Shown here: positions 1 to 64,000 of the stretch, piece after piece
How the letters are laid out: every line of letters starts with the position of its first letter
How positions within the stretch are numbered: position 1 is the first letter of the stretch
Sequence record: ON528745
DNA from: Shigella phage ESH35
Reading direction: 5' to 3' (one strand)
DNA length: 64,000 nucleotides
Translations under genes and position numbers: made by a program
The notes under the pieces: generated by a model
Told to the model about the DNA's origin: nothing
What the model saw: the letters and a program-made list of their open reading frames with translations, nothing else
Databases searched by the model: none

Positions 1-29
1 GGATTTGACCAACTGCGAGAATATTTTAA

Positions 30-245
30 ATGATGCTCGAAGGAACTGACTATATTCATGATTACCGCGGAAGCGCGGTATATGTAGGTGATGAAGTTGC
101 AGTTTATTATGGGTATGGAACTTTGATGACAGCCAAGGTTATTCAAATTAAAAATAATCGTGCTAAACTTGAAGTTTATTATTCTAATGGTGAAAAGTCT
201 ATTTCTAAGTGGAAATACGGCGATTGTATGGTCAAACTGGGGTAA
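30..245 (+). CDS. hypothetical small protein (71 aa)
   Basis: ATG ORF; start overlaps stop of a partial upstream ORF (1..33) in ATGA arrangement. Confidence 0.45.
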   Translation: MMLEGTDYIHDYRGSAVYVGDEVAVYYGYGTLMTAKVIQIKNNRAKLEVYYSNGEKSISKWKYGDCMVKLG

Positions 246-247
246 AT

Positions 248-418
248 ATGATTTACGATATTAATGTAGCAAGAGCTCCGTCAATGGTTACTATTCCTGC
301 TGAAGAACTAGATCGTCTTCATAAAATTGAAGAACTTCTTTGGGAAATTGAATCTGATTTGCCATCAGGATTAGAATCCTGGATTGATTATGAAGAACTT
401 AATAAATTGCGAAATTAA
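248..418 (+). CDS. hypothetical small acidic protein (56 aa)
   Basis: first ATG after stop of previous ORF; same frame as track ORF 209..418. Confidence 0.4.
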   Translation: MIYDINVARAPSMVTIPAEELDRLHKIEELLWEIESDLPSGLESWIDYEELNKLRN

Positions 419-428
419 TTGGTGAAAA

Positions 429-749
429 ATGACTATTGAAAATAAATTAGATGTTGATGCAGTTCTGAGCGAAATCATTGAAGACCATGATGCATTTTCG
501 GAAAACTATGATTTCGATTTTTCCGATTATCTTAAACCTATCGAAATAGAAGACTGGGTGCAAGATGGTAAATGCCAATATCGTCAGTGTGTTTACTTTA
601 GTCCAAAACATAATGTACATGTAGCGGTAAATGAATCTCGGTCAGGTTCTTATCATTCTGACTGGTATTATGCAGTTCCGACTGTTGAACTAGTCGAGCC
701 CCGTGAACGTGTAGTAACTCAGATAGTACGAGAATGGATTACGATATAA
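429..749 (+). CDS. hypothetical protein (106 aa)
   Basis: ATG ORF, acidic, tightly packed with neighbours. Confidence 0.5.
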   Translation: MTIENKLDVDAVLSEIIEDHDAFSENYDFDFSDYLKPIEIEDWVQDGKCQYRQCVYFSPKHNVHVAVNESRSGSYHSDWYYAVPTVELVEPRERVVTQIVREWITI

Positions 750-872
750 AACCTTGGTGGGCGGCTAGATGGGAAACTGTAGAGCCAGAGCCGGAAGAAC
801 CGGTTTACACTGATGAAGAAACAGTATATAATGAACCAACGATAAATGACTTAATTGATATGGATATGGGAC

Positions 873-1358
873 ATGATTACAGTAGATAAGTGGTTTAGAA
901 TTAATCGTGCTGATACAGGGCTGTGTAATTACTGGCCGGAACTTAGTGCAGGTACTGTCTTTAAAGTTCGTGAACTTGCAAAAGAATGTGAAGATGATAT
1001 AGAGCCTGATACTGGAATTATTGAAATTGAACTTTCCGACGGAAAGATTATTAATATCTATGATAAGCCAATTACGTATTGGTGCTTATGGAATACTGAA
1101 TCCATTGAAAATGGCGAAATTGAAGAAGTTGTAGAGCGAACTAATCAAGTTGTTCAGAAGCCTAAAGCCGATTTTCAAGGTGAACGTATTTCATACGCAT
1201 TAGCTAAATTAGCTGCACAAGAAAATAACGATGGCTATGAAGGAAATTTGATGCAAACTGCGGCAGAATATATTGAATGGCTTGAAACCCAAATTTCTTT
1301 TTCTGACCAAAAGATTCGGCAATATAAGCGATTGAATCAAATGTTTTACAATACTTGA
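873..1358 (+). CDS. 161-aa acidic protein; position and size match T4 Pin (Lon protease inhibitor), inferred only
   Basis: internal ATG of track ORF 855..1358; lies immediately upstream of gene 49 as pin does in T4. Confidence 0.4.
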   Translation: MITVDKWFRINRADTGLCNYWPELSAGTVFKVRELAKECEDDIEPDTGIIEIELSDGKIINIYDKPITYWCLWNTESIENGEIEEVVERTNQVVQKPKADFQGERISYALAKLAAQENNDGYEGNLMQTAAEYIEWLETQISFSDQKIRQYKRLNQMFYNT

Positions 1359-1400
1359 AAATAATAAATACCCTTATCTATTTAAGGTAAGGGTTTTATT

Positions 1401-1874
1401 ATGTTATTGACTGGCAAATTATACAAAGAAGAAAAACAGAAATTTTATGATGCACAAAATGGTAAATGCTTAATTTGCCAACGAGAACTAAATCCTGACG
1501 TTCAAGCTAATCACCTCGACCATGACCATGAATTAAATGGACCAAAAGCAGGAAAGGTACGTGGATTGCTTTGTAATCTCTGCAATGCCGCAGAAGGTCA
1601 AATGAAGCATAAATTTAATCGTTCTGGCTTAAAGGGACAAGGTGTTGATTATCTTGAATGGTTAGAAAATTTACTTACTTATTTAAAATCCGATTACACC
1701 CAAAATAATATTCACCCTAACTTCGTTGGAGATAAATCAAAGGAATTTTCTCGTTTAGGAAAAGAGGAAATGATGGCCGAGATGCTTCAAAGAGGATTTG
1801 AATATAATGAATCTGACACCAAAACACAATTAATAGCTTCATTCAAGAAGCAGCTTAGAAAGAGTTTAAAATGA
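1401..1874 (+). CDS. 49: endonuclease VII (Holliday junction resolvase)
   Basis: 157 aa as in T4 gp49; Cys-rich N-terminus CLICQ...HLDHDH...CNLCN; directly upstream of nrdD. Confidence 0.85.
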   Translation: MLLTGKLYKEEKQKFYDAQNGKCLICQRELNPDVQANHLDHDHELNGPKAGKVRGLLCNLCNAAEGQMKHKFNRSGLKGQGVDYLEWLENLLTYLKSDYTQNNIHPNFVGDKSKEFSRLGKEEMMAEMLQRGFEYNESDTKTQLIASFKKQLRKSLK

Positions 1875-3688
1875 CAATTGAAAAAGAAATTGAAGGATTG
1901 ATTCATAAAACTAATAAAGACCTTTTGAACGAGAATGCTAATAAAGATTCTCGTGTTTTTCCAACTCAACGGGACCTTATGGCTGGTATTGTGTCTAAAC
2001 ACATTGCCAAAAATATGGTCCCGTCTTTTATTATGAAAGCGCATGAAAGCGGAATTATTCATTTCCATGATATTGATTATTCCCCTGCTCTTCCATTTAC
2101 TAATTGTTGTTTAGTAGATTTAAAAGGAATGCTTGAAAACGGATTTAAGCTAGGTAATGCACAGATTGAAACTCCTAAATCAATTGGAGTTGCTACTGCA
2201 ATTATGGCACAAATTACTGCGCAAGTTGCTTCTCACCAATACGGCGGAACGACTTTTGCGAATGTAGATAAAGTACTTTCTCCTTATGTTAAACGCACCT
2301 ATGCAAAACATATTGAGGATGCAGAAAAATGGCAAATCGCTGATGCGTTAAATTATGCTCAATCTAAAACAGAAAAAGATGTATACGATGCATTCCAAGC
2401 TTATGAATATGAAGTAAATACTCTCTTTAGTTCAAACGGACAGACTCCTTTTGTAACAATTACATTTGGTACGGGAACTGACTGGACTGAACGAATGATT
2501 CAGAAAGCAATTCTGAAAAATCGTATTAAAGGTCTCGGTCGTGATGGGATAACTCCTATTTTCCCTAAGCTTGTTATGTTCGTTGAAGAAGGTGTTAATC
2601 TTTATAAAGACGATCCGAACTATGATATTAAGCAGCTTGCTCTAGAGTGTGCAAGCAAAAGGATGTATCCTGATATTATTTCAGCTAAGAACAATAAAGC
2701 TATCACCGGCTCATCTATTCCTGTTTCTCCAATGGGTTGCCGCAGTTTCTTGAGTGCGTGGAAAGATTCAACCGGTAATGAAATTCTTGATGGACGTAAT
2801 AATCTTGGTGTTGTAACACTGAATCTTCCTCGTATTGCGTTGGATTCTTATATTGGAACACAGTTCAATGAACAGAAATTTACTGAATTGTTCAATGAGC
2901 GAATGGATTTATGTTTTGAAGCTTTGATGTGTAGAATTAGTTCCTTAAAAGGAGTTAAAGCGACTGTTGCTCCTATTCTTTATCAAGAAGGTGCATTCGG
3001 GGTTCGTCTTAAACCTGATGACGACATAATTGAGTTATTTAAAAACGGTAGAAGTTCAGTGTCTTTAGGATACATTGGTATTCATGAATTGAATATTCTT
3101 GTCGGTCGTGATATTGGACAAGAAATTTTAACTAAAATGAATGCTCGTCTTAAACAGTGGGCTGAAAGAACTGGGTTTGCTTTTAGTTTGTATTCGACTC
3201 CTGCTGAAAACCTTTGTTATCGCTTCTGTAAACTTGATACAGAAAAATATGGAAGTGTAAAAGATGTTACCGATAAAGGATGGTACACTAACAGTTTCCA
3301 TGTTTCAGTAGAAGAAAATATTACTCCGTTTGAAAAGATTTCTCGCGAAGCCCCATATCATTTCATTGCGACAGGTGGTCACATTTCTTATGTTGAACTT
3401 CCTGATATGAAAAATAACCTAAAAGGTCTTGAGGCTGTCTGGGATTATGCTGCACAACATTTAGATTATTTTGGTGTTAATATGCCAGTAGATAAATGTT
3501 TTACATGTGGAAGTACCCATGAAATGACTCCTACTGAAAACGGATTTGTTTGTTCTATTTGTGGAGAAACTGATCCTAAAAAGATGAACACAATAAGAAG
3601 AACATGTGGTTATTTGGGAAATCCGAACGAACGCGGATTTAATCTCGGCAAAAATAAAGAAATCATGCATAGGGTTAAGCACCAATGA
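1871..3688 (+). CDS. nrdD: anaerobic ribonucleoside-triphosphate reductase, uninterrupted
   Basis: 605 aa; C-terminal CxxC...CxxC zinc site and glycyl-radical region; ATGA overlap with gene 49. Confidence 0.95.
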   Translation: MTIEKEIEGLIHKTNKDLLNENANKDSRVFPTQRDLMAGIVSKHIAKNMVPSFIMKAHESGIIHFHDIDYSPALPFTNCCLVDLKGMLENGFKLGNAQIETPKSIGVATAIMAQITAQVASHQYGGTTFANVDKVLSPYVKRTYAKHIEDAEKWQIADALNYAQSKTEKDVYDAFQAYEYEVNTLFSSNGQTPFVTITFGTGTDWTERMIQKAILKNRIKGLGRDGITPIFPKLVMFVEEGVNLYKDDPNYDIKQLALECASKRMYPDIISAKNNKAITGSSIPVSPMGCRSFLSAWKDSTGNEILDGRNNLGVVTLNLPRIALDSYIGTQFNEQKFTELFNERMDLCFEALMCRISSLKGVKATVAPILYQEGAFGVRLKPDDDIIELFKNGRSSVSLGYIGIHELNILVGRDIGQEILTKMNARLKQWAERTGFAFSLYSTPAENLCYRFCKLDTEKYGSVKDVTDKGWYTNSFHVSVEENITPFEKISREAPYHFIATGGHISYVELPDMKNNLKGLEAVWDYAAQHLDYFGVNMPVDKCFTCGSTHEMTPTENGFVCSICGETDPKKMNTIRRTCGYLGNPNERGFNLGKNKEIMHRVKHQ

Positions 3689-4155
3689 ATTATGATAGAT
3701 TTTATCCTTGCGATTTTGTTAATGGTCCTGGCTGTAGGACCGTTCTTTTCGTTACAGGTTGTTTGCATAAATGTGAAGGGTGTTATAATAAATCAACATG
3801 GAATGCTAGAAATGGTGTTCCATTCACTGGTGAAACACTAGAACAATTAATTGAATGTTTGAATAATGATTATATAGAAGGATTGACTATAACCGGAGGT
3901 GACCCTCTCTATCCTGATAACCGAGATGTTGTTCATTGCATTGTTCAAACAGTAAAAAATTTTTATCCCAATAAAAGCATTTGGTTGTGGACAGGATATA
4001 AATTTGAAGATATTAAACAACTAGAAATGCTTAAATATGTTGATGTTATTATTGATGGGAAGTATGAGAAAAATCTTCCGACCAAAAAGCTGTGGCGAGG
4101 ATCAGATAATCAGCGACTTTGGTCAAATACCGATGGGGTGTGGAAACATGATTAA
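3685..4155 (+). CDS. nrdG: anaerobic RNR activating enzyme (radical SAM)
   Basis: 156 aa; CxxxCxxC motif (CLHKCEGC); ATGA overlap with nrdD stop. Confidence 0.9.
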   Translation: MNYDRFYPCDFVNGPGCRTVLFVTGCLHKCEGCYNKSTWNARNGVPFTGETLEQLIECLNNDYIEGLTITGGDPLYPDNRDVVHCIVQTVKNFYPNKSIWLWTGYKFEDIKQLEMLKYVDVIIDGKYEKNLPTKKLWRGSDNQRLWSNTDGVWKHD

Positions 4156-4269
4156 ATTGAATTATATTATGGACACTATAAATGATATGATTTTTCATTT
4201 TGGTCCAGAATTTTATTCGCAATATAGTTTAGTGCTTATCAATGCTTGGTTAATCAATTAAGGGTAAAT

Positions 4270-4482
4270 ATGTATAAATTTCGTAAAGGTTTAGCTGATT
4301 TTCTTACAACCGTAACATTCTTTTTGTTTATGGCAGTTGGAGCTATTTTCCTTATTCCTTTTATTGCTATATTTTTCGTGATTAGTTTGATTTCTCCAGA
4401 AAAAGGACTATCTTCTAGTGAGTTCAATGAGCGTCTGGATAAAATTACTAATAAGCTGAATGCTGCTCTTAGTAAGGAATAG
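4270..4482 (+). CDS. small membrane protein (70 aa)
   Basis: internal ATG of track ORF with SD-like AGGG upstream; one long hydrophobic segment. Confidence 0.45.
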   Translation: MYKFRKGLADFLTTVTFFLFMAVGAIFLIPFIAIFFVISLISPEKGLSSSEFNERLDKITNKLNAALSKE

Positions 4483-4484
4483 TT

Positions 4485-4793
4485 GTGAAACAAAACAAGA
4501 TTGAAGTCTATGGAATTCCAGATGAAGTAGGTCGTTGTCCTGGATGTCAATCAGTTACAAAACTTCTAAAGGAGCTCAATGCTCCTTTTACTTTCTATAA
4601 AGTTCTTACAAATAATGGTAAGATTGAGTATGATCGTCCACTGATTGTATCTCTTGCTAAACGCGCTGGATTCACATCTCTTAACATTCGTTATCCAGTC
4701 ATTTTCATCAATGATTCTAGACAAAAGAACATTAAACACTTCAAAGAAACTCTCATTTCACTTGGATATGATAGAGATATCATAGAAGACTAA
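4485..4793 (+). CDS. nrdH: glutaredoxin-like protein (NrdH-type)
   Basis: 102 aa, CPGC redox motif near N-terminus, GTG start, next to nrdG. Confidence 0.65.
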   Translation: MKQNKIEVYGIPDEVGRCPGCQSVTKLLKELNAPFTFYKVLTNNGKIEYDRPLIVSLAKRAGFTSLNIRYPVIFINDSRQKNIKHFKETLISLGYDRDIIED

Positions 4794-4796
4794 GAC

Positions 4797-4820
4797 GGGC
4801 CCTCTGGGCCTTTCTTTCTC
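4797..4820 (+). terminator. GC hairpin plus U-rich tract after nrdH
   Basis: GGCCC-tct-GGGCC followed by TTTCTTTCTC. Confidence 0.5.
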
Positions 4821-4891
4821 GCATTCTGTATATTACCATTCTAAGCTATCGTTCCCTTCTTATCGTTCCCTAAAATAATTTCACAAAGTTG

Positions 4892-4920
4892 TTTACAAGA
4901 AGTTCAAACTGTGGTATTAT
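4892..4920 (+). promoter_or_regulatory. T4-type early promoter
   Basis: TTTACA, 17 bp spacer, TGgTATTAT extended -10. Confidence 0.6.
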
Positions 4921-4950
4921 TAACATATGAATTGCCTTTGAGGATTTGAT

Positions 4951-5127
4951 ATGGTTGATAAAGAGATTAAAAAGGATCAGTATTATCGTGTTAACGGACA
5001 TATTGTTATTGTTACAGCAGTAGATGATCTAGATGTTCATTATACTGTACTTAAATGGAATAAACAGATGATTTGCGATCGTGCTGTATTTAGTTCAGTT
5101 GCTAAGGAAATTAAACTCCATGGGTAA
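4951..5127 (+). CDS. hypothetical small protein (58 aa)
   Basis: ATG preceded by GAGGA; just below the ORF-track length cutoff. Confidence 0.35.
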   Translation: MVDKEIKKDQYYRVNGHIVIVTAVDDLDVHYTVLKWNKQMICDRAVFSSVAKEIKLHG

Positions 5128-5413
5128 AACGTATCGTCGTAAAGATTTAAAAGTACGTGATTATGACTATTTCGGAAAGCGTAAAGCTCCTGATGGTGTA
5201 AGTCATAAAGATATGGTTGAAAACATTTTTCGCTCAGATAAATGGCGTAGAATGAAAGGCATTGATTCAGAAGTTAAAGATGAGTTAAATCGTCAATTAC
5301 GTGGTGAAGTAAGAAAGTTGAAAAAATCAGTTTACATTGACGATGATTTTGATTACAATACTTCTCAACGAGTTGCTAAGCGTAAATCAAACGAGTGCTA
5401 TCGTTACAGCTGA
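5120..5413 (+). CDS. hypothetical basic protein (97 aa)
   Basis: internal ATG of track ORF 5081..5413; start overlaps stop of preceding ORF. Confidence 0.4.
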   Translation: MGKTYRRKDLKVRDYDYFGKRKAPDGVSHKDMVENIFRSDKWRRMKGIDSEVKDELNRQLRGEVRKLKKSVYIDDDFDYNTSQRVAKRKSNECYRYS

Positions 5414-5420
5414 GGAAAAT

Positions 5421-5552
5421 ATGAATATCAAACGCATGCTTTTTAAACAGGGATTATATACTTTAAATGTTGCTCCAAAAGGCGATACGACCAAGTGGTC
5501 AGTAAATGACTGGATTAAATTTATTGATGAAAATGGTAATTGGAAAATTTAA
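5421..5552 (+). CDS. hypothetical small protein (43 aa)
   Basis: ATG with GAGGA upstream; followed immediately by next start. Confidence 0.25.
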   Translation: MNIKRMLFKQGLYTLNVAPKGDTTKWSVNDWIKFIDENGNWKI

Positions 5553-5753
5553 ATGAATCCTGAATCTAAATTATCGCAACGAATTGCTGAAGCTCGTCGC
5601 CAGTTCTTTGAAAATATGATAGCCCAGGGTATTGATGACGAAGTTTTTCTGAACTGGTTTTGGAATCACAAATATTCAAAATGCGCAGGAGCAATATTAA
5701 TATCAGCCGCAATGATGTACGAAGGCTGGAAGGGTGCCAAACAGTTTAGCTAA
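5553..5753 (+). CDS. hypothetical small protein (66 aa)
   Basis: ATG directly after previous stop. Confidence 0.4.
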   Translation: MNPESKLSQRIAEARRQFFENMIAQGIDDEVFLNWFWNHKYSKCAGAILISAAMMYEGWKGAKQFS

Positions 5754-5771
5754 GGGCTTCGGCCCTTTTTG
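5753..5771 (+). terminator. rho-independent terminator, UUCG tetraloop hairpin
   Basis: AGGGC-ttcg-GCCCT followed by TTTTT. Confidence 0.65.
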
Positions 5772-5805
5772 GATAATAAAATTTTAACGCAATTGAGGAT
5801 AATGT

Positions 5806-6132
5806 ATGACTATTCAAATTAAAAACGCCATCAATTCTTATGCATATGATAAAGTAGTTTCTCTGCTAGAAAAAGGCGATATTGTAACTCCTCAAATTTT
5901 GGATAAATGGGAAAAAGAGCTTCATCAGACGATGAAACAGAATGATCAGAAGATTGGACGAAATACTGTCCGTGAATTGTTGGTTCAATATATCTTGTCA
6001 GAATTTGATGTTAAAGCTTTTGGTGTAGAATCTAAAGCTTATCAAAAACATGAAATTTCCGATAAAACTATTCGTCGTATGAAAAATCAACGCAAGAAAA
6101 AATTTGCTGACCTGAAAATTGCTAAGGTATGA
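5806..6132 (+). CDS. hypothetical protein (108 aa)
   Basis: ATG with GAGGA 8 nt upstream. Confidence 0.5.
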   Translation: MTIQIKNAINSYAYDKVVSLLEKGDIVTPQILDKWEKELHQTMKQNDQKIGRNTVRELLVQYILSEFDVKAFGVESKAYQKHEISDKTIRRMKNQRKKKFADLKIAKV

Positions 6133-6350
6133 ATATGAACGAAGCTCTTATTAACGATTTACGTCTTGCCGGATATGAAGTAAATACAAATGGCATTGGT
6201 TTAACTCAAATTGAAGGAAATGGATTCATCCTTGAGTATGAATTTAGCCAATGGTGGTTATACGCTAATTATGGCGAATTGATTGAATACGTTGACCAGT
6301 TTGATTCACTAGATGCAGCTCTCGAAGCGGCTAAGTTGATGAATGTATGA
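6129..6350 (+). CDS. hypothetical small acidic protein (73 aa)
   Basis: ATGA overlap with previous ORF. Confidence 0.45.
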   Translation: MNMNEALINDLRLAGYEVNTNGIGLTQIEGNGFILEYEFSQWWLYANYGELIEYVDQFDSLDAALEAAKLMNV

Positions 6351-6616
6351 AATTTATTAATATTTCTATTACTATTGAAAATTATGGCATTTTCTATGTT
6401 GACCAATACATGAAAATTTCATTTTTCCCAAATAAGACTGGTATTGGATATTGGGAAAGCCATGTTTCTGAATTAAATGAAAGTGAATATGTTAGTACAC
6501 ATGAAAAGTTTTTAGACTTTTTATATCATGCTGATCTAACTAGTCATTATATAGATATTCATGAATTTAAAAAGATGATGGAAAAAGTATTCCAAGCATA
6601 CTGTTTACTTAGATAA
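6347..6616 (+). CDS. hypothetical protein (89 aa)
   Basis: ATGA overlap with previous ORF. Confidence 0.45.
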   Translation: MKFINISITIENYGIFYVDQYMKISFFPNKTGIGYWESHVSELNESEYVSTHEKFLDFLYHADLTSHYIDIHEFKKMMEKVFQAYCLLR

Positions 6617-6638
6617 CTGATATCCTCTATGCTTTAAG

Positions 6639-6673
6639 ATAGATCTTCAAATATTATGATATAATAGATCTAT
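6639..6673. repeat. 8-bp inverted repeat (ATAGATCT / AGATCTAT) bracketing a TATAAT hexamer upstream of gene 55
   Basis: read directly; perfect MotA-box-like TATGCTTTA at 6628..6636 lies just upstream. Confidence 0.5.
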
Positions 6674-6694
6674 GAATTGAGCTAAGAGGTGAAA

Positions 6695-7252
6695 ATGACA
6701 GAAACTAAGCCTAAATATAATTACGTAAACAATAAAGAGCTTTTACAAGCTATTATTGATTGGAAAACAGAATTAGCAAATAATAAAGACCCAAATAAAG
6801 TAGTTCGTCAGAATGATACTATCGGATTAGCCATTATGCTTATTGCAGAAGGCTTATCTAAGCGTTTCAACTTTTCAGGATACACCCAGTCCTGGAAACA
6901 AGAAATGATTGCAGATGGTATAGAAGCTTCTATTAAGGGGCTTCATAATTTTGATGAAACGAAATATAAAAACCCACATGCATATATAACTCAAGCTTGT
7001 TTTAATGCATTCGTCCAACGTATTAAAAAAGAACGTAAGGAAGTTGCAAAGAAATATAGTTACTTCGTTCACAATGTCTATGACAGCCGTGACGACGATA
7101 TGGTTGCGTTAGTAGATGAAACTTTTATTCAAGACATCTATGATAAAATGACGCATTACGAAGAATCAACCTATAGAACACCGGGGGCTGAAAAGAAAAG
7201 TGTTGTAGACGATTCTCCTAGTTTGGATTTTTTATATGAGGCTAACGATTAA
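6695..7252 (+). CDS. 55: sigma factor for late transcription
   Basis: 185 aa from ATG 6695 (track ORF starts at GTG 6689); near-identical to recalled T4 gp55. Confidence 0.9.
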
Positions 7253-7454
7253 CCTCTCCGGATTCTTGGAAGAAATACCTGAAGTTGAAGCTATTCCCTA
7301 TTTACTTAAAATGTATCTCAGGGAAGTTTTAGCTCTTGACATTGATATTGATCCAGAAAATCCGTATGATACCGCTTTTAAATCTAATGGTGTAGAATTA
7401 AACTATCGGTATCATTTAACAGATGATGATTTTTATTTTATATTAGAGAAATAA
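7236..7454 (+). CDS. hypothetical small acidic protein (72 aa)
   Basis: ORF overlapping end of gene 55. Confidence 0.4.
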
Positions 7455-7455
7455 T

Positions 7456-7773
7456 ATGACTGATAAACCCGAAATTAATGATGAAGTGGAAAAGCTTATT
7501 TCTTCTATTGAAGAAAAGAACCGTCTTGAAGCAGAAAGAAAAGCAAATAAGTTATTGTCTAAAAACAAACGCGAACTGAACCGTCTTTATAAGCACGCTC
7601 AGATTGCAGCTGAAAACAATAATTTCGCTCAATACGAATATGCTATCAAGAAAAGTCGGGATATTCTAAAACAGCCATATAACGATGAACTCATTAGTAT
7701 TCTTTGGAAGACTACTAGATCGCAGATTGAGGATATGATTGATGCTTACACACGTAAAATTCAAGCGTCTTAA
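7456..7773 (+). CDS. hypothetical protein (105 aa)
   Basis: ATG ORF, charged, helical-looking. Confidence 0.5.
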   Translation: MTDKPEINDEVEKLISSIEEKNRLEAERKANKLLSKNKRELNRLYKHAQIAAENNNFAQYEYAIKKSRDILKQPYNDELISILWKTTRSQIEDMIDAYTRKIQAS

Positions 7774-7945
7774 AATTAATGCAGGATTTACTGAATCTTT
7801 GAATGGTCATCTTTGCGTGAAAATTTCTGAAAAAGAATACCATGATAGTTCAATTAAAGAAGTTAATCCTCCTATTGTAAGAGCAGACCCTAATATGAAA
7901 GTGTGGGTTGATTCCTATCAAGTCAAAAAATGGTGGCAACTGTGA
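7742..7945 (+). CDS. hypothetical small protein (67 aa)
   Basis: second ATG of track ORF 7739..7945. Confidence 0.35.
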   Translation: MLTHVKFKRLKINAGFTESLNGHLCVKISEKEYHDSSIKEVNPPIVRADPNMKVWVDSYQVKKWWQL

Positions 7946-7948
7946 AAG

Positions 7949-8122
7949 ATGAACACCCAGACTTCTGAAATAGATTATAATAAAATTCGTTCCTCTAAAG
8001 AGGAAATGATGAGACGCTTTAAAGAGTCTCATGATAAAGCTAAAGCAGAAGGAACTATAAAATATAAGCGCATAAAATTTAAAAGTTCTAACGAGCCTCT
8101 GTATGGCGTATTATGTGGATAG
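7949..8122 (+). CDS. hypothetical basic protein (57 aa)
   Basis: ATG ORF ending at the hairpin at 8121. Confidence 0.35.
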   Translation: MNTQTSEIDYNKIRSSKEEMMRRFKESHDKAKAEGTIKYKRIKFKSSNEPLYGVLCG

Positions 8123-8136
8123 GAGCTTCGGCTCCT
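8121..8136 (+). terminator. UUCG-tetraloop hairpin (terminator-like)
   Basis: AGGAGC-ttcg-GCTCCT; weak U tract. Confidence 0.4.
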
Positions 8137-8138
8137 AT

Positions 8139-8164
8139 ATTGCTTTATAAATTTTTGGTAAAAT
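8139..8164 (+). promoter_or_regulatory. MotA-dependent middle promoter for alpha-gt
   Basis: MotA box ATTGCTTTA, 11 bp, then TAAAAT. Confidence 0.55.
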
Positions 8165-8188
8165 AAACCAAAACAAAGAGGATATTAA

Positions 8189-9391
8189 ATGAAAGTATGT
8201 ATTTTTATGGTTCGAGGTCTTGAAGGTTGTGGTGTAACTAAATTTTCTCTTGAGCAACGTGATTGGTTTATTAAGAATGGTCATGAAGTAACTTTGGTTT
8301 ATGCTAAAGATAAATCATTTACTCGTAATTGCGCGCATGATTATAAATCATTTTCAATTCCGGTTTTATTGGCAAAAGAATATGATAAAACACTTAAGCT
8401 GGTAAATGATTGTGATATTCTAATTATCAATTCAGTTCCTGCTACTTCGGTTGAAGAAGACACTATTAATAACTATAAAAAAATTATTGATAACATTAAA
8501 CCTTCTGTTCGTGTTGTAGTTTATCAACATGACCATTCTTCTCTTTCTTTGCGCCGAAATTTGGGATTAGAAGAAACTGTTCGTCGAGCTGATGTTATTT
8601 TTAGCCATTCTGATAATGGTGATTTTAATAAAGTTCTGATGAAAGAATGGTATCCTGAAACAGTTTCTCTGTTTGATGATATTGAAGAAGCACCGACAGT
8701 ATATAACTTTCAGCCTCCTATGGATATTGCGAAGGTTCGGTCAACCTACTGGAAAGATGTTTCTGAAATTAACATGAATATCAACCGTTGGATTGGTCGT
8801 ACGACCACATGGAAAGGTTTTTATCAGATGTTTGATTTTCATGAAAAACATCTTAAACCTGCAGGACTAAGTACTATTATGGAAGGTCTGGAACGTTCTC
8901 CAGCGTTCATTCCTATTAAAGAAAAAGGAATTCCATACGAGTATTATCGTCTTCATCAAGTAGACCAAATTAAAATTGCTCCTAATTTGCCAACGCAAAT
9001 TCTTGACCGTTATGTAAATAGCGAAATGCTTGAACGTATGAGTAAATCCGGATTTGGTTATCAGTTGAGTAAGTTGGATAAAAAATATCTACAGCGTTCT
9101 TTAGAATATACTCATCTCGAGCTTGGTGCATGTGGAACAATTCCGGTATTTTGGAAATCTACTGGCGAAAATTTAAAATTCCGTGTTGATAATACTCCTT
9201 TGACCTCGCATGATAGCGGTATCATTTGGTTTGATGAAAATGATATGGAATCAACATTTGAACGTATTAAAGAACTGTCATCTGACCGAGCTCTTTATGA
9301 CCGTGAGCGAGAAAAAGCATATGAATTTTTGTATCAGCATCAAGATTCAAGCTTCTGCTTTAAAGAACAGTTTGACATTATTACAAAATAA
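8189..9391 (+). CDS. agt: DNA alpha-glucosyltransferase
   Basis: 400 aa; near-identical to recalled T4 alpha-gt. Confidence 0.92.
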   Translation: MKVCIFMVRGLEGCGVTKFSLEQRDWFIKNGHEVTLVYAKDKSFTRNCAHDYKSFSIPVLLAKEYDKTLKLVNDCDILIINSVPATSVEEDTINNYKKIIDNIKPSVRVVVYQHDHSSLSLRRNLGLEETVRRADVIFSHSDNGDFNKVLMKEWYPETVSLFDDIEEAPTVYNFQPPMDIAKVRSTYWKDVSEINMNINRWIGRTTTWKGFYQMFDFHEKHLKPAGLSTIMEGLERSPAFIPIKEKGIPYEYYRLHQVDQIKIAPNLPTQILDRYVNSEMLERMSKSGFGYQLSKLDKKYLQRSLEYTHLELGACGTIPVFWKSTGENLKFRVDNTPLTSHDSGIIWFDENDMESTFERIKELSSDRALYDREREKAYEFLYQHQDSSFCFKEQFDIITK

Positions 9392-9405
9392 AGGGCTTCG
9401 GCCCT
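9392..9405 (+). terminator. UUCG-tetraloop hairpin after alpha-gt
   Basis: AGGGC-ttcg-GCCCT then TTT. Confidence 0.5.
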
Positions 9406-9432
9406 TTAGCTTTATACGGAGTTTGATATAAT
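9406..9432 (+). promoter_or_regulatory. middle-promoter-like element for gene 47
   Basis: TTAGCTTTA (one mismatch to MotA box), 12 bp, then TATAAT. Confidence 0.45.
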
Positions 9433-9571
9433 GATATTTCTTGGATATGTGATACTTTTTCTTGCATTTTATCTATTCACTAGAGCATGCTGGATTGGGT
9501 TCTTTAGCACTCCAGATGGATTTATTTCAATAATTTTATTTTGCATTTCAATGACGGTTCTTGATATATGA
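9431..9571 (+). CDS. small membrane protein (46 aa), doubtful
   Basis: ATG ORF, two hydrophobic segments; start sits inside the putative -10. Confidence 0.25.
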   Translation: MIFLGYVILFLAFYLFTRACWIGFFSTPDGFISIILFCISMTVLDI

Positions 9572-10587
9572 AAATTTTAAATTTAGGTGATTGGCATTTA
9601 GGCGTTAAAGCCGATGATGAGTGGGTTCAATCCATTCAGTTAGATGGAATTAAACAAGCAATAGAATATTCTAAGAAAAATGGAATTACTACCTGGATTC
9701 AATATGGTGATATTTTTGATGTGCGAAAAGCAATCACACATAAAACTATGGAGTTCGCTCGTGAAATAGTTCAAATGCTTGATGATGCTGGTATTACCCT
9801 GCATACTGTTGTAGGAAACCATGATATGCACTTTAAAAATACTTTAACTCCAAATGCCTCTACTGAGCTTTTGGCTAAATATCCTAATGTTAAAGTATAT
9901 GATAAGCCTACTACAGTAGATTTTGACGGATGTTTAATTGATTTAATTCCTTGGATGTGTGAAGAAAATACTGGTGAAATTCTCGAGCACATAAAAACTT
10001 CTTCTGCTTCTTTTTGTGTTGGTCACTGGGAACTGAATGGATTTTATTTTTATAAAGGAATGAAATCTCACGGTCTTGAACCTGATTTCCTTAAGACTTA
10101 TAAAGAGGTGTGGTCTGGTCACTTCCATACTATTTCTGAGGCTGCAAACGTCAGATATATTGGGACACCATGGACACTAACTGCAGGTGACGAGAATGAC
10201 CCTCGTGGGTTCTGGATGTTTGATACAGAAACAGAACGAATGGAATTTATTCCAAACAACACTACCTGGCATCGTAGAATTCATTATCCATTTAAAGGAA
10301 AAATTGACTATAAAGATTTTACAAATCTATCAGTACGTGTTATAGTAACTGAAGTAGACAAAAATCTAACGAAGTTCGAATCTGAACTAGAAAAAGTTGT
10401 GCATTCGTTACGAGTTGTGTCAAAGATTGATAACTCTGTCGAGTCAGATGACAGTGAAGAAGTTGAAGTTCAATCTCTTCAGACGTTGATGGAAGAATAC
10501 ATTAATGCAATTCCAGACATCACTGATTCTGACCGCGAAGCACTTATTCAATATGCAAATCAGTTATATGTAGAGGCAACGCAATGA
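9568..10587 (+). CDS. 47: recombination endonuclease subunit (Mre11/SbcD-like)
   Basis: 339 aa; phosphoesterase motifs (GDWH, GNHD, GHFH). Confidence 0.92.
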   Translation: MKILNLGDWHLGVKADDEWVQSIQLDGIKQAIEYSKKNGITTWIQYGDIFDVRKAITHKTMEFAREIVQMLDDAGITLHTVVGNHDMHFKNTLTPNASTELLAKYPNVKVYDKPTTVDFDGCLIDLIPWMCEENTGEILEHIKTSSASFCVGHWELNGFYFYKGMKSHGLEPDFLKTYKEVWSGHFHTISEAANVRYIGTPWTLTAGDENDPRGFWMFDTETERMEFIPNNTTWHRRIHYPFKGKIDYKDFTNLSVRVIVTEVDKNLTKFESELEKVVHSLRVVSKIDNSVESDDSEEVEVQSLQTLMEEYINAIPDITDSDREALIQYANQLYVEATQ

Positions 10588-10847
10588 CTTTTGATGAATT
10601 TAAAAATGTTATGATGAGTCAGCATTTTGAATGCGAAGTAAAAGATGATATTGGTCATAAAGAAATTATTGAATATTGGTTTGAACCGTTAGAGGTTGAA
10701 GATAATTGTATTAAAAAGGTTACAGTCTGCACTGACTGGGCTGTATCTTTTAACTTCAACATTTTAGATAATGACACACCTAAATCATTACAAGATATGG
10801 CTGTATCTTGTATTAAGGATGCATACTGTGAAGTTTTCGACATTTGA
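10584..10847 (+). CDS. hypothetical acidic protein (87 aa)
   Basis: ATGA overlap with gene 47 stop. Confidence 0.45.
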   Translation: MTFDEFKNVMMSQHFECEVKDDIGHKEIIEYWFEPLEVEDNCIKKVTVCTDWAVSFNFNILDNDTPKSLQDMAVSCIKDAYCEVFDI

Positions 10848-11034
10848 CATTAATGATGAATTCATAGCAAACATTGATTATACCGAAGAAGATTCTAGAT
10901 ATGTTGGAATAATTTATATCACATCAAAAACAGCACAAGGCGTTGTTTGCATGGCTGAATTTGATGAATACTTTTTAGATTATGATGATATGATAGAATG
11001 GTCTAAAAGATACATTAAAAGGAATCTTTTGTGA
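10819..11034 (+). CDS. hypothetical acidic protein (about 71 aa)
   Basis: internal ATG of track ORF 10771..11034; overlaps gene 46 start. Confidence 0.4.
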   Translation: MHTVKFSTFDINDEFIANIDYTEEDSRYVGIIYITSKTAQGVVCMAEFDEYFLDYDDMIEWSKRYIKRNLL

Positions 11035-12719
11035 AGAATTTTAAACTAAACCGAGTTAGGTATCAAAATATAATGTCAGTAGGTGGAAATCCTATTGACA
11101 TTCAATTAGATAAGGTTCAAAAAACTCTTATTACTGGACGAAATGGCGGTGGTAAGTCTACTATGTTAGAAGCCATCACATTTGGGCTTTTTGGCAAGCC
11201 ATTTCGTGATGTAAAGAAAGGTCAATTAATAAACAGCACAAATAAGAAAGAACTTTTAGTTGAACTGTGGATGGAATATGATGAGAAAAAGTACTATATC
11301 AAAAGAGGACAAAAACCAAACGTTTTCGAAATCACCGTTAACGGTACACGTCTTAATGAATCTGCCAGCAGTAAAGATTTCCAAGCAGAATTTGAACAGC
11401 TTATCGGAATGTCATATGCCAGTTTCAAGCAGATTGTTGTCCTTGGTACAGCAGGGTATACCCCTTTCATGGGTTTGTCGACCCCTGCACGAAGAAAGCT
11501 TGTGGAAGACCTGCTTGAGGTAGGAACATTAGCTGAAATGGATAAGCTTAATAAAGCACTAATACGTGAATTAAATTCACAAAACCAAGTGCTTGATGTT
11601 AAAAAAGATAGTATTATCCAACAAATTAAAATATATAATGATAACGTTGAACGCCAGAAAAAATTAACTGGTGACAACCTTACTCGTCTTCAAAATATGT
11701 ATGATGATTTGGCAAAAGAAGCTAGAACGCTAAAATCAGAAATAGAAGAAGCTAATGAAAGATTAGTTAATATTGTTTTAGACGAAGACCCGACTGATGC
11801 ATTTAATAAAATCGGTCAAGAAGCAGTTTTAATTAAATCAAAAATTGACTCGTATAATAAAGTCATTAATATGTATCATGAAGGTGGATTATGTCCAACC
11901 TGCTTGTCACAATTAAGTTCCGGTGATAAAGTTGTTTCTAAAATTAAAGATAAAGTTTCTGAATGTACGCATTCGTTTGAACAGCTTTCAACACATCGTG
12001 ATAATTTAAAAGTTCTTGTTGATGAATACCGAGATAATATTAAAACCCAGCAGTCGTTGGCAAATGATATTCGCAATAAAAAGCAATCTCTAATCACGAC
12101 GGTAGATAAAGCTAAAAAAGTTAAAGCAGCTATAGAAAAAGCATCTTCTGAGTTTATTGACCATGCTGATGAAATAGCATTGCTTCAAGAAGAACTTGAT
12201 AAAATTGTTAAGACAAAAACTAATTTAGTAATGGAAAAATACCACCGAGGAATTTTGACTGATATGCTCAAAGATTCTGGTATTAAAGGTGCTATTATTA
12301 AAAAGTACATTCCATTATTTAATAAGCAGATTAACCATTATCTTAAAATAATGGAAGCGGATTATGTGTTTACATTAGATGAAGAATTTAATGAGACAAT
12401 TAAATCCCGTGGTCGTGAAGATTTTAGTTATGCTTCATTCAGTCAAGGTGAAAAAGCGCGAATTGATATTGCTCTTTTATTTACTTGGCGTGATATTGCT
12501 GAAAAAGTTTCAGGTGTTAAAATAAGTTGTTTATTTCTTGATGAAGTGTATGACGGTGCATTTGATGCTGAAGGCATTAAAAATGTAGCTAAAATTTTAG
12601 ATGGTTTGAAGGATACCAACTTCTTCATAATTTCGCATAAAGACCATGATCCGCAGGATTATGGACAGCATATTAAAATGGAAAAAGTTGGTAGATTTAG
12701 TGTTGCCACTATTAATTAA
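11031..12719 (+). CDS. 46: recombination endonuclease subunit (Rad50/SbcC-like ATPase)
   Basis: 562 aa, GTG start; Walker A GRNGGGKST, CPTC zinc hook, long coiled coil, C-terminal Walker B. Confidence 0.92.
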   Translation: MKNFKLNRVRYQNIMSVGGNPIDIQLDKVQKTLITGRNGGGKSTMLEAITFGLFGKPFRDVKKGQLINSTNKKELLVELWMEYDEKKYYIKRGQKPNVFEITVNGTRLNESASSKDFQAEFEQLIGMSYASFKQIVVLGTAGYTPFMGLSTPARRKLVEDLLEVGTLAEMDKLNKALIRELNSQNQVLDVKKDSIIQQIKIYNDNVERQKKLTGDNLTRLQNMYDDLAKEARTLKSEIEEANERLVNIVLDEDPTDAFNKIGQEAVLIKSKIDSYNKVINMYHEGGLCPTCLSQLSSGDKVVSKIKDKVSECTHSFEQLSTHRDNLKVLVDEYRDNIKTQQSLANDIRNKKQSLITTVDKAKKVKAAIEKASSEFIDHADEIALLQEELDKIVKTKTNLVMEKYHRGILTDMLKDSGIKGAIIKKYIPLFNKQINHYLKIMEADYVFTLDEEFNETIKSRGREDFSYASFSQGEKARIDIALLFTWRDIAEKVSGVKISCLFLDEVYDGAFDAEGIKNVAKILDGLKDTNFFIISHKDHDPQDYGQHIKMEKVGRFSVATIN

Positions 12720-13429
12720 TGTTTGTGCTTACAGTTATCATTATGCCACCTTGATAAATTTCCGAAAGTGGTAACTTTACCACAATGGACGCAAGTACCA
12801 GTCTTTTCAGTTTTCTTGCGTCCATTTGGATTTTTCTTGCAGAAATTTCTATGCGCTGCGATAACGCATTTCTTGCCTATCATTCCGCAGAATTCGCAGG
12901 ATGTTTCTTCAAGAATGATTGCTTTAAGCCCGTTTGAGATATTATTTCTGTGTTCTTTAGACATCGGTGGTCTAACTTTAGGATTAGGGTGATTCGGGCA
13001 GTTATCAAAATGCCATCGATTCATATTCCCGCTTAATCCGGACTTACCGCAATGTGGACAAGTTAGTCTTGCTTTATTAGCTACTGCATCAGACATTTTC
13101 TTTCGTGTCTCCTGGGAGAATTCTTTATTCTTTTCTATTTCCCAGAGTTTACGACGAATCCAACCGAAAGTTTTATTGTTACGTTTAGCGTATTTCGTGG
13201 AAACTGTCATCATGTTAGCAGCATAGACTAATTTTGGTTCAGAAGGATAAATTTTTACTAAAAGTTGATGAGCTACATAGTGCTCTTCCGGTGTTAAATC
13301 TACTAAGTTTGAAGCATCATCGCTGCCATTTAAACAGCGTGGTATAATGTGATGAGATTCAGTATAGCAATCAAGTTTTCGAGATTTAGCATTAGAGATT
13401 AACTTTTCATAAATTAGTTTATAATTCAT
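12716..13429 (-). mobile_element. free-standing HNH homing endonuclease with three C-x2-C...H...C zinc-knuckle repeats
   Basis: N-terminal HNH motif (SHHIIPR...NLVDLTPEEH); antisense to neighbours; 4-bp tail-to-tail overlap with gene 46. Confidence 0.75.
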
Positions 13430-13462
13430 AACATATCCTTTTGATACAGCGAGTGATAAACA

Positions 13463-13470
13463 TATTTATA
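13463..13470 (-). promoter_or_regulatory. late promoter TATAAATA for the HNH gene
   Basis: exact TATAAATA on - strand about 35 nt upstream of start; AAGGA SD at 6 nt spacing. Confidence 0.55.
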
Positions 13471-13480
13471 CGGAGGAACT

Positions 13481-13672
13481 GTGGCAGAATATTCAACTGG
13501 ACAGCATCTATTAACTTTTCCTGAAATAAAACGATATATTCTGAGAAATAATTTTTCTAATGAAGAGCATATAGTTACTGAATCTATGCTTAGGAATGCA
13601 TTTAAAGCAGAATATACAAAAATAATGTCCAATAGAAATGAAGCTTGGACTGTTACTGATTATTATGACTAA
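13481..13672 (+). CDS. hypothetical protein (63 aa)
   Basis: GTG start with GGAGG upstream. Confidence 0.4.
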   Translation: MAEYSTGQHLLTFPEIKRYILRNNFSNEEHIVTESMLRNAFKAEYTKIMSNRNEAWTVTDYYD

Positions 13673-13681
13673 AGGTGTATT

Positions 13682-14071
13682 ATGACTAAAATTACTGTGA
13701 ATTATACTGTTGATGTAAAAGATATTCAGCCAAAACACGTGCGTTCTGAATCAAATCCACAAAACCAAAATAAAATTCGTCGAGCATGGGTTTTGTCTCT
13801 TTCTGATAACGCAATGGAAGTTATTCAGAACAAAATTAAATCTGCACCTGCTCGTCATGCGTATTATGAAGCTATCGATCGTGAAGTAAGTAATAAATGG
13901 ATTGAACTAATGCGCAAACATACTACAGAATCCCTAAACGCCGGTGCTAAATTTATTATGACTTCATGCGGTGAACGTCTTGAAGATGAATATTGCGGCA
14001 ATGCAGATGAACGTCTGATTGTTGCTGCTCAAATTGTTGCCGAAACAATCGCAGCTGATTTTAATCGTTAA
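13682..14071 (+). CDS. rpbA: RNA-polymerase-binding protein RpbA-like (by size and position)
   Basis: 129 aa, between genes 46 and 45 as in T4. Confidence 0.5.
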
Positions 14072-14126
14072 TTGCTTTATTAAATTAGTTATAAAATTAA
14101 ATCTCATTTGAATTGAAGGAAATTAC

Positions 14127-14813
14127 ATGAAACTGTCTAAAGATACTACTGCTCTGCTTAAAAATTTCGCTACTATTAACTCTGGTATTATGCTTAAATC
14201 AGGTCAATTTATTATGACTCGTGCGGTTAATGGTACAACTTATGCGGAAGCAAATATTTCTGACGTTATTGATTTTGATGTAGCAATTTACGATTTGAAC
14301 GGTTTTCTCGGTATTCTGTCTCTAGTTAATGATGATGCAGAAATTTCCCAGTCAGAAGATGGAAATATTAAAATTGCTGATGCCCGCTCAACAATTTTTT
14401 GGCCAGCAGCCGATCCGAGTACAGTAGTTGCTCCTAATAAACCAATTCCATTCCCGGTAGCATCTGTTGTTACTGAAATTAAAGCTGAAGACCTTCAACA
14501 GCTGTTGCGTGTATCTCGTGGTCTGCAGATTGATACAATTGCTATCACGGTAAAAGAAGGTAAAATCGTAATTAACGGTTTTAATAAAGTAGAAGATTCT
14601 GCTCTTACCCGTGTTAAATATTCTTTGACTCTTGGTGATTATGATGGTGAAAATACATTTAATTTCATTATCAATATGGCAAATATGAAAATGCAACCAG
14701 GAAATTATAAACTTCTGCTCTGGGCAAAAGGTAAACAAGGCGCTGCTAAATTTGAAGGTGAACACGCGAATTATGTAGTAGCTCTTGAAGCTGATTCTAC
14801 CCACGATTTTTAA
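14127..14813 (+). CDS. 45: sliding clamp
   Basis: 228 aa; position in the 45-44-62 operon. Confidence 0.92.
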   Translation: MKLSKDTTALLKNFATINSGIMLKSGQFIMTRAVNGTTYAEANISDVIDFDVAIYDLNGFLGILSLVNDDAEISQSEDGNIKIADARSTIFWPAADPSTVVAPNKPIPFPVASVVTEIKAEDLQQLLRVSRGLQIDTIAITVKEGKIVINGFNKVEDSALTRVKYSLTLGDYDGENTFNFIINMANMKMQPGNYKLLLWAKGKQGAAKFEGEHANYVVALEADSTHDF

Positions 14814-14816
14814 TAG

Positions 14817-14832
14817 AGGGCTTCGGCCCTTT
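14817..14832 (+). terminator. UUCG-tetraloop hairpin after gene 45
   Basis: AGGGC-ttcg-GCCCT then TTT. Confidence 0.5.
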
Positions 14833-14864
14833 ATAATTTACACTAAAACTTGAATGAGGAAATT

Positions 14865-15824
14865 ATGATTACCGTAAATGAAAAAGAACACATTCTTGAA
14901 CAGAAATATCGTCCATCTACTATCGATGAATGTATTCTTCCCGCCTTTGATAAAGAAACCTTTAAATCTATTACAAGTAAAGGTAAGATTCCACATATTA
15001 TTCTTCATTCTCCTTCTCCAGGAACAGGTAAAACAACTGTAGCAAAAGCATTGTGTCATGATGTAAATGCTGATATGATGTTTGTGAATGGGTCAGATTG
15101 TAAAATTGATTTCGTTCGTGGTCCTTTGACTAATTTTGCCAGCGCCGCTTCATTTGATGGTCGTCAAAAAGTAATCGTTATTGATGAATTTGACCGTTCA
15201 GGGTTAGCAGAGTCTCAGCGACATCTTCGTTCCTTTATGGAAGCTTATAGTTCAAACTGCAGTATTATTATTACTGCTAACAATATTGATGGTATTATTA
15301 AACCGCTTCAGTCACGCTGTCGAGTTATTACATTCGGTCAACCAACTGATGAAGATAAAATTGAAATGATGAAGCAGATGATTCGTCGATTAACTGAAAT
15401 CTGCAAGCATGAAGGAATTGCTATAGCTGATATGAAAGTTGTAGCAGCTTTGGTTAAAAAGAATTTTCCTGATTTTCGTAAAACTATTGGTGAGCTCGAT
15501 AGTTATTCATCTAAAGGTGTTTTGGATGCTGGTATTTTATCACTGGTTACTAACGATCGTGGTGCTATTGATGATGTTCTTGAATCTCTCAAAAATAAAG
15601 ATGTTAAACAGCTCAGAGCTTTAGCGCCAAAATATGCAGCTGATTATTCGTGGTTCGTAGGTAAACTTGCCGAAGAAATCTATACACGCGTAACTCCACA
15701 AAGTATTATTCGTATGTATGAAATTGTTGGTGAAAATAACCAGTATCACGGAATTGCGGCTAATACTGAATTACATTTAGCATATCTTTTCATTCAATTA
15801 GCATGCGAAATGCAGTGGAAGTGA
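14865..15824 (+). CDS. 44: clamp loader large subunit (AAA+)
   Basis: 319 aa from internal ATG; Walker A GTGKTT; matches recalled T4 gp44. Confidence 0.92.
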
Positions 15825-15825
15825 T

Positions 15826-16389
15826 ATGAGCTTATTTGAAGATGATATTCAATTAAACGAGCATCAAGTTGCTTGGTATTCAAAAGATTGGACAGCTGTC
15901 CAATCTGCTGCTGATTCTTTTAAGGAAAAAGCTGAAAATGAATTTTTTGAAATAATTGGAGCTATTAATAATAAAACTAAATGCTCTATTGCTCAAAAAG
16001 ATTATTCAAAATACATGGTTGAGAATGCATTATCACAATTTCCTGAATGCATGCCAGCTGTATATGCTATGAATTTAATTGGATCAGGTTTAAGCGATGA
16101 AGCCCATTTTAATTATCTGATGGCTGCTGTTCCTCGTGGTAAAAGATATGGTAAATGGGCAAAACTGGTCGAAGATTCTACTGAAGTATTGATTATTAAG
16201 TTGCTTGCTAAGCGATATCAAGTTAATACAAATGATGCAATTAACTATAAATCAATTCTTACTAAAAATGGAAAACTTCCTTTAGTATTAAAAGAACTAA
16301 AAGGTTTAGTCACGGATGATTTTTTAAAAGAAGTGACTAAGAATGTAAAAGAACAGAAACAACTCAAAAAACTAGCATTGGAATGGTAA
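15826..16389 (+). CDS. 62: clamp loader small subunit
   Basis: 187 aa, immediately after gene 44. Confidence 0.85.
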
Positions 16390-16390
16390 A

Positions 16391-16759
16391 ATGATTGAAA
16401 TTACTCTTAAAAAACCTGAAGATTTTCTGAAAGTAAAAGAAACTTTGACTCGTATGGGAATTGCTAATAATAAAGATAAAGTTCTGTATCAGTCCTGCCA
16501 CATTCTTCAGAAAAAAGGACTATACTATATCGTCCATTTTAAAGAAATGCTTCGTATGGATGGTCGTCAGGTTGAAATGACAGAAGAAGATGAAGTTCGT
16601 CGTGATTCGATTGCGTGGCTGTTAGAAGATTGGGGATTGATTGAAATCGTTCCTGGTCAAAGAACTTTTATGAAAGATTTAACCAATAACTTCCGAGTTA
16701 TTTCTTTTAAACAAAAACATGAATGGAAACTTGTTCCTAAATATACGATTGGTAATTAA
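16391..16759 (+). CDS. regA: translational repressor RegA
   Basis: 122 aa, position between 62 and 43. Confidence 0.85.
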   Translation: MIEITLKKPEDFLKVKETLTRMGIANNKDKVLYQSCHILQKKGLYYIVHFKEMLRMDGRQVEMTEEDEVRRDSIAWLLEDWGLIEIVPGQRTFMKDLTNNFRVISFKQKHEWKLVPKYTIGN

Positions 16760-16760
16760 T

Positions 16761-16982
16761 ATGACTGCTATAATTCCGCAAGAATACATGGCGTCTCTTA
16801 AAGAAAAATATAATCTTTCTGCAACAGAAACACTTTTTGATTTACCAGAAAACCTCCAACTAAAATTTCAGGTAGAATTTCAAAAATTAGTTCACCCAGA
16901 ACAAAAACACTTTACCGCAGTGGTTAAGTCAATTAATGCAGATGGATTAACAATTTTTCACCGACAACTGGTATTAATTTAA
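16761..16982 (+). CDS. hypothetical protein (73 aa)
   Basis: internal ATG of track ORF 16719..16982. Confidence 0.4.
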   Translation: MTAIIPQEYMASLKEKYNLSATETLFDLPENLQLKFQVEFQKLVHPEQKHFTAVVKSINADGLTIFHRQLVLI

Positions 16983-16986
16983 GCAA

Positions 16987-17006
16987 GGGGCTTCGGCCCC
17001 TTATTT
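16987..17006 (+). terminator. UUCG-tetraloop terminator
   Basis: GGGGC-ttcg-GCCCC then TTATTT. Confidence 0.6.
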
Positions 17007-17023
17007 GGAGTATAATATATCAA

Positions 17024-17060
17024 GAGCCTAATAACTCGGGCTATAAACTAAGGAATATCT
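17024..17060 (+). promoter_or_regulatory. gene 43 translational operator hairpin plus RBS
   Basis: AGCC-loop-GGCT hairpin then AAGGAA and ATG, matching the recalled T4 gp43 autoregulatory site. Confidence 0.55.
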
Positions 17061-19757
17061 ATGAAAGAATTTTATATCTCTATCGAAACAGTCGGAAATA
17101 ATATTGTTGAACGTTATATTGATGAAAATGGAAAGGAACGTACCCGTGAAGTAGAATATCTTCCGACTATGTTTAGGCATTGTAAGGAAGAGTCAAAATA
17201 CAAAGACATTTATGGTAAAAATTGTGCTCCTCAAAAATTTCCATCAATGAAAGATGCACGAGACTGGATGAAACGAATGGAAGACATTGGTCTCGAAGCT
17301 CTCGGTATGAACGATTTTAAACTCGCTTATATCAGTGATACATATGGTTCAGAAATTGTTTATGACCGAAAATTTGTTCGTGTAGCTAACTGTGACATTG
17401 AGGTTACTGGTGATAAATTTCCTGACCCAATGAAAGCAGAATATGAAATTGATGCTATCACTCATTATGATTCAATTGACGATCGTTTTTACGTCTTTGA
17501 TTTGTTGAATTCAATGTACGGTTCAGTATCAAAATGGGATGCAAAGTTAGCTGCTAAGCTTGACTGTGAAGGTGGTGATGAAGTTCCTCAAGAAATTCTT
17601 GACCGAGTAATTTATATGCCATTTGATAATGAGCGTGATATGCTCATGGAATATATTAATCTCTGGGAACAGAAACGACCTGCTATTTTTACCGGTTGGA
17701 ATATTGAGGGATTTGACGTTCCGTATATCATGAATCGTGTTAAAATGGTTCTCGGTGAACGTAGTATGAAACGCTTCTCTCCAATCGGTCGAGTAAAATC
17801 TAAACTAATTCAAAATATGTACGGTAGCAAAGAAATTTATTCTATTGATGGCGTATCTATTCTTGATTATTTAGATTTATACAAGAAGTTCGCATTTACT
17901 AATTTGCCATCGTTCTCTTTGGAATCAGTTGCTCAACATGAAACCAAAAAAGGTAAATTGCCGTACGATGGTCCTATTAATAAACTTCGTGAGACTAATC
18001 ATCAACGATACATTAGTTATAACATCATTGACGTAGAATCAGTTCAAGCAATTGATAAAATTCGTGGGTTTATCGATCTAGTTTTAAGTATGTCTTATTA
18101 CGCTAAAATGCCTTTTTCTGGTGTAATGAGTCCTATTAAAACTTGGGATGCTATTATTTTTAACTCACTGAAAGGTGAACATAAGGTTATTCCTCAACAA
18201 GGTTCGCACGTTAAACAGAGTTTTCCAGGTGCATTTGTGTTTGAACCTAAACCGATTGCTCGTCGATACATTATGAGTTTTGACTTGACGTCTCTGTATC
18301 CTAGCATTATTCGTCAGGTTAACATTAGTCCTGAGACTATTCGTGGGCAGTTTAAAGTTCATCCAATTCATGAATATATCGCAGGAACAGCTCCTAAGCC
18401 AAGTGATGAATATTCTTGCTCTCCGAATGGATGGATGTATGATAAGCACCAAGAAGGTATCATTCCAAAGGAAATCGCTAAAGTATTTTTCCAGCGTAAA
18501 GATTGGAAAAAGAAAATGTTCGCGGAAGAAATGAATGCCGAAGCTATTAAAAAGATTATTATGAAAGGTGCAGGGTCTTGCTCAACTAAACCAGAAGTTG
18601 AACGATATGTTAAGTTCAATGATGATTTCTTAAACGAATTATCGAATTACACTGAATCTGTTCTTAATAGTCTGATTGAAGAATGTGAAAAAGCTGCTAC
18701 ACTCGCTAACACAAATCAGCTGAACCGTAAAATTCTTATTAACAGTCTTTATGGTGCTCTTGGTAATATTCATTTCCGCTACTATGATTTGCGAAATGCT
18801 ACTGCTATCACAATTTTCGGTCAAGTCGGTATTCAGTGGATTGCTCGTAAAATTAATGAGTATCTAAATAAAGTATGTGGAACTAATGGTGAAGATTTCA
18901 TCGCAGCAGGTGATACTGATTCGGTATATGTTTGTGTAGATAAAGTTATTGAAAAAGTAGGTCTTGACCGCTTTAAAGAACAAAATGATTTAGTTGAATT
19001 CATGAATCAGTTCGGTAAGAAAAAGATGGAACCTATGATTGATGTTGCATATCGTGAGTTATGTGATTATATGAATAATCGCGAGCATCTGATGCATATG
19101 GACCGTGAAGCTATTTCTTGTCCTCCGCTTGGTTCAAAGGGTGTTGGTGGATTTTGGAAAGCGAAAAAACGTTATGCTCTGAACGTTTATGATATGGAAG
19201 ATAAGCGATTTGCTGAACCACATCTAAAAATCATGGGTATGGAAACTCAGCAGAGTTCAACACCAAAAGCAGTACAAGAAGCTCTCGAAGAAAGTATTCG
19301 TCGTATTCTTCAAGAAGGTGAAGAGTCTGTCCAAGAATATTACAAGAACTTCGAGAAAGAATATCGTCAACTTGACTATAAAGTTATTGCTGAAGTAAAA
19401 ACTGCGAACGATATAGCGAAATATGATGATAAAGGTTGGCCAGGATTTAAATGCCCGTTCCATATTCGTGGTGTGCTAACTTATCGTCGAGCTGTTAGCG
19501 GTTTAGGTGTAGCTCCAATTTTGGATGGAAATAAAGTAATGGTTCTTCCATTGCGTGAAGGAAATCCATTTGGTGACAAATGCATTGCTTGGCCGTCGGG
19601 TACAGAACTTCCAAAAGAAATTCGTTCTGACGTACTGTCTTGGATTGACTACTCAACTTTGTTCCAAAAATCGTTTGTTAAACCGCTTGCGGGCATGTGT
19701 GAATCGGCTGGTATGGACTATGAAGAAAAAGCTTCGTTAGACTTCCTGTTTGGCTGA
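17061..19757 (+). CDS. 43: DNA polymerase (family B)
   Basis: 898 aa; exonuclease and polymerase motifs (DIE, SLYPSII, DTDS). Confidence 0.97.
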   Translation: MKEFYISIETVGNNIVERYIDENGKERTREVEYLPTMFRHCKEESKYKDIYGKNCAPQKFPSMKDARDWMKRMEDIGLEALGMNDFKLAYISDTYGSEIVYDRKFVRVANCDIEVTGDKFPDPMKAEYEIDAITHYDSIDDRFYVFDLLNSMYGSVSKWDAKLAAKLDCEGGDEVPQEILDRVIYMPFDNERDMLMEYINLWEQKRPAIFTGWNIEGFDVPYIMNRVKMVLGERSMKRFSPIGRVKSKLIQNMYGSKEIYSIDGVSILDYLDLYKKFAFTNLPSFSLESVAQHETKKGKLPYDGPINKLRETNHQRYISYNIIDVESVQAIDKIRGFIDLVLSMSYYAKMPFSGVMSPIKTWDAIIFNSLKGEHKVIPQQGSHVKQSFPGAFVFEPKPIARRYIMSFDLTSLYPSIIRQVNISPETIRGQFKVHPIHEYIAGTAPKPSDEYSCSPNGWMYDKHQEGIIPKEIAKVFFQRKDWKKKMFAEEMNAEAIKKIIMKGAGSCSTKPEVERYVKFNDDFLNELSNYTESVLNSLIEECEKAATLANTNQLNRKILINSLYGALGNIHFRYYDLRNATAITIFGQVGIQWIARKINEYLNKVCGTNGEDFIAAGDTDSVYVCVDKVIEKVGLDRFKEQNDLVEFMNQFGKKKMEPMIDVAYRELCDYMNNREHLMHMDREAISCPPLGSKGVGGFWKAKKRYALNVYDMEDKRFAEPHLKIMGMETQQSSTPKAVQEALEESIRRILQEGEESVQEYYKNFEKEYRQLDYKVIAEVKTANDIAKYDDKGWPGFKCPFHIRGVLTYRRAVSGLGVAPILDGNKVMVLPLREGNPFGDKCIAWPSGTELPKEIRSDVLSWIDYSTLFQKSFVKPLAGMCESAGMDYEEKASLDFLFG

Positions 19758-19770
19758 TAGAATAAATCTA

Positions 19771-19791
19771 GGGACCTCCGGGTCCCTTTTT
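19771..19791 (+). terminator. rho-independent terminator after gene 43
   Basis: GGGACC-tccg-GGTCCC then TTTTT. Confidence 0.7.
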
Positions 19792-19874
19792 CATACAAGT
19801 AATATAAATCTATACTTATGAAAAACAGATGATTCTGGACCTTTAGAATTCCCTAAAAAATTTTCACAAAACTG

Positions 19875-19903
19875 TTTACAAGACTGTTCTTCTGTGGTAC
19901 TAT
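19875..19903 (+). promoter_or_regulatory. T4-type early promoter with conserved leader
   Basis: TTTACA, 17 bp, TGgTACTAT; leader shared with copies at 38436 and 48910. Confidence 0.6.
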
Positions 19904-19940
19904 ACAACTATCAACTACTGATACAGATTTGGAGAATAAA

Positions 19941-20177
19941 ATGAAAATTGTTATGGGATGCTTAGCAGTTTGTTTAGTTGCATTAGTAGCAGTTCCATTT
20001 GTTAGTGTTGAAAATGATACTCAACCTGTGATTAAATCTAGCACCGTTATTCACACTAATGGTAAAATATCAGTTAAAATTGATGATAATCTTCATATGA
20101 ATACTAATGGAACGTTGGGTGTTCAATTAGGTAATACCTGTGTAAGCACTACTGGAGTAATTACTACTTGTATTTGA
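19941..20177 (+). CDS. small secreted protein with signal peptide (78 aa)
   Basis: GGAGA SD; hydrophobic N-terminus. Confidence 0.45.
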   Translation: MKIVMGCLAVCLVALVAVPFVSVENDTQPVIKSSTVIHTNGKISVKIDDNLHMNTNGTLGVQLGNTCVSTTGVITTCI

Positions 20178-20187
20178 GGAAATTATT

Positions 20188-20568
20188 ATGAAAATCGCTA
20201 TTTTGGTTATTGCATTAGGTCTTACTGGCTGTGTAGCTCAAGGACCGGTAGTAAATCAATCTGATGTAGGAAAAATTGTAAACTGTTCAAGCAAATTTTA
20301 TAATCCTAATGTTAAGTGTTATAAAGAAGCTCCAAAACAGACAGTAGAACAGATGCAGGCGAATTTTGACGAAGCTATTCGCCCAGATGAATCTGCTCAA
20401 GCATATCGTAATTCAGATGTAATTACACGCGAAGAAAAAATTGAAAACTACTGCGCCGAAATTTGGGCTAATTGGGCTAATAATTACCAATGGCGTACTG
20501 GTAAAAATGCTCCGATGGAGTATGTAGTGAATTCTTATAATTCATGTGTAAAAAATTTGACTAAGTGA
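20188..20568 (+). CDS. putative lipoprotein (126 aa)
   Basis: signal peptide ending in lipobox LTGC. Confidence 0.5.
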   Translation: MKIAILVIALGLTGCVAQGPVVNQSDVGKIVNCSSKFYNPNVKCYKEAPKQTVEQMQANFDEAIRPDESAQAYRNSDVITREEKIENYCAEIWANWANNYQWRTGKNAPMEYVVNSYNSCVKNLTK

Positions 20569-20575
20569 GGAAAAC

Positions 20576-20827
20576 ATGGAAACTTTAGTAGCAGGTTCAA
20601 TTTTTATGGTTTTAGTTTCAGGTGTGTTGGCTATTATTATATACATGCTTCCATGGTTCATCGCCTTGATGCGTGGGTCAAAATCAACAGTAGGAATCTT
20701 TTTCACGTCTTTACTGTTTAACTGGTCAATTATTGGTTGGTTTATTACATTTATTTGGTCAATTGCGGGTGAAACTAAAAAGTCTGCACAACCAAATCAG
20801 GTAATTATCATCAGAGAGAAGGAATGA
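20576..20827 (+). CDS. imm: immunity (superinfection exclusion) membrane protein
   Basis: 83 aa, two transmembrane segments, between 43 and 42. Confidence 0.65.
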   Translation: METLVAGSIFMVLVSGVLAIIIYMLPWFIALMRGSKSTVGIFFTSLLFNWSIIGWFITFIWSIAGETKKSAQPNQVIIIREKE

Positions 20828-20973
20828 AAAGCAAAATTATAGCAGTGTTGCTTTTAATCTTGATGATTATAATAAGTATATACTATAGTGTAACGGTTCC
20901 TCTTATGATTCCAACTATTATTTTAGGTTGGGGTTTATTACTGTTACAAGTTAAATATGAATGTATCAATTGA
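20824..20973 (+). CDS. small membrane protein (49 aa)
   Basis: ATGA overlap with imm; entirely hydrophobic. Confidence 0.3.
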   Translation: MKSKIIAVLLLILMIIISIYYSVTVPLMIPTIILGWGLLLLQVKYECIN

Positions 20974-20980
20974 GGTTTAA

Positions 20981-21721
20981 ATGATTAGTGACTCTATGAC
21001 AGTTGAAGAAATCCGTCTTCATTTGGGGCTTGCATTAAAAGAAAAAGATTTCGTAGTTGATAAAACTGGTGTTAAAACTATTGAAATTATTGGCGCATCA
21101 TTTGTAGCAGATGAACCGTTTATTTTTGGCGCTCTTAATGATGAATACATTCAGCGTGAACTTGAATGGTATAAATCTAAGAGCTTGTTTGTTAAAGATA
21201 TTCCAGGTGAAACACCAAAGATTTGGCAGCAGGTAGCATCTTCTAAAGGCGAAATTAACTCGAATTATGGTTGGGCTATCTGGTCAGAAGATAACTATGC
21301 CCAGTATGATATGTGTTTAGCTGAACTTGGTCAAAATCCTGATTCTCGACGTGGTATCATGATTTATACTCGTCCATCCATGCAATTTGACTACAATAAA
21401 GATGGTATGTCAGATTTCATGTGTACGAATACAGTACAGTACCTGATTCGTGATAAGAAAGTCAATGCAGTAGTAAGCATGCGTTCAAATGACGTGGTCT
21501 TCGGATTCCGTAATGATTATGCATGGCAAAAATACGTATTAGATAAATTAGTATCTGATTTGAATGCAGGTGATTCAACTCGTCAGTATAAAGCAGGTTC
21601 CATTATATGGAATGTCGGGAGCCTTCATGTGTATTCCCGTCATTTTTATTTGGTTGACCATTGGTGGAAAACTGGTGAAACACATATTGCGAAAAAAGAT
21701 TATAACGGTGAGTGGAAATGA
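20981..21721 (+). CDS. 42: dCMP hydroxymethylase
   Basis: 246 aa, thymidylate-synthase-like fold motifs. Confidence 0.93.
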   Translation: MISDSMTVEEIRLHLGLALKEKDFVVDKTGVKTIEIIGASFVADEPFIFGALNDEYIQRELEWYKSKSLFVKDIPGETPKIWQQVASSKGEINSNYGWAIWSEDNYAQYDMCLAELGQNPDSRRGIMIYTRPSMQFDYNKDGMSDFMCTNTVQYLIRDKKVNAVVSMRSNDVVFGFRNDYAWQKYVLDKLVSDLNAGDSTRQYKAGSIIWNVGSLHVYSRHFYLVDHWWKTGETHIAKKDYNGEWK

Positions 21722-22560
21722 TTCAATTCGTAATTCCAAGCTATCAACGCGTAGGGGCAGTTTCTGCCCTTGATATGTTTCCATCTGATTATGAACCGCA
21801 TATTGTAGTACGTGAACACGAAGAAAAAGCTTATTATGACGCTTACGGGTCTAGAGCTAAAATTATAACTATTCCTGATGATGTTAACGGAATTGCTGGT
21901 ACTCGTAAAGCAATTACTGATATGTATGCAGGTCAACGAATTTGGATGATTGATGATGATACTACTATTTGTATGAGTTCAATGCGAAAGAAAGATGATC
22001 GTCGCTGTGTAGATAAAATTAATCAATTAACTCGTGAACAGTTCTATGAATTGATTCAATACGTTAAAGATGCCATGGATTGCGGTTATTATCATGGCCA
22101 TGCTCGTCTACCTATTTTTAAAATTACTTCATCTTGGGGTAATTATCGTGAAAATTCATATGGATTCACGAATACTTGGTATGACCTTGGAAAACTTACA
22201 ACAGAACAAATTGGGTATGGAAAAATTGATTTATGCGAAGATATGTATGCATTTCTCAATTTAATTAATCAAGGTTATCCGCATTTGGCCTTGTTCAAAT
22301 ATCTGGTTGTATCTGGAAAAGCACAGGCTCCGGGCGGGTGCAGTTCAATTCGTAGTAATTCAAAACATAATAGAGCTCTTGAGCAAATCAATAGAGAGTT
22401 TCCAGAGCAAGCTCGTTGGAAAACTTCTAATATTGAAAAACGAAAATCGTTGGGTGAAGAAGACGAGCCATTAAAGGTTCTTCGCATGTGTGTTTCGCGC
22501 AAAGAAAAATCAGAAGCATTTCATAAGTTTAATGCTATTCATCCAATAGCAGTTGATTAA
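21718..22560 (+). CDS. GT-A fold glycosyltransferase at the beta-gt locus (T2/T6 beta-alpha-gt type, inferred)
   Basis: 280 aa; DxD motif (IDDD); unlike recalled T4 beta-gt; ATGA overlap with gene 42. Confidence 0.6.
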   Translation: MIQFVIPSYQRVGAVSALDMFPSDYEPHIVVREHEEKAYYDAYGSRAKIITIPDDVNGIAGTRKAITDMYAGQRIWMIDDDTTICMSSMRKKDDRRCVDKINQLTREQFYELIQYVKDAMDCGYYHGHARLPIFKITSSWGNYRENSYGFTNTWYDLGKLTTEQIGYGKIDLCEDMYAFLNLINQGYPHLALFKYLVVSGKAQAPGGCSSIRSNSKHNRALEQINREFPEQARWKTSNIEKRKSLGEEDEPLKVLRMCVSRKEKSEAFHKFNAIHPIAVD

Positions 22561-22637
22561 TGCCTAAATTTATTGTGTTATAATTACTCTATCTTTAACC
22601 AGTGAGGAAAATATAATGATGCCTATGGAAAAAATGA

Positions 22638-23819
22638 ATGTCTATTGCAGATTTAAAATCCCGTTTGATTAAAGCTTCCACTTCTAAAATGACTGCTGAA
22701 CTGACTACATCTAAATTCTTTAATGAAAAGGATGTAATCCGTACAAAAATCCCAATGCTTAATATTGCTATTTCTGGTGCGATTGATGGCGGCATGCAGT
22801 CTGGTTTAACTATTTTCGCAGGGCCTTCTAAACACTTTAAATCAAATATGTCTTTGACTATGGTTGCGGCATATTTGAACAAATATCCTGACGCGGTTTG
22901 TCTATTCTATGATAGTGAATTTGGTATTACTCCAGCTTATTTGCGATCTATGGGAGTTGACCCGGAACGAGTAATTCATACGCCGATTCAGTCAGTTGAA
23001 CAGCTGAAAATTGATATGGTGAACCAGCTTGAAGCTATTGAGCGTGGTGAAAAGGTTATTGTATTCATCGACTCAATTGGTAATATGGCTTCTAAGAAAG
23101 AAACGGAAGATGCCTTGAATGAAAAATCTGTGGCAGATATGACTCGTGCTAAATCACTGAAGTCATTATTCCGTATTGTTACTCCTTATTTTAGTATTAA
23201 AAATATTCCATGTGTTGCAGTTAACCATACAATTGAAACAATTGAAATGTTTAGTAAAACCGTGATGACAGGTGGTACAGGCGTAATGTATTCGGCTGAT
23301 ACTGTATTCATTATCGGTAAGCGTCAGATTAAAGATGGTTCTGATCTTCAGGGGTATCAATTTGTTCTAAATGTAGAAAAATCTCGTACCGTTAAAGAAA
23401 AAAGTAAATTCTTTATTGATGTTAAATTTGACGGTGGTATCGATCCTTATTCTGGATTGTTAGATATGGCTCTAGAATTAGGATTTGTAGTAAAACCTAA
23501 AAATGGCTGGTATGCTCGTGAATTTCTTGACGAAGAAACCGGCGAGATGATTCGCGAAGAAAAATCTTGGCGTGCAAAAGATACTAACTGCACTACATTC
23601 TGGGGTCCTTTATTTAAGCATCAACCATTCCGAGATGCTATTAAACGTGCTTATCAGTTAGGTGCTATTGATAGTAATGAAATTGTTGAAGCTGAAGTTG
23701 ATGAATTGATTAACTCAAAGGTTGAAAAATTTAAATCTCCAGAAAGTAAAAGTAAATCAGCTGCTGATTTAGAAACTGACCTCGAGCAGTTAAGTGATAT
23801 GGAAGAATTTAATGAATAA
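22638..23819 (+). CDS. uvsX: RecA-like recombinase
   Basis: 393 aa; Walker A GPSKHFKS; matches recalled T4 UvsX. Confidence 0.95.
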   Translation: MSIADLKSRLIKASTSKMTAELTTSKFFNEKDVIRTKIPMLNIAISGAIDGGMQSGLTIFAGPSKHFKSNMSLTMVAAYLNKYPDAVCLFYDSEFGITPAYLRSMGVDPERVIHTPIQSVEQLKIDMVNQLEAIERGEKVIVFIDSIGNMASKKETEDALNEKSVADMTRAKSLKSLFRIVTPYFSIKNIPCVAVNHTIETIEMFSKTVMTGGTGVMYSADTVFIIGKRQIKDGSDLQGYQFVLNVEKSRTVKEKSKFFIDVKFDGGIDPYSGLLDMALELGFVVKPKNGWYAREFLDEETGEMIREEKSWRAKDTNCTTFWGPLFKHQPFRDAIKRAYQLGAIDSNEIVEAEVDELINSKVEKFKSPESKSKSAADLETDLEQLSDMEEFNE

Positions 23820-24156
23820 AGATGATTTAGATTTAGATCTAGAAATTATCGATGAATCCCCCTCTTCGGAGGGGGAAGAAGAAAGAAAAGAACGTCTTTT
23901 TAATGAATCTCTTAAGATAATTAAATCCGCTATGGAAAATGTTATCCAGGAGATTGTCATTAAACTAGAAGATGGTTCTACACATATAGTGTATGTAACT
24001 AAACTGGATTGGGTTGATGGAAAGGTTGTAATGGACTTTGCTGTTCTTGACCAAGAAAGAAAAGCTGAGTTAGCTCCTCATGTAGAAAAATGTATTACAA
24101 TGCAACTACAAGATGCATTTAATAAAAGGTCAAAGAAAAAGTTTAAATTCTTTTAA
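23812..24156 (+). CDS. 40: head vertex assembly chaperone gp40
   Basis: 114 aa from internal ATG overlapping uvsX stop. Confidence 0.7.
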   Translation: MNKDDLDLDLEIIDESPSSEGEEERKERLFNESLKIIKSAMENVIQEIVIKLEDGSTHIVYVTKLDWVDGKVVMDFAVLDQERKAELAPHVEKCITMQLQDAFNKRSKKKFKFF

Positions 24157-24165
24157 GGAGTAAGT

Positions 24166-25593
24166 GTGGTAGAAATTATTCTTTCTCATCTTATATTTGA
24201 TCAAGCTTATTTTTCAAAAGTTTGGCCATATATGGATTCAGAATATTTTGAAAGTGGTCCAGCTAAAAATACATTCAAATTAATTAAATCTCATGTTAAT
24301 GAGTACCATAGCGTTCCATCTATTAATGCGTTAAATGTTGCATTAGAAAATAGTTCATTTACTGAAACAGAATATTCTGGTGTAAAAACACTTATTTCAA
24401 AACTGGCTGATTCTCCGGAAGACCACAGCTGGTTAGTAAAAGAAACAGAAAAATATGTTCAGCAAAGGGCGATGTTTAACGCCACATCTAAAATAATTGA
24501 AATTCAAACTAATGCTGAGCTTCCTCCGGAAAAACGAAATAAGAAAATGCCGGATGTTGGTGCTATTCCTGACATCATGCGCCAAGCATTATCAATTTCA
24601 TTTGATAGTTACGTTGGTCATGATTGGATGGATGACTACGAAGCACGTTGGCTATCTTATATGAATAAAGCTCGTAAGGTTCCATTTAAACTCAGAATTC
24701 TAAACAAAATTACGAAAGGCGGAGCTGAAACTGGAACGCTGAACGTTTTAATGGCTGGCGTTAACGTTGGTAAGTCATTAGGATTGTGTTCATTGGCAGC
24801 AGATTATTTACAGCTCGGACATAATGTTCTTTACATTTCCATGGAAATGGCAGAAGAAGTCTGCGCTAAACGTATTGATGCTAATATGCTTGATGTTTCT
24901 CTTGATGACATTGATGATGGGCATATTTCTTACGCTGAGTATAAAGGAAAAATGGAAAAATGGCGTGAGAAATCTACTCTCGGTCGTTTAATCGTTAAAC
25001 AGTATCCTACTGGTGGAGCAGATGCTAATACATTTCGATCGCTTTTAAACGAATTAAAGCTCAAGAAGAATTTTGTTCCAACAATCATTATTGTCGACTA
25101 TCTGGGTATTTGTAAATCTTGCCGCATTAGAGTTTACTCAGAAAATAGTTACACAACTGTTAAAGCCATTGCAGAGGAATTACGTGCTCTTGCTGTTGAA
25201 ACCGAAACTGTTCTTTGGACTGCAGCACAGGTTGGTAAACAAGCTTGGGATTCTTCTGATGTTAACATGAGCGATATTGCAGAATCTGCCGGTCTTCCAG
25301 CAACAGCTGATTTTATGCTTGCGGTCATTGAAACCGAGGAGTTAGCAGCTGCTGAACAACAACTTATTAAGCAAATCAAATCACGATATGGTGATAAGAA
25401 TAAATGGAATAAGTTTTTGATGGGTGTTCAAAAAGGAAATCAGAAATGGGTAGAAATTGAACAAGATTCTACTCCAACCGAAGTGAGTGAAGTAGCAGGT
25501 TCACAACAGATTCAGGCTGAACAGAATCGCTATCAAAGAAACGAATCAGCTCGAGCTCAGTTAGATGCTTTGGCAAATGAATTAAAATTTTAG
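24166..25593 (+). CDS. 41: replicative DNA helicase (DnaB-like)
   Basis: 475 aa, GTG start after AAGGAG; Walker A GVNVGKS. Confidence 0.97.
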   Translation: MVEIILSHLIFDQAYFSKVWPYMDSEYFESGPAKNTFKLIKSHVNEYHSVPSINALNVALENSSFTETEYSGVKTLISKLADSPEDHSWLVKETEKYVQQRAMFNATSKIIEIQTNAELPPEKRNKKMPDVGAIPDIMRQALSISFDSYVGHDWMDDYEARWLSYMNKARKVPFKLRILNKITKGGAETGTLNVLMAGVNVGKSLGLCSLAADYLQLGHNVLYISMEMAEEVCAKRIDANMLDVSLDDIDDGHISYAEYKGKMEKWREKSTLGRLIVKQYPTGGADANTFRSLLNELKLKKNFVPTIIIVDYLGICKSCRIRVYSENSYTTVKAIAEELRALAVETETVLWTAAQVGKQAWDSSDVNMSDIAESAGLPATADFMLAVIETEELAAAEQQLIKQIKSRYGDKNKWNKFLMGVQKGNQKWVEIEQDSTPTEVSEVAGSQQIQAEQNRYQRNESARAQLDALANELKF

Positions 25594-25594
25594 T

Positions 25595-25622
25595 TTACAA
25601 GCTGACAAGACTATGGTATAGT
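25595..25622 (+). promoter_or_regulatory. early-promoter-like element
   Basis: TTTACA, 16 bp, TATAGT. Confidence 0.45.
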
Positions 25623-25651
25623 AGTCTTGTTGGTTAAATGAGGAGATTGTT

Positions 25652-25828
25652 ATGGAATTGGTAAAGGTAGTTTTTATGGGGTGGTTTAAGAATGAAAGCA
25701 TGTTTACTAAAGAAATCACAATGATGAAAGATGACGTTCAATGGGCTACTACTCAATATGCTGAAGTTAATAAAGCATTAGTTGAAGCTTTCATTGATGA
25801 CAAGAAAGTATGTGAAGTGGATTGCTGA
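25652..25828 (+). CDS. dmd: Dmd-like small protein (antitoxin against RnlA/LsoA in T4)
   Basis: 58 aa, strong GAGGAG SD; size and position between 41 and 61. Confidence 0.6.
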   Translation: MELVKVVFMGWFKNESMFTKEITMMKDDVQWATTQYAEVNKALVEAFIDDKKVCEVDC

Positions 25829-25835
25829 GGATAAT

Positions 25836-26093
25836 ATGCATATTGTTTTATTTAAACCTACTCCGTATAACGTCAGGAAAAATACTCAATTCAAAGCACT
25901 TATTGCAGATACATGGGAATTGGTGTTAGATATTCCAGCAGAAGAAAGTCCTCCATTTGGTCGAGTGGAATTTATTAAGTTTGCTGTACGTCCTACGAAG
26001 AGGCAGATTCGTCAGTATAAAAGGTATTTTCGTAAAATCGTTAAGCTAGAGAAACAGTTTGTAACATGTGATTACGCAGAAGTTTTAAAATAG
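25836..26093 (+). CDS. hypothetical basic protein (85 aa)
   Basis: internal ATG of track ORF 25782..26093; Arg/Lys-rich. Confidence 0.45.
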   Translation: MHIVLFKPTPYNVRKNTQFKALIADTWELVLDIPAEESPPFGRVEFIKFAVRPTKRQIRQYKRYFRKIVKLEKQFVTCDYAEVLK

Positions 26094-26153
26094 CTGTTTA
26101 CTTTTGTTGGAAATTGAGATACTATATAAACATAAACTACTGAGGAGATTATC

Positions 26154-26447
26154 ATGAAAAAATTTATTTTTGCTACAATTTTTACTTTGGCTTCTTGTGC
26201 TGCTCAGCCTGCTATGGCAGGTTATGATAAAGATTTGTGCGAATGGTCTATGACTGCTGATCAGACTGAGGTTGAAACTCAAATTGAAGCAGATATTATG
26301 AATATCGTTGAGCGCGATCGCCCTGAAATGAAAGCTGAAGTGCAAAAACAGCTTAAGTCTGGTGGTGTAATGCAGTATAATTATGTTCTATATTGCGATA
26401 AAAACTTTAATAATAAAAATATCATCGCTGAAGTGGTAGGTGAATAA
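26154..26447 (+). CDS. sp: spackle-like periplasmic protein
   Basis: 97 aa with cleavable signal peptide; GAGGAG SD. Confidence 0.65.
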   Translation: MKKFIFATIFTLASCAAQPAMAGYDKDLCEWSMTADQTEVETQIEADIMNIVERDRPEMKAEVQKQLKSGGVMQYNYVLYCDKNFNNKNIIAEVVGE

Positions 26448-27073
26448 TGCTCTATCAAATGCACAAGTGCAAAGATACATACAAATATAAAGGTGCCCAG
26501 TGTTATATCATTAATCGTGAAAACGCGGGTCCAGGTCATTCGCATCAATCACGGTTTGTATTCGTTAAAAACAATGAAATTATAGCAGTTGCTAATTATA
26601 TGCTTGTGACTAATGATGTTAATCCGGTGCCTTTTACATATTATAATCTAATGGACTTGGCGTACGATTATAATTGGTTTAATCATGACACTTTGGCTCA
26701 TATCGAAGGCGTAGGATTTGACATCTCTTATTCTAGTTACTCGTTGTGTCCTATGAGCAGAGCTCATAAAGAGCCTGAATATTTTTCATTTCGTCGGCGT
26801 GTAGACTCTAAACGCAGTACAGAGTATGTCGGTGGAATCTTTGTTAAAGATAATCGAATTACTCGCATTATTTATCCTTTGGGCTGTGGTCAAAAAGATA
26901 TTGATGTTGATTTAGACTTTACTGAAAACATCATTAATCATATTGCTTCTGTGTATTTTGATATTGATCACAAAATTGTAATATGTGGATATGAATTACC
27001 ATCAGAAAAACAGTCTAAAGTAGATGTTTCTATTGATGACCAAATTTTTAATGCTTTTATGAATAGAGGTTAA
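26447..27073 (+). CDS. hypothetical protein (208 aa) at the T4 61.2 position
   Basis: ATGA overlap with sp; synteny only. Confidence 0.5.
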   Translation: MLYQMHKCKDTYKYKGAQCYIINRENAGPGHSHQSRFVFVKNNEIIAVANYMLVTNDVNPVPFTYYNLMDLAYDYNWFNHDTLAHIEGVGFDISYSSYSLCPMSRAHKEPEYFSFRRRVDSKRSTEYVGGIFVKDNRITRIIYPLGCGQKDIDVDLDFTENIINHIASVYFDIDHKIVICGYELPSEKQSKVDVSIDDQIFNAFMNRG

Positions 27074-27074
27074 T

Positions 27075-27239
27075 ATGAAAACATATAAAGAATTTATTAA
27101 AGAAGATATGGTAGCTGGAGATTCAGGTGGTAATCCTGAAAATATCTCTACTGGAACAACGTCAGGTGCTGTAGTAAATAAAGGTCCTGAACAGATTCCT
27201 AAAAAGAAAAAAGAGGAATCTAAAGAAAAAGAAGAGTAA
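27075..27239 (+). CDS. hypothetical small protein (54 aa), Lys/Glu-rich tail
   Basis: ATG ORF filling the gap before gene 61. Confidence 0.35.
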   Translation: MKTYKEFIKEDMVAGDSGGNPENISTGTTSGAVVNKGPEQIPKKKKEESKEKEE

Positions 27240-27241
27240 AA

Positions 27242-28270
27242 ATGTCATTAATACCTTGGATTGATAATGAGTTTGCATACCGTGCATTGGCTCATTTACC
27301 TAAATTCGCACAAGTAAATAATAGTTCAACTTTTAAATTACGGTTTAGATGTCCCGTTTGTGGAGATTCAAAAACCGATCAAAATAAAGCCCGTGGATGG
27401 TATTATGGCGATAATAATGAAGGAAATATTCATTGTTATAACTGTAACTATCATGCACCAATTGGAATATATTTAAAGGAGTTTGAACCTGATTTATATC
27501 GTGAGTATATCTTTGAAATAAGAAAAGAAAAAGGTAAAAGTCGTCCAGTAGAAAAACCTAAAGAACTTCCTAAACAACCTGAGAAAAAAATAATTAAATC
27601 TCTTCCGTCATGTATTAGATTAGATAAACTGGCGGAAGACCATCCAATTATAAAATATGTAAAAGCTCGTTGTATTCCAAAGGATAAATGGAAATATCTT
27701 TGGTTTACAACCGAATGGCCTAAATTAGTTAATAGTATAGCGCCAGGAACATATAAAAAGGAAATACCTGAGCCTCGTCTTGTTATTCCAATTTATAATG
27801 CTAACGGAAAAGCCGAGTCTTTTCAAGGCCGTGCATTAAAGAAAGATGCTCCTCAAAAATATATCACCATAAAAGCTTATCCTGAAGCAACAAAAATCTA
27901 TGGCGTTGAACGAGTTAAAGATGGTGATGTATATGTTCTAGAAGGACCTATAGATTCACTTTTTATTGAAAATGGTATAGCTATTACGGGTGGTCAATTA
28001 GACCTAGAAGTTGTTCCATTTAAAGATAGACGTGTGTGGGTTTTAGATAATGAACCTCGTCATCCTGACACTATTAAACGAATGACTAAATTAGTTGATG
28101 CAGGAGAAAGGGTTATGTTTTGGGACAAATCTCCCTGGAAATCAAAAGATGTTAATGATATGATTAGAAAGGAAGGTGCAACCCCTGAACAAATTATGGA
28201 ATATATGAAAAATAATATTGCTCAGGGGTTGATGGCTAAAATGCGGTTATCTAAATATGCTAAGATTTAA
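27242..28270 (+). CDS. 61: DNA primase
   Basis: 342 aa; N-terminal zinc-binding CPVCGDS...CYNCN; TOPRIM-like region. Confidence 0.92.
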   Translation: MSLIPWIDNEFAYRALAHLPKFAQVNNSSTFKLRFRCPVCGDSKTDQNKARGWYYGDNNEGNIHCYNCNYHAPIGIYLKEFEPDLYREYIFEIRKEKGKSRPVEKPKELPKQPEKKIIKSLPSCIRLDKLAEDHPIIKYVKARCIPKDKWKYLWFTTEWPKLVNSIAPGTYKKEIPEPRLVIPIYNANGKAESFQGRALKKDAPQKYITIKAYPEATKIYGVERVKDGDVYVLEGPIDSLFIENGIAITGGQLDLEVVPFKDRRVWVLDNEPRHPDTIKRMTKLVDAGERVMFWDKSPWKSKDVNDMIRKEGATPEQIMEYMKNNIAQGLMAKMRLSKYAKI

Positions 28271-28467
28271 ATTAACCCAACTAAAGCGAATGCTAAATCT
28301 ACAAATGTATCAAGAGTAACTACTGGAATATTAATACCATGTGCAATTGCAACAGGTGATAGAATAAAGTTCCAGAGTAAAATTCCTACCATAGCAGAAA
28401 TAGTAAAAGCTATACGTTTTTTATTACCTTTTATGGCATTAACAAGTGCCATTAATTTTTGTACCAT
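28267..28467 (-). CDS. antisense small hydrophobic protein (66 aa)
   Basis: strong AAGGAGG SD 4 nt upstream; tail-to-tail 4-bp overlap with gene 61; two hydrophobic segments. Confidence 0.35.
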   Translation of the reverse strand: MVQKLMALVNAIKGNKKRIAFTISAMVGILLWNFILSPVAIAHGINIPVVTLDTFVDLAFALVGLI

Positions 28468-28478
28468 ATGTCCTCCTT

Positions 28479-28504
28479 ATTGCTTTATATATTTATTGTA
28501 TAAT
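28479..28504 (+). promoter_or_regulatory. MotA-dependent middle promoter for gene 56
   Basis: perfect MotA box ATTGCTTTA, 11 bp, then TATAAT. Confidence 0.55.
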
Positions 28505-28540
28505 TAATCTACTAACCCATGAATTGAAAGGAAAAATAAC

Positions 28541-29059
28541 ATGCCACATTTCAACGAATGTAGTCAACTGATCGAAGGCGCTGATAAAGCTCAAAATGAA
28601 TATTGGGATATTCTCGGTGATGAAAAAGACCCGCTGCAGGTAATGCTTGACATGCAGAAATCTCTGCAGATTCGTTTAGCTAAAGATAAACCTGAATATA
28701 ATCGTCATCCTGATGATTTGGCTACTGCCGGTGAAGTTGTTGATTGGCTACGTAATCAGAAAGATTATATTGACGATGAATTCCGTGAACTTCTGACATC
28801 TCTTGGCGGTATGAGCAATGGCGAAAAAGATGCATCTGCTGTATGGAAGCCTTGGAAAGCTCAACATGGTGAACGCCGTGAAACTCTGATTACTGATTTG
28901 TCTCCACAAGACCAATTGGAAATTAAATTTGAAATGATTGATATTCTCCATTTCGTTCTGAACATGTTCCAAGGTCTTGGTCTTACAGCTGAAGAAATCT
29001 TTAAACTTTATTACCTGAAAAATGCTGAAAATTTCGCACGTCAAGACCGAGGTTATTAA
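28541..29059 (+). CDS. 56: dCTPase/dUTPase (MazG-like NTP pyrophosphohydrolase)
   Basis: 172 aa, acidic EExxE-type motifs. Confidence 0.7.
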   Translation: MPHFNECSQLIEGADKAQNEYWDILGDEKDPLQVMLDMQKSLQIRLAKDKPEYNRHPDDLATAGEVVDWLRNQKDYIDDEFRELLTSLGGMSNGEKDASAVWKPWKAQHGERRETLITDLSPQDQLEIKFEMIDILHFVLNMFQGLGLTAEEIFKLYYLKNAENFARQDRGY

Positions 29060-29089
29060 CAGCTCGTCTTAAAAGCCGCGAGAATTTAT

Positions 29090-29097
29090 TATAAATA
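29090..29097 (+). promoter_or_regulatory. late promoter TATAAATA upstream of soc
   Basis: exact TATAAATA about 30 nt upstream of soc start. Confidence 0.55.
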
Positions 29098-29127
29098 ATC
29101 ATGTAATTTAAATAAAAGGAGAATTAC

Positions 29128-29385
29128 ATGGCTAGTACTCGCGGTTATGTTAATATCAAAACATTTGACCAAGCAGTTGATGGTGGTACAATTCAGGGTA
29201 AAGAAATTTCTGTAGCTTTCCCTCTTTATTCTGATGTTCACAAAATTTCTGGTGCTCATTATCAGACATTCCCTTCTGAAAAAGCAGCATATTCTACAGT
29301 ATATGAAGAAAATCAGCGTACTAAATGGATCACTGCTAATGAAGGTCTTTGGACTGTTACACCGACACCAGGTGTCGGTGGTTAA
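29128..29385 (+). CDS. soc: small outer capsid protein
   Basis: 85 aa; closely matches recalled T4 Soc. Confidence 0.8.
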   Translation: MASTRGYVNIKTFDQAVDGGTIQGKEISVAFPLYSDVHKISGAHYQTFPSEKAAYSTVYEENQRTKWITANEGLWTVTPTPGVGG

Positions 29386-29394
29386 ATAATTTAA

Positions 29395-29418
29395 GGAATC
29401 CTCCGGGATTCCTTTTTT
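29395..29418 (+). terminator. rho-independent terminator after soc
   Basis: GGAATCC-tccg-GGATTCC then TTTTTT. Confidence 0.7.
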
Positions 29419-29428
29419 CATTTTATGG

Positions 29429-29457
29429 TTTACATGTCAAAATGAGTGTGGTATAAT
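29429..29457 (+). promoter_or_regulatory. T4-type early promoter
   Basis: TTTACA, 17 bp, TGgTATAAT. Confidence 0.6.
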
Positions 29458-29483
29458 AAAAATATCTTATAGAGGAGAACACT

Positions 29484-29696
29484 ATGTTAAATCGTTGGAT
29501 TAAACCAAATGAAGACCTCCAGAAGGTTCTTGATAAAGCTATCGCTGATAAATGGGGTATGAAAAGCTGGGATTGTGATGTCGTCACGCATTCATTCATG
29601 ATGCACGCAGATGGTTCAGTCGAGTTCAATGCTGAAATGCGATATACTGACTGGGGTGGATTTCAAAGAGTCGAATTTCAAAGAGGATTTTTGTGA
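29484..29696 (+). CDS. hypothetical protein (70 aa)
   Basis: ATG with AGAGGAG SD. Confidence 0.45.
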   Translation: MLNRWIKPNEDLQKVLDKAIADKWGMKSWDCDVVTHSFMMHADGSVEFNAEMRYTDWGGFQRVEFQRGFL

Positions 29697-30037
29697 TGTT
29701 TATCTTTAATTGGTTTAAAAGTTTCTTTACGGATTTTTTCTCTACGACTCCTGGGGAAGGTGTAGTTCCTATTTCAAATGACTACCTCCCTTTAACTGTA
29801 GTTGAATATGTTTATATGGGAGATGGAACAGTAGAAGCAGTTACTATGACTTATGAAGAAGCCCAAGAATATTATAAAAATCCTTGGCGCTGGTCAACAC
29901 CTACTACATCATCTAATACGCAGAATACACAGTCTAGTTCTGATTCATATGACACTAATGTTCCTGTTCATGTATGGACGGGCGATTCGTGTGGAAGTTC
30001 TTGCGATTCTAGTTGTTCATCTACATCATGCGATTGA
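29696..30037 (+). CDS. hypothetical protein with Ser/Cys-rich C-terminal tail
   Basis: hydrophobic N-terminus; C-terminus [18 protein letters not shown]. Confidence 0.45.
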
Positions 30038-30045
30038 GGAAAAAT

Positions 30046-30531
30046 ATGGAAGCGATTTTGTTTGAAATGTATATTAGCAGTAATAGCATGTCGTTTGCTA
30101 AAGACGTTCCAATTACCGTAGCAGTAATGATTGATAAGGGTTATTGTGACCCAATGTATCTCGTAGAAAATTTTGTTTCAATGCCAGTTCCAGAAGATGC
30201 TGAAATAAAACTTAAAAAGATTGGTATTATTGAAACTGTACCAAATATTCCGTTTAGAGCAATTGAAGCATTTACTAAATCTGAATACATTAATGTTAGC
30301 ACAGAACATTATAATGATAAACCTTTATCTTTCTATTCGTATGATTCAGTATATAGTTGGAAAATAGATAAAGGAAATAAATTTATAATTGTGAGTGAAG
30401 ATGCTTTATCATACTTTATTTCTTCTGTATGGAATAGTTTACATCCAAATTTGCTAAAAATTCATGAATTTGATGATGCTCCTACTGTTGTTTTAGGTAA
30501 AACAAATGAAAGTTCTGAAGAAAATGTTTGA
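30046..30531 (+). CDS. hypothetical protein (161 aa)
   Basis: internal ATG of track ORF with GAGGA SD. Confidence 0.45.
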
Positions 30532-30709
30532 ATGGTTCAATAGACCAAACTCAATGTACATTGATGATGGTTGGGTTGAACAAGCAAATAAAGAAATGCA
30601 GAACGAGTCAGAAGAATGGATGAAATCAATGATTAGTGCTGAGAAAGAAAAGAAATTAGAACGCTCAGCGCTTAAATTGATGAGAGACATCTATGGTGAT
30701 AAATCATGA
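30524..30709 (+). CDS. hypothetical small protein (61 aa)
   Basis: internal ATG overlapping previous stop. Confidence 0.35.
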
Positions 30710-30870
30710 CCAAAGATATGACGTTAGAAGAGGCTAAAGCTAAAGCAAATGAAGCCTTGGATTTGCTTCTTAAAATTGGCAGTAAAATGATGGAAGAAAA
30801 TGAGAAGTATATCCAGGAAAATAAAATTCCTGACGGTCCATTAGTAGGCAAAAGGAAATCACATGATTGA
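30706..30870 (+). CDS. hypothetical small protein (54 aa)
   Basis: ATGA overlaps at both ends. Confidence 0.3.
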
Positions 30871-31333
30871 AGTAGCAAAATTATATTCAATAGAATTTAT
30901 GTCCAAAGAAGGTAAATCAGTAAATACACTTGATAAAAAATGCTCATTGATTATTCCTTTAGCAGAAAATCCGGATTTTTTAATTAAAGATATAAAAGAA
31001 AGAAAATATCCAGAAAATGTTATTCTAATTATAAAGCATACTGAAGATATTTTGCAGAATACTGATTCACCGTTTTCTTCTTCTGAAGCTTTAACTATTA
31101 AAGGCTATAAAAGAGCTCATGAATATGGTCTTTTTGACCTGTTTGAAGATGATAAAGTTAAATTAGCGAGTCAGCCTTTTAAAAGTAAAACATTCATTAT
31201 TGAAGATATTAAAGATATAAATGCATTTGTTAAGATGGTCTGGGCTCATTTTGATGTTGGACTACGCTGGAGAATGTCCGAAGAAGAAAGAAAGATTATT
31301 GAAGCTAATCGTCAATTTGGTTTTTATCGCTAG
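30863..31333 (+). CDS. hypothetical protein (156 aa)
   Basis: ATG ORF; sits where T4 mrh lies relative to modB, identity not established. Confidence 0.45.
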
Positions 31334-31341
31334 GAATTAAT

Positions 31342-31524
31342 ATGGATTTATTTGAGATGTTAGAAGATAATCATTCTACGAATATCCAGAATGATTCTAG
31401 TGATTATAAGAAAGAGTACCGTATAGTATTACAGAATTATGGAATTGAAGCCCCAGATGCTCTTCTAGAAGAACTAGCTTCATACCATCTTGACCCTCCG
31501 CCTTGGGCTCCCTGGGCAAAATAA
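31342..31524 (+). CDS. hypothetical small acidic protein (60 aa)
   Basis: ATG ORF. Confidence 0.35.
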   Translation: MDLFEMLEDNHSTNIQNDSSDYKKEYRIVLQNYGIEAPDALLEELASYHLDPPPWAPWAK

Positions 31525-31536
31525 TTCAAAAAGTTG

Positions 31537-31565
31537 TTTACTTTCCTTTCTAACGATGATATGAT
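31537..31565 (+). promoter_or_regulatory. early-promoter-like element upstream of modB
   Basis: TTTACT, 17 bp, TATGAT. Confidence 0.4.
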
Positions 31566-31591
31566 AGCTTCTGAAGTATACGGAGGCTATC

Positions 31592-32215
31592 ATGATTATT
31601 AATCTTGCAGATGTTGAACAGTTATCTATAAAAGCTGAAAGCGTTGATTTTCAATATGATATGTATAAAAAGGTCTGTGAAAAATTTACTGACTTTGAAC
31701 AGTCAATTCTTTGGCAATGTATGGAAGCCAAAAAGAATGAAGCTCTTCATAGGCAGTTGAATAAAATCATTAAAAAGCATTTAACTAAATCACCTTATCA
31801 GTTATATCGTGGTATATCAAAATCGACAAAAGAACTCATTAAAGATTTACAAGTTGGAGAAGTGTTTTCAACGAACAGGGTAGATTCATTTACTACTAGT
31901 TTGCACACAGCATGTGGTTTTTCTTATGTTGAGTATTTCACTGAAATAATATTTCGCTTAAAAACTGATAAAGCTTTTAATTATTCTGACCATATCAGCG
32001 ATATTATACTTTCTTCTCCTAATACTGAGTTTAAGTACACGTATGAAGATACTGGTGGGCTAGATTCAGAGCGTACTGATAACTTAATGATGATTGTGCG
32101 TGAACAAGAATGGATGATTCCAATTGGAAAGTATAGAATAACTTCTATTTCAAAAGAAAAATTACACGATTCATTTGGAACATTTAAAGTGTATGATATT
32201 GAGGTAGTTGAATGA
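31592..32215 (+). CDS. modB: ADP-ribosyltransferase (ModB-like)
   Basis: 207 aa; R...S-T...E catalytic triad pattern; paralogue of next gene. Confidence 0.65.
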   Translation: MIINLADVEQLSIKAESVDFQYDMYKKVCEKFTDFEQSILWQCMEAKKNEALHRQLNKIIKKHLTKSPYQLYRGISKSTKELIKDLQVGEVFSTNRVDSFTTSLHTACGFSYVEYFTEIIFRLKTDKAFNYSDHISDIILSSPNTEFKYTYEDTGGLDSERTDNLMMIVREQEWMIPIGKYRITSISKEKLHDSFGTFKVYDIEVVE

Positions 32216-32814
32216 AATATTCAGCAATGCAATTAAAAGATTTTAAAATCAAATCAATGGATGCATCTGTGCGTGCTTCTATTCGTGAAGAATTACTTTC
32301 CGAAGGATTTAATTTATCTGAAATTGAACTTTTAATTCATTGTATTACTAATAAACCAGACGATCATTCTTGGTTAAATGAAATAGTCAAATCTCGTTTG
32401 GTTCCAAACGATAAACCTCTTTGGAGAGGTGTTCCAGTTGAGACTAAACAGGTGTTAAATCAAGGAATTGATATTATTACATTTGATAAAGTAGTATCAG
32501 CTTCATATGATAAAAATATAGCTCTACATTTTGCTTCTGGATTAGAATACAACACACAAGTTATTTTTGAATTCAAAGCTCCTATGGTGTTTAATTTCCA
32601 GGAGTATGCTATAAAAGCTTTACGTTGTAAAGAATATAGTCCGAGTTTTAAGTTTCCGGATAGCCATCGCTATCGTAATATGGAATTAGTTTCAGATGAA
32701 CAAGAAGTAATGATACCAGCTGGAAGTGTATTTAGAATTGCGGATAGATACGAGTATAAAAAGTATTCAACATACACTATCTATACTCTTGATTTTGAAG
32801 GATTTAATCTATAA
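32212..32814 (+). CDS. modA: ADP-ribosyltransferase (ModA-like)
   Basis: 200 aa; same triad pattern; ATGA overlap with modB. Confidence 0.65.
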   Translation: MKYSAMQLKDFKIKSMDASVRASIREELLSEGFNLSEIELLIHCITNKPDDHSWLNEIVKSRLVPNDKPLWRGVPVETKQVLNQGIDIITFDKVVSASYDKNIALHFASGLEYNTQVIFEFKAPMVFNFQEYAIKALRCKEYSPSFKFPDSHRYRNMELVSDEQEVMIPAGSVFRIADRYEYKKYSTYTIYTLDFEGFNL

Positions 32815-32871
32815 TGGAAGGACTTAGATTCATTATACCATGAAAGTTTTAAAGCATTTTTCATAAAGTTG

Positions 32872-32900
32872 TTTACAAGCCAAGGTAAAAATGTTATAGT
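32872..32900 (+). promoter_or_regulatory. T4-type early promoter
   Basis: TTTACA, 17 bp, TATAGT. Confidence 0.5.
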
Positions 32901-32930
32901 ATAAGTAGTTAACCCGTCCGTGAGAAAAAT

Positions 32931-33677
32931 ATGAAACTGTCTAAAAATCAAATTCGTAAAATTACACGTCGTCTAGAGCACACTCAGGCATCTGCTAAAA
33001 GACGTTCTAAAGATTTTAACTTAGACTTCAATTACATTAAGAACATTTTAGATCAGAAAGTTTGCGCTTACTCAGGAGAACCTTTTGATAATCGTATTGA
33101 AGGAGAGAAATTATCATTAGAACGTTTTGATAATAACGTTGGATACATTAAAGGGAATGTTATTGCAGTAAAGAAAAAGTACAATACATTTCGTTCTGAT
33201 TATACTTTAGAAGAGTTGATTGAAAAACGGGATTTATTTGCTTTGCGAATTGGTCGTTCATCTGCGAAAAAAGTTCATAAACTAAATTTAGATGAAAAGA
33301 AATGGGCTAAAATCAAAAAGACTTATAATCAAATTAAAGCTATACAGAAAAAACGTGAAAATCGAATTGAACACATTTCTCAGCTTTCTAAATCAAAACA
33401 GACCTCTGACATTAAGCTAAGGATTATAGCACTTAAAGCTCGTATTGATGGTTCTCGCATAGCAGAAGGCGCTGAAGTTGTTAAACTGAACGTTCTTCTT
33501 AAAGGCTCGGATTGGAAAATTGTGAAAAAGTTGTCAGAAGCAGAAATGCAATATGATATGTGTGATAAAATTATTCAAGGTGTAGAGCGGTATCAAAACT
33601 TGTCTTTTATTGATAAACTTAAACTGAAAAGAGGATACCCGCTAAATTGTTCAATTTTTAAACTTATCCGAGGATAA
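32931..33677 (+). CDS. basic protein (248 aa) at the T4 srd position
   Basis: size and synteny only. Confidence 0.45.
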   Translation: MKLSKNQIRKITRRLEHTQASAKRRSKDFNLDFNYIKNILDQKVCAYSGEPFDNRIEGEKLSLERFDNNVGYIKGNVIAVKKKYNTFRSDYTLEELIEKRDLFALRIGRSSAKKVHKLNLDEKKWAKIKKTYNQIKAIQKKRENRIEHISQLSKSKQTSDIKLRIIALKARIDGSRIAEGAEVVKLNVLLKGSDWKIVKKLSEAEMQYDMCDKIIQGVERYQNLSFIDKLKLKRGYPLNCSIFKLIRG

Positions 33678-33678
33678 T

Positions 33679-33990
33679 ATGGTTTATGTATATGCGATAG
33701 TTTACCGAGACAAAGACGGATTTACGGCGCCAGTTCCACTTGATGAACATCGTCCTGCTGTGTTTTTTGAAAGAGAGATTGCTGATAGAGTTTTTACTAC
33801 TCTCAAAGACCAATATAAACTAGCTTTAGGTATGGGAATTCCAAGACTAGTTGAGACTCCACGCAAGTTTTGGTTTAATAAAATAGAAGTTAAACATGTT
33901 AAGCCTGATGTAGATACACAAAGATTATATCAACGAATTCTAGATACTGGGCGTATTGTTAGTATTCCAATTGCAGGGACTTTCCGATGA
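33679..33990 (+). CDS. hypothetical protein (103 aa)
   Basis: ATG ORF overlapping dda start. Confidence 0.45.
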   Translation: MVYVYAIVYRDKDGFTAPVPLDEHRPAVFFEREIADRVFTTLKDQYKLALGMGIPRLVETPRKFWFNKIEVKHVKPDVDTQRLYQRILDTGRIVSIPIAGTFR

Positions 33991-35306
33991 CATTTGATGA
34001 TTTGACAGAAGGCCAGAAAAACGCCTTTAACATCGTTATGAGGGCTATTAAAGAAAAGAAACATCATGTAACTATTAATGGACCTGCTGGTACTGGTAAG
34101 ACTACTCTTACTAAGTTCATCATTGAAGCTTTAATATCAACAGGCGAAACTGGTATCATTTTGGCAGCTCCTACACATGCAGCTAAAAAGATTCTTTCAA
34201 AACTGTCGGGGAAAGAAGCGAGTACTATTCACAGCATTCTTAAAATTAACCCGGTAACATATGAAGAAAATGTTCTTTTTGAACAGAAGGAAGTACCAGA
34301 TTTAGCTAAATGCAGGGTATTAATCTGCGATGAAGTGTCAATGTATGATAGAAAGCTATTTAAAATTCTGCTTTCAACTATTCCACCTTGGTGTACTATA
34401 ATTGGAATAGGGGATAATAAGCAAATTAGACCTGTTGATCCAGGAGAAAATACTGCTTATATCAGTCCATTCTTTACACACAAAGATTTTTATCAGTGTG
34501 AACTTACTGAAGTTAAACGCAGTAATGCTCCTATTATTGATGTAGCTACTGATGTTCGTAACGGTAAGTGGATTTATGATAAAGTTGTTGACGGGCATGG
34601 AGTACGTGGATTTACTGGTGATACCGCTTTACGCGATTTTATGGTAAATTATTTTTCAATCGTCAAATCGCTAGATGATTTGTTTGAAAATCGCGTAATG
34701 GCATTTACGAATAAATCTGTTGACAAGTTAAACAATATTATTCGCAAAAAGATTTTTGAAACTGATAAAGATTTTATTGTCGGTGAAATTATTGTAATGC
34801 AAGAACCGTTAATTAAAACATATAAAATTGATGGAAAGCCTGTATCAGAAATTATTTTTAATAACGGACAATTAGTTCGTATTATAGAAGCAGAGTATAC
34901 ATCGACGTTTGTTAAAGCTCGTGGTGTTCCTGGAGAATATCTAATTCGTCATTGGGATTTAACAGTAGAAACTTACGGTGATGATGAATATTATCGTGAA
35001 AAGATTAAAATAATTTCATCTGATGAAGAGTTATATAAGTTTAACCTATTTTTAGGTAAAACGGCAGAAACTTATAAAAATTGGAACAAAGGCGGAAAAG
35101 CTCCGTGGAGTGATTTTTGGGATGCTAAATCACAGTTCAGTAAAGTGAAAGCACTTCCTGCATCAACATTCCATAAAGCTCAGGGTATGTCTGTAGACCG
35201 TGCTTTCATTTATACGCCTTGTATTCATTATGCAGATGCTGAATTAGCTCAACAACTTCTTTATGTTGGTGTTACCCGTGGTCGTTATGACGTATTTTAT
35301 GTGTGA
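33987..35306 (+). CDS. dda: SF1 DNA helicase Dda
   Basis: 439 aa; Walker A GPAGTGKTT; matches recalled T4 Dda. Confidence 0.92.
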   Translation: MTFDDLTEGQKNAFNIVMRAIKEKKHHVTINGPAGTGKTTLTKFIIEALISTGETGIILAAPTHAAKKILSKLSGKEASTIHSILKINPVTYEENVLFEQKEVPDLAKCRVLICDEVSMYDRKLFKILLSTIPPWCTIIGIGDNKQIRPVDPGENTAYISPFFTHKDFYQCELTEVKRSNAPIIDVATDVRNGKWIYDKVVDGHGVRGFTGDTALRDFMVNYFSIVKSLDDLFENRVMAFTNKSVDKLNNIIRKKIFETDKDFIVGEIIVMQEPLIKTYKIDGKPVSEIIFNNGQLVRIIEAEYTSTFVKARGVPGEYLIRHWDLTVETYGDDEYYREKIKIISSDEELYKFNLFLGKTAETYKNWNKGGKAPWSDFWDAKSQFSKVKALPASTFHKAQGMSVDRAFIYTPCIHYADAELAQQLLYVGVTRGRYDVFYV

Positions 35307-35312
35307 GGATAT

Positions 35313-35573
35313 ATGATTAACATCAATTCAAAATATTTAAATCGTCTAATAGATGGTATAAGGAAGCATACTAATAAGCAAGATAATCTCGATGTTATGG
35401 TAACAGGAGCTGAGCTCCTTCATAAGCTTTATCTTATAAGTGATACTATATTAGCAATTAAACGAATTGAAAAACAATCATATCACAGTAATACAGATAC
35501 GGTAATTACACTAGATGAAAGTGTCTGTAAATTACTAATTAAATTTGAGGAAGCTATTCGTGGAAATAACTAA
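35313..35573 (+). CDS. hypothetical protein (86 aa)
   Basis: ATG ORF. Confidence 0.45.
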   Translation: MININSKYLNRLIDGIRKHTNKQDNLDVMVTGAELLHKLYLISDTILAIKRIEKQSYHSNTDTVITLDESVCKLLIKFEEAIRGNN

Positions 35574-35805
35574 AGACCAGTTTTATCTGCTTCAAGATAA
35601 AGTGAGCGAAATTTATGAAATAGCTTATAGTAAAAATCGTAGAAATGTAAAAATTGAATCTGGCAAGTTAATGCTTCAATTAGAAGAAATTGAACGAGAT
35701 TTAATTGCGTTAGAATTCTTTTGTGGTGAAGTGAAAACTGTTACAATCAGTGATTATGTTTTAGGCGAAATTAGCCATCTTTATAAGGCGATTATTAATG
35801 ATTGA
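35545..35805 (+). CDS. hypothetical protein (86 aa), paralogue of 35798..36040
   Basis: shared C-terminal motif (TISDYVLGEISHLYKAI vs YIQDYTVGQIRDLARKV); start uncertain. Confidence 0.4.
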   Translation: MRKLFVEITKDQFYLLQDKVSEIYEIAYSKNRRNVKIESGKLMLQLEEIERDLIALEFFCGEVKTVTISDYVLGEISHLYKAIIND

Positions 35806-36040
35806 ATTAAGTTGGTATCAGTTTAAATCTCTTATGGCAAATGTTAAAGCTGTCATTGAAGAAAATCCAGGACCTGAAAATGTAACTATTCGTGAAAAAG
35901 CTTCAAAGATAGTATACAGTCTTGAAGAGATGCAAAAAGATATTGAATCTATGGCAAAATTTATTGATGAGCCCATTAATAAAGTTTATATCCAAGATTA
36001 TACTGTAGGTCAAATTCGCGATTTAGCGAGGAAAGTTTAA
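35798..36040 (+). CDS. hypothetical protein (80 aa), paralogue of previous ORF
   Basis: ATG ORF; ATGA overlap with dexA. Confidence 0.45.
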   Translation: MIELSWYQFKSLMANVKAVIEENPGPENVTIREKASKIVYSLEEMQKDIESMAKFIDEPINKVYIQDYTVGQIRDLARKV

Positions 36041-36723
36041 TGTTTGATTTTATTATAGATTTTGAAACGATGGGAAGCGGTGAAAAAGCAGCTGTTATTG
36101 ATTTGGCTGTAATTGCTTTTGACCCTAACCCGGAAGTTGTTGAAACATTCGATGAACTAGTTTCACGTGGCATTAAAATTAAATTTGACTTAAAAAGTCA
36201 AAAAGGACATCGTCTTTTTACTAAAAGCACTATCGAATGGTGGAAGAATCAATCTCCTGAAGCTAGAAAAAATATTGCACCATCAGATGAAGATGTAAGC
36301 ACTATCGATGGTATTGCAAAATTCAATGATTACATCAATGCACATAACATCGATCCTTGGAAATCTCAAGGTTGGTGCCGTGGAATGTCGTTTGATTTTC
36401 CAATTTTAGTCGATCTCATTCGCGATATTCAACGTCTTAACGGCGTTTCCGAGAATGAGCTTGATACATTTAAGTTAGAACCGTGTAAATTCTGGAATCA
36501 ACGCGACATTCGTACTAGAATTGAAGCACTTCTCCTTGTTCGTGATATGACCACTTGTCCTCTTCCAAAGGGAACTTTAGATGGATTCGTTGCACATGAT
36601 TCTATTCATGACTGTGCGAAAGACATCCTGATGATGAAGTATGCTTTGCGATACGCTATGGGTCTTGAAGATGCTCCGTCAGAGGAAGAGTGCGATCCTC
36701 TGTCTCTTCCAACAAAACGATAA
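36040..36723 (+). CDS. dexA: exonuclease A
   Basis: 227 aa; DEDD-type motif FETMG near N-terminus. Confidence 0.85.
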   Translation: MFDFIIDFETMGSGEKAAVIDLAVIAFDPNPEVVETFDELVSRGIKIKFDLKSQKGHRLFTKSTIEWWKNQSPEARKNIAPSDEDVSTIDGIAKFNDYINAHNIDPWKSQGWCRGMSFDFPILVDLIRDIQRLNGVSENELDTFKLEPCKFWNQRDIRTRIEALLLVRDMTTCPLPKGTLDGFVAHDSIHDCAKDILMMKYALRYAMGLEDAPSEEECDPLSLPTKR

Positions 36724-36730
36724 AAAGTTG

Positions 36731-36759
36731 TTTACTTCCTCGGTTAGTTGTGGTATTAT
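36731..36759 (+). promoter_or_regulatory. T4-type early promoter
   Basis: TTTACT, 17 bp, TGgTATTAT. Confidence 0.55.
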
Positions 36760-36786
36760 AACACCATAGCTACTGAGGATAATAAA

Positions 36787-37299
36787 ATGAAAATTTATCG
36801 TGTTGAATCATCGTTTAGCGCATTAAATGATGATAGTGGTATAATGAAAATTAGGCAAGAGTTATGTGTTCAATCAACTCCTTATCGTGGATTTGATTCT
36901 ATGAAAACTCGAACTTGGCTAAAATTTTGCGGTATTAATTCATCGTCATTTCATCATCATAGCGATAATTATGAAAGCCATGAAAGTATTCCTATTCCAC
37001 ACGATGATAAGTTATTAGTTGAAAATGCTAATGATGCTATTAAAACTAAATGGAATAAAGATTATTCACGAATTGAAAATTATATTCCATTGTGGTTTAT
37101 TGCATTATATCATTTTGCTTTCGCTAGTGAATATGATATAATGAGATGGTTTACTCGAGAAGAGCGTGAAGACTTAAAAGATCGTGGAATGTACATTGCG
37201 ATTTATGAAGTGCCAGATGATCAAGTTATCATTGGTGGGCATCAAGTAATGTTTCGCAAATCGCATGCCGAATTAAAAGGCTTTATTACCTTAGATTAA
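36787..37299 (+). CDS. hypothetical protein (170 aa) with His-rich segment
   Basis: internal ATG downstream of promoter; HHHSDNYESHESIPIPH. Confidence 0.45.
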   Translation: MKIYRVESSFSALNDDSGIMKIRQELCVQSTPYRGFDSMKTRTWLKFCGINSSSFHHHSDNYESHESIPIPHDDKLLVENANDAIKTKWNKDYSRIENYIPLWFIALYHFAFASEYDIMRWFTREEREDLKDRGMYIAIYEVPDDQVIIGGHQVMFRKSHAELKGFITLD

Positions 37300-37308
37300 A
37301 GGAAAATT

Positions 37309-37809
37309 ATGATTAAAATTAATACTACGTATCAAATGAAAAAACCATCTGAAATTGATTTCCAGACAATGTCGAATACGACTGATAGCAAGTTTTGGGA
37401 ACTTCTTGGTACAACTGGCGGATATCCTTTTACTGTTATTAGTGTTAATAGCGGAATTCTCATTGGTACAGTGTACATGGAAATTAGAAACTATTATGGA
37501 AGGGTATCATCATTCATCATCTATGAAGAAGATTTCAATTTATTGACAGAAATTGAAAAAGAAGAACAAGAAAAATCCCATATTGATATGGATTTAGTTT
37601 CTATGTATGTAACACCAGTTGAAAAAATTGAAGACCCGACTGATTTGTTGTGTAAGGCAGTTTATATTCGTCGTCCATTCGCGAATCCGATTGGCGGTTG
37701 GGTAACTGATCAGTGGATTGAAGATGGTGTTGAACTTCTGAACGTAGTTCATGCTGGAGAGTACTCTGTAGTTCCTCGCAGCGCAGTGATTAATGTTCGT
37801 GTAAGCTAG
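37309..37809 (+). CDS. hypothetical protein (166 aa), paralogue of 37883..38374
   Basis: shared C-terminal region (TDQWIEDGVELLNVVHAGEYSVVP vs TDQWVEDGVKLYNAVFLGTYKVIP). Confidence 0.5.
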   Translation: MIKINTTYQMKKPSEIDFQTMSNTTDSKFWELLGTTGGYPFTVISVNSGILIGTVYMEIRNYYGRVSSFIIYEEDFNLLTEIEKEEQEKSHIDMDLVSMYVTPVEKIEDPTDLLCKAVYIRRPFANPIGGWVTDQWIEDGVELLNVVHAGEYSVVPRSAVINVRVS

Positions 37810-37838
37810 TTTACAAACTCTTGGGATCAGAGTATAAT
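37810..37838 (+). promoter_or_regulatory. T4-type early promoter
   Basis: TTTACA, 17 bp, TATAAT. Confidence 0.6.
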
Positions 37839-37882
37839 GGTCCTGCGGAGTATAAAATCTTTTTAACAAGTGAGAGATAATT

Positions 37883-38374
37883 ATGAATATTAATATCGGT
37901 GAAATTGCTCGTGTATCTGATAAATCCCGTTCTAAAGCAGCAGGAAAATTGGTTGAAGTCGTAAGCATTCAGCTTAAACATGGTGTTAAAGATGAAGATT
38001 CTGAAGTAAAAGTGCGTATCATTCCTAAAGATGGAATGTCTAAACCTCAGTTTGGTTATGTTCGATGGAAATTTCTTGAGCCTGCGTTTTTGAAAGCTGT
38101 TCCCGCTAAAGGAATTGAAACGATTGATACTTCGCATGTAGGTGTAGACTTTAAGTGGAAACTTGGTCAAGCTATCAAGTTCGTTGCTCCTTATGAGTTT
38201 GAATTTACTGAAGGTGAGGAAGGTGTTGTTAACCGTACTCGCGCTATGTGTGCATACATTACTGATCAATGGGTAGAAGATGGCGTTAAGTTATACAACG
38301 CGGTATTTTTAGGAACATACAAAGTCATTCCTGAAAGTTGGATTAAACACTACAGCAAAGCTCGCTATGCATAA
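37883..38374 (+). CDS. hypothetical protein (163 aa), paralogue of 37309..37809
   Basis: see previous ORF. Confidence 0.5.
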   Translation: MNINIGEIARVSDKSRSKAAGKLVEVVSIQLKHGVKDEDSEVKVRIIPKDGMSKPQFGYVRWKFLEPAFLKAVPAKGIETIDTSHVGVDFKWKLGQAIKFVAPYEFEFTEGEEGVVNRTRAMCAYITDQWVEDGVKLYNAVFLGTYKVIPESWIKHYSKARYA

Positions 38375-38405
38375 AGTTTAATTTTTTTTTCATAAAACTA
38401 TATAC

Positions 38406-38448
38406 ATCAGTAGTTGATTATGGTACTATATCAATATCAACTACTGAT
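38406..38448. repeat. 13-bp perfect inverted repeat (ATCAGTAGTTGAT / ATCAACTACTGAT) flanking a -10-like TGGTACTAT
   Basis: read directly; right arm equals the leader of the early-promoter cassettes. Confidence 0.7.
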
Positions 38449-38472
38449 ACAGAAAACAACTTGGAGAATAAA

Positions 38473-38742
38473 ATGGAAAACTTAATTATCATCGAGCAAT
38501 CTTTCAACGATTATGGTATGGCTTACGGTTATCGTGCGATAATGGAAGATTCTCGTGGATGTGTTATCGATATTGCTGAATGTAAAGATTTACTGCAGCT
38601 TTTGAAGATTGTTCGCAAAAATTGGGATTGTGAAAACATTAAAGCTCGTGTTGTTACAGAAGAAGAAACTGTTTTTCATGATGTAAAATTCGCTAAAGGT
38701 GCTGCTACTCTTCTGAAACGTATCGCTCCACTGTTCAATTAA
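38473..38742 (+). CDS. hypothetical protein (89 aa)
   Basis: GGAGA SD and leader identical to that of ORF 19941. Confidence 0.45.
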   Translation: MENLIIIEQSFNDYGMAYGYRAIMEDSRGCVIDIAECKDLLQLLKIVRKNWDCENIKARVVTEEETVFHDVKFAKGAATLLKRIAPLFN

Positions 38743-38755
38743 TGAGGAAATTGTA

Positions 38756-38971
38756 ATGAAACGTAAAATTGTTCAGAATTGCACTAATGACGAATTTGAA
38801 GATGTATTATTTGATCCAGATTTGGTAGTGGTTCAAAAGGAACATACCGTTAAGTTTACTCACTTGACTTCGGTTTATGTGTATGAAAAGGTTGGTGATA
38901 AACAACCAATTTACGGTGTATTTCGTGAAATTACTGAAGATGGCACAACTTACTGGAAGGAAATTTATTAA
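38756..38971 (+). CDS. hypothetical protein (71 aa)
   Basis: ATG with GAGGA SD. Confidence 0.45.
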
Positions 38972-39396
38972 TGGCTATTAAATTTGAAGTTAATAAATGG
39001 TATCAATTTAAAAATAAACAAGCTCAAGAAGATTTTATCAAGGACCATACTGAAAACGGAATTTATGCACGACGTCTTGGTATGGAACCTTTTAGAGTTA
39101 CAGATATTGACTATCTTGGTCGTCCTACTAAAATTATGTCATTTACTGGCACAATTGGATATGCAACACATGGTGATATCCTTGACGAAAACTTTATCTG
39201 GCTCTCTACTAACGAAGCCGAGTTCTTTGATGAAGTGGAAAATCCATATCAGGCAGCTGAAGAGCAAGAGCAGGAAGAGAAAGAGCAAGAACAAATAGAA
39301 GATTTCACAGAATTTCCTGTCATGAAAGTTACTATTGAAAATAATGAACAGGCATGGTCCTTGTATCAAATGCTGAAAGCACACTTTAAGGAATAA
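38971..39396 (+). CDS. acidic protein (141 aa) at the T4 goF position
   Basis: size and synteny; [12 protein letters not shown] tract. Confidence 0.4.
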
Positions 39397-39398
39397 TT

Positions 39399-39575
39399 AT
39401 GCCAACGTATGATTATAAATGCCAATCCGAAGATTGCGGGCATGAATATGAAAAAATTAAAAAGATTTCTGAACGAGAAAATGATGTTTGCCCTAAATGT
39501 CATCGTTTGTCTACTCGTCGGCCTTCTGCTCCTAAGCATGTGAATGGCGGTTTTTACGATTTACTTAAAGGGTGA
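39399..39575 (+). CDS. zinc-ribbon protein (FmdB-like, 58 aa)
   Basis: CQSEDCGH...CPKCH double CxxC pattern. Confidence 0.5.
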   Translation: MPTYDYKCQSEDCGHEYEKIKKISERENDVCPKCHRLSTRRPSAPKHVNGGFYDLLKG

Positions 39576-39577
39576 TT

Positions 39578-39952
39578 ATGTTTAAAATCGGTAAGAAATA
39601 TCGTGTTCGCGAAGGTGAAGAAAAGAAATATCTACTTTCTGCTAGTAATAGGAATGGTTCTATTAATGCCGTAATATCTACAAGCGAATTTATCGTTGAA
39701 GATATGAAAGGTCATAATGTTACAATGATTAGTACAGCAACTAGCAGAAATGCTGGAAAAATTCTTCACAGTCTGCGGAGTGAAGTTCTAATTTATGATG
39801 AAGAATTTGACTTCTTCGAAGAAGTTCCTGAAGATTTTGATTTTGAATGCACTATCACTATGAAATCTGGTGACCCTCTTTCTTTTACAGTTAAAGATGA
39901 AAGAAGCCGTTTGAGAATTATTAGTCTCCTTCAAGCCATTAAATTTAAGTGA
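39578..39952 (+). CDS. hypothetical protein (124 aa)
   Basis: internal ATG of track ORF 39572..39952. Confidence 0.45.
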   Translation: MFKIGKKYRVREGEEKKYLLSASNRNGSINAVISTSEFIVEDMKGHNVTMISTATSRNAGKILHSLRSEVLIYDEEFDFFEEVPEDFDFECTITMKSGDPLSFTVKDERSRLRIISLLQAIKFK

Positions 39953-40218
39953 AAATTATGAAATATATTAATCGTTCTATCGCGGCATTAGTATTAGCAG
40001 TGTCTTTAGCAGGATGTACTGATGCTGATAATGCAACCAAAGTTTTATCTTCAAGTGGTTTTACTAATATTGAAATCACTGGATATAATTGGTTTGGTTG
40101 TTCTGAAAATGATTTCCAACATACTGGATTTCGTGCTATTGGACCTACTGGGCAGAAAGTAGAAGGAACAGTATGTTCTGGGCTGTTCTTTAAGGATTCA
40201 ACTATTCGTTTTAAATAA
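39949..40218 (+). CDS. putative lipoprotein (89 aa)
   Basis: signal peptide with lipobox LAGC. Confidence 0.5.
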   Translation: MKIMKYINRSIAALVLAVSLAGCTDADNATKVLSSSGFTNIEITGYNWFGCSENDFQHTGFRAIGPTGQKVEGTVCSGLFFKDSTIRFK

Positions 40219-40219
40219 A

Positions 40220-40233
40220 AGGCCTTCGGGCCT
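40220..40233 (+). terminator. UUCG-tetraloop hairpin
   Basis: AGGCC-ttcg-GGCCT then TTT. Confidence 0.5.
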
Positions 40234-40260
40234 TTAGCTTTATGATTGCCGGAGTATAAT
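40234..40260 (+). promoter_or_regulatory. middle-promoter-like element for gene 39
   Basis: TTAGCTTTA, 12 bp, TATAAT; same module as upstream of gene 47. Confidence 0.45.
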
Positions 40261-40284
40261 ATTCCCGAAACCAAACGAGGATAA

Positions 40285-42105
40285 GTGATGATTAAGAATG
40301 AAATTAAAATTCTGAGCGATATTGAACATATCAAAAAGCGTAGCGGCATGTATATTGGCTCTTCTGCTAATGAAATGCATGAGCGCTTTCTGTTTGGTAA
40401 ATGGGAAAGTGTTCAGTATGTACCTGGTCTTGTTAAGCTTATTGATGAAATTATCGATAACTCAGTAGATGAAGGTATTCGTACTAAGTTTAAATTCGCG
40501 AATAAAATTAATGTTACCATTAAAGATAATCAGGTAACAGTTGAAGATAACGGTCGCGGTATTCCACAAGCGATGGTTAAAACACCTACTGGTGAAGAAA
40601 TTCCTGGTCCTGTTGCTGCCTGGACTATTCCAAAAGCAGGTGGTAACTTCGGTGATGATAAAGAACGCGTCACCGGTGGTATGAATGGTGTTGGTTCTAG
40701 TTTGACAAACATTTTTTCTGTGATGTTTGTCGGTGAAACTGGCGATGGTCAAAATAATATTGTAGTTCGTTGTTCAAATGGTATGGAAAATAAATCCTGG
40801 GAAACTATTCCTGGAAAATGGAAAGGAACTCGTGTTACTTTCATTCCTGATTTTATGTCATTTGAAACTAATGAGCTGTCTCAGGTTTATCTTGACATTA
40901 CACTGGACCGTCTCCAGACACTTGCTGTCGTTTATCCTGATATTCAATTTACTTTTAATGGTAAAAAGGTTCAGGGCAATTTTAAGAAATATGCACGACA
41001 GTATGATGAACATGCTATTGTTCAAGAACAAGAAAATTGTTCTATTGCGGTTGGTCGTTCACCGGATGGTTTTCGTCAATTAACTTACGTGAATAACATT
41101 CATACTAAGAATGGTGGCCATCACATTGACTGTGTTATGGATGATATTTGCGAAGACCTTATTCCACAAATCAAACGTAAATTCAAAATTGATGTAACTA
41201 AAGCACGCGTTAAAGAATGTTTGACTATCGTTATGTTTGTTCGTGATATGAAAAACATGCGATTTGATTCTCAAACTAAAGAGCGTTTGACTTCTCCATT
41301 TGGCGAAATTCGTAGTCATATTCAACTTGATGCTAAAAAGATTTCACGCGCTATTCTAAATAATGAAGCAATTCTGATGCCGATTATTGAAGCTGCGTTG
41401 GCTCGTAAATTGGCGGCAGAAAAAGCAGCAGAAACTAAAGCAGCTAAAAAGGCTTCTAAAGCTAAGGTTCATAAACATATCAAAGCGAATCTTTGTGGTA
41501 AAGATGCTGACACTACTCTTTTCTTGACTGAGGGTGATTCTGCTATCGGATATCTTATTGATGTTCGTGATAAAGAACTTCATGGTGGTTATCCATTGCG
41601 TGGTAAAGTTCTTAACAGCTGGGGTATGTCATATGCTGATATGCTTAAAAACAAAGAACTATTTGATATTTGCGCAATCACTGGATTAGTTCTTGGTGAA
41701 AAAGCTGAAAACTTGAATTATCATAATATTGCTATTATGACCGATGCTGACCATGATGGTCTAGGAAGCATTTATCCTTCTCTGCTCGGGTTTTTTAGTA
41801 ATTGGCCAGAATTGTTTGAGCAAGGACGAATTCGCTTTGTCAAAACTCCTGTAATCATCGCTCAGGTCGGTAAAAAACAAGAATGGTTTTATACAATCGC
41901 TGAATATGAGAGTGCCAAAGATGCTCTACCTAAACATAGCATCCGTTATATTAAAGGACTTGGCTCTTTGGAAAAATCTGAATATCGTGAGATGATTCAA
42001 AATCCAGCATATGATGTTGTTAAACTTCCTGAGAACTGGAAAGAGCTTTTTGAAATGCTCATGGGAGATAATGCTGACCTTCGCAAAGAATGGATGAGCC
42101 AGTAG
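40285..42105 (+). CDS. 39: DNA topoisomerase II large (ATPase) subunit, unsplit
   Basis: 606 aa from GTG (605 from ATG 40288); GHKL ATPase motifs. Confidence 0.93.
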   Translation: MMIKNEIKILSDIEHIKKRSGMYIGSSANEMHERFLFGKWESVQYVPGLVKLIDEIIDNSVDEGIRTKFKFANKINVTIKDNQVTVEDNGRGIPQAMVKTPTGEEIPGPVAAWTIPKAGGNFGDDKERVTGGMNGVGSSLTNIFSVMFVGETGDGQNNIVVRCSNGMENKSWETIPGKWKGTRVTFIPDFMSFETNELSQVYLDITLDRLQTLAVVYPDIQFTFNGKKVQGNFKKYARQYDEHAIVQEQENCSIAVGRSPDGFRQLTYVNNIHTKNGGHHIDCVMDDICEDLIPQIKRKFKIDVTKARVKECLTIVMFVRDMKNMRFDSQTKERLTSPFGEIRSHIQLDAKKISRAILNNEAILMPIIEAALARKLAAEKAAETKAAKKASKAKVHKHIKANLCGKDADTTLFLTEGDSAIGYLIDVRDKELHGGYPLRGKVLNSWGMSYADMLKNKELFDICAITGLVLGEKAENLNYHNIAIMTDADHDGLGSIYPSLLGFFSNWPELFEQGRIRFVKTPVIIAQVGKKQEWFYTIAEYESAKDALPKHSIRYIKGLGSLEKSEYREMIQNPAYDVVKLPENWKELFEMLMGDNADLRKEWMSQ

Positions 42106-42134
42106 TTTACTTTACCACAAGGATGTGGTATAAT
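42106..42134 (+). promoter_or_regulatory. T4-type early promoter
   Basis: TTTACT, 17 bp, TGgTATAAT. Confidence 0.6.
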
Positions 42135-42159
42135 TAATTGGGCAAATGAGGATATTGGA

Positions 42160-42363
42160 ATGAAATCATATAAAGTAAATTTAGAACTTTTTGATAAAGC
42201 AGTTCATCGAGAATATAGAATCATTCAACGCTTTTTCGATATGGGAGAAGCCGAAGAATTTAAAAACCGCTTTAAAGATATTAGAGATAAAATTCAATCC
42301 GACACTGCAACTAAAGATGAACTACTAGAAGTTGCTGAAGTTATTAAGCGTAATATGAATTAA
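42160..42363 (+). CDS. hypothetical protein (67 aa)
   Basis: ATG with GAGGA SD. Confidence 0.4.
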
Positions 42364-42373
42364 TGAGGAAATT

Positions 42374-44551
42374 ATGATTATCACCACTGAAAAAGAAACA
42401 ATTCTTGGTAATGGTTCTAAATCAAAAGCATTTAGCATCACAGCATCTCCTAAAGTATTTAAAATTCTGTCATCTGATTTGTATACAAACAAAATTCGCG
42501 CAGTTGTTCGTGAATTGATTACCAACATGATTGATGCCCATGCTCTCAATGGAAATCCTGAAAAATTTATCATTCAAGTTCCTGGACGTTTAGATCCACG
42601 ATTTGTTTGTCGAGATTTTGGTCCGGGTATGAGTGATTTTGATATTCAGGGTGATGATAATTCTCCTGGGTTATATAATTCATACTTCAGTTCATCTAAG
42701 GCTGAATCTAACGATTTCATTGGCGGATTTGGTTTAGGTTCTAAATCTCCGTTTAGTTATACTGATACGTTTAGTATTACTTCGTATCATAAAGGTGAAA
42801 TTCGTGGTTATGTAGCTTACATGGATGGTGATGGTCCACAAATTAAACCTACATTCGTGAAAGAAATGGGTCCAGATGATAAAACTGGTATTGAAATCGT
42901 AGTTCCAGTTGAAGAAAAAGACTTTAGAAACTTTGCTTATGAAGTTTCTTATATCATGCGACCGTTCAAAGATTTGGCTATTATTAATGGTCTTGACCGC
43001 GAAATTGATTATTTTCCGGATTTTGATGACTATTACGGTGTAAATCCAGAAAGATACTGGCCTGATCGTGGTGGATTATATGCTATCTATGGTGGTATTG
43101 TTTATCCTATCGATGGTGTTATTAGAGACCGTAACTGGCTAAGCATTCGCAATGAAGTGAATTACATTAAATTTCCAATGGGTTCACTTGATATTGCTCC
43201 ATCTCGCGAGGCTCTTTCACTGGATGATCGTACTCGTAAAAATATTATTGAACGAGTTAAAGAACTCAGTGAGAAAGCATTTAATGAAGATGTAAAACGA
43301 TTTAAAGAATCTACATCTCCCCGTCACACATATCGTGAATTGATGAAGATGGGGTATTCTGCTCGAGATTATATGATTAGTAATTCAGTCAAATTCACGA
43401 CTAAAAATCTGTCATATAAAAAGATGCAGAGCATGTTTGAACCTGACAGTAAGTTATGTAATGCAGGCGTGGTGTATGAAGTAAATCTTGACCCTCGACT
43501 GAAACGCATTAAGCAAAGTCATGAAACATCAGCCGTTGCGTCAAGTTATCGTCTGTTTGGTATTAATACAACAAAAATTAATATCGTTATTGATAATATT
43601 AAAAATCGTGTTAATATTGTCCGTGGATTAGCACATGCGCTAGATGATAGTGAATTTAATAACACTTTAAATATTCATCACAATGAGCGTCTTCTGTTTA
43701 TTAATCCGGAAGTAGAATCGCAGATTGATTTACTACCTGATATTATGGCAATGTTTGAAAGTGATGAAGTTAACATTCATTATTTGTCAGAAATTGAAGC
43801 TTTAGTTAAAAGCTATATTCCAAAGGTAGTTAAAAGTAAAGCTCCTCGTCCTAAAGCTGCTACAGCATTTAAGTTTGAAATTAAAGATGGGCGTTGGGAA
43901 AAAGAGGAATTATTTACACTTACGTCAGAAGCAGATGAAATTACTGGTTATGTAGCGTATATGCATCGTTCTGATATTTTCTCTATGGATGGTACTACAT
44001 CACTTTGTCATCCATCTATGAATATTTTGATTCGTATGGCTAATCTTATTGGCATTAATGAATTTTATGTTATTCGTCCGCTTTTACAGAAAAAGGTAAA
44101 AGAACTCGGTCAGTGCCAATGTATTTTTGAAGCTTTGCGTGATTTATATGTAGATGCTTTTGATGATGTAGATTATGATAAGTATGTAGGTTATTCAAGT
44201 TCAGCTCAACGATATATTGATAAAATTATCAAGTATCCTGAACTAGATTTTATGATGAAGTACTTCAGTACAGATGAAGTTTCTGAAGAATATACACGAC
44301 TTGGTAATATGGTTAGTTCATTACGCGGTGTGTATTTCAATGGTGGAAAAGATACCATCGGTCATGATATCTGGACAGTAACTAATCTCTTTGATGAATT
44401 ATCACGTAATGCTTCAAAAAATAGTGATAAAATGGTTGCTGAGTTTACCAAGAAATTCCGTATTGTTTCCGACTTCATCGGATATCGCAACTCTTTAAGT
44501 GATGATGAAGTTTCCCAAATCGCTAAAACTATGAAGGCCCTTGCGGCCTAA
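42374..44551 (+). CDS. rIIA: rIIA membrane-associated protein
   Basis: 725 aa as in T4; N-terminal GHKL-like ATPase motif. Confidence 0.92.
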
Positions 44552-44562
44552 TAAGGAAAATT

Positions 44563-45501
44563 ATGTACAATATTAAATGCCTGACCAAAAACGAACAAGC
44601 TGAAATTGTTAAGCTGTATTCAAGTGGTAATTACACCCAACAGGAATTGGCTGATTGGCAAGGTGTATCGGTTGACACAATTCGTCGTGTTTTGAAAAAT
44701 GCTGAAGAAGCTAAACGCTCTAAAGTTACTATTAGCGGTGATATTACAATTAAAGTTAATAGCGATGCAGTTATTGCTCCAGTTGCTAAATCTGACATTA
44801 TTTGGAATGCATCTAAAAAATTCATTTCAATTACTGTTGACGGTGTAACTTATAACGCAACTCCTAATACTCATTCAAACTTCCAGGAAATTCTTAATCT
44901 GCTTGTAGCAGATAAGTTGGAAGAAGCGGCACAAAAAATTAATGTTCGTCGCGCTGTTGAAAAATATATTTCCGGCGATGTTCGAATTGAAGGCGGAAGC
45001 TTGTTCTATCAAAATATCGAATTACGGTCTGGTTTAGTTGATCGTATTCTCGATTCGATGGAAAAAGGTGAAAACTTTGAATTTTATTTTCCGTTCTTGG
45101 AAAATCTGCTGGAAAACCCAAGCCAGAAAGCGGTATCTCGACTCTTTGATTTCTTGGTAGCAAACGATATTGAAATTACAGAAGATGGTTACTTCTATGC
45201 TTGGAAAGTAGTTCGTGACAACTACTTTGACTGTCACTCAAACACCTTTGATAACAGTCCTGGTAAAGTAGTTAAAATGCCGCGTACTCGTGTGAATGAC
45301 GATGATACACAAACTTGTTCTCGTGGTCTGCATGTGTGTTCTAAATCTTATATTCGTCACTTTGGCAGTTCAACCAGCCGAGTTGTAAAAGTTAAAGTAC
45401 ATCCACGTGATGTAGTATCAATTCCGATTGATTACAACGATGCTAAAATGCGTACCTGCCAATACGAAGTAGTTGAAGACGTTACTGAACAATTTAAATA
45501 A
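44563..45501 (+). CDS. rIIB: rIIB protein
   Basis: 312 aa as in T4, immediately after rIIA. Confidence 0.88.
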   Translation: MYNIKCLTKNEQAEIVKLYSSGNYTQQELADWQGVSVDTIRRVLKNAEEAKRSKVTISGDITIKVNSDAVIAPVAKSDIIWNASKKFISITVDGVTYNATPNTHSNFQEILNLLVADKLEEAAQKINVRRAVEKYISGDVRIEGGSLFYQNIELRSGLVDRILDSMEKGENFEFYFPFLENLLENPSQKAVSRLFDFLVANDIEITEDGYFYAWKVVRDNYFDCHSNTFDNSPGKVVKMPRTRVNDDDTQTCSRGLHVCSKSYIRHFGSSTSRVVKVKVHPRDVVSIPIDYNDAKMRTCQYEVVEDVTEQFK

Positions 45502-45514
45502 GGGCTTCGGCCCT
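45501..45514 (+). terminator. UUCG-tetraloop hairpin after rIIB
   Basis: AGGGC-ttcg-GCCCT; weak U tract. Confidence 0.4.
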
Positions 45515-45533
45515 TATCATATTAAGGAAAATT

Positions 45534-45728
45534 ATGTTAGGTTATCAAGCACGAGTAAAAGAAGAATACGATCAATTAATGCTCAAAATTAATGCACTGA
45601 GCAAATTTTTAGAAAGCGCAAAGTTTCTAACAGTTAACGCAGTTGAGCAAGAACTGCTACTTTCGCAGTTCATCTCAATGAAATCTTATGCTGAGTGTCT
45701 AGAGAAAAGAATCGCACAATTCAAATAA
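45534..45728 (+). CDS. hypothetical protein (64 aa)
   Basis: ATG with AAGGAAA upstream. Confidence 0.4.
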   Translation: MLGYQARVKEEYDQLMLKINALSKFLESAKFLTVNAVEQELLLSQFISMKSYAECLEKRIAQFK

Positions 45729-45731
45729 AAT

Positions 45732-45755
45732 AAGGGCTTCGGCCCTTTTGTTTTA
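45732..45755 (+). terminator. rho-independent terminator
   Basis: AAGGGC-ttcg-GCCCTT then TTTGTTTT. Confidence 0.7.
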
Positions 45756-45791
45756 AGAGAAATTATGATTCCGACATAAAGGAAAGTTTAA

Positions 45792-46349
45792 ATGCAGAAA
45801 ACGAATCCGGGTTTACAGAGACTATTTCAGATTCCGACATTTACCCTATCGAACAGTGACTTGACTAGTGAAATGAAGGTCAAAATTGCTGATACAGCAA
45901 GATACTCTTTAAAACAAAACCCGAACCAGGATAAAGCAGAAGTTATCGAAAGATGCCGTATCGCTGTGTACGCAGAGTTTTTTGTGGCAGATTGGCTAAG
46001 CGGATATGTCAATAAAGGCCAAGAAAATGTCGATGATCCGTACACGTATGCATGGGATGTTTTAGCGCATCCAAAATATTGCGGGCTTCGTGTAGAAGTC
46101 AAAACACATCAAACTGACTCGCGTTGGATTTCGGTAACAACGGGATGCAGCGGAGAGTATCCATATGGTTCTGGAATAAATTTAGGGCCCATTCTAAATC
46201 ATCAAGTCGCTGACTGTATAATTATATTCAACACTAAAGAAATTCATCCAGGTGTCATCCAGTACACTCCGAAGTTCATCGGTGACAGAGAAGACCTTCG
46301 TAAGGTTGTAAGAAAAAGCAACTACAACGGATGGTATCTTTCCATTTAA
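45792..46349 (+). CDS. denB: endonuclease IV-like (DenB position)
   Basis: 185 aa as in T4, after rIIB. Confidence 0.65.
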   Translation: MQKTNPGLQRLFQIPTFTLSNSDLTSEMKVKIADTARYSLKQNPNQDKAEVIERCRIAVYAEFFVADWLSGYVNKGQENVDDPYTYAWDVLAHPKYCGLRVEVKTHQTDSRWISVTTGCSGEYPYGSGINLGPILNHQVADCIIIFNTKEIHPGVIQYTPKFIGDREDLRKVVRKSNYNGWYLSI

Positions 46350-46368
46350 AAATTTTTTCACAAAACGG

Positions 46369-46397
46369 TTTACATACCACAAGGACCGTGGTACTAT
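46369..46397 (+). promoter_or_regulatory. T4-type early promoter cassette
   Basis: TTTACA, 17 bp, TGgTACTAT; modules shared with 46875 and 48881. Confidence 0.6.
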
Positions 46398-46425
46398 TAC
46401 CCTATCAACTACGGAGGAGCGGAAA

Positions 46426-46689
46426 ATGAAATTTAAATTTTATTACGCTAAACATAAAATAACTGATGAGTTTGTGTCAGTTGAATATTCTAGCGATGAT
46501 GAAGGCATGATTTATACTCGCTTAGGATTATCGCATTGGGAGTCTGATCAGCCTTATTTTTCAACTCCCGAAGAAATTACACGCTTAGTTAATGGTCATA
46601 TGAATGACCACTGGAATGTAATTCTTTCAGATAGTCTTAAAGCGGCTATTAATAGTAATGAAATGAAAATCGCTGAGATTGAGCTATGA
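46426..46689 (+). CDS. hypothetical acidic protein (87 aa)
   Basis: GGAGGAG SD. Confidence 0.45.
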   Translation: MKFKFYYAKHKITDEFVSVEYSSDDEGMIYTRLGLSHWESDQPYFSTPEEITRLVNGHMNDHWNVILSDSLKAAINSNEMKIAEIEL

Positions 46690-46867
46690 GTTCATTATGG
46701 TGGTGTTTCGTTTGGTTAATTAGTATTCCATTAATTTGTTTAACATTTACTTTTGTGATGAGGTTATTATGAAAATTTTGAATTCTGTACTTATTGCTTG
46801 TGCGTGGTGGGTTGCACAGGTTTCAGCAGTGGTGATTGGTATTCACATTTATTACGAATATTTTTAA
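46686..46867 (+). other. two overlapping micro-ORFs (28 aa and 32 aa) encoding hydrophobic peptides
   Basis: ATG ORFs 46686..46772 and 46769..46867; ATGA coupling. Confidence 0.2.
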
Positions 46868-46874
46868 AAAGTTG

Positions 46875-46903
46875 TTTACAAGACTGTTCTTCCGTGGTAC
46901 TAT
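46875..46903 (+). promoter_or_regulatory. T4-type early promoter cassette
   Basis: TTTACA, 17 bp, TGgTACTAT. Confidence 0.6.
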
Positions 46904-46931
46904 TACCCTATCAACTACGGAGGAACAGAAA

Positions 46932-47045
46932 ATGAAAAAGATTGTTAAAGCTATATGGAATGTAGTTATAATACTAATAGTTTTGAGTATATTCCCAATC
47001 GTTTTAATGATTGATGTATTAAACGTTTACTTTGGATTTATGTGA
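46932..47045 (+). CDS. small membrane peptide (37 aa)
   Basis: GGAGGA SD, single transmembrane segment. Confidence 0.3.
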   Translation: MKKIVKAIWNVVIILIVLSIFPIVLMIDVLNVYFGFM

Positions 47046-47052
47046 GGAAAAT

Positions 47053-47211
47053 ATGAATATTGCAAAATTATTAGGAGTTATTTCATTTATTTGTTGGATA
47101 GTAGCATGTGTTTTAACTATCTGTATTGATGCTAGCAGTGTGTTTTCACAAGCTTTAGCCCAGGGTATGTGTGCATATTTAACATTTGTGTTGTTATCTA
47201 CTAATGATTAA
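47053..47211 (+). CDS. small membrane protein (52 aa)
   Basis: GAGGA SD, two hydrophobic segments. Confidence 0.3.
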   Translation: MNIAKLLGVISFICWIVACVLTICIDASSVFSQALAQGMCAYLTFVLLSTND

Positions 47212-47344
47212 GAAAATCTTGGGCTATTCACTAGCCCTTGCTACTTTATTGGTAGCACTATATTATGGAGTAATGTTCGGATTAATTCAAGTCGTGCTTT
47301 TCATTTCTGATGTTATTATGGCACTACATTCACTAGTATGGTAA
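47204..47344 (+). CDS. small membrane protein (46 aa)
   Basis: overlapping start; hydrophobic. Confidence 0.25.
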   Translation: MIKKILGYSLALATLLVALYYGVMFGLIQVVLFISDVIMALHSLVW

Positions 47345-47348
47345 ATTT

Positions 47349-48677
47349 ATGCAACTGAATAATCGCGATTTAAAAAGTATCATTGATAATGAAGCACTGG
47401 CTTATGCTATGTACACGGTTGAAAATCGTGCTATCCCAAATATGATTGACGGATTTAAGCCAGTTCAACGATTTGTTATTGCTCGAGCTCTTGATTTGGC
47501 ACGAGGAAATAAAGATAAGTTTCACAAACTCGCTTCTATCGCAGGTGGTGTAGCGGACCTTGGATATCATCATGGCGAAAACTCTGCACAAGACGCAGGT
47601 GCTTTGATGGCTAACACTTGGAATAATAACTTTCCTCTGTTAGATGGTCAAGGAAACTTCGGTTCTCGTACCGTTCAAAAAGCAGCGGCAAGTCGTTATA
47701 TTTTTGCTCGTGTAAGTAAAAATTTCTATAACGTATATAAAGATACTGAGTATGCTCCGGTACATCAAGATAAAGAACACATTCCGCCTGCTTTCTATTT
47801 GCCTATTATTCCTACTGTTCTTCTTAATGGCGTTTCCGGTATTGCAACTGGTTATGCAACTTACATTCTTCCTCATAGTGTTTCTTCTGTCAAGAAAGCT
47901 GTACTGCAAGCTCTTCAAGGAAAGAAAGTAACTAAACCGAAGGTAGAATTCCCAGAATTTCGTGGTGAAGTTGTTGAAATTGATGGGCAGTATGAAATTC
48001 GTGGAACATATAAGTTTACTTCACGAACTCAAATGCATATCACTGAGATTCCATATAAGTATGATCGTGAAACTTATGTGAGTAAAATCTTAGACCCACT
48101 TGAAGATAAAGGCTTCATTACATGGGATGATGCTTGCGGTGAGCACGGTTTTGGATTCAAAGTTAAATTCCGCAAAGAATATTCTTTGAGCGATAATGAA
48201 GAAGAACGCCATGCAAAAATTATGAAAGACTTCGGGTTGATTGAGCGTCGTTCTCAGAATATTACGGTTATTAATGAGAAAGGAAAACTACAAGTTTACG
48301 ATAACGTAGTTGATTTAATTAAAGATTTCGTTGAAGTTCGTAAAACTTATGTCCAAAAACGAATTGATAACAAAATTAAAGAAACTGAGTCAGCTTTTCG
48401 TTTAGCCTTTGCCAAGGCACATTTCATTAAGAAAGTAATTTCAGGTGAAATTATTGTACAGGGTAAAACTCGTAAAGAACTGACCGAAGAACTTTCGAAA
48501 ATCGATATGTATTCTTCTTATGTTGATAAATTAGTTGGAATGAATATTTTTCATATGACTTCCGACGAAGCAAAGAAACTTGCTGAAGAAGCTAAAGCTA
48601 AAAAAGAAGAAAACGAATATTGGAAAACTACTGATGTAGTTACTGAATACACCAAAGATTTAGAGGAAATCAAATGA
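47349..48677 (+). CDS. 52: DNA topoisomerase II medium (GyrA-like) subunit
   Basis: 442 aa as in T4. Confidence 0.92.
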   Translation: MQLNNRDLKSIIDNEALAYAMYTVENRAIPNMIDGFKPVQRFVIARALDLARGNKDKFHKLASIAGGVADLGYHHGENSAQDAGALMANTWNNNFPLLDGQGNFGSRTVQKAAASRYIFARVSKNFYNVYKDTEYAPVHQDKEHIPPAFYLPIIPTVLLNGVSGIATGYATYILPHSVSSVKKAVLQALQGKKVTKPKVEFPEFRGEVVEIDGQYEIRGTYKFTSRTQMHITEIPYKYDRETYVSKILDPLEDKGFITWDDACGEHGFGFKVKFRKEYSLSDNEEERHAKIMKDFGLIERRSQNITVINEKGKLQVYDNVVDLIKDFVEVRKTYVQKRIDNKIKETESAFRLAFAKAHFIKKVISGEIIVQGKTRKELTEELSKIDMYSSYVDKLVGMNIFHMTSDEAKKLAEEAKAKKEENEYWKTTDVVTEYTKDLEEIK

Positions 48678-48823
48678 GTCCATTCATTGGTATTACAAGC
48701 GCTGCATTAGTATCTGGTAGCATTTTACTGGCGGGTTTAGGCGTTGTTCCAGCCGTAGCAGGAGGTCTTCTTGCGTTCGGAATTCAACGTGTTATCATGA
48801 CAGTTATCACAGTCATGCAGTAA
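48674..48823 (+). CDS. small membrane protein (49 aa)
   Basis: ATGA overlap with gene 52; Gly/Ala-rich hydrophobic. Confidence 0.35.
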   Translation: MSPFIGITSAALVSGSILLAGLGVVPAVAGGLLAFGIQRVIMTVITVMQ

Positions 48824-48827
48824 TTTT

Positions 48828-48860
48828 AGGGAGAGCCGAGGCTCTCCCTTTTTTATTTTA
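48828..48860 (+). terminator. rho-independent terminator
   Basis: 9-bp stem AGGGAGAGC-cgag-GCTCTCCCT then TTTTTTATTTT. Confidence 0.8.
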
Positions 48861-48880
48861 AAATTTTTTTCACAAAACGG

Positions 48881-48909
48881 TTTACAACCAAAGCATACTG
48901 TGGTACTAT
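48881..48909 (+). promoter_or_regulatory. T4-type early promoter cassette upstream of motA
   Basis: TTTACA, 17 bp, TGgTACTAT. Confidence 0.6.
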
Positions 48910-48950
48910 ACAACTATCAACTACTGATACAGAATTACGGAGATTAGAAA

Positions 48951-49586
48951 ATGTCTAAAGTAACTTACATCATCAAAGCTTCTAACGATGTTCTGAATGA
49001 AAAAACTGCTGCGATTTTAATTACTATTGCTAAGAAAGATTTCATTACAGCTGCAGAAGTTCGTGAGGTGCATCCAGATTTAGGTAACGCAGTAGTTAAT
49101 AGTAATATTGGGGTATTGATTAAAAAAGGCCTGGTGGAGAAATCTGGTGATGGATTAATCATTACAGGTGAAGCTCAGGATATTATTTCAAACGCAGCAA
49201 CTTTATACGCGCAGGAAAATGCTCCGGAACTGCTGAAAAAACGAGCAACTCGTAAAGCTCGTGAGATTACTTCTGATATGGAAGAAGATAAAGACCTCAT
49301 GTTAAAACTTTTAGATGAAAATGGATTTGTTCTTAAAAAGGTCGAAACTTATCGCAGTAACTATCTCGCTATTTTAGAAAAACGCACTCACGGAATTCGT
49401 AATTTTGAAATTAACAATAATGGAAATATGCGAATTTTTGGATACAAAATGATGGAACATCATATTCAGAAATTTACTGATATCGGAATGTCATGTAAAA
49501 TCGCTAAAAACGGTAATGTGTATCTTGACATTAAACGTTCAGCAGAAAACATTGAAGCTGTAATCACTGTAGCATCTGAACTGTGA
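48951..49586 (+). CDS. motA: middle-transcription activator MotA
   Basis: 211 aa as in T4, upstream of asiA. Confidence 0.8.
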   Translation: MSKVTYIIKASNDVLNEKTAAILITIAKKDFITAAEVREVHPDLGNAVVNSNIGVLIKKGLVEKSGDGLIITGEAQDIISNAATLYAQENAPELLKKRATRKAREITSDMEEDKDLMLKLLDENGFVLKKVETYRSNYLAILEKRTHGIRNFEINNNGNMRIFGYKMMEHHIQKFTDIGMSCKIAKNGNVYLDIKRSAENIEAVITVASEL

Positions 49587-49596
49587 GGAATAAATA

Positions 49597-49926
49597 ATGA
49601 ACAAGTTAGAAATTATCAATGAACTTCGTCGTTGTGCAGAACCTACTCAAGAGGGTTGGGATATCTGGTACCATGGAGCTTATCTTGGAAGTATCGTAAA
49701 GATTAAGACTGGTAAATATTTAATCATCCGTGGCGGTTCTGAAGCCTCTATGGGAATTCGCAAGAACTTTATGGCAGCGATCAGTACTTTTGTTCAAGCG
49801 GCTTATGAAATTTACCTTGCTGATTATAAAGAATTCCAGGAATCTCAACCAGTTATTCGCTCAATTGGTGTTAACAAAGCTCAACAGAAAACTTTGTGGC
49901 AGCGTATTAAAGGATGGTTTAAATGA
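49597..49926 (+). CDS. hypothetical protein (109 aa)
   Basis: ATG with GAGGA SD. Confidence 0.45.
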
Positions 49927-50384
49927 ACCCATTTATTAATCGTTTAAAAATGTTGAATGTTCCTTTATCTCGTGAGACTCCAGAAAGTCTTGTTGAAAAA
50001 TTTAAAGCGCATGGTTATAAATGCACAGAAGAAGATATTCTGAAAGAAGTTCCTGAAATCTGTTGGCAGTCTGCATATTGGGACGAAAATCAAAAATATC
50101 AACGACGAATTGTTTGCGCAGCCAACCGTTTTAAATTAAAAGATGGACGAACTCTTATTATTCCAGGTGCTCGTCATTATTCTAAAGATATGGCAGAAGT
50201 TTTAGATGTAGTTAAACCTCAATTAGTTACTCAGCAAGTTTGTGATGATGACCAAGGGTTTATTGACCAATATAGTAATTATTGGACACGTGAAGAAGCA
50301 ATGATTATTGCAACTTACGCCGGACAAGTACGTATTGAACGCGGTGGTAGTGAAAAAGAACTTTACTCTGAGGACCTTTACTAA
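49923..50384 (+). CDS. hypothetical protein (153 aa)
   Basis: ATGA overlap. Confidence 0.5.
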
Positions 50385-50680
50385 TGAATATTAAAAAGTT
50401 TCAAATTGATGGAATTATGAATCAAATCCAGGCATTGGAATATGCCAATAAAATGATGTCAACTAATTGGGGAATTTATGCCAATGAACCGGTATTTAAG
50501 TTCTGTAATATGGAATTCACCAAAAAGCTCGTAGGAAAAGATTATGTATGTCCATTTAGTTCTCCAATAAATGGAATGCTAAAACCTGCTTTACGCGATC
50601 TTTATATTGCGATGAACGAAGAAATGATAAAAGAATTAAAACGTCAACTGAAGGTGATTCAATTTGGCCAGGGAAATTAA
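50384..50680 (+). CDS. hypothetical protein (98 aa)
   Basis: start abuts previous stop. Confidence 0.45.
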   Translation: MNIKKFQIDGIMNQIQALEYANKMMSTNWGIYANEPVFKFCNMEFTKKLVGKDYVCPFSSPINGMLKPALRDLYIAMNEEMIKELKRQLKVIQFGQGN

Positions 50681-50882
50681 TTCAAAATCTGACTATTTTA
50701 ATTCTCTCAATGATAAAGATAAAAATCTAATACGGCATTTTATCGTTGAGATGGGATATACTGATACACGTGATTTAAGAGAACATATATTTGAATGTGG
50801 TGTAGCTAAAAAGTTTTCATTCACATGCAAATGTTTAAGAGAGGTAATTCAGCACTATGAACAATTTAGTCGCAAAACATAA
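50664..50882 (+). CDS. hypothetical protein (up to 72 aa; start uncertain)
   Basis: TTG-initiated track ORF; first in-frame ATG at 50751. Confidence 0.25.
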   Translation: MAREINSKSDYFNSLNDKDKNLIRHFIVEMGYTDTRDLREHIFECGVAKKFSFTCKCLREVIQHYEQFSRKT

Positions 50883-50965
50883 TTTTAATAAAGCTTCTGT
50901 TCATAAGGATAAGAAGAAAGCGTTTAAAGAATCTAATCGCAAACAGAAACATAAGGGGAAGGTCT

Positions 50966-51244
50966 ATGATTATTGATTCTCAATCCGTGGTTCAATACAC
51001 AATCAAAATTGATATTCTAGAAAAGCTATATAAGTTTCTACCAAATCTATACCATTCAATTGTCAATGAATTAGTTGAAGAACTACATCTTGAGAATAAC
51101 GATTTCTTAATTGGAACTTATAAAGACCTCTCAAAAGTAGGATATTTTTACGTAATTCCAGCTCCAGGAAAAAGTATTGATGATGTATTAAAAACTATAA
51201 TGATTTATGTCCATGATTACGAAATTGAAGATTATTTCGAATGA
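50966..51244 (+). CDS. hypothetical acidic protein (92 aa) at the T4 arn position
   Basis: size and synteny only. Confidence 0.4.
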   Translation: MIIDSQSVVQYTIKIDILEKLYKFLPNLYHSIVNELVEELHLENNDFLIGTYKDLSKVGYFYVIPAPGKSIDDVLKTIMIYVHDYEIEDYFE

Positions 51245-51393
51245 GTCATAATCTTGAAATGGTAATCGAGCATAATGCAGCTCAGGAACGCGAGTCGTTC
51301 AAGGAATTCGTAGAAAAAATTTTTGAAGAAAATAACACAGACCAGTTTACAAATCAAGCGTCTGATGATATTATAACAAAGTCAACTAATTGA
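51241..51393 (+). CDS. hypothetical small acidic protein (50 aa)
   Basis: ATGA overlap. Confidence 0.3.
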   Translation: MSHNLEMVIEHNAAQERESFKEFVEKIFEENNTDQFTNQASDDIITKSTN

Positions 51394-51405
51394 GTGGTAT
51401 AGTTA

Positions 51406-51678
51406 ATGAATAAAAATATTGATACAGTTCGTGAAATTATTACTGTTGCGTCTATTTTGATTAAATTTTCCAGAGAAGATATTGTTGAGAATCGTGCTAA
51501 TTTTATTGCATTTCTGAATGAGATTGGAGTAACGCATGAAGGTAGAAAATTAAATCAGAATTCATTCCGTAAAATTGTTTCTGAATTAACCCAAGAAGAT
51601 AAGAAAACCCTCATCGACGAATTCAACGAGGGTTTTGAGGGTGTATATCGATATCTAGAGATGTATACAAACAAATAA
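51406..51678 (+). CDS. asiA: anti-sigma-70 protein AsiA
   Basis: 90 aa; matches recalled T4 AsiA. Confidence 0.9.
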   Translation: MNKNIDTVREIITVASILIKFSREDIVENRANFIAFLNEIGVTHEGRKLNQNSFRKIVSELTQEDKKTLIDEFNEGFEGVYRYLEMYTNK

Positions 51679-52335
51679 TTATTTAGCCCTTCCTAATATT
51701 CTGGCCGCCTGAGAACATATTGATTCAAGGCGGTCATTACTTATATGATCATTTCTATACCAGTACATGGTTATTGTTCCAGCATAGATGTTATCCAAAT
51801 TAAAATATGGACAACTGTACATGTAGTTTATTTCGGGAGTAGGCTTTTTAGTTGGTAAAAAAGCAAATTTTGAGTTGGAATAATAATGACGTCCATTTAA
51901 ATGAACTGTATATTCATCCATAGTTTTATCAACAGGATATCCTCCAAGTGATTTTTCACTTATTGTTGAAGGTAATTTTCCTTCATATGCTATAACATCA
52001 ACAAAATAGTTTAAGTTTTTAGGGCGGAAAGAATACACCGCACTAAAGTCTGCCTCAGATGATATGTGAACTATCTGGAGTTGTTCCAGGGCGACAGATT
52101 CAAAGCGTGCATTTCTTTCCTTTTCAATAATTTCACTGTATGTTTCATACTTTGATTGCTTATAGTACTCAAAGAAACTATCTCCCCTATACCAAACAAT
52201 CGCCATCATAAATAAAAGAATTACGACAGCTACCCGGGAAGCAAGAACTTTCCCGGTAGCGTTATCTTTGAACAAGCGATCTAGAACACCAAATAGAATA
52301 TCAGAGGGCGAAAATGATATTCTAGGTGCTGCCAT
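51679..52335 (-). CDS. t: holin T
   Basis: 218 aa as in T4; one N-proximal transmembrane segment and large C-terminal domain; convergent with asiA. Confidence 0.9.
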   Translation of the reverse strand: MAAPRISFSPSDILFGVLDRLFKDNATGKVLASRVAVVILLFMMAIVWYRGDSFFEYYKQSKYETYSEIIEKERNARFESVALEQLQIVHISSEADFSAVYSFRPKNLNYFVDVIAYEGKLPSTISEKSLGGYPVDKTMDEYTVHLNGRHYYSNSKFAFLPTKKPTPEINYMYSCPYFNLDNIYAGTITMYWYRNDHISNDRLESICSQAARILGRAK

Positions 52336-52365
52336 AGACCCTCCTTTTAAGGATATTTATTCAAA

Positions 52366-53142
52366 TTATACTCTTGGACCATATATTGCTCCAACGTTTT
52401 GCCATGTCGGTGTAGACCCTATGACGGCATAACCAGCAGCTCCGCCATCGTATTCAGATCCTTGACCACGAATATTACATCTACCTCCTGCGGAGCCAAC
52501 TTCGCCACCGCCACCGCCGCTATAGATACCGTTCACAGACCCTGCGCCAGGCGCAGAAATAGTACCAGCAGTTGCTCCTGATTGCATATCAATAGATCCG
52601 CCCGGTGCGCCAAACGGACGCCCGCCGCCGCCGCCAAAAGTCAATCTCATTTGTGAAAAAGGAGAATAATATCCGCCGCCGCCACCGCCGCCACCTCCAG
52701 CAATAGCTCCGCCATTATTAATTCTTAGTCTCCCACCAATATCGTTTTGAATACAATGACCTCCAGCTGAGCCAGGACTATTGCTACCGCCATTACCGCC
52801 ACGTCCATACATCGTTACGCCGTGTATATTCAACTGAACATATTCATTCGGTGTATCTCCATACATGAAGAATAAAGGAACATCTTTAGAATATGATACT
52901 AAATCTCCAGTGATATTAAACACTATAGGTGCACTACCTGCCTCAAAACATCTATCTCGGAACCATTGACCATTGAAGTTATGGTCTGCTCCAAGTGTGT
53001 GAATTACTTCAACAGATCGACCTATCATATTACTCATCCAAAACGGAATTCCCATTCTCAATCTCTGTGCGGCACCACCCATCCAAGGATCTCCAGTCTG
53101 TACCCTTGCAGACCATCCTACCCACGGTCCTGTTACTGCCAT
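52366..53142 (-). CDS. 38: tail-fibre adhesin gp38, T2-type with glycine-rich motifs
   Basis: 258 aa from ATG after GGAGG SD; poly-Gly runs between variable segments. Confidence 0.85.
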
Positions 53143-53154
53143 ATAAACCTCCAA

Positions 53155-53168
53155 GGGGCCGAAGCCCC
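53155..53168. other. GC-rich hairpin between genes 37 and 38
   Basis: GGGGC-cgaa-GCCCC read on + strand. Confidence 0.4.
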
Positions 53169-53173
53169 TCTTA

Positions 53174-56100
53174 TTATTTTAACAATGATTTAACTAATGC
53201 TTTAAGTTCTTCAATTTCTGATTTAAGTTCCGCAATTTCTGCAGTATGCTCATTGATTGCAGCTGTATTTAAACCAATTACACCGTTATAGTTCAAACGA
53301 AGTAAAGCTTCGCCATCAGGGTCACCTTCAACTAATTCAGGCAAAATAGCTTGAACTTCTTGAGCTATCAAACCGGCGTTTGGTTCCCATTTCTGATTAC
53401 CTTCTTCATCTAGGCCTCGCTTCTGCATATAAGTGTAACCATTAATTTTTGAAAGCTTCTCAGAAGCATTTTCAAATTTAACGAGGTCTTTTTTAACACG
53501 AATATCAGAACGGACATAAACATCACGGACAAACGTTGAATAACTATCATTTGCCTGAACGAGATGCCCATGAGAAACGATAGCTCTTCCAACTTCTGTC
53601 CAAAAAGCACCGGTTGAATCCCAAAGCCCAGGATGAGATTGATAGCCTGCTCCCCAGTTTGCAATATGTATACCATTGGCAACCATATTGATTCGGCCGT
53701 CACCGCCATGAACTAACCCAGTGTCATTATCACCAATAACAACGCATGCGCCTGTCCATACAGGGTCACCTCCACCAGCTGATAATCTTACTCCAGCTTT
53801 AACCATGTCAGGAACGTACATGTTTCCATTATGGTGGAATTCGAAGATAGCTTGCGGATCGCTAGCATTTTCCTGATTACCTACACGGATAATACCTTGT
53901 GCCCAGTTATTAGTAATGCGTCGCATACCGAAATCAACACCAGATACGTACCCTTCATTAGTAATAACAGATTTTCCTTTAATAATAGGATAATAGCAGT
54001 CATTGCCGACACTACCAAAATCCACAAATATAGGAGCTTCTTGATGCCATTGGTTTCCCCAGTCACCAGCTTGATGCGCAGTCCATTGAGTCCCATTTAT
54101 ATGGAGACGATCGCAGTTAAAGTTAAATGTTGCAGCACCTTGTGGAATCAGCGCGATTTCACCAATAGAGTTAATTTGCACAGCCCCATTGGTTTTATAG
54201 TTGTAGAATGATACGGTATTATCAGCGCCGCCTTTACCAATATACCATTGATTTTCTCCACCGCCAGTAGAAAGAAGGTAGCTTGCATCAGTCGCTGAAG
54301 GCGCAGCTAAGTTAATAGCATCAGAATCTCTTCTAATAATCAACTTGCCGGTCATCGTGTCGCCTTCTTTCGAAACACGAGTCGCAATAGCATCGCGAAT
54401 ATTAGTTACGTCGCCAGCTGAAGTAAACGTTTTCCAGATATCAGACCAGATATTACCATTGCGAGCAATAGTAGCTTCACCGCCGCCAACAGAAACGTTA
54501 TCTGGGAAGTTAACAGTACCGTCTTGATTAAAACGAGACGTATGGCCTTGTGAACCATCTTCTTTCAGATGATGAATAACGAATGTACCCGAATTAATTT
54601 CAGTACCTAAAGACCAAACGGATTTACCGTTTAGAAACTTCTGTTTAACAATAGGATAATATTTGCTTACAGCATCGTCATCGATTTCCTGGAAAACAGG
54701 AGCTGCTTGAGCATATTGAATATCATAACCACCAGCGCCTGCACCATGGCCAACAAATTTAATATAGCCGTTCGCAGTGATCGTATTGTATTTTGATTGT
54801 AAATCTGGAATAGTAACTTTACCAGTATCTAAAGCCATACTAAACGGGCGAAGTGGACCGATATCGCCATCTTTGCCTTCGCCATAAGCAGTTGGAATAA
54901 TATGAAGACTTTCTTCTGAACGTCTAAAAATGGCTCCATAATCTGCGTTCCAAATACGAAGAGCATTCACTGCTCCAGATGAAATTTCACCTGTTGTGTG
55001 AACTCCTCTATCTCCAGCAGTAACACCAGATGATTCAAATGAACCATTAACGTTCATTTCTACTTCACCTGTTGTAAGTCTTTGAATATAGCTCATCCAA
55101 CTAGTTGCATCAGAAATTTCCATGACATTTTTACGATTACCTACGCTAGGATTAGTAAACGTGTTACCCCACACGGAAATTGTCATATTATCAACTGAAC
55201 TACTACCAGTTGTGTTACCTCTAAACAACAGAGTAGATGCATTGTTGCGGCCGTCAATATTAACCGAACCACCAATAACATTAATATCACCTGGAGTAAC
55301 TAACAAACCGCCTTGAGTATTAATGTTTGTAGTACCCTTACCGCGGAAATAATGATGATAGTTACCGCCTTGGTAATATCCTAAAAGAGTTTGACCGTCA
55401 CCATACGCGTTATTATCATGGTAAGTAACAACAGTGGCCAAAGCATAGTTTTCTGTCGGTGGCGTTGTCATAAGAAGCCCATCTGGAGAATAAGCCATAA
55501 CCATTTTTCTAAGGCTTTGCGTTTCTCCTGGGCCATAGATGAAAGTTTTTGTTCCGTTGTTTACTGTATAGAAATATCCATCTTGATGCCATTTTAACCC
55601 AGTGTCATTATCACCAAGAGCAATTGAGGCAGTCCCTAATTCAGAATATCCTTTTGGACCGCCTGGGGTACCTATAGAAATAGAATGACCCGCTTTCAAC
55701 CCACCGGACCACGTAAACGACCAAAGATAGGCATCTAACCCGTCACCGGCGTACCAGGTTATCCCGTCGTTATCTTTAACTTCATGGAATATACCAGATC
55801 CTACGGCATTTCGCATAACACGGAGGTGGTTAATAGCCGTTTCGCTTTCTGCCAATGGAGTGTTATTTGCTAATGAATAGATATCATAATCGCCTGTCTT
55901 CTTCCCATTTGTAATAACTTTATCGGTCAGAATTTGTGGAGACGAAATAGATTTCCATGCTGATACTTCAGGTGAAGTAAATAGGCCACTGCCTGAAAAT
56001 GCATAAGTGCTTTCGCTACCAGCGGCGTAGTCTTGAACCCTGATATTAAGTACTTGTGTAGTTAAACCATCATTAGCCGGGGCATAAATGATTCCACGTT

Positions 56101-56488
56101 CGCGACTATTGCCATCGAAAAAACGAACATGCGCTGTACCTGAACTTTTTGTAATAAGTTCTCCGCCTTCAGTCATAATCTGCCCGGCGGCAATAATATC
56201 ACGAGTTACTCGAGCAATACCAGTTAAATTAAAATTACCTGTCTGAGTGAATGTGCCATTTAAAGTATAATCGCCAGTTTGGTTATAATTGCCTGTATGA
56301 ATAACATTCCCGTCAATATTACCGCCTTTAGCAAAACCCAGATCAATAATATTTCCTTGGTCATCTTTAGTAAAAAGTACACGGTCTTTTAAGTTTATAG
56401 CCAATTCACCTTCGGCTAATACTGAAGCGGCAGGACGTGCTCCTGCAGTTTTGCTTCTTTTAAATTGTATTTGTTTTAAAGTAGCCAT
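53174..56488 (-). CDS. 37: long tail fibre distal subunit with C-terminal intramolecular-chaperone-like domain
   Basis: 1104 aa; C-terminal SDIRVKKDL...coiled-coil segment. Confidence 0.9.
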
Positions 56489-56496
56489 AAGTCCTC

Positions 56497-57153
56497 TTAA
56501 TAATAGCCGAAATCTTGAACAGAATCCTTAATAACAATTTGGTCAAATCGTGGAACATGTGAGGGTTGAGATGCAGGATTCTGTGAAAAAAGGTTTGGCG
56601 CAGTTAAATTTCCTGTCATAGTGTCTCCAGAGCGTAATACCCTAGAGTTTGCGTTTGCTGTAACAATATTTATTGCTCCATCAACATAATCTTTCCGCGT
56701 AAGGTCATAATTATTTACTGGTGATAACGAAGTTACACGGATTTGTGATGCTTCAATTACGCCCTTTGAGCTAATATCTCCATTTCGTGTGTTAATTACT
56801 ACAGTTCTACCTGCTGTTCCTTGTGATGATTTAAAACCAATACCATACCACGAAACAATATCCATATTTGTAGTATCATACGTGGCACTATCACCAGGAC
56901 CAGCAAAAATACCATTATCGCCTGACCCTGCGCCAGGAACAGTCATTCCTTTATTAAAAATTACTTTATTTAAATAAGTACCACCATTAGCTTTAGAAAC
57001 GAAATCGTTATCTGCAGCTTGTGGTTTATTATATTCTGAATATATTTTAAATGATTTATAGAGTACATCGTCACCGGCTGGATTCAATGGAAAATTTCCT
57101 TGATGCCAAATGACAGAGCCTCCGGTTGTTGAACCTACTTTTAAATCAGCCAT
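56497..57153 (-). CDS. 36: long tail fibre distal connector
   Basis: 218 aa, between 35 and 37. Confidence 0.85.
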   Translation of the reverse strand: MADLKVGSTTGGSVIWHQGNFPLNPAGDDVLYKSFKIYSEYNKPQAADNDFVSKANGGTYLNKVIFNKGMTVPGAGSGDNGIFAGPGDSATYDTTNMDIVSWYGIGFKSSQGTAGRTVVINTRNGDISSKGVIEASQIRVTSLSPVNNYDLTRKDYVDGAINIVTANANSRVLRSGDTMTGNLTAPNLFSQNPASQPSHVPRFDQIVIKDSVQDFGYY

Positions 57154-57176
57154 TGTATGCCCCTTTATTTTAATAG

Positions 57177-57184
57177 TATTTATA
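57177..57184 (-). promoter_or_regulatory. late promoter TATAAATA for gene 36
   Basis: exact TATAAATA on - strand about 23 nt upstream of gene 36 start. Confidence 0.55.
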
Positions 57185-57209
57185 AAGAAAAAGGGAACCC
57201 GAAGGCTCC
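57185..57209 (-). terminator. hairpin plus U tract after gene 35
   Basis: GGGAGCC-ttcg-GGTTCCC then TTTTTCTTT on - strand. Confidence 0.55.
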
Positions 57210-57215
57210 CTCAAT

Positions 57216-58331
57216 TTAAACTTCTCTAAATTCTTGTCCAAACACTTTACCAGTTTTAGACGATGCTTGTGTAGGAAGTACCATTATATCTGGAGGTGAA
57301 GCAGATTCACAGACATAATTAACTCGAATACCATTGACGCCAAATTCTGCAGGTTTTGAAATTCCGCCATTTCTTGATACTTCAGAAAAACTTAAATTCC
57401 TCATGCCACCTTGACCTGCTTGTGCAGTTCTTTGTGCATATATCGTAAATCCTACTGCATTTTCAGGAACAACTACATAGTCTTCCTTTAATTCCCATGA
57501 CTCAGCTTGTCCAGTAAACTCAGCATGTGTTGAAGAAATATATCCATCCGATTCATCATAAAAACGGATAGATATATTTGTAGTTCCAAGAGCAAGTAAA
57601 TCGGCATCAGCATATAGTTGTGCTTTAAGATAAAGAACATCGCCAGGAATTAAATTGTAGTCAGAAAGTTTACTTATCGCGGATGAAGTTGGTAGACGTG
57701 CAATTTCGTTATTAGTTCCACCAACCGCTGACATAAACTGCTCAACGCTTTCATATGTTCTTCTTGGAAACCCGGTAGCTCCAACGTCTTCTAAACTGTC
57801 AAATACAACATCTAAAATAGTTTGATAATCATCTGTGCTTTTTCTATTACTCAGTTTAACATGTTCTAATGCAATAGCTCTTTTAGAAGAAGTATAAAAG
57901 GCAGCATATGATACGTCAAATCTTGACAATATAGAATCAGATGGAAAAGCAGACGTTCCCGCAACTCTTAGCCAAGATACTACCTCAGGAGGAAAATTAA
58001 CCTTTCCGCTAGTTAATATAGCAACAAGTCTATTATTCGTCAAAGAGTTCATGAAACTAACAAAAGCAGCAGATGTTGTATCATTTGAAGTAGAAAAAAC
58101 ATATGACTTACTATCAACCAATGCTCCTGTAGAAGGGTCAAAAACTCTTAAATGAAGACCTGCGTTAAATGTTTGACTTCCGATAGGATTATCCTGAAAT
58201 TTGACATATGGTCCTGCTGTAGAAAGCGGGCAAGAACCCGCTATACTTATTTTATATCTTACTGAATTACTTTCCGATAAAAATGGCGTTTGGACATATC
58301 CTTGTCCAAACTTTGCCATAAATTTTTCCAT
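57216..58331 (-). CDS. 35: long tail fibre hinge protein
   Basis: 371 aa, between 34 and 36. Confidence 0.85.
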   Translation of the reverse strand: MEKFMAKFGQGYVQTPFLSESNSVRYKISIAGSCPLSTAGPYVKFQDNPIGSQTFNAGLHLRVFDPSTGALVDSKSYVFSTSNDTTSAAFVSFMNSLTNNRLVAILTSGKVNFPPEVVSWLRVAGTSAFPSDSILSRFDVSYAAFYTSSKRAIALEHVKLSNRKSTDDYQTILDVVFDSLEDVGATGFPRRTYESVEQFMSAVGGTNNEIARLPTSSAISKLSDYNLIPGDVLYLKAQLYADADLLALGTTNISIRFYDESDGYISSTHAEFTGQAESWELKEDYVVVPENAVGFTIYAQRTAQAGQGGMRNLSFSEVSRNGGISKPAEFGVNGIRVNYVCESASPPDIMVLPTQASSKTGKVFGQEFREV

Positions 58332-58339
58332 AATACCTC

Positions 58340-61300
58340 TTATTCAACCCATTCAAATTTAACAGTTTTATTCACTGGGTCAGGAATAATGCGAACATTA
58401 CCAATTCGTAAGAAATCACGAATAGTAAGATTCCCCATTATAGCATTATCAGATGGTAAAGCACCAATATCAGATGGCTGAGGAGGGTTACCTCCATCAA
58501 ATACCTGAACAAAACTTGACCAAGAGTTTTTGGTTTTCTGCCATGTACGTGTCCAGCGAGTGGTACGCGCTTCTGGTGTCGTTGGATAAGTAATCCAATC
58601 TTGGTAAAGCGAATCAAGTGTGTTACCAAACTGAGTCAGTGTACCAGGAGATTTAACTTCTTCGCCACGTTCTAAATATGGAAGACCAGTCACTTCATTA
58701 GTTTTTTCAACCATTTTAAAATAACCCGGGAACTGGTTATAAGTGGCTGAATCATTAATATCGATTGACCAGAATCCTACAGTATCAGATGTTGGAGCAC
58801 GGGTATATAAATCAGAGGTTTTAGTACCCTGAGAACGAATTCTCGAGTTAACAGTCAAACCACCTGAATTTATAGTAGCACCTTTGGCAATGATTAAGCT
58901 TTCACCAATCGTTACTTGGCCAGATGCATTATTAATAGCTAATGGGCGTAATCCATTAAATCCACCAGTCTGATCACCCGATGCAGTAAGCATAAAATTC
59001 GTTACTGATCCATCATTGCGAACAATAAAACCGTAATTTCCGTTAATAGCACGGAAAGCATTTGCGCTTCGAGAAATAATTTCACCAGTTGCAGTGACTG
59101 AATTACCAAATGTTGCTACGCCATTTGCATTCAATGTTCCTGAAGCATTAACATTTATCGGTGTTACTGTACCGTTGATATTAAATGTTATATTTCCGGC
59201 TTTATTGCGCTGAGAATAAAAATGACTAGATGTTTCATCACTAACTTCAAATACGGTAGAACGTGTTGTATCTAATTCCCCACTAAATTGATTTCCCCAC
59301 ACTCTAACCGTCATCGTTTGGGCTGGGTTTGTTCCAGTTTGAGGTCCTTTCTCAAAAATCAATCGAGTTGCTGTTCCAGTATTAGAAATAGTTAATGTAC
59401 TATTTGCTGAAACTGATCCACCGAACGTAGCAGTACTAGATGATACAAGAGGGGCACTCAGATTCGTTTGTTGAGTTAAGGTTAGTGAACCATTAACCGT
59501 CTGCGCAATATCCCTACGAATGAACTGAGATGAATCTAGACCATCCAATAAATTACTATCTGCAGCTTTTGCTTTTAATGGCAAATAATTTGCTAATACA
59601 CGGTTTAATTCGTATGGTGATACTGCATAGCTATTTTTCTCGTATAGCTCTAAGTCCTGAGTAGAACCGGCTGTATCATTACCAACGAATGTAATTGAAC
59701 CAGATGAAGTTTTAACAAAGCCTCTTACTAGGGTAGTAGCTGCCCAAGTAGGTTCACTCTGCACAATCCATTTTAAATTTTTTGGAGATACAGCAGTATT
59801 TGCCGATGTTCCAGCAACAGTTTCGGTTTGTGTTGCAACTTTAATAACACCTTCTTGTTCTTCAGTAGATTTAGTACCTAAAAGCTTTTTAGGAGTTATT
59901 AAAACATTATCTAATTTTCCAGCAGCAGCTTCAACTTGTGTAGCCACACGAAGTGTACCACGTTGTGTCTCATTTGCTTCAAGAATATTAAGGGTATAAT
60001 GGTCCCAGAGAGTTCCTGATTCAACTAATCCAGATAGAGCAACAACAGAAGTACGATCAGTACTATTAAATCTAGTTTTAATTTTTAATGGTGTAGAGAT
60101 ACGAGTATCGTCGACGCCTGCGTCGAATTCAACTTGTGTAGCAATTTCAGCTATACCACTTAAACTTTCAGTTGCTCTACGGTCATTTAAAGTTTTAGGA
60201 GTGACTGCACGAGTATAATCAGTTCCTGTATTAACTTCACTTTGCGTAGCAATTTCAATTAATCCAATTCTTCCATCAGTTGATGTCTTTTTGTGTAACG
60301 TTTCTGGCGTTACAACAGCATTTGCCCATCCTTCTTGACTTTGACCAGCAATTACTTCACTTTCAACTGCTAAAATTACTGCACCCTGTTGAGTAGGCGT
60401 AGCTTTATACTGGTCCAAAGCTTTTGGCGAAACAACTAAATTATTAGTGTTTTTATTATAAACATTCGTACCATTTAATTCACGGCTAGAAGCTGGAGTA
60501 GCACCTGCAGTAGATACAAAAGTTACAATACCAGATAATGACTCAGAACCCTGGCGGGCTTGAAGCTTTTTAGGAGTGATGATTGTAGTATCATCGGTTC
60601 CTGCATTAGTTTCTTGCTGCGTAGCAATTTCAGCAACACCTCTGCGAGTTTCAGTAGCTGTTCTTTCATTCAGCTTTTTAGGAGTGATGATAAGGTCATC
60701 TGCAAAAGAGAATGTGGTATCCTGATTTACTTGCGCAGTTGTTGCTATTCTTGCGATACCTCTACGAGTTTCTGTAGCAGTACGGTTAGCTAATGTTTCT
60801 GGAGTAATTGCTAATTCTTTTTGTGGAGAATTTTCTAAATCGGCATTAGCTTGAGCTTGTGTAGCTAAAGCAATTACGCCTAATCTTGCTCTAGTAGAAT
60901 CATTCAAAGAGTCTACTCTTTCTACGGTTGGAACGTTTTGTTGTACAACCCAGTATTTTCCGTCAGAATCTTCTATATAAGCAAGTTGTAAAACTGGAAC
61001 ATAATTAGTTTCACCGTTAAAAACTAATTCTTGAACAGTCACCCATTCAGCTTCAGGTGGATACTCTGAACGTTTTGGGAATTGCAGCAATTGAACTGAA
61101 GAAGCAATTTTATCTTCACCGGCAGCTTTGATTTTAACTGTTTGTCCTTTTCTCATGTAATTCATGGAAATTTTAACAGTATCACCAACAGAAATATTAG
61201 TTGGAAGCTGAAGCTCAATTGTTTGAGTTGTTCCATTATTCGCACCAAATACCATAACTTCTTCATTTGGACGAATGTTTGAATTAGTTGTTATGATACG

Positions 61301-62209
61301 TAAACGTGCTTTACTGTCCCCGTCAAATAATCTCCATAATTTCTCATTATCGTCATACATCAAGAAACCGTCAATAGATGTACGGCCTTCAATAGAATGA
61401 GTTCCAACTTCTTGTACTGAAGTGGTTTCATCATATGTTGTAACAATTGTATGATAAAGCGGATTTAGTTTATCTAAATCAACGAAATTAATAATATCGC
61501 CATGATTAGCAAATCTTGGAAGTTTAACATTAATTGGTGCAGCAGAAGTAAATCTACGTACGATAAAATCATTAGATTGCGCCTGATAGAGACTTGCTGG
61601 TGTTACAACGACAGCTTCTCTACTATAATCGGCAACATACATTTGCCACAGACGATTACTAAAAATTAAAACTATCTGCGATTTTGGATGAGTCATTAGT
61701 ACTGAACGTACTTGTTGACCTCTGAAGTTTACAATACTTTGCACTGGAGCTACAATTAAAACTTGGTTAACTCCAGGTTTTCCTCCAATATCTTGGAGAA
61801 CGATAGTATCACCATCAATTGGAGAAGATGGCAAAGTAAATGTAATGTCATTACCCGCTGCGGTGTTAACCGAAATAGCTTCACCAGATTTTAATTGATA
61901 TGAACCAGATGAAACCGTAATCCAGTTAGCATCGGTACGTAATGCTCTCCAGCGTCCGCTATTAAAAGCTCCTGCCGGTTTTGGAATATCATTTATAGCA
62001 GCCCAAAAGCTGTTATCATAAATGATTACAAAATCTTTTAAATATCCACGAGTTGGATCGTATTGTTGAACTGTGTTTTCTTGAATTAAGTAATCAACGT
62101 TAACACCGTCAGTTCCTACGGCACGATCAGCTAAAGCTACGTTGATTATTTTATCACCACCTGCGTCCAGACCGTCTTCTGCTCTGAACTTTCTTTTAAT
62201 CTCGGCCAT
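58340..62209 (-). CDS. 34: long tail fibre proximal subunit
   Basis: 1289 aa as in T4; internal repeat motifs. Confidence 0.93.
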   Translation of the reverse strand: MAEIKRKFRAEDGLDAGGDKIINVALADRAVGTDGVNVDYLIQENTVQQYDPTRGYLKDFVIIYDNSFWAAINDIPKPAGAFNSGRWRALRTDANWITVSSGSYQLKSGEAISVNTAAGNDITFTLPSSPIDGDTIVLQDIGGKPGVNQVLIVAPVQSIVNFRGQQVRSVLMTHPKSQIVLIFSNRLWQMYVADYSREAVVVTPASLYQAQSNDFIVRRFTSAAPINVKLPRFANHGDIINFVDLDKLNPLYHTIVTTYDETTSVQEVGTHSIEGRTSIDGFLMYDDNEKLWRLFDGDSKARLRIITTNSNIRPNEEVMVFGANNGTTQTIELQLPTNISVGDTVKISMNYMRKGQTVKIKAAGEDKIASSVQLLQFPKRSEYPPEAEWVTVQELVFNGETNYVPVLQLAYIEDSDGKYWVVQQNVPTVERVDSLNDSTRARLGVIALATQAQANADLENSPQKELAITPETLANRTATETRRGIARIATTAQVNQDTTFSFADDLIITPKKLNERTATETRRGVAEIATQQETNAGTDDTTIITPKKLQARQGSESLSGIVTFVSTAGATPASSRELNGTNVYNKNTNNLVVSPKALDQYKATPTQQGAVILAVESEVIAGQSQEGWANAVVTPETLHKKTSTDGRIGLIEIATQSEVNTGTDYTRAVTPKTLNDRRATESLSGIAEIATQVEFDAGVDDTRISTPLKIKTRFNSTDRTSVVALSGLVESGTLWDHYTLNILEANETQRGTLRVATQVEAAAGKLDNVLITPKKLLGTKSTEEQEGVIKVATQTETVAGTSANTAVSPKNLKWIVQSEPTWAATTLVRGFVKTSSGSITFVGNDTAGSTQDLELYEKNSYAVSPYELNRVLANYLPLKAKAADSNLLDGLDSSQFIRRDIAQTVNGSLTLTQQTNLSAPLVSSSTATFGGSVSANSTLTISNTGTATRLIFEKGPQTGTNPAQTMTVRVWGNQFSGELDTTRSTVFEVSDETSSHFYSQRNKAGNITFNINGTVTPINVNASGTLNANGVATFGNSVTATGEIISRSANAFRAINGNYGFIVRNDGSVTNFMLTASGDQTGGFNGLRPLAINNASGQVTIGESLIIAKGATINSGGLTVNSRIRSQGTKTSDLYTRAPTSDTVGFWSIDINDSATYNQFPGYFKMVEKTNEVTGLPYLERGEEVKSPGTLTQFGNTLDSLYQDWITYPTTPEARTTRWTRTWQKTKNSWSSFVQVFDGGNPPQPSDIGALPSDNAIMGNLTIRDFLRIGNVRIIPDPVNKTVKFEWVE

Positions 62210-62253
62210 TCTCCCGGGCTCCTATTGTGTTTTCAATAATAAGTATTTATACT

Positions 62254-62261
62254 TGTTTACT
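62254..62261 (-). promoter_or_regulatory. late promoter TATAAATA for gene 34
   Basis: exact TATAAATA on - strand about 45 nt upstream; AGGAG SD. Confidence 0.6.
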
Positions 62262-62313
62262 TTAAGATTTGGATGGTATATAATAGAAATCTCACTAATT
62301 GAACGAGGTTCAT

Positions 62314-63231
62314 ATGGATTTAGAAATGATGCTGGATGAAGATTACAAAGAAGGAATCTGCTTAATTGACTTTAGTCAAATTGCGCTTTCAACTGCTTTG
62401 GTAAACTTCCCAGATAAAGAAAAAATTAATTTATCAATGGTTCGTCATTTGATATTGAACTCAATTAAGTTTAATGTCAAAAAAGCAAAAACGCTCGGAT
62501 ACACTAAAATTGTACTGTGTATTGATAACGCGAAATCTGGATATTGGCGTCGTGATTTCGCGTATTATTACAAGAAAAACCGTGGAAAAGCACGAGAAGA
62601 ATCTACTTGGGACTGGGAAGGTTATTTTGAATCCAGTCATAAAGTTATAGATGAATTAAAAGCTTATATGCCATACATCGTTATGGATATTGATAAGTAT
62701 GAAGCAGATGACCATATTGCTGTTCTTGTTAAAAAGTTCTCTTTAGAAGGACACAAGATTTTAATCATTTCATCGGATGGTGACTTTACTCAACTTCACA
62801 AATATCCAAATGTTAAGCAATGGTCACCGATGCATAAGAAATGGGTTAAAATTAAAAGCGGTTCTGCTGAAATTGACTGTATGACTAAAATCCTTAAAGG
62901 CGACAAAAAGGATAACGTTGCTTCAGTTAAAGTACGATCTGACTTTTGGTTTACCAGAGTTGAAGGTGAACGAACTCCTTCAATGAAAACTTCAATCGTT
63001 GAAGCTATTGCTAATGACCGTGAGCAAGCTAAGGTGCTTCTCACAGAATCTGAATATAATCGTTATAAAGAAAATTTAGTTCTAATTGATTTTGATTATA
63101 TTCCTGATAATATTGCTTCAAACATTGTGAATTACTATAATTCATATAAATTACCACCGCGTGGCAAAATTTATTCATATTTTGTAAAAGCGGGTCTTTC
63201 TAAATTAACTAATAGCATTAATGAATTTTGA
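62314..63231 (+). CDS. rnh: RNase H (5-prime to 3-prime exonuclease, FEN family)
   Basis: 305 aa from internal ATG; matches recalled T4 RNase H N-terminus MDLEMMLDEDYKEG. Confidence 0.9.
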   Translation: MDLEMMLDEDYKEGICLIDFSQIALSTALVNFPDKEKINLSMVRHLILNSIKFNVKKAKTLGYTKIVLCIDNAKSGYWRRDFAYYYKKNRGKAREESTWDWEGYFESSHKVIDELKAYMPYIVMDIDKYEADDHIAVLVKKFSLEGHKILIISSDGDFTQLHKYPNVKQWSPMHKKWVKIKSGSAEIDCMTKILKGDKKDNVASVKVRSDFWFTRVEGERTPSMKTSIVEAIANDREQAKVLLTESEYNRYKENLVLIDFDYIPDNIASNIVNYYNSYKLPPRGKIYSYFVKAGLSKLTNSINEF

Positions 63232-63239
63232 GGTGAATA

Positions 63240-63509
63240 ATGGCTAAAAAAGAAATGGTTGAATTTGATGAAGCTATCCATGGCGAAGACTTGGCTAAAT
63301 TTATTAAAGAAGCATCTGATCATAAACTGAAAATTTCCGGTTATAATGAACTGATTAAAGATATTCGAATTCGTGCTAAAGATGAACTTGGCGTTGATGG
63401 TAAGATGTTTAATCGTCTATTAGCTTTGTATCATAAAGATAACCGTGATGTGTTTGAAGCTGAAACTGAAGAGGTAGTTGAACTTTATGACACAGTTTTC
63501 TCTAAATGA
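63240..63509 (+). CDS. dsbA: dsDNA-binding protein DsbA (late transcription enhancer)
   Basis: 89 aa, between rnh and 33. Confidence 0.75.
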   Translation: MAKKEMVEFDEAIHGEDLAKFIKEASDHKLKISGYNELIKDIRIRAKDELGVDGKMFNRLLALYHKDNRDVFEAETEEVVELYDTVFSK

Positions 63510-63825
63510 TATTCGTCCGGTCGATGAGACCGGTCTTTCAGAAAAAGAACTTTCAATTAAGAAAGAAAAGGATGAAATAGCAAAGCTTCTTGATCGTCAA
63601 GAAAATGGATTTATTATTGAAAAAATGGTAGAAGAGTTTGGAATGAGTTATCTTGAAGCTACAACAGCATTCTTAGAAGAAAATTCTATTCCTGAAACTC
63701 AATTTGCTAAATTTATTCCTTCGGGTATAATTGAAAAAATTCAGTCAGAAGCTATTGACGAAAATCTTTTACGTCCTTCTGTTGTTCGTTGTGAAAAAAC
63801 TAATACATTAGATTTTCTACTATGA
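63487..63825 (+). CDS. 33: late transcription co-activator gp33
   Basis: 112 aa from internal ATG. Confidence 0.8.
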   Translation: MTQFSLNDIRPVDETGLSEKELSIKKEKDEIAKLLDRQENGFIIEKMVEEFGMSYLEATTAFLEENSIPETQFAKFIPSGIIEKIQSEAIDENLLRPSVVRCEKTNTLDFLL

Positions 63826-64000
63826 TTAAACTCCGCATGCCTGCTGGTGGTGAAAGATATATTGATGGTAAATCAGTTTATAAATTATACTTAATGATAA
63901 AACAACATATGAATGGAAAGTATGATGTAATTAAGTATAATTGGTGCATGCGGGTGTCTGATGCCGCTTATCAAAAGCGAAGGGATAAGTATTTTTTCCA
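63822..64000 (+). CDS. 59: helicase loader gp59, 5-prime part (runs off window)
   Basis: ATGA overlap with gene 33; N-terminus MIKLRMPAGGERYIDG matches recalled T4 gp59. Confidence 0.8.
   Translation, partial: MIKLRMPAGGERYIDGKSVYKLYLMIKQHMNGKYDVIKYNWCMRVSDAAYQKRRDKYFF

Follow-up and report, generated by a model that had tools for sequence, protein, structure and literature searches.

Gene content and predicted transcription signals of the imm locus

The window analysed here is the whole 64,000-nucleotide stretch of Shigella phage ESH35 DNA (sequence record ON528745), which belongs to a Tequatrovirus genome. We found four open reading frames (ORF1 to ORF4), all on the plus strand, between the genes for DNA polymerase (gene 43) and dCMP hydroxymethylase (gene 42), where a preliminary description of this DNA had placed four small genes. 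The locus is the early imm ("immunity") cluster of a T4-type phage, and two of its genes, imm.1 and imm, are already annotated in T4 and AR1. The features of the locus are as follows.

19770..19795, plus strand: terminator-like hairpin (AGGGACC-TCCG-GGTCCCT and a T-run), directly 3' of the gene 43 stop
19874..19903, plus strand: early-promoter-like site, predicted (GTTTACA, 17 nt, TG-G-TACTAT)
19941..20177, plus strand: ORF1, 78 aa, phrog_4189, accessory gene with an ATG start
19941..19948, plus strand: ATGAAAAT, copy 1 of an 8-bp direct repeat bounding a 247-bp indel, from the alignment with T4
20188..20195, plus strand: ATGAAAAT, copy 2 of the direct repeat, coinciding with the imm.1 start, from the alignment with T4
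20188..20568, plus strand: imm.1 (ORF2), 126 aa, predicted lipoprotein (MKIAILVIALGLTG followed by the lipobox C, with Val at +2), DUF5481, phrog_1754
20576..20827, plus strand: imm (ORF3), 83 aa, superinfection immunity inner-membrane protein, PF14373 at 7.7e-16
20824..20973, plus strand: ORF4, 49-aa hydrophobic microprotein, phrog_3610, '42.1' in RB32, with an ATGA overlap with the imm stop

The one coordinate that changed is the start of ORF1. The gene is present, but position 19929, given earlier as its first nucleotide, is an in-frame TTG ahead of the GGAG ribosome-binding site, and the true ATG is at 19941. All ORF1 homologues begin MKI or MKV.

The terminator-like hairpin consists of a 7-bp stem with 5 GC pairs followed by TTTTT. 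Its sequence is also kept in T4, and the depositors of the fPS-90 record annotated a terminator at the homologous site. The predicted promoter combines TTTACA and TACTAT with an upstream TG; the T4 copy is identical, and fPS-90 carries a 'predicted early promoter' at the homologous site. The intergenic gaps from ORF1 to ORF4 are 10, 7 and -4 nt, and a GGAG/GAGGA site lies 5-8 nt upstream of each of ORF1-3. An Rfam scan of positions 19600-21100 found no RNA family. RNA polymerase would thus be expected to stop after gene 43, restart at the early promoter and read four small genes whose products, all with a hydrophobic N-terminus, are probably directed to the envelope.

For all four ORFs the in-frame pN/pS is below that of both shifted frames; judged by this substitution pattern, all four are real coding genes. 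The values are 0.42 for ORF1, 0.029 for imm.1, 0.056 for imm and 0.40 for ORF4, with gene 43 (0.008) and gene 42 (0.035) as controls. imm.1 is under very strong purifying selection, and its constraint matches that of essential genes (0.029 versus 0.035 for gene 42).

Properties of the four encoded proteins

ORF3 matches the Pfam family Imm_superinfect (PF14373) with 58.2 bits (cut-off 27.9) over profile positions 1-42 of 42, and it matches phrog_1039 (annotated 'immunity to superinfection') at 3.6e-32. The protein shares 98.8-100% identity with the T4 and T2 Imm sequences, from which we infer that it would exclude T-even phages and bind the tape-measure protein. Lu and Henning are said to have found in 1989 that plasmid-expressed Imm alone excludes T4. 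According to a recent preprint (bioRxiv 10.64898/2026.03.06.709160), plasmid-borne Imm alone excludes T4, Imm binds the tape-measure protein gp29 of the superinfecting phage and blocks genome translocation, and mutation of R33 or W50 in T4 Imm reduces exclusion. We found that R33 and W50 are both invariant in a seven-genus alignment. Since Imm alone is active from a plasmid, imm.1 is not required for Imm activity. The assignment of ORF3 to Imm in the preliminary description is borne out by PF14373, but its two-helix topology is not: the model in the preprint (bioRxiv 10.64898/2026.03.06.709160) has a helix 1 and a core of helices 2-4. A 94-aa extended form is possible for T4 Imm; in the window, an in-frame stop precedes the start of the 83-aa form with no other start codon in between, which makes the extended form unavailable here.

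ORF2 matches DUF5481 (PF17578) at 1.7e-71 (237.6 bits, cut-off 27) and phrog_1754 over its full length at 3e-44. It is approximately 98% identical to T4 imm.1 (UniProt P18057), with the same position and the same lipobox region, and on these grounds it is the ortholog of T4 imm.1; the T4 protein has 125 aa, and the extra residue of ORF2 is at the C-terminus. The protein starts MK-IAILVIALG-LTGC, that is, with a positive n-region, a hydrophobic h-region and a lipobox of the form [LVI][ASTVI][GAS]C whose Cys, at position 15, falls within the usual range of about 15-30. The LTGC lipobox recognized earlier in this 126-aa protein is thereby confirmed. Lipobox-like ORFs are few, with only 4 in the whole 64-kb window (regular expression, six frames), and the Pfam LPAM_1 match to ORF2 is weak (E 0.44). 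Among 20 members of the imm.1 family, the lipobox Cys is kept in 19 and none has Asp at +2, the residue in the window being Val. In E. coli, a lipoprotein lacking Asp at +2 is predicted to be sorted to the outer membrane.

We found that the AF2 model of imm.1 has an overall pLDDT of 66.6, with residues 1-45 below 50 and two helices (81-104 and 110-125) at about 90. The predicted layout is a low-confidence tether of approximately 35 residues followed by a C-terminal helical domain carrying C89 and C120, two residues that do not vary in the family alignment. The model had no PDB match below E = 2 and matched only its own family in BFVD. Searches of Pfam and NCBIfam returned no functional family for imm.1, and the same holds for ORF1 and ORF4. 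The product name 'iduronate sulfatase', given to imm.1 in the T4 RefSeq record, has no Pfam or NCBIfam support and is spurious.

ORF1 contains an N-terminal hydrophobic export segment (residues 3-19) and a beta-rich C-terminal domain of approximately 45 residues. Its AF2 model has six short strands at residues 35-77 (pLDDT about 85), and a fold search of this model against the PDB found no match. The conserved cysteines C67 and C77 suggest a periplasmic disulfide. In the predicted cleavage region most homologues have A-L-A before A/V-P-F, the window has L-V-A, and some phages tolerate a 7-residue duplication inside the h-region; the product may be either secreted or membrane-anchored.

Homologues of ORF1 are limited to Tequatrovirus and Dhakavirus. 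ORF1 is missing from T4, where our alignment places an exact 247-bp indel and the ORF1 leader is fused straight onto the imm.1 coding sequence at the 8-bp repeat; the alignment indicates that ORF1 was lost from T4 by recombination between the short repeats. ORF1 is present in 325 Tequatrovirus records, compared with 501 that have a close imm.1, so that roughly one third lack it, and in Dhakavirus it occupies another locus, near nudE, e and denV. This distribution gives no support to a link with imm for the 78-aa protein, which was earlier offered as a candidate exclusion factor. ORF1 probably encodes an accessory periplasmic protein without a functional tie to imm.

ORF4 matches phrog_3610 at 5.7e-26, and tblastn found it in 761 phage records. 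We describe it as translationally coupled to imm on the basis of the ATGA overlap. An alignment of seven sequences from six genera has 13 invariant columns, which include P26, M28-I29-P30-T31, W36, L41-Q42, C47 and N49. The hydrophobic stretch covers 39 residues and is interrupted by P26/P30, with K2, K4 and K44 at its ends. A 49-aa coding gene is thus present as proposed, but with the break at P26/P30 a hairpin of two hydrophobic segments is more likely than the single helix first assigned to it. An NCBIfam match to YidC was discarded as noise (16.5 bits against a cut-off of 452). The T4 genome also contains ORF4, although the T4 RefSeq record has no annotation for it.

The imm-ORF4 overlap is retained in Gaprivervirus and in one metagenomic contig. 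In Mosigvirus, ORF4 remains 3' of gene 43, apart from imm; there is no ORF4 beside imm in Gelderlandvirus and Jiaodavirus; and the Winklervirus CHI14, which lacks imm, carries ORF4. ORF4 would accordingly be best described as a conserved two-segment membrane microprotein with no functional tie to imm.

Conservation of imm.1 and its linkage to imm

At the amino acid level, imm.1 is at least 95% identical in 501 Tequatrovirus records. Among them are T2 (97.6%), T4-type phages and phages isolated on Escherichia, Shigella, Yersinia, Salmonella, Citrobacter and Serratia. T4 imm.1 belongs to the early-RNA and early-protein class, like sp/spackle (PMC9697503 supplements). Between Tequatrovirus and Mosigvirus the lipoprotein is 33% identical, compared with 64% for Imm.

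Our data indicate that the imm.1 family is small. A word-index search gave 3 clusters, relatives amounted to 6 representatives among 1.84 billion proteins, and a 10-sequence profile retrieved 21 proteins, none with a functional name and all of those with a named source from T4-like phages. All 20 lipoproteins collected, from at least 7 genera, match phrog_1754 over the full length. Compared profile to profile with signal peptides included, the two lipoprotein subgroups gave 97% (E 2e-11), confined to the N-terminal 44 columns, while the mature parts, in shallow alignments, gave a weak match (E 0.002-0.008, probability 5%). Because the comparison of mature parts is weak, we judged the kinship of the subgroups by their full-length phrog_1754 matches. 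In the literature searched there was nothing on DUF5481, no paper on imm.1 function and no experiment tying imm.1 to exclusion; imm.1 is mentioned solely as a marker gene for the T4 group.

Each of the 23 T4-like IMG/VR loci sampled has a same-strand lipobox ORF no more than 150 nt from imm, compared with 3 of the 57 other Imm-family loci; in the T4-like loci this ORF is a member of phrog_1754. The lipoprotein precedes imm in Tequatrovirus, Gelderlandvirus, Jiaodavirus, Muldoonvirus and phage Ursula, while in Gaprivervirus and Dhakavirus the order is imm, (ORF4), lipoprotein. In Mosigvirus, imm.1, imm and sp lie between genes 41 and 61, an arrangement which indicates that imm.1 and imm were relocated jointly to beside spackle. 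Metagenomic lipoproteins with sufficient context also adjoin Imm, a search with the imm.1 subgroup led to the same 7 loci as a search with Imm, and among Klebsiella phage records 135 have Imm and 135 have the lipoprotein.

Adjacency is not an absolute rule. In CHI14 the lipoprotein is directly 3' of gene 43 and imm is absent from the whole genome, and in Kanagawavirus gene 43 is followed by the lipoprotein and then by a protein of approximately 209 aa, with no imm locally; these two cases rule out the statement that the lipoprotein is always beside imm. The adjacency of imm.1 and imm could largely be inherited synteny 3' of gene 43, with few of the rearrangements being independent. Taken over the gene orders compared, only imm.1 and imm among the four genes travel together.

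Possible roles of imm.1

Beyond the existing annotation, imm.1 emerges as a strongly conserved, early-made gene beside imm in most related genera, which makes it a candidate exclusion factor. From its location and context, we consider it quite possible, though tentative, that imm.1 of the early imm unit is an outer-membrane lipoprotein facing the periplasm and contributes to superinfection exclusion at the level of the envelope. The protein would be exported and lipid-modified at Cys15, and the Lol system would place it in the outer membrane's inner leaflet, a destination predicted because the +2 residue is not Asp. Its helical domain, small and disulfide-locked, would be held in the periplasm on a flexible tether of approximately 35 residues. 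In this position imm.1 may serve as an extra exclusion or protection factor beside Imm in the inner membrane and Spackle in the periplasm. Its most likely target would be a part of the incoming injection apparatus that is invariant and exposed to the periplasm, or else a host envelope component that is conserved; receptor masking is a less likely mode of action. imm.1 probably works in parallel to Imm and not as an obligate subunit, since CHI14 has the lipoprotein without imm.

A more specific version, which we regard as rather doubtful, makes imm.1 the third component of T-even exclusion. The outer-membrane-tethered periplasmic protein would engage the incoming tail-tip/tape-measure apparatus or bridge to Imm, so that three layers would be guarded (the outer membrane by the lipoprotein, the periplasm by Spackle and the inner membrane by Imm), and genus-specific divergence of imm.1 would help to shape which phage excludes which.

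Small lipoproteins are known to shield infected cells or lysogens from being infected again. Examples are Llp of T5, an early gene product, and Cor of phi80 and N15, both of which act by binding the receptor FhuA. imm.1 resembles them as a predicted small phage outer-membrane lipoprotein and, with Llp, in its early expression. A protein of this type would bind the phage's own receptor and stop later phages from adsorbing or triggering; we consider such a role improbable for imm.1. Two imm.1 family members match the Cor PHROG (phrog_1119) weakly, at E about 1e-3, but these matches span only residues 1-23 or 1-40, which are signal peptide and lipobox; past the signal peptide imm.1 has no sequence or fold relationship to Llp or Cor, and Pfam and NCBIfam gave it no match to any known exclusion lipoprotein. 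The receptors of T-even phages differ (OmpC, OmpF/FadL, Tsx). A protein that masks a receptor would be expected to vary with receptor specificity, yet imm.1 is nearly invariant across the 501 Tequatrovirus records and their many host genera, which argues against masking in general and against receptor binding of the FhuA type. The preliminary description had offered the lipoprotein as a candidate for either exclusion or receptor masking. Its candidacy for exclusion has been strengthened by the constraint, the early class and the linkage to imm, while near-invariance speaks against masking.

It is also possible, if somewhat unlikely, that imm.1 acts on the envelope for purposes other than exclusion, such as stabilising or remodelling it during infection or countering a surface defence of the host, and that it adjoins imm through synteny inherited 3' of gene 43. 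The imm-less CHI14 and the similar local arrangement in Kanagawavirus are consistent with this, as is the activity of Imm alone from a plasmid, and a pN/pS of 0.029 fits a housekeeping interaction better than a protein engaged in an arms race. Against it, the Mosigvirus lipoprotein left gene 43 together with imm and is now beside spackle, while ORF4 and other neighbours stayed; adjacency was preserved when the order relative to imm was flipped in Gaprivervirus and Dhakavirus; and a relative that is not lipidated still has Imm and ORF4 after it, on a contig where the upstream gene is a different one. The broadest reading treats the four genes as a single envelope module whose products function together, with exclusion roles for ORF1 and ORF4 too; it appears very improbable. 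The single predicted transcription unit with its tight spacing and ATGA overlap, the hydrophobic N-termini of all four proteins and the imm-ORF4 overlap kept in Gaprivervirus and a metagenomic contig would fit such a module, but ORF1 and ORF4 have the scattered distributions described above, including the loss of ORF1 from T4 and its separate locus in Dhakavirus, and selection on both is relaxed (pN/pS about 0.4). Since the four do not vary together, the 'quartet' proposed as a unit is left unsupported.

For the exclusion role that we favour, the closest functional analogy would be Ltp. PMC3952083 describes Ltp of Streptococcus phage TP-J34 as a lipoprotein in superinfection exclusion. Unlike imm.1, Ltp is surface-exposed, and it is encoded by a temperate phage whose host is Gram-positive; the two have no detectable homology. 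Bebeacua et al. reportedly found in 2013 that Ltp targets the incoming phage's tape-measure protein, which would put its target in one class with that of Imm. Spackle (sp, gene 61.3) is a second point of comparison, described in PMC7677548 as an early, exported, periplasmic exclusion protein. Spackle and imm.1 share the T4 early-RNA and early-protein class, and in Mosigvirus sp directly follows imm.1-imm. Spackle is soluble and inhibits the gp5 lysozyme, whereas imm.1 is predicted to be lipid-anchored with a different helical domain; a relationship between the two was rejected for want of sequence similarity.

Superinfection exclusion by T4 is a textbook system for which a molecular explanation is only recent. 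The action of Spackle on gp5 lysozyme was explained in 2020, and that of Imm on the tape-measure protein in the 2026 preprint (bioRxiv 10.64898/2026.03.06.709160). Should imm.1 prove to be involved in exclusion, it would round off our view of how an infected cell seals every layer of its envelope. It could also help to account for exclusion across phage genera, a point of practical importance in designing phage cocktails. Should it not be involved, such constraint would still mark an essential-like envelope interaction.

We also considered whether imm.1 and Imm could be a spanin pair, with imm.1 as o-spanin and Imm as i-spanin. Architecture and timing rule this out: Imm, at 83 aa, is hydrophobic nearly throughout and has no periplasmic domain, whereas an i-spanin carries a long periplasmic coiled coil, and the unit is early (an early-type predicted promoter, and the early class of T4 imm.1), whereas spanin pairs are expressed late. 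In CHI14, a separate pseT.2-type lipoprotein is annotated elsewhere in the genome. Finally, the analysis yields corrections to existing annotation, namely the conserved 49-aa gene missing from the T4 reference, the spurious product name of imm.1 and the loss of ORF1 from T4.

Layout and coding status of the locus

The window phage is T4-type (Tequatrovirus), and a 1.2-kb region of it is matched by 518 phage records, with AR1 as the top match (97.9%). As the preliminary description had proposed, four small ORFs lie between the polymerase and hydroxymethylase genes; all are on the same strand. We compared pN/pS in the true frame with both shifted frames, using 9-14 distinct Tequatrovirus sequences. 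In-frame pN/pS was below either shifted frame for each ORF, indicating that all four are coding.

Features of the locus, with in-frame pN/pS
17061-19757, gene 43, DNA polymerase; 3' part (control) 0.008
19770-19787, terminator-like hairpin, followed by a T-run, 3' of gene 43
19874-19903, early-promoter-like site (GTTTACA, 17 nt, TG-G-TACTAT)
19941-20177, + strand, ORF1, 78 aa; 0.42
20188-20568, + strand, ORF2 (imm.1), 126 aa; 0.029
20576-20827, + strand, ORF3 (imm), 83 aa; 0.056
20824-20973, + strand, ORF4, 49 aa; 0.40
20981-21721, gene 42, dCMP hydroxymethylase; 5' part (control) 0.035

The constraint on ORF2 equals that on its essential neighbours, while ORF1 and ORF4 evolve far more freely. 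In phage fPS-90 the depositor marked a terminator at the position homologous to the hairpin and a 'predicted early promoter' at the one homologous to the promoter-like site, and no Rfam family matches the region of the four ORFs.

Much of this locus is already known: imm and imm.1 have annotations, hundreds of genomes carry calls for the four ORFs, and no new kind of system is involved. Our data add, modestly, evidence that the phrog_1754 lipoprotein (imm.1) accompanies imm as a conserved gene product under strong constraint, show that the T4 reference annotation omits a conserved gene (ORF4), and identify ORF1 as mobile and accessory.

Downstream of gene 42, a 282-aa protein (21712-22560, + strand) is of the beta-glucosyl-HMC-alpha-glucosyltransferase type according to the AR1 annotation, and not the T4 beta-glucosyltransferase, making the window phage T2/T6-like in DNA glucosylation. 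T4 segA is missing between this gene and uvsX.

The imm.1 lipoprotein family and its linkage to imm

ORF2 is T4 imm.1 (Pfam DUF5481 at 1.7e-71, with a phrog_1754 match). Its N-terminus, MKIAILVIALGLTG-C, reads as a classic lipobox (Cys15, followed by Val at +2), and a lipobox regex run over six frames of the 64-kb window returned just four candidates, including imm.1 and the signal peptide of Spackle; the lipobox that the preliminary description assigned to this 126-aa protein is borne out. Time-resolved T4 omics (PMC9697503 supplements) class imm.1, like spackle, as early RNA and early protein, so the protein is made. Its identity is at least 95% in 501 records and approximately 33% in 155, apparently Mosigvirus, with no intermediate identities among matching phage records. 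The AF2 model (mean pLDDT 66.6) is of low confidence over residues 1-45, followed by four helices, of which the final two (81-104 and 110-125; pLDDT approximately 90) carry C89 and C120, invariant in the family alignment. Fold searches against PDB and BFVD gave no informative match, and we found no paper on imm.1 function. The RefSeq product name of T4 imm.1 is 'iduronate sulfatase' (T4 locus 3637-4014, NP_049661.1), a name carried into further records, e.g., fPS-2 and JLBYU31. It is unsupported, as Pfam and NCBIfam yield DUF5481 only, and looks spurious.

Each of the 20 lipoproteins collected matches the whole length of the phrog_1754 profile; they form one family, sharing the lipobox Cys (19/20) and Y38 in addition to C89 and C120. 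We found that a lipobox protein adjoins imm in every imm-bearing T4-like lineage examined, although the arrangement varies.

Gene order around imm
Tequatrovirus: 43 / (ORF1) / imm.1 / imm / ORF4 / 42
Mosigvirus: imm.1-like / imm / spackle, between genes 41 and 61
Gelderlandvirus, Jiaodavirus and phage Ursula: 43 / lipoprotein / imm / 42
Muldoonvirus: lipoprotein overlapping imm
Gaprivervirus: imm / ORF4 / lipoprotein
Dhakavirus: imm / lipoprotein

Among 80 IMG/VR loci with an Imm relative, a same-strand lipobox ORF lies within 150 nt of imm in all 23 T4-like loci versus 3 of the 57 others. In three Imm-family loci that are not T4-like (L060 2926-3444, L068 3147-3380 and L048 3299-3724) a lipobox ORF overlaps or adjoins the Imm match; in L060 it overlaps the Imm-like region itself. 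Metagenomic family members with sufficient context also adjoin Imm, including one variant in which an ordinary signal peptide replaces the lipobox, Imm and ORF4 follow and a different gene precedes. Klebsiella phage records comprise 135 with Imm and 135 with the lipoprotein. In the Winklervirus phage CHI14 the lipoprotein lies directly 3' of gene 43, and its whole genome contains no Imm homologue (best hmmsearch E-value 0.02) or Imm motif; two Kanagawavirus loci share this local arrangement. These loci indicate that the lipoprotein is not an obligate Imm subunit.

Possible roles of imm.1

ORF3 is Imm (PF14373 at 58.2 bits, cut-off 27.9), with 98.8-100% identity to T4 and T2 Imm; Tequatrovirus and apparent Mosigvirus records share approximately 64%. 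We infer an envelope-level exclusion or protection role for imm.1 alongside Imm and Spackle. The protein would carry a lipid anchor and, since Asp at +2 is absent from all family members, be sorted to the outer membrane; a tether of approximately 35 residues would hold its small helical domain in the periplasm. Early expression, strong constraint, the joint move with imm to a position next to spackle, and imm adjacency that persists through order flips all support this role. The nearest functional analogy, and an analogy only, is Ltp, a lipoprotein from a Gram-positive system (Streptococcus phage TP-J34) that targets a tape-measure protein. imm.1 has no similarity to Spackle.

Receptor masking, the mode of the exclusion lipoproteins Llp and Cor, was one of the two functions offered in the preliminary description. 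T2 and T4 receptors differ, yet imm.1 is near-invariant across phages using them, which argues against masking and points to a target, in phage or host, that does not vary. Likeness to Cor is confined to the signal peptide. The main rival to an exclusion role is an envelope function unrelated to exclusion, with imm adjacency being inherited synteny. In its favour, CHI14 keeps the lipoprotein without imm, and Imm expressed from a plasmid is reported to be sufficient on its own, blocking genome translocation through binding to gp29, the tape-measure protein (2026 preprint, bioRxiv 10.64898/2026.03.06.709160).

ORF1, ORF4 and other lipobox genes

ORF1 and ORF4 are located or lost separately from imm across genera, so the proposed four-gene quartet is not one unit. 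ORF1 (phrog_4189; no Pfam match) is likely exported, judging from a hydrophobic segment at residues 3-19, and may be cleaved and secreted, as described earlier, or stay membrane-anchored; the predicted cleavage point is preceded by L-V-A in the window versus A-L-A in most homologues. Two cysteines, C67 and C77, are conserved; in the AF2 model residues 35-77 form six short strands (pLDDT approximately 85). By tblastn, ORF1 occurs in 325 records versus 501 for close imm.1. T4 lacks it through an exact 247-bp indel (window 19941-20195 versus T4 locus ~4010-4030) flanked by a pair of ATGAAAAT repeats, each consisting of a start codon (that of ORF1 or of imm.1) and the next five bases; the pattern resembles recombination between short repeats. 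Outside Tequatrovirus the only relatives are Dhakavirus proteins (62% identical), whose genes are distant from imm, in the vicinity of nudE, lysozyme e and denV. We found ORF1 to be a mobile accessory gene. In some Tequatroviruses the hydrophobic segment contains a tandem duplication of 7 residues (CLVALA + A/V; L093 1126-1383, L014 2333-2602; proteins P0029, P0034). One such variant is labelled 'Lipoprotein' in UniRef; the two N-terminal Cys are not conserved in Dhakavirus homologues. At the indel site, Shigella phage CT01 shows a different rearrangement, with the promoter/imm.1 5' segment duplicated and ORF1 truncated.

ORF4 (phrog_3610; '42.1' in RB32) is intact in T4, where it has 49 aa with two substitutions and lies in the 153-bp imm-42 gap that NC_000866 leaves unannotated (T4 locus 3228-3377, - strand; NC_000866.4 ~26227-26376). 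Its homologues span six genera and share invariant P26, MIPT (28-31), W36, LQ (41-42), C47 and N49. The 49-aa gene described earlier is thus real, but its 39 consecutive hydrophobic residues, with lysines at both ends, are broken by P26 and P30, and a two-segment hairpin would fit better than the single helix first proposed. ORF4 remains 3' of gene 43 in Mosigvirus, where imm is elsewhere, is present in CHI14 without imm, and is not found next to imm in Gelderlandvirus or Jiaodavirus. In Mosigvirus, Winklervirus and Kanagawavirus, gene 43 is followed by a ~210-aa protein (annotated D-arabinose-5-phosphate isomerase in CHI14), an ORF4 homologue and a ~560-aa protein (L004 1818-4320, L110 1911-3399, L111 1997-3489); the homologue's start overlaps the ~210-aa gene, coupling it to a different upstream gene. 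Within ORF4 of the window, TGCTTTT (20849-20855), 12 nt and TATAAT (20868-20873) resemble a MotA-dependent middle promoter that would serve gene 42, and phage Lutter has a depositor-annotated promoter under ORF4. If the motif is real, ORF4 would overlap a regulatory site.

A second clear lipobox ORF (39949-40218, + strand, GTG start, 89 aa, ...AALVLAVSLAG-C-TDADN) lies directly upstream of topoisomerase gene 39 (40285-42105); its homologue is gp39.1 in the CHI14 annotation. T4-type phages seem to encode approximately three true lipoproteins each, namely 39.1, the imm.1 family and the o-spanin. The Spackle gene (26154-26447, + strand, 97 aa) encodes a signal peptide with a lipobox-like L-A-S-C before an A-M-A cleavage site, a feature also present in the Mosigvirus and CHI14 Spackle homologues.

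Follow-up and report, generated by a model that had tools for sequence, protein, structure and literature searches.

A probable orthologue of the T2/T6 second-glucose transferase in the beta-glucosyltransferase slot of Shigella phage ESH35

Results

The window analysed in this study is a 64,000-nt stretch of Shigella phage ESH35 (record ON528745). Within it, a putative ba-gt/TAGT gene (beta-glucosyl-HMC-alpha-glucosyltransferase) occupies positions 21718-22560 of the plus strand as an intact open reading frame, which runs from an ATG at 21718 to a TAA at 22558-22560 and translates into 280 amino acids. The program-made list of open reading frames begins the same frame at a GTG at 21712 (282 amino acids); the ba-gt annotations of T2, QOTSP, EL and Solly use the start corresponding to ATG 21718, which shares bases with the TGA stop of gene 42 in an ATGA, likewise in all four phages. 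Gene 42 itself (20981-21721, plus strand, 246 amino acids), encoding the dCMP hydroxymethylase that makes hydroxymethylcytosine (hmC), was recognised by a Pfam thymidylate synthase match and by 96% nucleotide identity to the part of T4 in which gene 42 lies. The downstream flank is uvsX (22638-23819, plus strand), recognised from its open reading frame and by DNA comparison. The position of a 280-residue frame after gene 42, as given in the first-pass annotation, was thus confirmed.

The boundaries of the slot were defined by blastn of window positions 19800-24200 against the T4 locus. DNA homology to T4 stops at 21703, where gene 42 still has 18 nt to run, and restarts at 22650, 12 nt inside uvsX, which leaves a cassette of 946 bp (21704-22649) without DNA homology to T4. 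According to the T4 annotation, the corresponding interval (T4 record 23556-25496) comprises 1,941 bp carrying beta-gt and the homing endonuclease gene segA. Because the homology breaks at these two points around the beta-gt and segA slot, the earlier statement that a glycosyltransferase lies in place of T4 beta-gt is literally true. In T4, beta-gt is accompanied by segA, located between beta-gt and uvsX; the window, however, lacks segA at 22561-22637, the 77-bp gap between ba-gt and uvsX. Scans of the region around ba-gt gave numbers within chance for both promoters (13 sites against 10.6 +/- 2.8 expected) and terminators (1 site against 1.0 expected). Codons 12-19 of ba-gt contain, at 21752-21772, a G+C-rich hairpin, TAGGGGCAGTTTCTGCCCTTG, with T-rich sequence after it, and T2 and T6 share much of the stem sequence unchanged; shuffles also give one terminator-like site by chance, and the hairpin may be meaningless.

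The 280-residue protein fell into PHROGs family phrog_842, which carries the same enzyme name (E = 7.9e-89), and matched the Pfam family PF20691 (TET-associated glycosyltransferase, TAGT) at 39.5 bits against a gathering threshold of 27.5, with residues 3-207 aligned to profile positions 2-205 of 205. Nucleotide identity over the full gene length was at least 90% (90-98%) in 474 phage records, mostly T4-like phages of Escherichia, Shigella and Yersinia, many of them annotated with this enzyme. By protein search, a homologue was present in 689 records, at approximately 64% in Klebsiella and Enterobacter phages and 47% in Serratia phages. The proposed alignment with the T2, T6 and T4 enzymes gave 7 differences in 280 residues against T2 (97.5% identity, with three independent T2 records in agreement) and 9 against T6 (96.8%); moreover, 5-6 residues separate the protein from the ba-gt of Solly and QOTSP. 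T4 beta-gt, in contrast, matches a separate Pfam family, PF09198, for which hmmscan returned no match to the 280-residue frame, and BLASTP found no similarity between the two proteins (best E = 3.2), so that the remark that the protein does not resemble T4 beta-gt proved correct. A tblastn search with T4 beta-gt found no counterpart in the 64-kb window of the approximately 167-kb genome (best E = 1.4). Glycos_transf_2 (GT2, PF00535) gave no hmmscan match even at E up to 1, the likeness to GT2 being structural only, and NCBIfam held no model for either glucosyltransferase. A Pfam 'RNA_binding' hit on residues 216-271 was dismissed as weak and under its cut-off (E = 0.061).

The family alignment consisted of the protein, nine full-length database relatives and one near-identical cluster representative, giving 11 sequences with identities from 98% to 31%. 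Since a sequence search of the PDB turned up no relative with a solved structure (the best hit, at E = 0.57, being spurious), the fold was taken from an AlphaFold2 model, and the alignment behind that model was shallow because a large protein database search yielded only 12 clusters. The model from these 11 sequences had a mean pLDDT of 79.5 and a pTM of 0.81, with a disordered loop at residues 131-149 (pLDDT below 50). Its first half is built as beta-alpha-beta-alpha-beta-alpha-beta, and D79-D80-D81 directly follows strand beta-4 (residues 74-78); as modelled, the strand order and the position of this triplet are those of a GT-A layout. The top structural matches of the model were also GT-A enzymes. 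However, the cellular GT2-type GT-A enzymes (TarP, TarS, RmlT, K4CP, WrtF and AvpGT) shared only 8-17% identity with it in structural alignments, and they differ from ba-gt, whose acceptor is a sugar on DNA.

Three short motifs stood out in the alignment. I78-D79-D80-D81 is encoded at 21949-21960, with the aspartate codons at 21952-21960 (plus strand). A DxD triplet alone is frequent by chance; here, all three aspartates are invariant in the 11 sequences and lie directly after strand beta-4, which upheld the earlier reading of IDDD as a GT-A DxD motif, and the role of GT-A enzymes generally suggests that they form the site for the metal and the UDP-sugar diphosphate. Following strand beta-1, the N-terminal VIPSYQR loop contains the invariant residues I6-P7-S8-Y9 and R11, the S8-Y9-Q10-R11 codons being located at 21739-21750 (plus strand). 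GT2 enzymes have a similar N-terminal loop, and on this basis the VIPSYQR loop may bind the nucleotide. In addition, D175 is invariant and E174 nearly so (codons 22237-22242, plus strand), which makes D175 a candidate for the catalytic base of an inverting GT-A enzyme. All 32 family-invariant residues are present in the window protein, and the frame is open through 280 codons. Four substitutions (T23S, R85C, R92K and E117K) are private relative to the six compared proteins, and all of them fall in family-variable columns; R85C lies four residues past the DDD triplet in a column that holds R, H, T, D or C across the family.

The window also encodes alpha-gt, the 400-residue DNA alpha-glucosyltransferase that would make the alpha-glucosyl-hmC acceptor, at 8189-9391 (plus strand). 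Its earlier identification was substantiated by the Pfam match to PF11440 (E = 1.8e-237) and by 91% identity to a T4 alpha-gt. The protein is 1 residue from the alpha-gt of Solly and QOTSP, 3 from that of T2 and 34 from that of T6. Gene 56 (28541-29059, plus strand), found by sequence searches, encodes the dCTPase that keeps unmodified cytosine out of the DNA. Its product shares only 72% identity with the T2/T6 protein, although the product of the adjacent primase gene 61 matches that of T2 at 98% identity. An unusual status for this gene 56 allele was rejected: it is a common alternative allele, and since it occurs at identities of at least 95% in 283 phage records, its divergence reflects ordinary mosaicism.

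Over 9 kb, the window DNA is 97.1% identical to QOTSP and NR1. A homing-endonuclease-like frame at 12722-13429 (minus strand) is 99% identical to QOTSP_263, and T2 and T6 hold other inserts nearby. A tblastn search of the window with T2 Dam gave no match at E <= 1e-3, and the 273-bp gap between gene 61 and gene 56 (28268-28540) is without dam; T2 and T4 have dam, whereas the published Solly/QOTSP group, as the window, lacks it. Between T2 and Solly, ba-gt differs just by R11H and P251S, and alpha-gt by two residues. Unlike T2 ba-gt, the window protein retains both R11 and P251. Residue 11 (window codon 21748-21750) is histidine in all three T2 records examined, including PV648363 (locus piece 16001-16843), and arginine in the window, T6, Solly, QOTSP, EL, RB33, AdolfPortmann and all ten database relatives, whose identities reach as low as 31%. 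Of 442 phage records that matched, seven from T2 together with SV76 were the only ones to contain the exact T2 75-mer across codon 11; RB33 and AdolfPortmann are one base off this 75-mer and encode R11.

Two T6 records carry lesions in the gene. In MH550421 (locus piece 7138-7980), a TAG is present at codon 10 and the coding sequence is annotated from M20 (261 residues), and in AP018814 (locus piece 5135-5974), the loss of 3 nt shortens IDDD to IDD. Either the laboratory stocks had mutated or the assemblies are in error, which matters to users of MH550421 or AP018814 as a T6 reference.

Discussion

In this study, the 280-residue frame of ESH35 was assigned, with a probability of roughly 90%, as the orthologue of T2/T6 ba-gt (also called ggt or TAGT), the enzyme that adds the second glucose after alpha-gt has acted. 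Orthology, fold, motif conservation, synteny (ba-gt between gene 42 and uvsX, with alpha-gt also present) and the lack of beta-gt within the window were established directly by this analysis. The T2 and T6 genes match that of ESH35 in length, in their slot between gene 42 and uvsX, in the ATGA overlap with gene 42, in the DDD triplet and in the partner alpha-gt. T4 beta-gt shares with the window gene the slot downstream of gene 42, but it differs in fold (GT-B against GT-A), in sequence, to which it has no similarity, and in acceptor (bare hmC against alpha-glucosyl-hmC). Like T4 beta-gt, the window enzyme would use UDP-glucose as donor and an inverting, beta-forming chemistry on the sugar or hmC of phage DNA. 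This view of a shared donor and chemistry derives partly from a published study (PMC13216743), in which the T6 TAGT was modelled as a GT-A enzyme sister to GT2. The TAGT gene has likewise been described as syntenic with T4 beta-GT by the authors who measured the DNA of related isolates (PMC13390438).

The reaction and the DNA composition proposed for ESH35 are carried over from published experiments on orthologues, in which alpha-gt adds an alpha-glucose to hmC and ba-gt adds a beta-1,6 glucose to give gentiobiosyl-hmC (PMC6024577; PMC13216743). By this analogy, gp42 would make hydroxymethyl-dCMP and gp56 would remove dCTP, so that hmC would take the place of cytosine in the phage DNA; alpha-gt would then transfer an alpha-linked glucose from UDP-glucose onto hmC in DNA, and ba-gt, as a GT-A enzyme, would place a second glucose in beta-1,6 linkage on the first. 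In this step D79-D81 would hold the metal and the UDP diphosphate, and D175 would be the likely catalytic base. Inversion at the anomeric carbon in this step would be in keeping with a GT2-like GT-A enzyme. Sites of hmC out of the reach of alpha-gt would remain bare as long as the genome outside the window, like the window, encodes no beta-gt, although a beta-gt or another transferase may lie there. Two groups have reported that the DNA of T6 deleted for ba-gt carries only alpha-glucosyl-hmC (PMC11078745; bioRxiv 10.64898/2026.02.25.707755); moreover, this DNA is more sensitive to the Brig1 glycosylase (PMC11078745) and turns into a substrate of the BapA glucosidase (bioRxiv 10.64898/2026.02.25.707755).

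The first-pass annotation had predicted a T2/T6-like glycosylation pattern, and this reading is supported by the identities to both T2 and T6 ba-gt together with the presence of alpha-gt, the pattern in DNA being projected from orthologues. The closest guides are the Durham-collection Tequatrovirus isolates, none of which is ESH35 itself. In Solly, QOTSP, NR1, EH2 and others, HPLC/MS showed gentiobiosyl-hmC at approximately two-thirds and hmC at one-third, with a trace of alpha-glucosyl-hmC; in EL, BGP and Geo, the ratio of hmC to alpha-glucosyl-hmC to gentiobiosyl-hmC was approximately 1:2:2, and beta-glucosyl-hmC was found in none of these isolates (PMC13390438). We infer for ESH35, with moderate confidence in the quantities, a DNA in which gentiobiosyl-hmC makes up approximately two-thirds and bare hmC one-third, with little alpha-monoglucosyl-hmC and without beta-glucosyl-hmC. 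A gentiobiose-dominated pattern is expected because alpha-gt and ba-gt are almost the same as in Solly and QOTSP and because R11 and P251 are kept.

T2 DNA, reported to carry 70% alpha-glucosyl and 5% gentiobiosyl residues (PMC6024577), shows that the gene set alone leaves these proportions unfixed, since T2 has almost the same two enzymes. Accordingly, the ba-gt of ESH35 might be weakly active, and the DNA would then be T2-like, mostly alpha-monoglucosyl-hmC with a few percent of gentiobiosyl-hmC. This alternative could draw on the alpha-gt, which is the T2/Solly allele (in distinction from that of T6), and on R85C near DDD, which could shift the activity. It is nevertheless unlikely: the window shares R11 and P251 with Solly, QOTSP and T6, R11 is family-invariant with H11 seen only in T2 records, column 85 is variable, and ba-gt proteins as near as those of Solly and QOTSP yield the gentiobiose-rich DNA described above (PMC13390438). 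R11H could itself account for the low gentiobiosyl-hmC of T2, and we propose tentatively, as a possibility against which the odds still stand, that how far T-even phages add the second glucose depends largely on residue 11 of ba-gt (R against the H of T2). If this is true, ESH35 would be of a 'high-gentiobiose' type, and the sixty-year-old difference between T2 and T6 would reflect a hypomorphic T2 allele.

A far less probable alternative is that the enzyme glucosylates bare hmC directly as a stand-in for T4 beta-gt, not alpha-glucosyl-hmC. The gene does sit in the beta-gt slot, and TAGT homologues occur in some phages without alpha-GT or beta-GT (PMC13216743), so that some members of the family must use another acceptor. 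However, phages with the same gene set contain no beta-glucosyl-hmC and leave approximately one-third of their hmC bare (PMC13390438), T6 without ba-gt retains the alpha-glucosyl fraction and loses the second sugar only (PMC11078745; bioRxiv 10.64898/2026.02.25.707755), and both fold and sequence are unrelated to beta-gt. Least credible is a decayed or unexpressed remnant: the lesions in MH550421 and AP018814 imply that the gene can be damaged in laboratory stocks or their assemblies, but in ESH35 the 280 codons are open, all 32 invariant family residues are intact and the start and gene 42 stop codons overlap in the manner of the other phages.

The orthologue of T2/T6 ba-gt is thus the favoured reading, and it adds nothing new to the biology because most Tequatrovirus phages have the alpha-gt plus TAGT genotype, which is already known, annotated and characterised. 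Reportedly, the gene was cloned from T2 and T6, and its sequence reported, by Winkler and Rueger in 1993. Which host defences can act against a T-even phage depends on the sugar that its hmC carries. Gentiobiosyl-hmC resists the Brig1 glycosylase in vitro (PMC11078745) and the BapA glucosidase (bioRxiv 10.64898/2026.02.25.707755), and it is still cut by enzymes of the GmrSD/BrxU type (GmrSD, PMC13216743; BrxU study, PMC13390438); the bare hmC fraction is a target of hmC-specific systems. In conclusion, alpha-gt together with TAGT is the usual arrangement in T4-like coliphages, to which T4 and not ESH35 is the exception, and this genotype helps to predict the host range of ESH35 and to choose restriction or sequencing methods for it.

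Follow-up and report, generated by a model that had tools for sequence, protein, structure and literature searches.

The helicase–primase interval of Shigella phage ESH35 as a T4-type dmd–tifA–sp–adfA–61.1 block, with a possible head-directed role for the gp61.1 peptide

Between the helicase gene 41 and the primase gene 61 of bacteriophage T4 lie five genes, 61.5 to 61.1, that were named the ‘anti-TA island’ by Srikant, Guegler and Laub in 2022 (PMC9391042). Within this block, T4 Dmd inhibits the toxins RnlA and LsoA, whilst T4 TifA inhibits the endoribonuclease ToxN (PMC9391042). AdfA, the 61.2 product, carries a specificity switch at residue 164, where histidine permits binding and neutralisation of DarT1 and the arginine of phage RB69 does not (PMC11257639). 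RB69, a Mosigvirus, also has dmd, 61.4/tifA, sp, 61.2/adfA and 61.1 between genes 41 and 61, in the same order as the locus described here, and differs from it in several respects: its interval additionally holds ORF041c, ORF040c, imm.1, imm and ORF033c, its TifA has 70 aa, its AdfA is in the non-neutralising Arg164 state, its 61.1 is a long form split into ORF032c plus a 92-aa gp61.1, and its proteins share 48-69% identity of aligned columns with those of the present locus.

The window analysed here, a stretch of 64,000 nt from Shigella phage ESH35, carries the five genes of the T4 island in the same order, on the same strand and between the same flanking genes (Table 1). The interval aligns with T4 over 1647 of 1647 nt, with 0 gaps and 96.2% identity (63 nucleotide differences), and the gene order dmd(61.5)-tifA(61.4)-sp(61.3)-adfA(61.2)-61.1 is collinear. 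Alignment of each ORF with the T4 61.1-61.5 proteins, a check that the initial annotation of this DNA had proposed, gives 95-98% identity for all five without an indel, and the lengths are equal except for Dmd, which has 58 aa here and 60 in T4. The five ORFs fill the space between genes 41 and 61 apart from two short intergenic gaps. Four of them match Pfam families, the family matches of all five lie far above chance, and the block is present at 80-99% identity in 539 phage records. Taken whole, and including the functions assigned by homology to T4, the interval is therefore very probably the dmd-tifA-sp-adfA-61.1 block of a Tequatrovirus. The locus is already known, and re-identifying a published island adds little; four of its five genes have known jobs in T4, and three of these would be expected to block bacterial toxin-antitoxin defences. 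Minus-strand ORFs within the island (e.g. 26085-26345, 86 aa) were taken as spurious because the plus-strand genes that they overlap encode conserved proteins, and neither Rfam nor tRNA scanning of the entire window gave a match.

Table 1. Positions of the genes and sequence elements in and around the helicase–primase interval of the window.
Feature	Position	Strand	Length	Family match	Remarks
Gene 41 (helicase)	24166-25593				5' neighbour of the block
Block of five ORFs	25594-27240	+			Between helicase gene 41 and primase gene 61
Early-promoter-like site	25594..25622	+			TTTACA, 17-nt spacer, TG-n-TATAGT; directly 3' of the gene 41 stop
dmd (T4 61.5)	25652-25828	+	58 aa	Pfam PF17587 (Dmd), 146.5 bits (cut-off 27)	
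tifA (T4 61.4)	25836-26093	+	85 aa from ATG	Pfam DUF7279, 72 bits (cut-off 24.5)	
Weak promoter-like sequence	26096..26125	+			GTTTAC ... TACTAT in the tifA-sp gap; read off the sequence
sp (T4 61.3, Spackle)	26154-26447	+	97 aa	Pfam PF25676 (T4_Spackle), 150.4 bits	
adfA (T4 61.2)	26447-27073	+	208 aa	Pfam PF23813 (AdfA), 448.1 bits	Residues 1-208 on profile 1-211
49-nt sequence	27029..27077	+	49 nt		Single copy; adfA end through the 61.1 ATG
61.1	27075-27239	+	54 aa	PHROG 1823, E 7e-34	Lys/Glu-rich tail
Gene 61 (primase)	27242-28270				3' neighbour of the block

The initial annotation, made from the sequence alone, had described this interval accurately. All five of the small ORFs that it listed are present on the plus strand at the sizes claimed: a Dmd-like ORF with a strong Shine-Dalgarno (SD) sequence (GAGGAG, 6 nt 5' of the ATG), an Arg/Lys-rich protein that proves to be the homologue of T4 61.4 (TifA), a spackle-like secreted protein whose signal peptide is consistent with its match in the PDB, a protein of the AdfA family at the T4 61.2 position, and an ORF with a Lys/Glu tail. 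Its recognition of a T4-like region of counter-defence and host-interaction functions likewise stands, but its forecast of new genes does not. That the island might hold unmatched, host-specific counter-defence genes is a notion to which the plasticity of the locus between genera, evident from the extra ORFs of RB69 (040c, 041c, imm, imm.1 and 033c), lends some colour, as does an extra 118-aa AdfA-like gene found in many Tequatroviruses. However, every ORF here has its close, indel-free T4 counterpart, so that none is left unmatched to serve as a candidate, and the extra genes of the relatives are missing from this window; the notion is scarcely credible, and the full T4 alignment rules it out for this window. 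For the defences named in the initial annotation (rnlAB, toxIN and DarTG), earlier work has established Dmd, TifA and AdfA as the proteins that counter them.

The Dmd protein matches the PDB entry 5HY3_B (‘Antitoxin Dmd’, E 6e-35) and is identical to T4 Dmd at 57 of its 58 residues, the exception being K45E. A CGA-to-TGA change at 25826 creates the stop codon 25826-25828 and removes Arg59-Gly60, and the exact 58-aa sequence is a singleton, occurring on one contig only, that of Shigella phage ESH35. By its identity to the T4 protein, this Dmd probably inhibits the host RNases RnlA and LsoA in the manner of an antitoxin, and would bind these toxins in place of their short-lived antitoxins. The tifA ATG lies 8 nt 3' of the dmd stop; the ORF could be called at 103 aa if an upstream TTG inside dmd were used, and the T4 annotation is 85 aa. 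TifA differs from its T4 counterpart at two of 85 residues (C61Y and I83V; 83/85 identical). Its translation carries ...AVRPTKRQIRQYKRYFRK..., in which a Pro-Thr helix cap is followed by the basic cluster R52, K55, R56 and R59, the cap and the four basic residues being those needed for RNA binding according to the residue roles established for TifA (PMC10853763). F41, R52, P53-T54, K55, R56 and R59 are all retained, F41 being the weaker wild-type state and not the F41S gain-of-function variant. This TifA is accordingly a putative RNA-binding ToxN inhibitor, by T4 identity, which together with RNA would bind the ToxN RNase and inhibit it; the native dose of T4-type TifA is insufficient against plasmid-borne toxIN.

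The sp product matches the PDB entry 6X6O (‘Protein spackle’, E 3e-61), and the mature chain 7CN6 aligns to its residues 23-97, as would be expected if the signal peptide is cleaved after AMA. T4 Spackle is an inhibitor of the gp5 tail lysozyme and confers superinfection exclusion. With only two differences from T4 (A11T and K53E; 95 of 97 residues identical), the protein encoded here is likely to be a secreted periplasmic inhibitor of this lysozyme, which would travel to the periplasm and block the tail lysozyme of phage that arrive later. Spackle belongs with superinfection exclusion and not with counter-defence.

AdfA retains 200 of 208 residues of the T4 protein (8 substitutions), and a PDB search found no solved structure for it. 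His165 here aligns with RB69 Arg164 and so represents the DarT1-neutralising state. By T4 identity, this protein is presumably anti-DarT factor A, a neutraliser of the ADP-ribosyltransferase DarT1, and would bind DarT1 and thereby stop ADP-ribosylation of phage DNA. Deletion of adfA from T4 gave no phenotype on DarTG1, even in the absence of adfN (PMC11257639), and the true target of this allele may therefore be another DarT. The 3' end of adfA lies within the 49-nt sequence that is present once in the window (Table 1). Many relatives have two copies of this sequence, one on either side of a 358-bp insertion, as seen in an alignment with Ge15, and in L002 the 49-nt direct repeat has a 358-nt spacing. 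The insertion encodes the 118-aa protein mentioned above, a paralogue of the C-terminal half of AdfA (35% identical to AdfA 109-208; 34.1 bits to Pfam AdfA), and its presence or absence between the 49-nt repeats shows the gain and loss of anti-DarT-like genes by the island. The natural 58-aa Dmd, together with the AdfA and TifA substitutions, provides ready-made variants for the study of anti-toxin specificity.

The early-promoter-like site that opens the interval has 10 of 12 hexamer matches plus the TG in a promoter scan, and is identical to T4, the nearest difference lying at 25631; the T4 early promoter upstream of dmd drives dmd-61.4 (PMC9391042). The scan by itself proves nothing, as 9 early-promoter-like sites were found in the region against 9.6 expected from shuffles. 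The second promoter-like sequence, in the tifA-sp gap, falls below the scan threshold and is weak evidence. It is followed on its 3' side by an initiation region, TGAGGAGATT..ATG, shared with dmd, which forms family D2 in a repeat search that otherwise returned short, chance-level repeats within the island. No late promoter core, TATAAATA, was present on either strand within 24000-28500, the island contained no exact MotA-box match, and a terminator scan found none. The block would probably be read as early transcripts, with dmd-tifA as a first unit, transcribed from the promoter directly after gene 41, and sp-adfA-61.1 as a second, running into the primase gene 61 with a possible start in the tifA-sp gap.

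Gene 61.1 is the sole member of the five without a known function, and a literature search for one found two passing mentions only. Its product is identical to that of T4 at 52 of 54 residues (F4Y and I26T), and the exact allele of the window occurs on at least 1000 contigs. The initial annotation had implied a host-specific accessory gene; the distribution of 61.1 contradicts this, since none of the other four genes is found as widely (1396 phage records for 61.1, with Klebsiella, Acinetobacter and Aeromonas phages among them, against 491-800 for the true anti-toxin genes of the island) and since 61.1 adjoins the primase in the distant T4-like phages inspected. Loci from five Straboviridae lineages were inspected, those of Acinetobacter, Enterobacter and Escherichia phages among them, and each has 61.1 directly upstream of the primase gene. 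A gp61.1 profile searched against 1.84 billion representatives recovered this family alone, as 50 small proteins, and gp23 fell below the threshold at this database size. Pfam, NCBIfam and PDB searches with gp61.1 and its long-form homologues returned no family besides a segment of gp23. The AF2 model is of low confidence throughout (pLDDT 59.5, pTM 0.18), and the peptide is predicted to be disordered. Its GDSGG was considered as a serine-protease motif and rejected, because homologues have GDAGG, GDAEG or GDADG at this place.

Two described components of the T4 head resemble parts of gp61.1. The first is the N-terminal capsid targeting sequence (CTS) of the internal proteins IPI, IPII and IPIII, in which residues 4 and 7 are critical for targeting and residues 8 and 10 for processing (PMC9026906). 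Residues 1-10 of gp61.1 (MKTYKEFIKE) match MKTYQEFIAE of IPII and IPIII at 8 of 10 positions, with Y4, F7, I8 and E10 kept, and IPI begins MKTFKEF; the match is short, with E values of 0.003-0.013 when the search set was 12 proteins and 0.23-0.92 when it was the six-frame ORFs of T4. Unlike the internal proteins, gp61.1 is much shorter, has no similarity to them after residue 10 and is encoded in the early region beside the primase, not in the ip loci. The second is gp23, in which residues 58-94 run from the last part of the propeptide through the Glu65/Ala66 cleavage site into the start of the N-arm, and in which the substitutions A66D, A94V and G97S alter head length. Residues 3-39 of gp61.1 align with this segment as a single sequence, ungapped over 37 residues at 43% identity, and a gp61.1 Glu falls on the cleavage site. 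In the PDB, gp23 is the sole family below E 1 (E 0.0085 from the single sequence and 1.2e-5 from the profile), and among 2387 six-frame T4 ORFs it ranks second only to gp61.1 itself (E 1.7e-7), followed by ipII and ipIII (E 0.23 and 0.92), with ipI (E 8.4) among chance-level matches. All four of these T4 relatives encode substrates of the gp21 protease. Inspected by eye, almost every one of the 50 family representatives has a Glu 1-2 positions ahead of the MVAGD core, P3 being hydrophobic in most cases, and this conserved Glu aligns with the real gp21 cleavage site of gp23. Residues 66-105 of gp23 lie inside the unexpanded shell and probably contact the scaffold (PMC9546572). In contrast to gp23, gp61.1 is without the HK97-fold body (about 450 aa), consisting of a predicted disordered 54-aa peptide with a Lys/Glu tail; that it might itself be a capsid protein was rejected, given its 54 aa, the restriction of the alignment to residues 3-39 and the lack of a stable fold in the AF2 prediction.

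These comparisons suggest, and we only infer, that gp61.1 may be a head-targeted peptide processed by a protease. Within T4, all the proteins related to it in sequence are gp21 substrates, which points to head assembly or packaging and away from a host-specific anti-toxin role. Our best guess is that the CTS-like N-terminus and the gp23-like segment would carry gp61.1 into the prohead core, and that gp21 would cut it after Glu10 to leave a 44-residue peptide. Extended to the whole family, the proposal is that its roughly 50 clusters in T4-like phages are unrecognised prohead-targeted peptides from the gp23 propeptide/N-arm junction, cut by gp21 at a conserved hydrophobic-x-Glu site to release a conserved, basic-tailed peptide of about 45 residues. 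This peptide might remain in the head and pass with the DNA into the next host, or else tune the contacts of gp23, scaffold and protease. In this full form the proposal is tentative and may well be wrong. Against a head-directed role, the P1' residue of gp61.1 is Asp, not Ala, long-form homologues have no N-terminal CTS, and a search of the accessible literature found no report of gp61.1 in virions. Furthermore, the absence of a TATAAATA core from 24000-28500 means that gp61.1 is probably made early, before heads assemble; an early-made, stable gp61.1 peptide could still be packaged.

The probable early expression of 61.1 would suit a cytoplasmic counter-defence factor, acting as a decoy of the gp23 N-terminus for a capsid-sensing defence, as a competing substrate that shields protease-sensing CBASS from gp21, or as a further anti-toxin. 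The gene adjoins three anti-toxin genes, and the other genes of the region have been rated attractive anti-toxin candidates (PMC9391042); its product reproduces a conserved stretch of gp23 together with the I/L-x-E site, host CD-NTases carry I/L-x-E loops that serve as gp21 tripwires (PMC12991175), and predicted disorder is frequent among decoy peptides. However, 61.1 is spread much more widely than the true anti-toxin genes, its constant place beside the primase in the loci inspected is unlike that of a host-tuned accessory gene, and T4 lacking acb1 and acb2 stays fully sensitive to gp21-sensing CBASS although it carries 61.1. We regard such a cytoplasmic role as unlikely, if still worth weighing. 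A further scenario, in which the peptide itself is functionless, would make 61.1 either a leader ORF translationally coupled to gene 61 or the decaying remnant of a long ancestor of about 155 aa. The 61.1 stop is only 2 nt from the gene 61 ATG, gene 61 itself lacks a strong SD, T4-type phages no longer have the N-terminal domain of the long form, and in RB69 the long form is split. This scenario is nevertheless improbable in view of the amino-acid conservation (18 columns do not vary in an alignment of 14 short forms that are 63-96% identical), the recurrence of core and basic tail in 50 clusters at 50% identity, and the abundance of the exact allele of the window.

The idea that gp61.1 is packaged and cut by gp21 provides a concrete and cheaply testable hypothesis for the one gene of the island still unassigned; were it true, gp61.1 would be a further conserved part of the T4 head, itself well studied. 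The names ‘major capsid protein’ and ‘major capsid domain-containing protein’ that 61.1 carries in some database entries are misleading.

The five small genes between genes 41 and 61 form a T4-type block that is already known from published work. The ORF listing confirmed the number and sizes of ORFs proposed in the initial annotation and places all five on the + strand; the strong Shine-Dalgarno sequence it had ascribed to the first of them is GAGGAG, 6 nt ahead of the ATG. The interval is nearly fully coding, with gaps only at 25594-25651 and 26094-26153. It is matched at 80-99% identity by 539 phage records (megablast), nearly all T-even phages of Escherichia, Shigella or Yersinia, whose annotations include ‘discriminator of mRNA degradation’ and ‘spackle’. 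In T4 (NC_000866), dmd, 61.4, sp, 61.2 and 61.1 likewise lie between 41 and 61, and global alignment of the two intervals spans 1647/1647 nt with 0 gaps and 96.2% identity (63 substitutions). Family searches assigned Dmd (146.5 bits), TifA (DUF7279, 72 bits), Spackle (T4_Spackle, 150.4 bits) and AdfA (448.1 bits) to Pfam, whilst the fifth ORF matches PHROG 1823. The identification of the locus as the T4 interval therefore holds, and the pairwise alignments proposed with it gave every ORF a close T4 counterpart; the suggestion that unmatched members are candidates for host-specific counter-defence does not hold, as this collinearity and the family matches leave no member unmatched.

Features of the interval between genes 41 and 61 and their comparison with T4
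Feature	Position	Strand	Identical to T4	Differences	Source
gene 41, helicase (flank)	24166-25593
promoter-like site TTTACA-17-TG-n-TATAGT, directly after gene 41 stop	25594-25622				promoter scan
dmd (61.5), 58 aa	25652-25828	+	57/58	K45E; shorter by 2 residues	ORF listing
tifA (61.4), 85 aa	25836-26093	+	83/85	C61Y, I83V	ORF listing
sp (61.3), 97 aa	26154-26447	+	95/97	A11T, K53E	ORF listing
adfA (61.2), 208 aa	26447-27073	+	200/208	8 substitutions	ORF listing
61.1, 54 aa	27075-27239	+	52/54	F4Y, I26T	ORF listing
gene 61, primase (flank)	27242-28270

In T4, Spackle is an inhibitor of the gp5 tail lysozyme and thereby takes part in superinfection exclusion. Its structure has been solved (PDB 6X6O, 6XC0/1, 7CN6/7). 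The putative functions of Dmd, TifA and AdfA are taken here from papers on the T4 and RB69 proteins. Dmd directly inhibits the RNase toxins RnlA and LsoA (PMC9391042; PMC8266594), and its best PDB match is 5HY3, a solved structure of Dmd in complex with LsoA. Gene 61.4, since renamed tifA, encodes an 85-aa ToxN inhibitor and shares a transcript with dmd that starts at an early promoter ahead of dmd (PMC9391042); at its native level of expression TifA is enough to counter toxIN on the chromosome, but not on a plasmid. AdfA binds and neutralises DarT1, the decisive feature being His in place of Arg at position 164 of the RB69 protein (PMC11257639). Srikant et al. named the region the ‘anti-TA island’ and regarded its other genes as candidates (PMC9391042), so that the proposed experiments on rnlAB, toxIN and DarTG hosts have largely been done for T4.

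The alleles carried here differ from those of T4 in a few respects. In dmd, a C-to-T change at 25826 converts CGA to TGA (25826-25828), removing Arg59-Gly60; the change may be genuine or an error of sequencing. The new stop falls within the tifA Shine-Dalgarno sequence (GAGGA, 25827-25831), placing dmd termination 8 nt, not 2 nt, ahead of the tifA ATG. Among ~15 billion proteins, this exact 58-aa Dmd occurs solely in Shigella phage ESH35 (URY15900.1), as does the exact AdfA allele (URY15903.1). TifA binds RNA via a Pro-Thr-capped basic helix, and residues F41, R52, P53, T54, K55, R56 and R59 (PMC10853763) are all kept in the translation; it should therefore behave as the T4 allele. AdfA His165 aligns with RB69 Arg164. 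Yet T4 deleted for adfA shows no phenotype on DarTG1 (PMC11257639), which leaves the natural target of T4-type AdfA uncertain.

The promoter-like site after gene 41 has the same sequence in T4 and agrees with the published dmd-tifA early promoter (PMC9391042). As the promoter scan overall gave no enrichment over shuffled sequence, this call rests on the literature. The tifA-sp gap contains a weaker GTTTAC...TACTAT sequence and shares with dmd the initiation region TGAGGAGATT..ATG. The scan found no terminator-like sites in the region. Just past the gene 41 stop, an 8-bp inverted repeat (25606-25629; CAAGACTA / TAGTCTTG, loop 8 nt) spans the dmd promoter's -10 element and is identical in T4.

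[quoted passage not shown] Several annotators label 61.1 ‘major capsid protein’, and one tblastn match falls within gene 23 of Acinetobacter phage 133. Residues 57-93 of T4 gp23 align ungapped with gp61.1 2-38 (16/37 identical), setting I-K-E10 on L-T-E65, the site cut by the prohead protease gp21. Amongst all PDB sequences gp23 is the sole family matched (E 0.0085 with the single sequence, 1.2e-5 with the profile). Against 2387 six-frame T4 ORFs, the profile recovers itself, gene 23 (E 1.7e-7) and then the ipII and ipIII N-termini (E 0.23, 0.92), with ipI lower, at chance level (E 8.4); gp23, IPII, IPIII and IPI are all gp21 substrates. Residues 1-10, MKTYKEFIKE, share 8/10 positions with the CTS, MKTYQEFIAE, including positions 4 and 7, which matter for targeting, and 8 and 10, for processing (PMC9026906). 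On visual inspection, almost all of the 50 family representatives carry Glu 1-2 residues ahead of the MVAGD core, mostly with a hydrophobic P3, and a Lys/Arg tail beyond the core. In gp23, residues 66-105 are flexible and lie inside the unexpanded shell, where scaffold contact is probable; they go on to build the N-arm and N-fist, and head-length mutations fall within this stretch (PMC9546572); gp61.1 alone is predicted to be disordered.

From these likenesses we tentatively infer, at well below even confidence, that gp61.1 is a prohead-targeted peptide: its CTS-like start and gp23-like segment would take it into the prohead core, where gp21 would cut past Glu10 to release a 44-residue peptide. 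Against such a role, P1' is Asp, long homologues have no N-terminal CTS, and a search of the literature found no report of gp61.1 in virions. Expression is also probably early, since a motif search found no late-promoter core in the region. That gp61.1 instead acts as a cytoplasmic decoy, for a capsid sensor or for gp21-sensing CBASS (PMC12991175), is unlikely, and that 61.1 serves as a translational leader for primase is more improbable still.

Of the five genes, 61.1 has the widest distribution, with 1396 phage records (Klebsiella 276, Acinetobacter 65, Aeromonas 63 and Enterobacter 56 phages among them), against 898 for Spackle, 800 for Dmd, 680 for TifA and 491 for AdfA. In RB43, a Karamvirus and a Lazarusvirus, a 154-166 aa homologue with a C-terminal gp61.1-like segment lies directly upstream of the primase gene, whilst in one Krischvirus two small ORFs separate a short, 58-aa form from it. 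In RB69 (2318-2784 of its locus), ORF032c (63 aa) and gp61.1 (92 aa) jointly equal the ~155-aa Karamvirus form, the gene thus being frameshifted or split in the deposited sequence. Comparison of long, short and split forms indicates that the 54-aa T4 type is a C-terminal module retained from a longer ancestor. Run against 1.84 billion representatives, the profile retrieved no more than 50 clusters, and each of these is a small protein of the same family. In some distant relatives (P0100, P0114, P0118) a second module is fused to the gp61.1 module or comes after it; this second one starts with a CTS-like M-x-E-V-x-x-FKQFVE and continues into a ~90-aa domain without assigned function.

In some two-thirds of the 40 closest relatives, adfA and 61.1 are separated by a 358-bp insertion (phage Ge15 locus, L002 2936-3342), bounded by a 49-nt direct repeat that is single, without insert, in the window (27029-27077) and T4. 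The insertion encodes a 118-aa protein paralogous to the C-terminal half of AdfA (34.1 bits to Pfam AdfA; 35% identical to residues 109-208), with Cys at the position of His165.

Elsewhere in the window, 28478-28499 lacks the dam methyltransferase gene located after primase in T4 (16846-17625); a 66-aa minus-strand ORF without Pfam match (28267-28467) instead overlaps the gene 61 end, and gene 56 (28499-29059) has just 74% nucleotide identity to T4. At 21704-22649, a 282-aa ORF (21712-22560) matching Pfam TAGT (TET-associated glycosyltransferase, 39.5 bits) takes the place of T4 segA and beta-glucosyltransferase; this ORF may be a T2/T6-type second glucosyltransferase, in which case DNA sugar modification would differ from that of T4. 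Between genes 46 and 45.2, a 237-aa minus-strand ORF absent from T4 (12716-13429; no Pfam match) looks like a homing endonuclease from its HNH-like motif (HHIIPR...EEH) and repeated CxxC...H. The topoisomerase II large subunit is one 606-aa ORF with GyrB-type domains (40285-42105), and T4 mobA, 60.1 and the gene 60 translational bypass segment are missing (window 41706-41769, T4 3911-2793); genes 39 and 60 are therefore fused. The remaining differences from T4, at 2406-2409, 3685-3705, 8173-8198, 29059-29090 and 52361-56301, are that the T4 segments with I-TevII (and its nrdD intron), mobC, mobB and segF have no window counterpart and that in the gene 37/38 tail-fibre region 3.9 kb has no T4 match at the nucleotide level.

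Follow-up and report, generated by a model that had tools for sequence, protein, structure and literature searches.

We consider it probable that the 66-amino-acid open reading frame (ORF) lying on the reverse strand between genes 61 and 56 of Shigella phage ESH35 is a conserved gene, most likely expressed late and predicted to encode an inner-membrane protein, and that the absence of the Dam methyltransferase gene (dam) from the same junction is an ordinary polymorphism. The ORF is the orthologue of T4 dam.1, a stable gene of the Tevenvirinae backbone that is convergent with gene 61 and located upstream of gene 56.

The DNA analyzed here (the window) is a 64-kb stretch of ESH35, a Tequatrovirus (T4-like) phage, and the region of the junction is its early-gene block, read in the early-gene sense. 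In the ORF list, gene 41 (24166-25593) is followed by small ORFs including sp and 61.2, then by 61, 56 and soc (29128-29385). Gene 61, coding for a DNA primase of 342 amino acid residues, occupies positions 27242..28270 of the + strand and shares ~96-97% DNA identity with the annotated gene 61 of RB51, RB18 and other phages. Gene 56, coding for a dCTPase/dUTPase of 172 residues and identified from the ORF list and by similarity, occupies positions 28541..29059 of the same strand, which leaves a gap of 270 bp (28271-28540). The 201-bp reverse ORF (28267..28467, − strand) meets gene 61 stop to stop within the palindrome TTAA (28267-28270), which is common to both stop codons (that of gene 61 is 28268-28270). 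Its ATG is preceded at a distance of 4 nt by the Shine-Dalgarno sequence AAGGAGG (28472..28478, − strand), the GGAG(G) core of which is found at the same position in every lineage examined. The short dam-less gap, the reverse ORF with its strong ribosome site and its stop-to-stop overlap with gene 61 had all been part of the original prediction and are read directly from the sequence. No record nearly identical to the window was found in the phage collection. The closest ones over 25 kb are ~95-96% identical, RB18 reaching 95.6% across the full 25 kb, and the closest over the 2.2 kb surrounding the junction are FL08, LF73P1 and RB51 with 96-97%.

The order 61, 310-bp gap, dam, 56, segF and soc annotated in the T4 reference NC_000866 confirms the T4 map given in the prediction. 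A tblastn search of the 64-kb window with T4 Dam returned no Dam-like sequence (best E-value of 0.66), and the catalytic motif (D/N/S)PP(Y/F/W) was found in none of the window ORFs of at least 120 residues. Dam or another adenine methylase could nevertheless be encoded in the ~100 kb outside the window, since the window represents only ~38% of a genome of such type and since Dam homologues sharing 54-62% identity do occur at other map positions, for example near 152 kb in RB43 and in Klebsiella phages. Against such a relocation, T4-type Dam is found at the 61/56 site (~15-17 kb) among the listed Tequatrovirus records that are numbered from rIIA. The complete genome closest to the window, that of RB18 (166.7 kb), provides the strongest argument: it has the same 61/56 junction, no methyltransferase among its 283 annotated features, a best tblastn E-value of 0.057 for Dam over the whole genome, and three chance matches to (D/N/S)PP(Y/F/W), none of which lies in a methylase-like ORF. 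Because of the RB18 genome, we regard a dam gene that has moved elsewhere in ESH35 as very unlikely. The absence of Dam thus held up to both homology and motif checks, in the 64-kb window and in the complete RB18 genome, and we infer that the phage as a whole is probably Dam-less.

The original prediction had also presented this state as a loss of dam, an interpretation that does not survive comparison with related phages. T4-type Dam (at least 90% identity) is present in 182 phage records while the Tequatrovirus form of the ORF is present in 502, rough counts as both include duplicate RefSeq/GenBank records, and about a third of the Tequatrovirus records would thus appear to carry T4-type Dam. 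Among the loci that we fetched, dam adjoins the ORF only in T4 and in two others (L010 and L011), and only these three differ upstream of the ORF. The arrangement 61, ORF, 56 without dam is found in Mosigvirus, Gaprivervirus, Gelderlandvirus, Dhakavirus, Kanagawavirus, in which a mazG-like gene adjoins the ORF, and Klebsiella T4-like phages; all sampled genera other than Tequatrovirus are without dam at the 61/56 site. The occurrence of the dam-less layout in these other genera makes it the common one and probably the ancestral one. Compared with the window, T4 contains 879 extra bases, comprising dam and its leader, exactly between the ribosome site of the ORF and the MotA box of gene 56. Our comparison shows dam in T4 as an 879-bp insertion into a conserved 61 - dam.1 - 56 backbone, so that to speak of loss puts events the wrong way round for most lineages. 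The simplest reading of these alignments is that dam was inserted in a part of the Tequatrovirus lineage, not lost in ESH35, and its absence from ESH35 appears to be an ordinary presence/absence polymorphism.

Nor does the presence of the reverse ORF depend on the absence of dam. The view that an antisense ORF occupies the junction through the absence of dam is contradicted by T4 itself, which carries the ORF between 61 and dam, inside the 310-bp gap, with 65 of 66 residues identical (98.5%). The T4 gene shares with that of ESH35 the 4-bp convergent stop overlap with gene 61 and the ribosome site. The two differ in their upstream surroundings: the T4 gene faces dam over a 112-bp spacer and is preceded by the box GATAAATA, whereas the gene of the window faces gene 56 directly and is preceded by the box AATAAATA, located inside the spacer of the gene 56 middle promoter. 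The T4T record HM137666 names the gene dam.1 (protein ADJ39749), and RB51, RB18 and RB69 annotate it as RB32ORF030w or RB69ORF029w. It is missing from the annotation of NC_000866 and KJ477684; by offset from gene 61, it would lie at ~17738-17938 on the + strand of NC_000866. Consequently, dam.1, which is conserved in at least seven T4-like genera, is absent from the T4 reference annotation and cannot be reported by studies mapped to NC_000866, such as one published T4 RNA-seq study. The gene is not mentioned in the literature that we searched on dam.1, on antisense or late transcription near gene 61, and on T4 ribosome profiling of unannotated ORFs.

The ORF product matches PHROG 2024, a family of unknown function, over profile positions 1-65 of 65 (E-value of 1.4e-31). 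By tblastn, the ORF was detected in 692 phage records, 502 of them at 90% identity or more and the other 190 at 44-57%. Neither the protein nor two divergent homologues matched any Pfam or NCBIfam family, even at an E-value of 10. A family profile built from 22 members and searched against 1.84 billion representative proteins retrieved only 8 proteins, all of them small, of the same pattern and without known function. In four remote members (60-68 residues), basic residues are clustered ahead of a hydrophobic helix that bears W-N-[FY]-x3-P, and G-x3-P-P and an acidic residue come after it. The ORF of the window fits the pattern of the whole family (60-69 residues): the N-terminus is basic, W-N-[FY]...P lies in the one hydrophobic helix, and G-x3-P and an acidic residue follow. 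Relatives of the remote members, placed by tblastn with the three proteins P0077, P0078 and P0080, are encoded by Gelderlandvirus (S16, CkP1), Klebsiella T4-like phages, Kanagawavirus (KLB31, Entb_45) and Dhakavirus (JS10, in which the copy is unannotated). In the five remote loci that were fetched, the gene is on the opposite strand between 61 and 56, or the mazG-like gene adjoining 56, and its stop-to-stop overlap with gene 61 is the usual situation. It is convergent with 61 and on the gene 56 side in T4, RB51, RB18, RB69, G2469, DK-13, S16, Roth79, KLB31, Entb_45 and JS10, a position relative to the primase gene that at least seven Tevenvirinae genera share. Many deposited genomes already contain both the gene and the dam-less layout, and the finding alone matters little: dam is frequently absent from T4 relatives, and hundreds of genomes list the ORF as a hypothetical protein.

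Substitution patterns show that the amino acid sequence of dam.1 is under selection, as expected of a real gene. Within genera (Tequatrovirus and Mosigvirus), dN/dS is ~0.05-0.15; for instance, synonymous and non-synonymous changes number 15 and 4, respectively, between loci L004 and L015, and 9 and 3 in another pair. Between genera, synonymous differences are saturated (pS of 0.55-0.81) and pN is 0.30-0.37. Variable sites follow the order 3 > 1 > 2 by codon position in the Tequatrovirus and Mosigvirus sets, and position 2 is the lowest in all three sets compared. An overlapping frame cannot explain this pattern because the ORF overlaps gene 61 by just 4 nt.

These data also bear on the idea that the ORF is untranslated, the region being conserved as non-coding DNA or RNA (the trailer and terminator of gene 61, the leader of dam or 56, or a part of the origin oriA) with an incidental reading frame. 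This idea draws on the lack of an ORF annotation in the T4 reference record, on the proximity of the oriA-linked promoter of gene 56 and on a terminator-like hairpin on the gene 61 strand (28433..28452, + strand; 8 bp including 3 G-C, followed by TAATTTTTG), located inside codons 6-12 of the reverse ORF; the hairpin might act downstream of gene 61 as a weak terminator or attenuator. Non-coding conservation is nonetheless barely credible given that seven genera or more preserve the reading frame, its length (62-69 residues in full-length members), the start codon and the ribosome site, that amino acid motifs persist where synonymous sites are saturated, and that the dN/dS ratios within genera are low. 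As for the hairpin, it is conserved within Tequatrovirus only, and we rejected it as the cause of ORF conservation because it is absent in Mosigvirus and Gaprivervirus.

As a conserved coding sequence, dam.1 specifies a protein with a strongly asymmetric charge distribution. Residues 1-18 include 5 K/R and no acidic residue, the hydropathy peak spans residues ~19-42 and contains the invariant W-N-F...P motif, and residues 43-66 contain no K/R and 2 D (the conserved D53 and D57, four residues apart) and end in ...ALVGLI. A conserved HG-x3-P loop precedes the short C-terminal helix. AlphaFold2, run with the 22-sequence alignment, modeled helices at residues 2-14, 16-42 and 52-63 (mean pLDDT of 78.7). 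Nolan et al. 2006 predicted a single transmembrane segment (21-41) in RB69ORF029w. A Foldseek search with the model gave no match in the PDB, and only family members and noise in BFVD. On the basis of the positive-inside rule, dam.1 is predicted to encode a single-pass inner-membrane protein with its N-terminus in and its C-terminus out. The C-terminal 19 residues are also hydrophobic (Kyte-Doolittle of ~1.6-1.9) and may form a second membrane span, though this is less likely because the C-terminal helix is short (52-63) and carries two conserved acidic residues, and because the segment is shorter and more polar in remote homologues. The earlier description of a two-helix hydrophobic protein thus applies to one clear transmembrane stretch (~19-42), the second being doubtful. 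Similarly, selection, alignments, the AlphaFold2 model and hydropathy agree with the small membrane protein that had been proposed, whereas nothing shows that it acts as an effector.

Being small, hydrophobic and probably late, the protein invites comparison with holins or pinholins, and a member of the family from phage OE5505 (UniProt/BFVD A0A482MZV5) is indeed labelled “Holin”. This label is a depositor's name on a protein 91% identical to that of the window, with no evidence behind it, and we rejected it because the features of holin families are lacking: no Pfam or NCBIfam holin family is matched at E-values up to 10, the charged hydrophilic C-terminal tail is missing as seen from the composition of residues 43-66, and the gene is located between 61 and 56, far from the endolysin gene e. 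Moreover, the holin T is already encoded in the window by t, which has its own late box. We therefore hold a holin or pinholin function to be extremely unlikely.

The upstream region of dam.1 suggests that this membrane protein is produced late in infection. The T4 late promoter corresponds to TATAAATA at positions −13 to −6, the first T of which is poorly conserved in T4 relatives (PMC1524935). In the window, a late-promoter-like box AATAAATA (28490..28497, − strand) matches this consensus at 7 of 8 positions and lies 22 nt before the ATG of the ORF, from which a transcript start near 28484 and a leader of ~17 nt are predicted. We observed xATAAATA 10-25 nt before the dam.1 ATG in all sampled lineages except S16. 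The sequence just upstream of the start codon has diverged between lineages, yet the ATAAATA core, a few bases ahead of the ribosome site, is kept in all but one. Specifically, the box is AATAAATA in the window and the other dam-less Tequatroviruses, in Mosigvirus and in JS10 (Dhakavirus), GATAAATA in T4 and the other dam-carrying Tequatroviruses, and CATAAATA in Gaprivervirus, Klebsiella phage Roth79 and KLB31 (Kanagawavirus). In Entb_45 (Kanagawavirus), the intergenic space is 22 bp long and contains a perfect TATAAATA, and S16 (Gelderlandvirus) has TTAAATA only.

The distribution of this motif over the window gives good, though indirect, support to dam.1 being a late gene. ATAAATA is depleted (11 sites versus 36.7 ± 6.4 expected), as is TATAAATA (4 versus 9.7 expected), and 7 of the 11 ATAAATA sites lie 18-34 nt before ORF starts, including those of the late genes 49, soc, t, 36 and 34. 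The dam.1 box, at 22 nt, falls within the range of the minimal gp55-dependent promoters of these T4 late genes. Its first base is not the consensus T, the site was missed by a published scan of RB69, and its late start is predicted from sequence. The first base is A in the window, G in T4 and C in Gaprivervirus, compared with T in the consensus. The published scan is the late-promoter HMM search of Nolan et al. 2006, the supplement of which lists no site before RB69ORF029w; this negative counts against a late gene.

Together, the negative HMM result and a first base that deviates from the consensus in most lineages leave some room for a gene that is real but expressed early or in the middle period, either by read-through or from a host- or MotA-type promoter located further upstream on the − strand, with an early role such as superinfection exclusion like that of Imm and Sp. 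In our consensus scan, the 200 bp upstream contained no sigma-70-like site on the − strand, and the sole match on this strand, located inside gene 56 (28724-28695), was weak (9 of 12). In Entb_45 and KLB31, the ~22-30 bp available upstream contain only a (T/C)ATAAATA box and the ribosome site, a space that suits a minimal late promoter but is too short for a −35/−10 pair. Finally, t and 49, both late genes of the window, are preceded by the AATAAATA variant too. Early or middle expression is improbable in light of these observations, and late transcription of dam.1 is the most likely mode.

The late box of ESH35 is embedded in a second regulatory element. Middle promoters are defined by a MotA box, (a/t)(a/t)(a/t)TGCTTtA, separated by 12 ± 1 bp from the −10 element TAtaaT (PMC2988021). 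On the + strand, the MotA box TATTGCTTTA (28478..28487) matches this consensus and is followed after 11 bp by TATAAT (28499..28504), 36 nt before the ATG of gene 56; the middle transcript would start near 28511. Box, spacing and −10 element at 28478-28504 all agree with a MotA/AsiA-dependent middle promoter, as had been predicted for gene 56. The region aligns with the mapped T4 middle promoter P56/69 (start site 16813), which the T4 records NC_000866 and T4T tie to the primer transcript of the origin oriA; a replication review describes some evidence for this link (PMC3016281). The MotA box, the spacing, TATAAT and the downstream leader (...ATGAATTGAAAGGAAAA...ATG) are the same in both phages. 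The difference lies upstream, the MotA box directly following the dam stop codon in T4 and the ribosome site of the reverse gene in the window, where the divergent promoters overlap. Without the 879 bp, the ribosome site and late box of dam.1 abut the gene 56 promoter in divergent orientation and overlap it in part. In the window, the 11 bp that separate the MotA box from the −10 element contain the late box (28490-28497, − strand), which is found just outside the MotA box in Mosigvirus and 879 bp away in T4. Part of the conservation of the box in the window could thus serve the promoter of the opposite strand, a caveat that does not apply to T4 and Mosigvirus, in which the box is outside the middle promoter. 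Any regulatory effect of the overlapping late and middle promoters is speculation.

For a late gene encoding a membrane protein, we propose that RNA polymerase directed by gp55 would start at the box described above, and that the short leader would be translated from the strong AAGGAGG site. The product would keep its basic amphipathic N-terminal helix in the cytoplasm, cross the membrane by one transmembrane helix, and expose its last ~24 residues, comprising the HG-x3-P loop and a short helix with an acidic face, to the periplasm. With low confidence, our best guess for the function is an accessory role in late envelope events, for instance in lysis timing or exclusion. A more ambitious version is unlikely, though worth stating: dam.1 would encode an unrecognised late membrane protein, overlooked owing to its omission from the T4 reference record, taking part in an envelope process of T-even phages (lysis timing or inhibition, superinfection exclusion, or membrane-bound head initiation), with its late promoter nested, in dam-less phages, in the spacer of the oriA-linked gene 56 promoter. 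If this nesting were functional, late transcription could also shut the middle promoter of gene 56 by occupancy. Reading dam.1 as a late-expressed membrane protein narrows where its phenotype should be sought. T4 Imm, RI, Ac and the i-spanin PseT.3 are likewise small, with a single N-terminal anchor and a short periplasmic part, but share no detectable sequence or fold similarity with it, and the resemblance is one of type only, not of membership. A toxin of a type I toxin-antitoxin system was considered only for the size and antisense setting of the ORF. No homology to known toxins appeared in the Pfam and NCBIfam scans, and the opposite-strand RNA that overlaps the ORF is the 61/56 messenger, not a dedicated small RNA.

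The junction between genes 61 and 56 is an insertion hot spot. In the Gaprivervirus DK-13, a homing endonuclease gene separates the dam.1 homologue from gene 61 (locus L005, 2372-3121), and in one Tequatrovirus contig from IMG/VR the distance between dam and dam.1 reaches about 660 bp (locus L011, 1841-2501), compared to 112 bp in T4. On the other side of gene 56, only 68 bp separate this gene from soc in the window (29060-29127), and the late box of soc (29090-29097) lies inside this gap. The same interval contains the homing endonuclease gene segF in T4 and two additional soc-like small genes in RB18. Since segF is missing from the short interval of ESH35, this phage lacks both T4 insertions of the block, dam and segF.

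GATC is the target site of Dam. We observed that GATC is the most depleted of the 4-base palindromes of the same composition class in the window and in the RB18 genome, which has no dam, with 76 sites observed for 207 expected in the window and 188 for 542 in RB18 (observed/expected ratio of about 0.35).

Codons 6-12 of the reverse-strand dam.1 ORF contain a terminator-like hairpin of the gene 61 strand (28433-28452, +; ATGGCATTAACAAGTGCCAT, then TAATTTTTG), which is kept in Tequatrovirus loci and missing from Mosigvirus and Gaprivervirus. This hairpin could attenuate read-through from gene 61 into gene 56.

The dam.1 gene is annotated neither in the RefSeq record of T4 (NC_000866, about 17738-17938, +) nor in that of JS10 (locus L027, 1774-1974). 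Consequently, one T4 RNA-seq study whose reads were mapped to NC_000866 cannot report this gene.

Across the whole window, ATAAATA, the core of the late promoter, occurs far less often than expected, with 11 sites observed for 36.7 expected by composition. Four of the 11 have no obvious gene: 26869-26876 (-, GATAAATA), 52207-52214 (+, CATAAATA), 56667-56674 (-, AATAAATA) and 49589-49596 (+, AATAAATA), the last immediately adjoined by an ATG. A perfect TATAAATA box (13463-13470, -) precedes a 237-aa ORF located just after gene 46 on the opposite strand (12716-13429, -), which looks like a candidate HNH-type homing endonuclease based on HHIIPR...N motifs recognized by eye. Cys/His clusters are abundant in this ORF.
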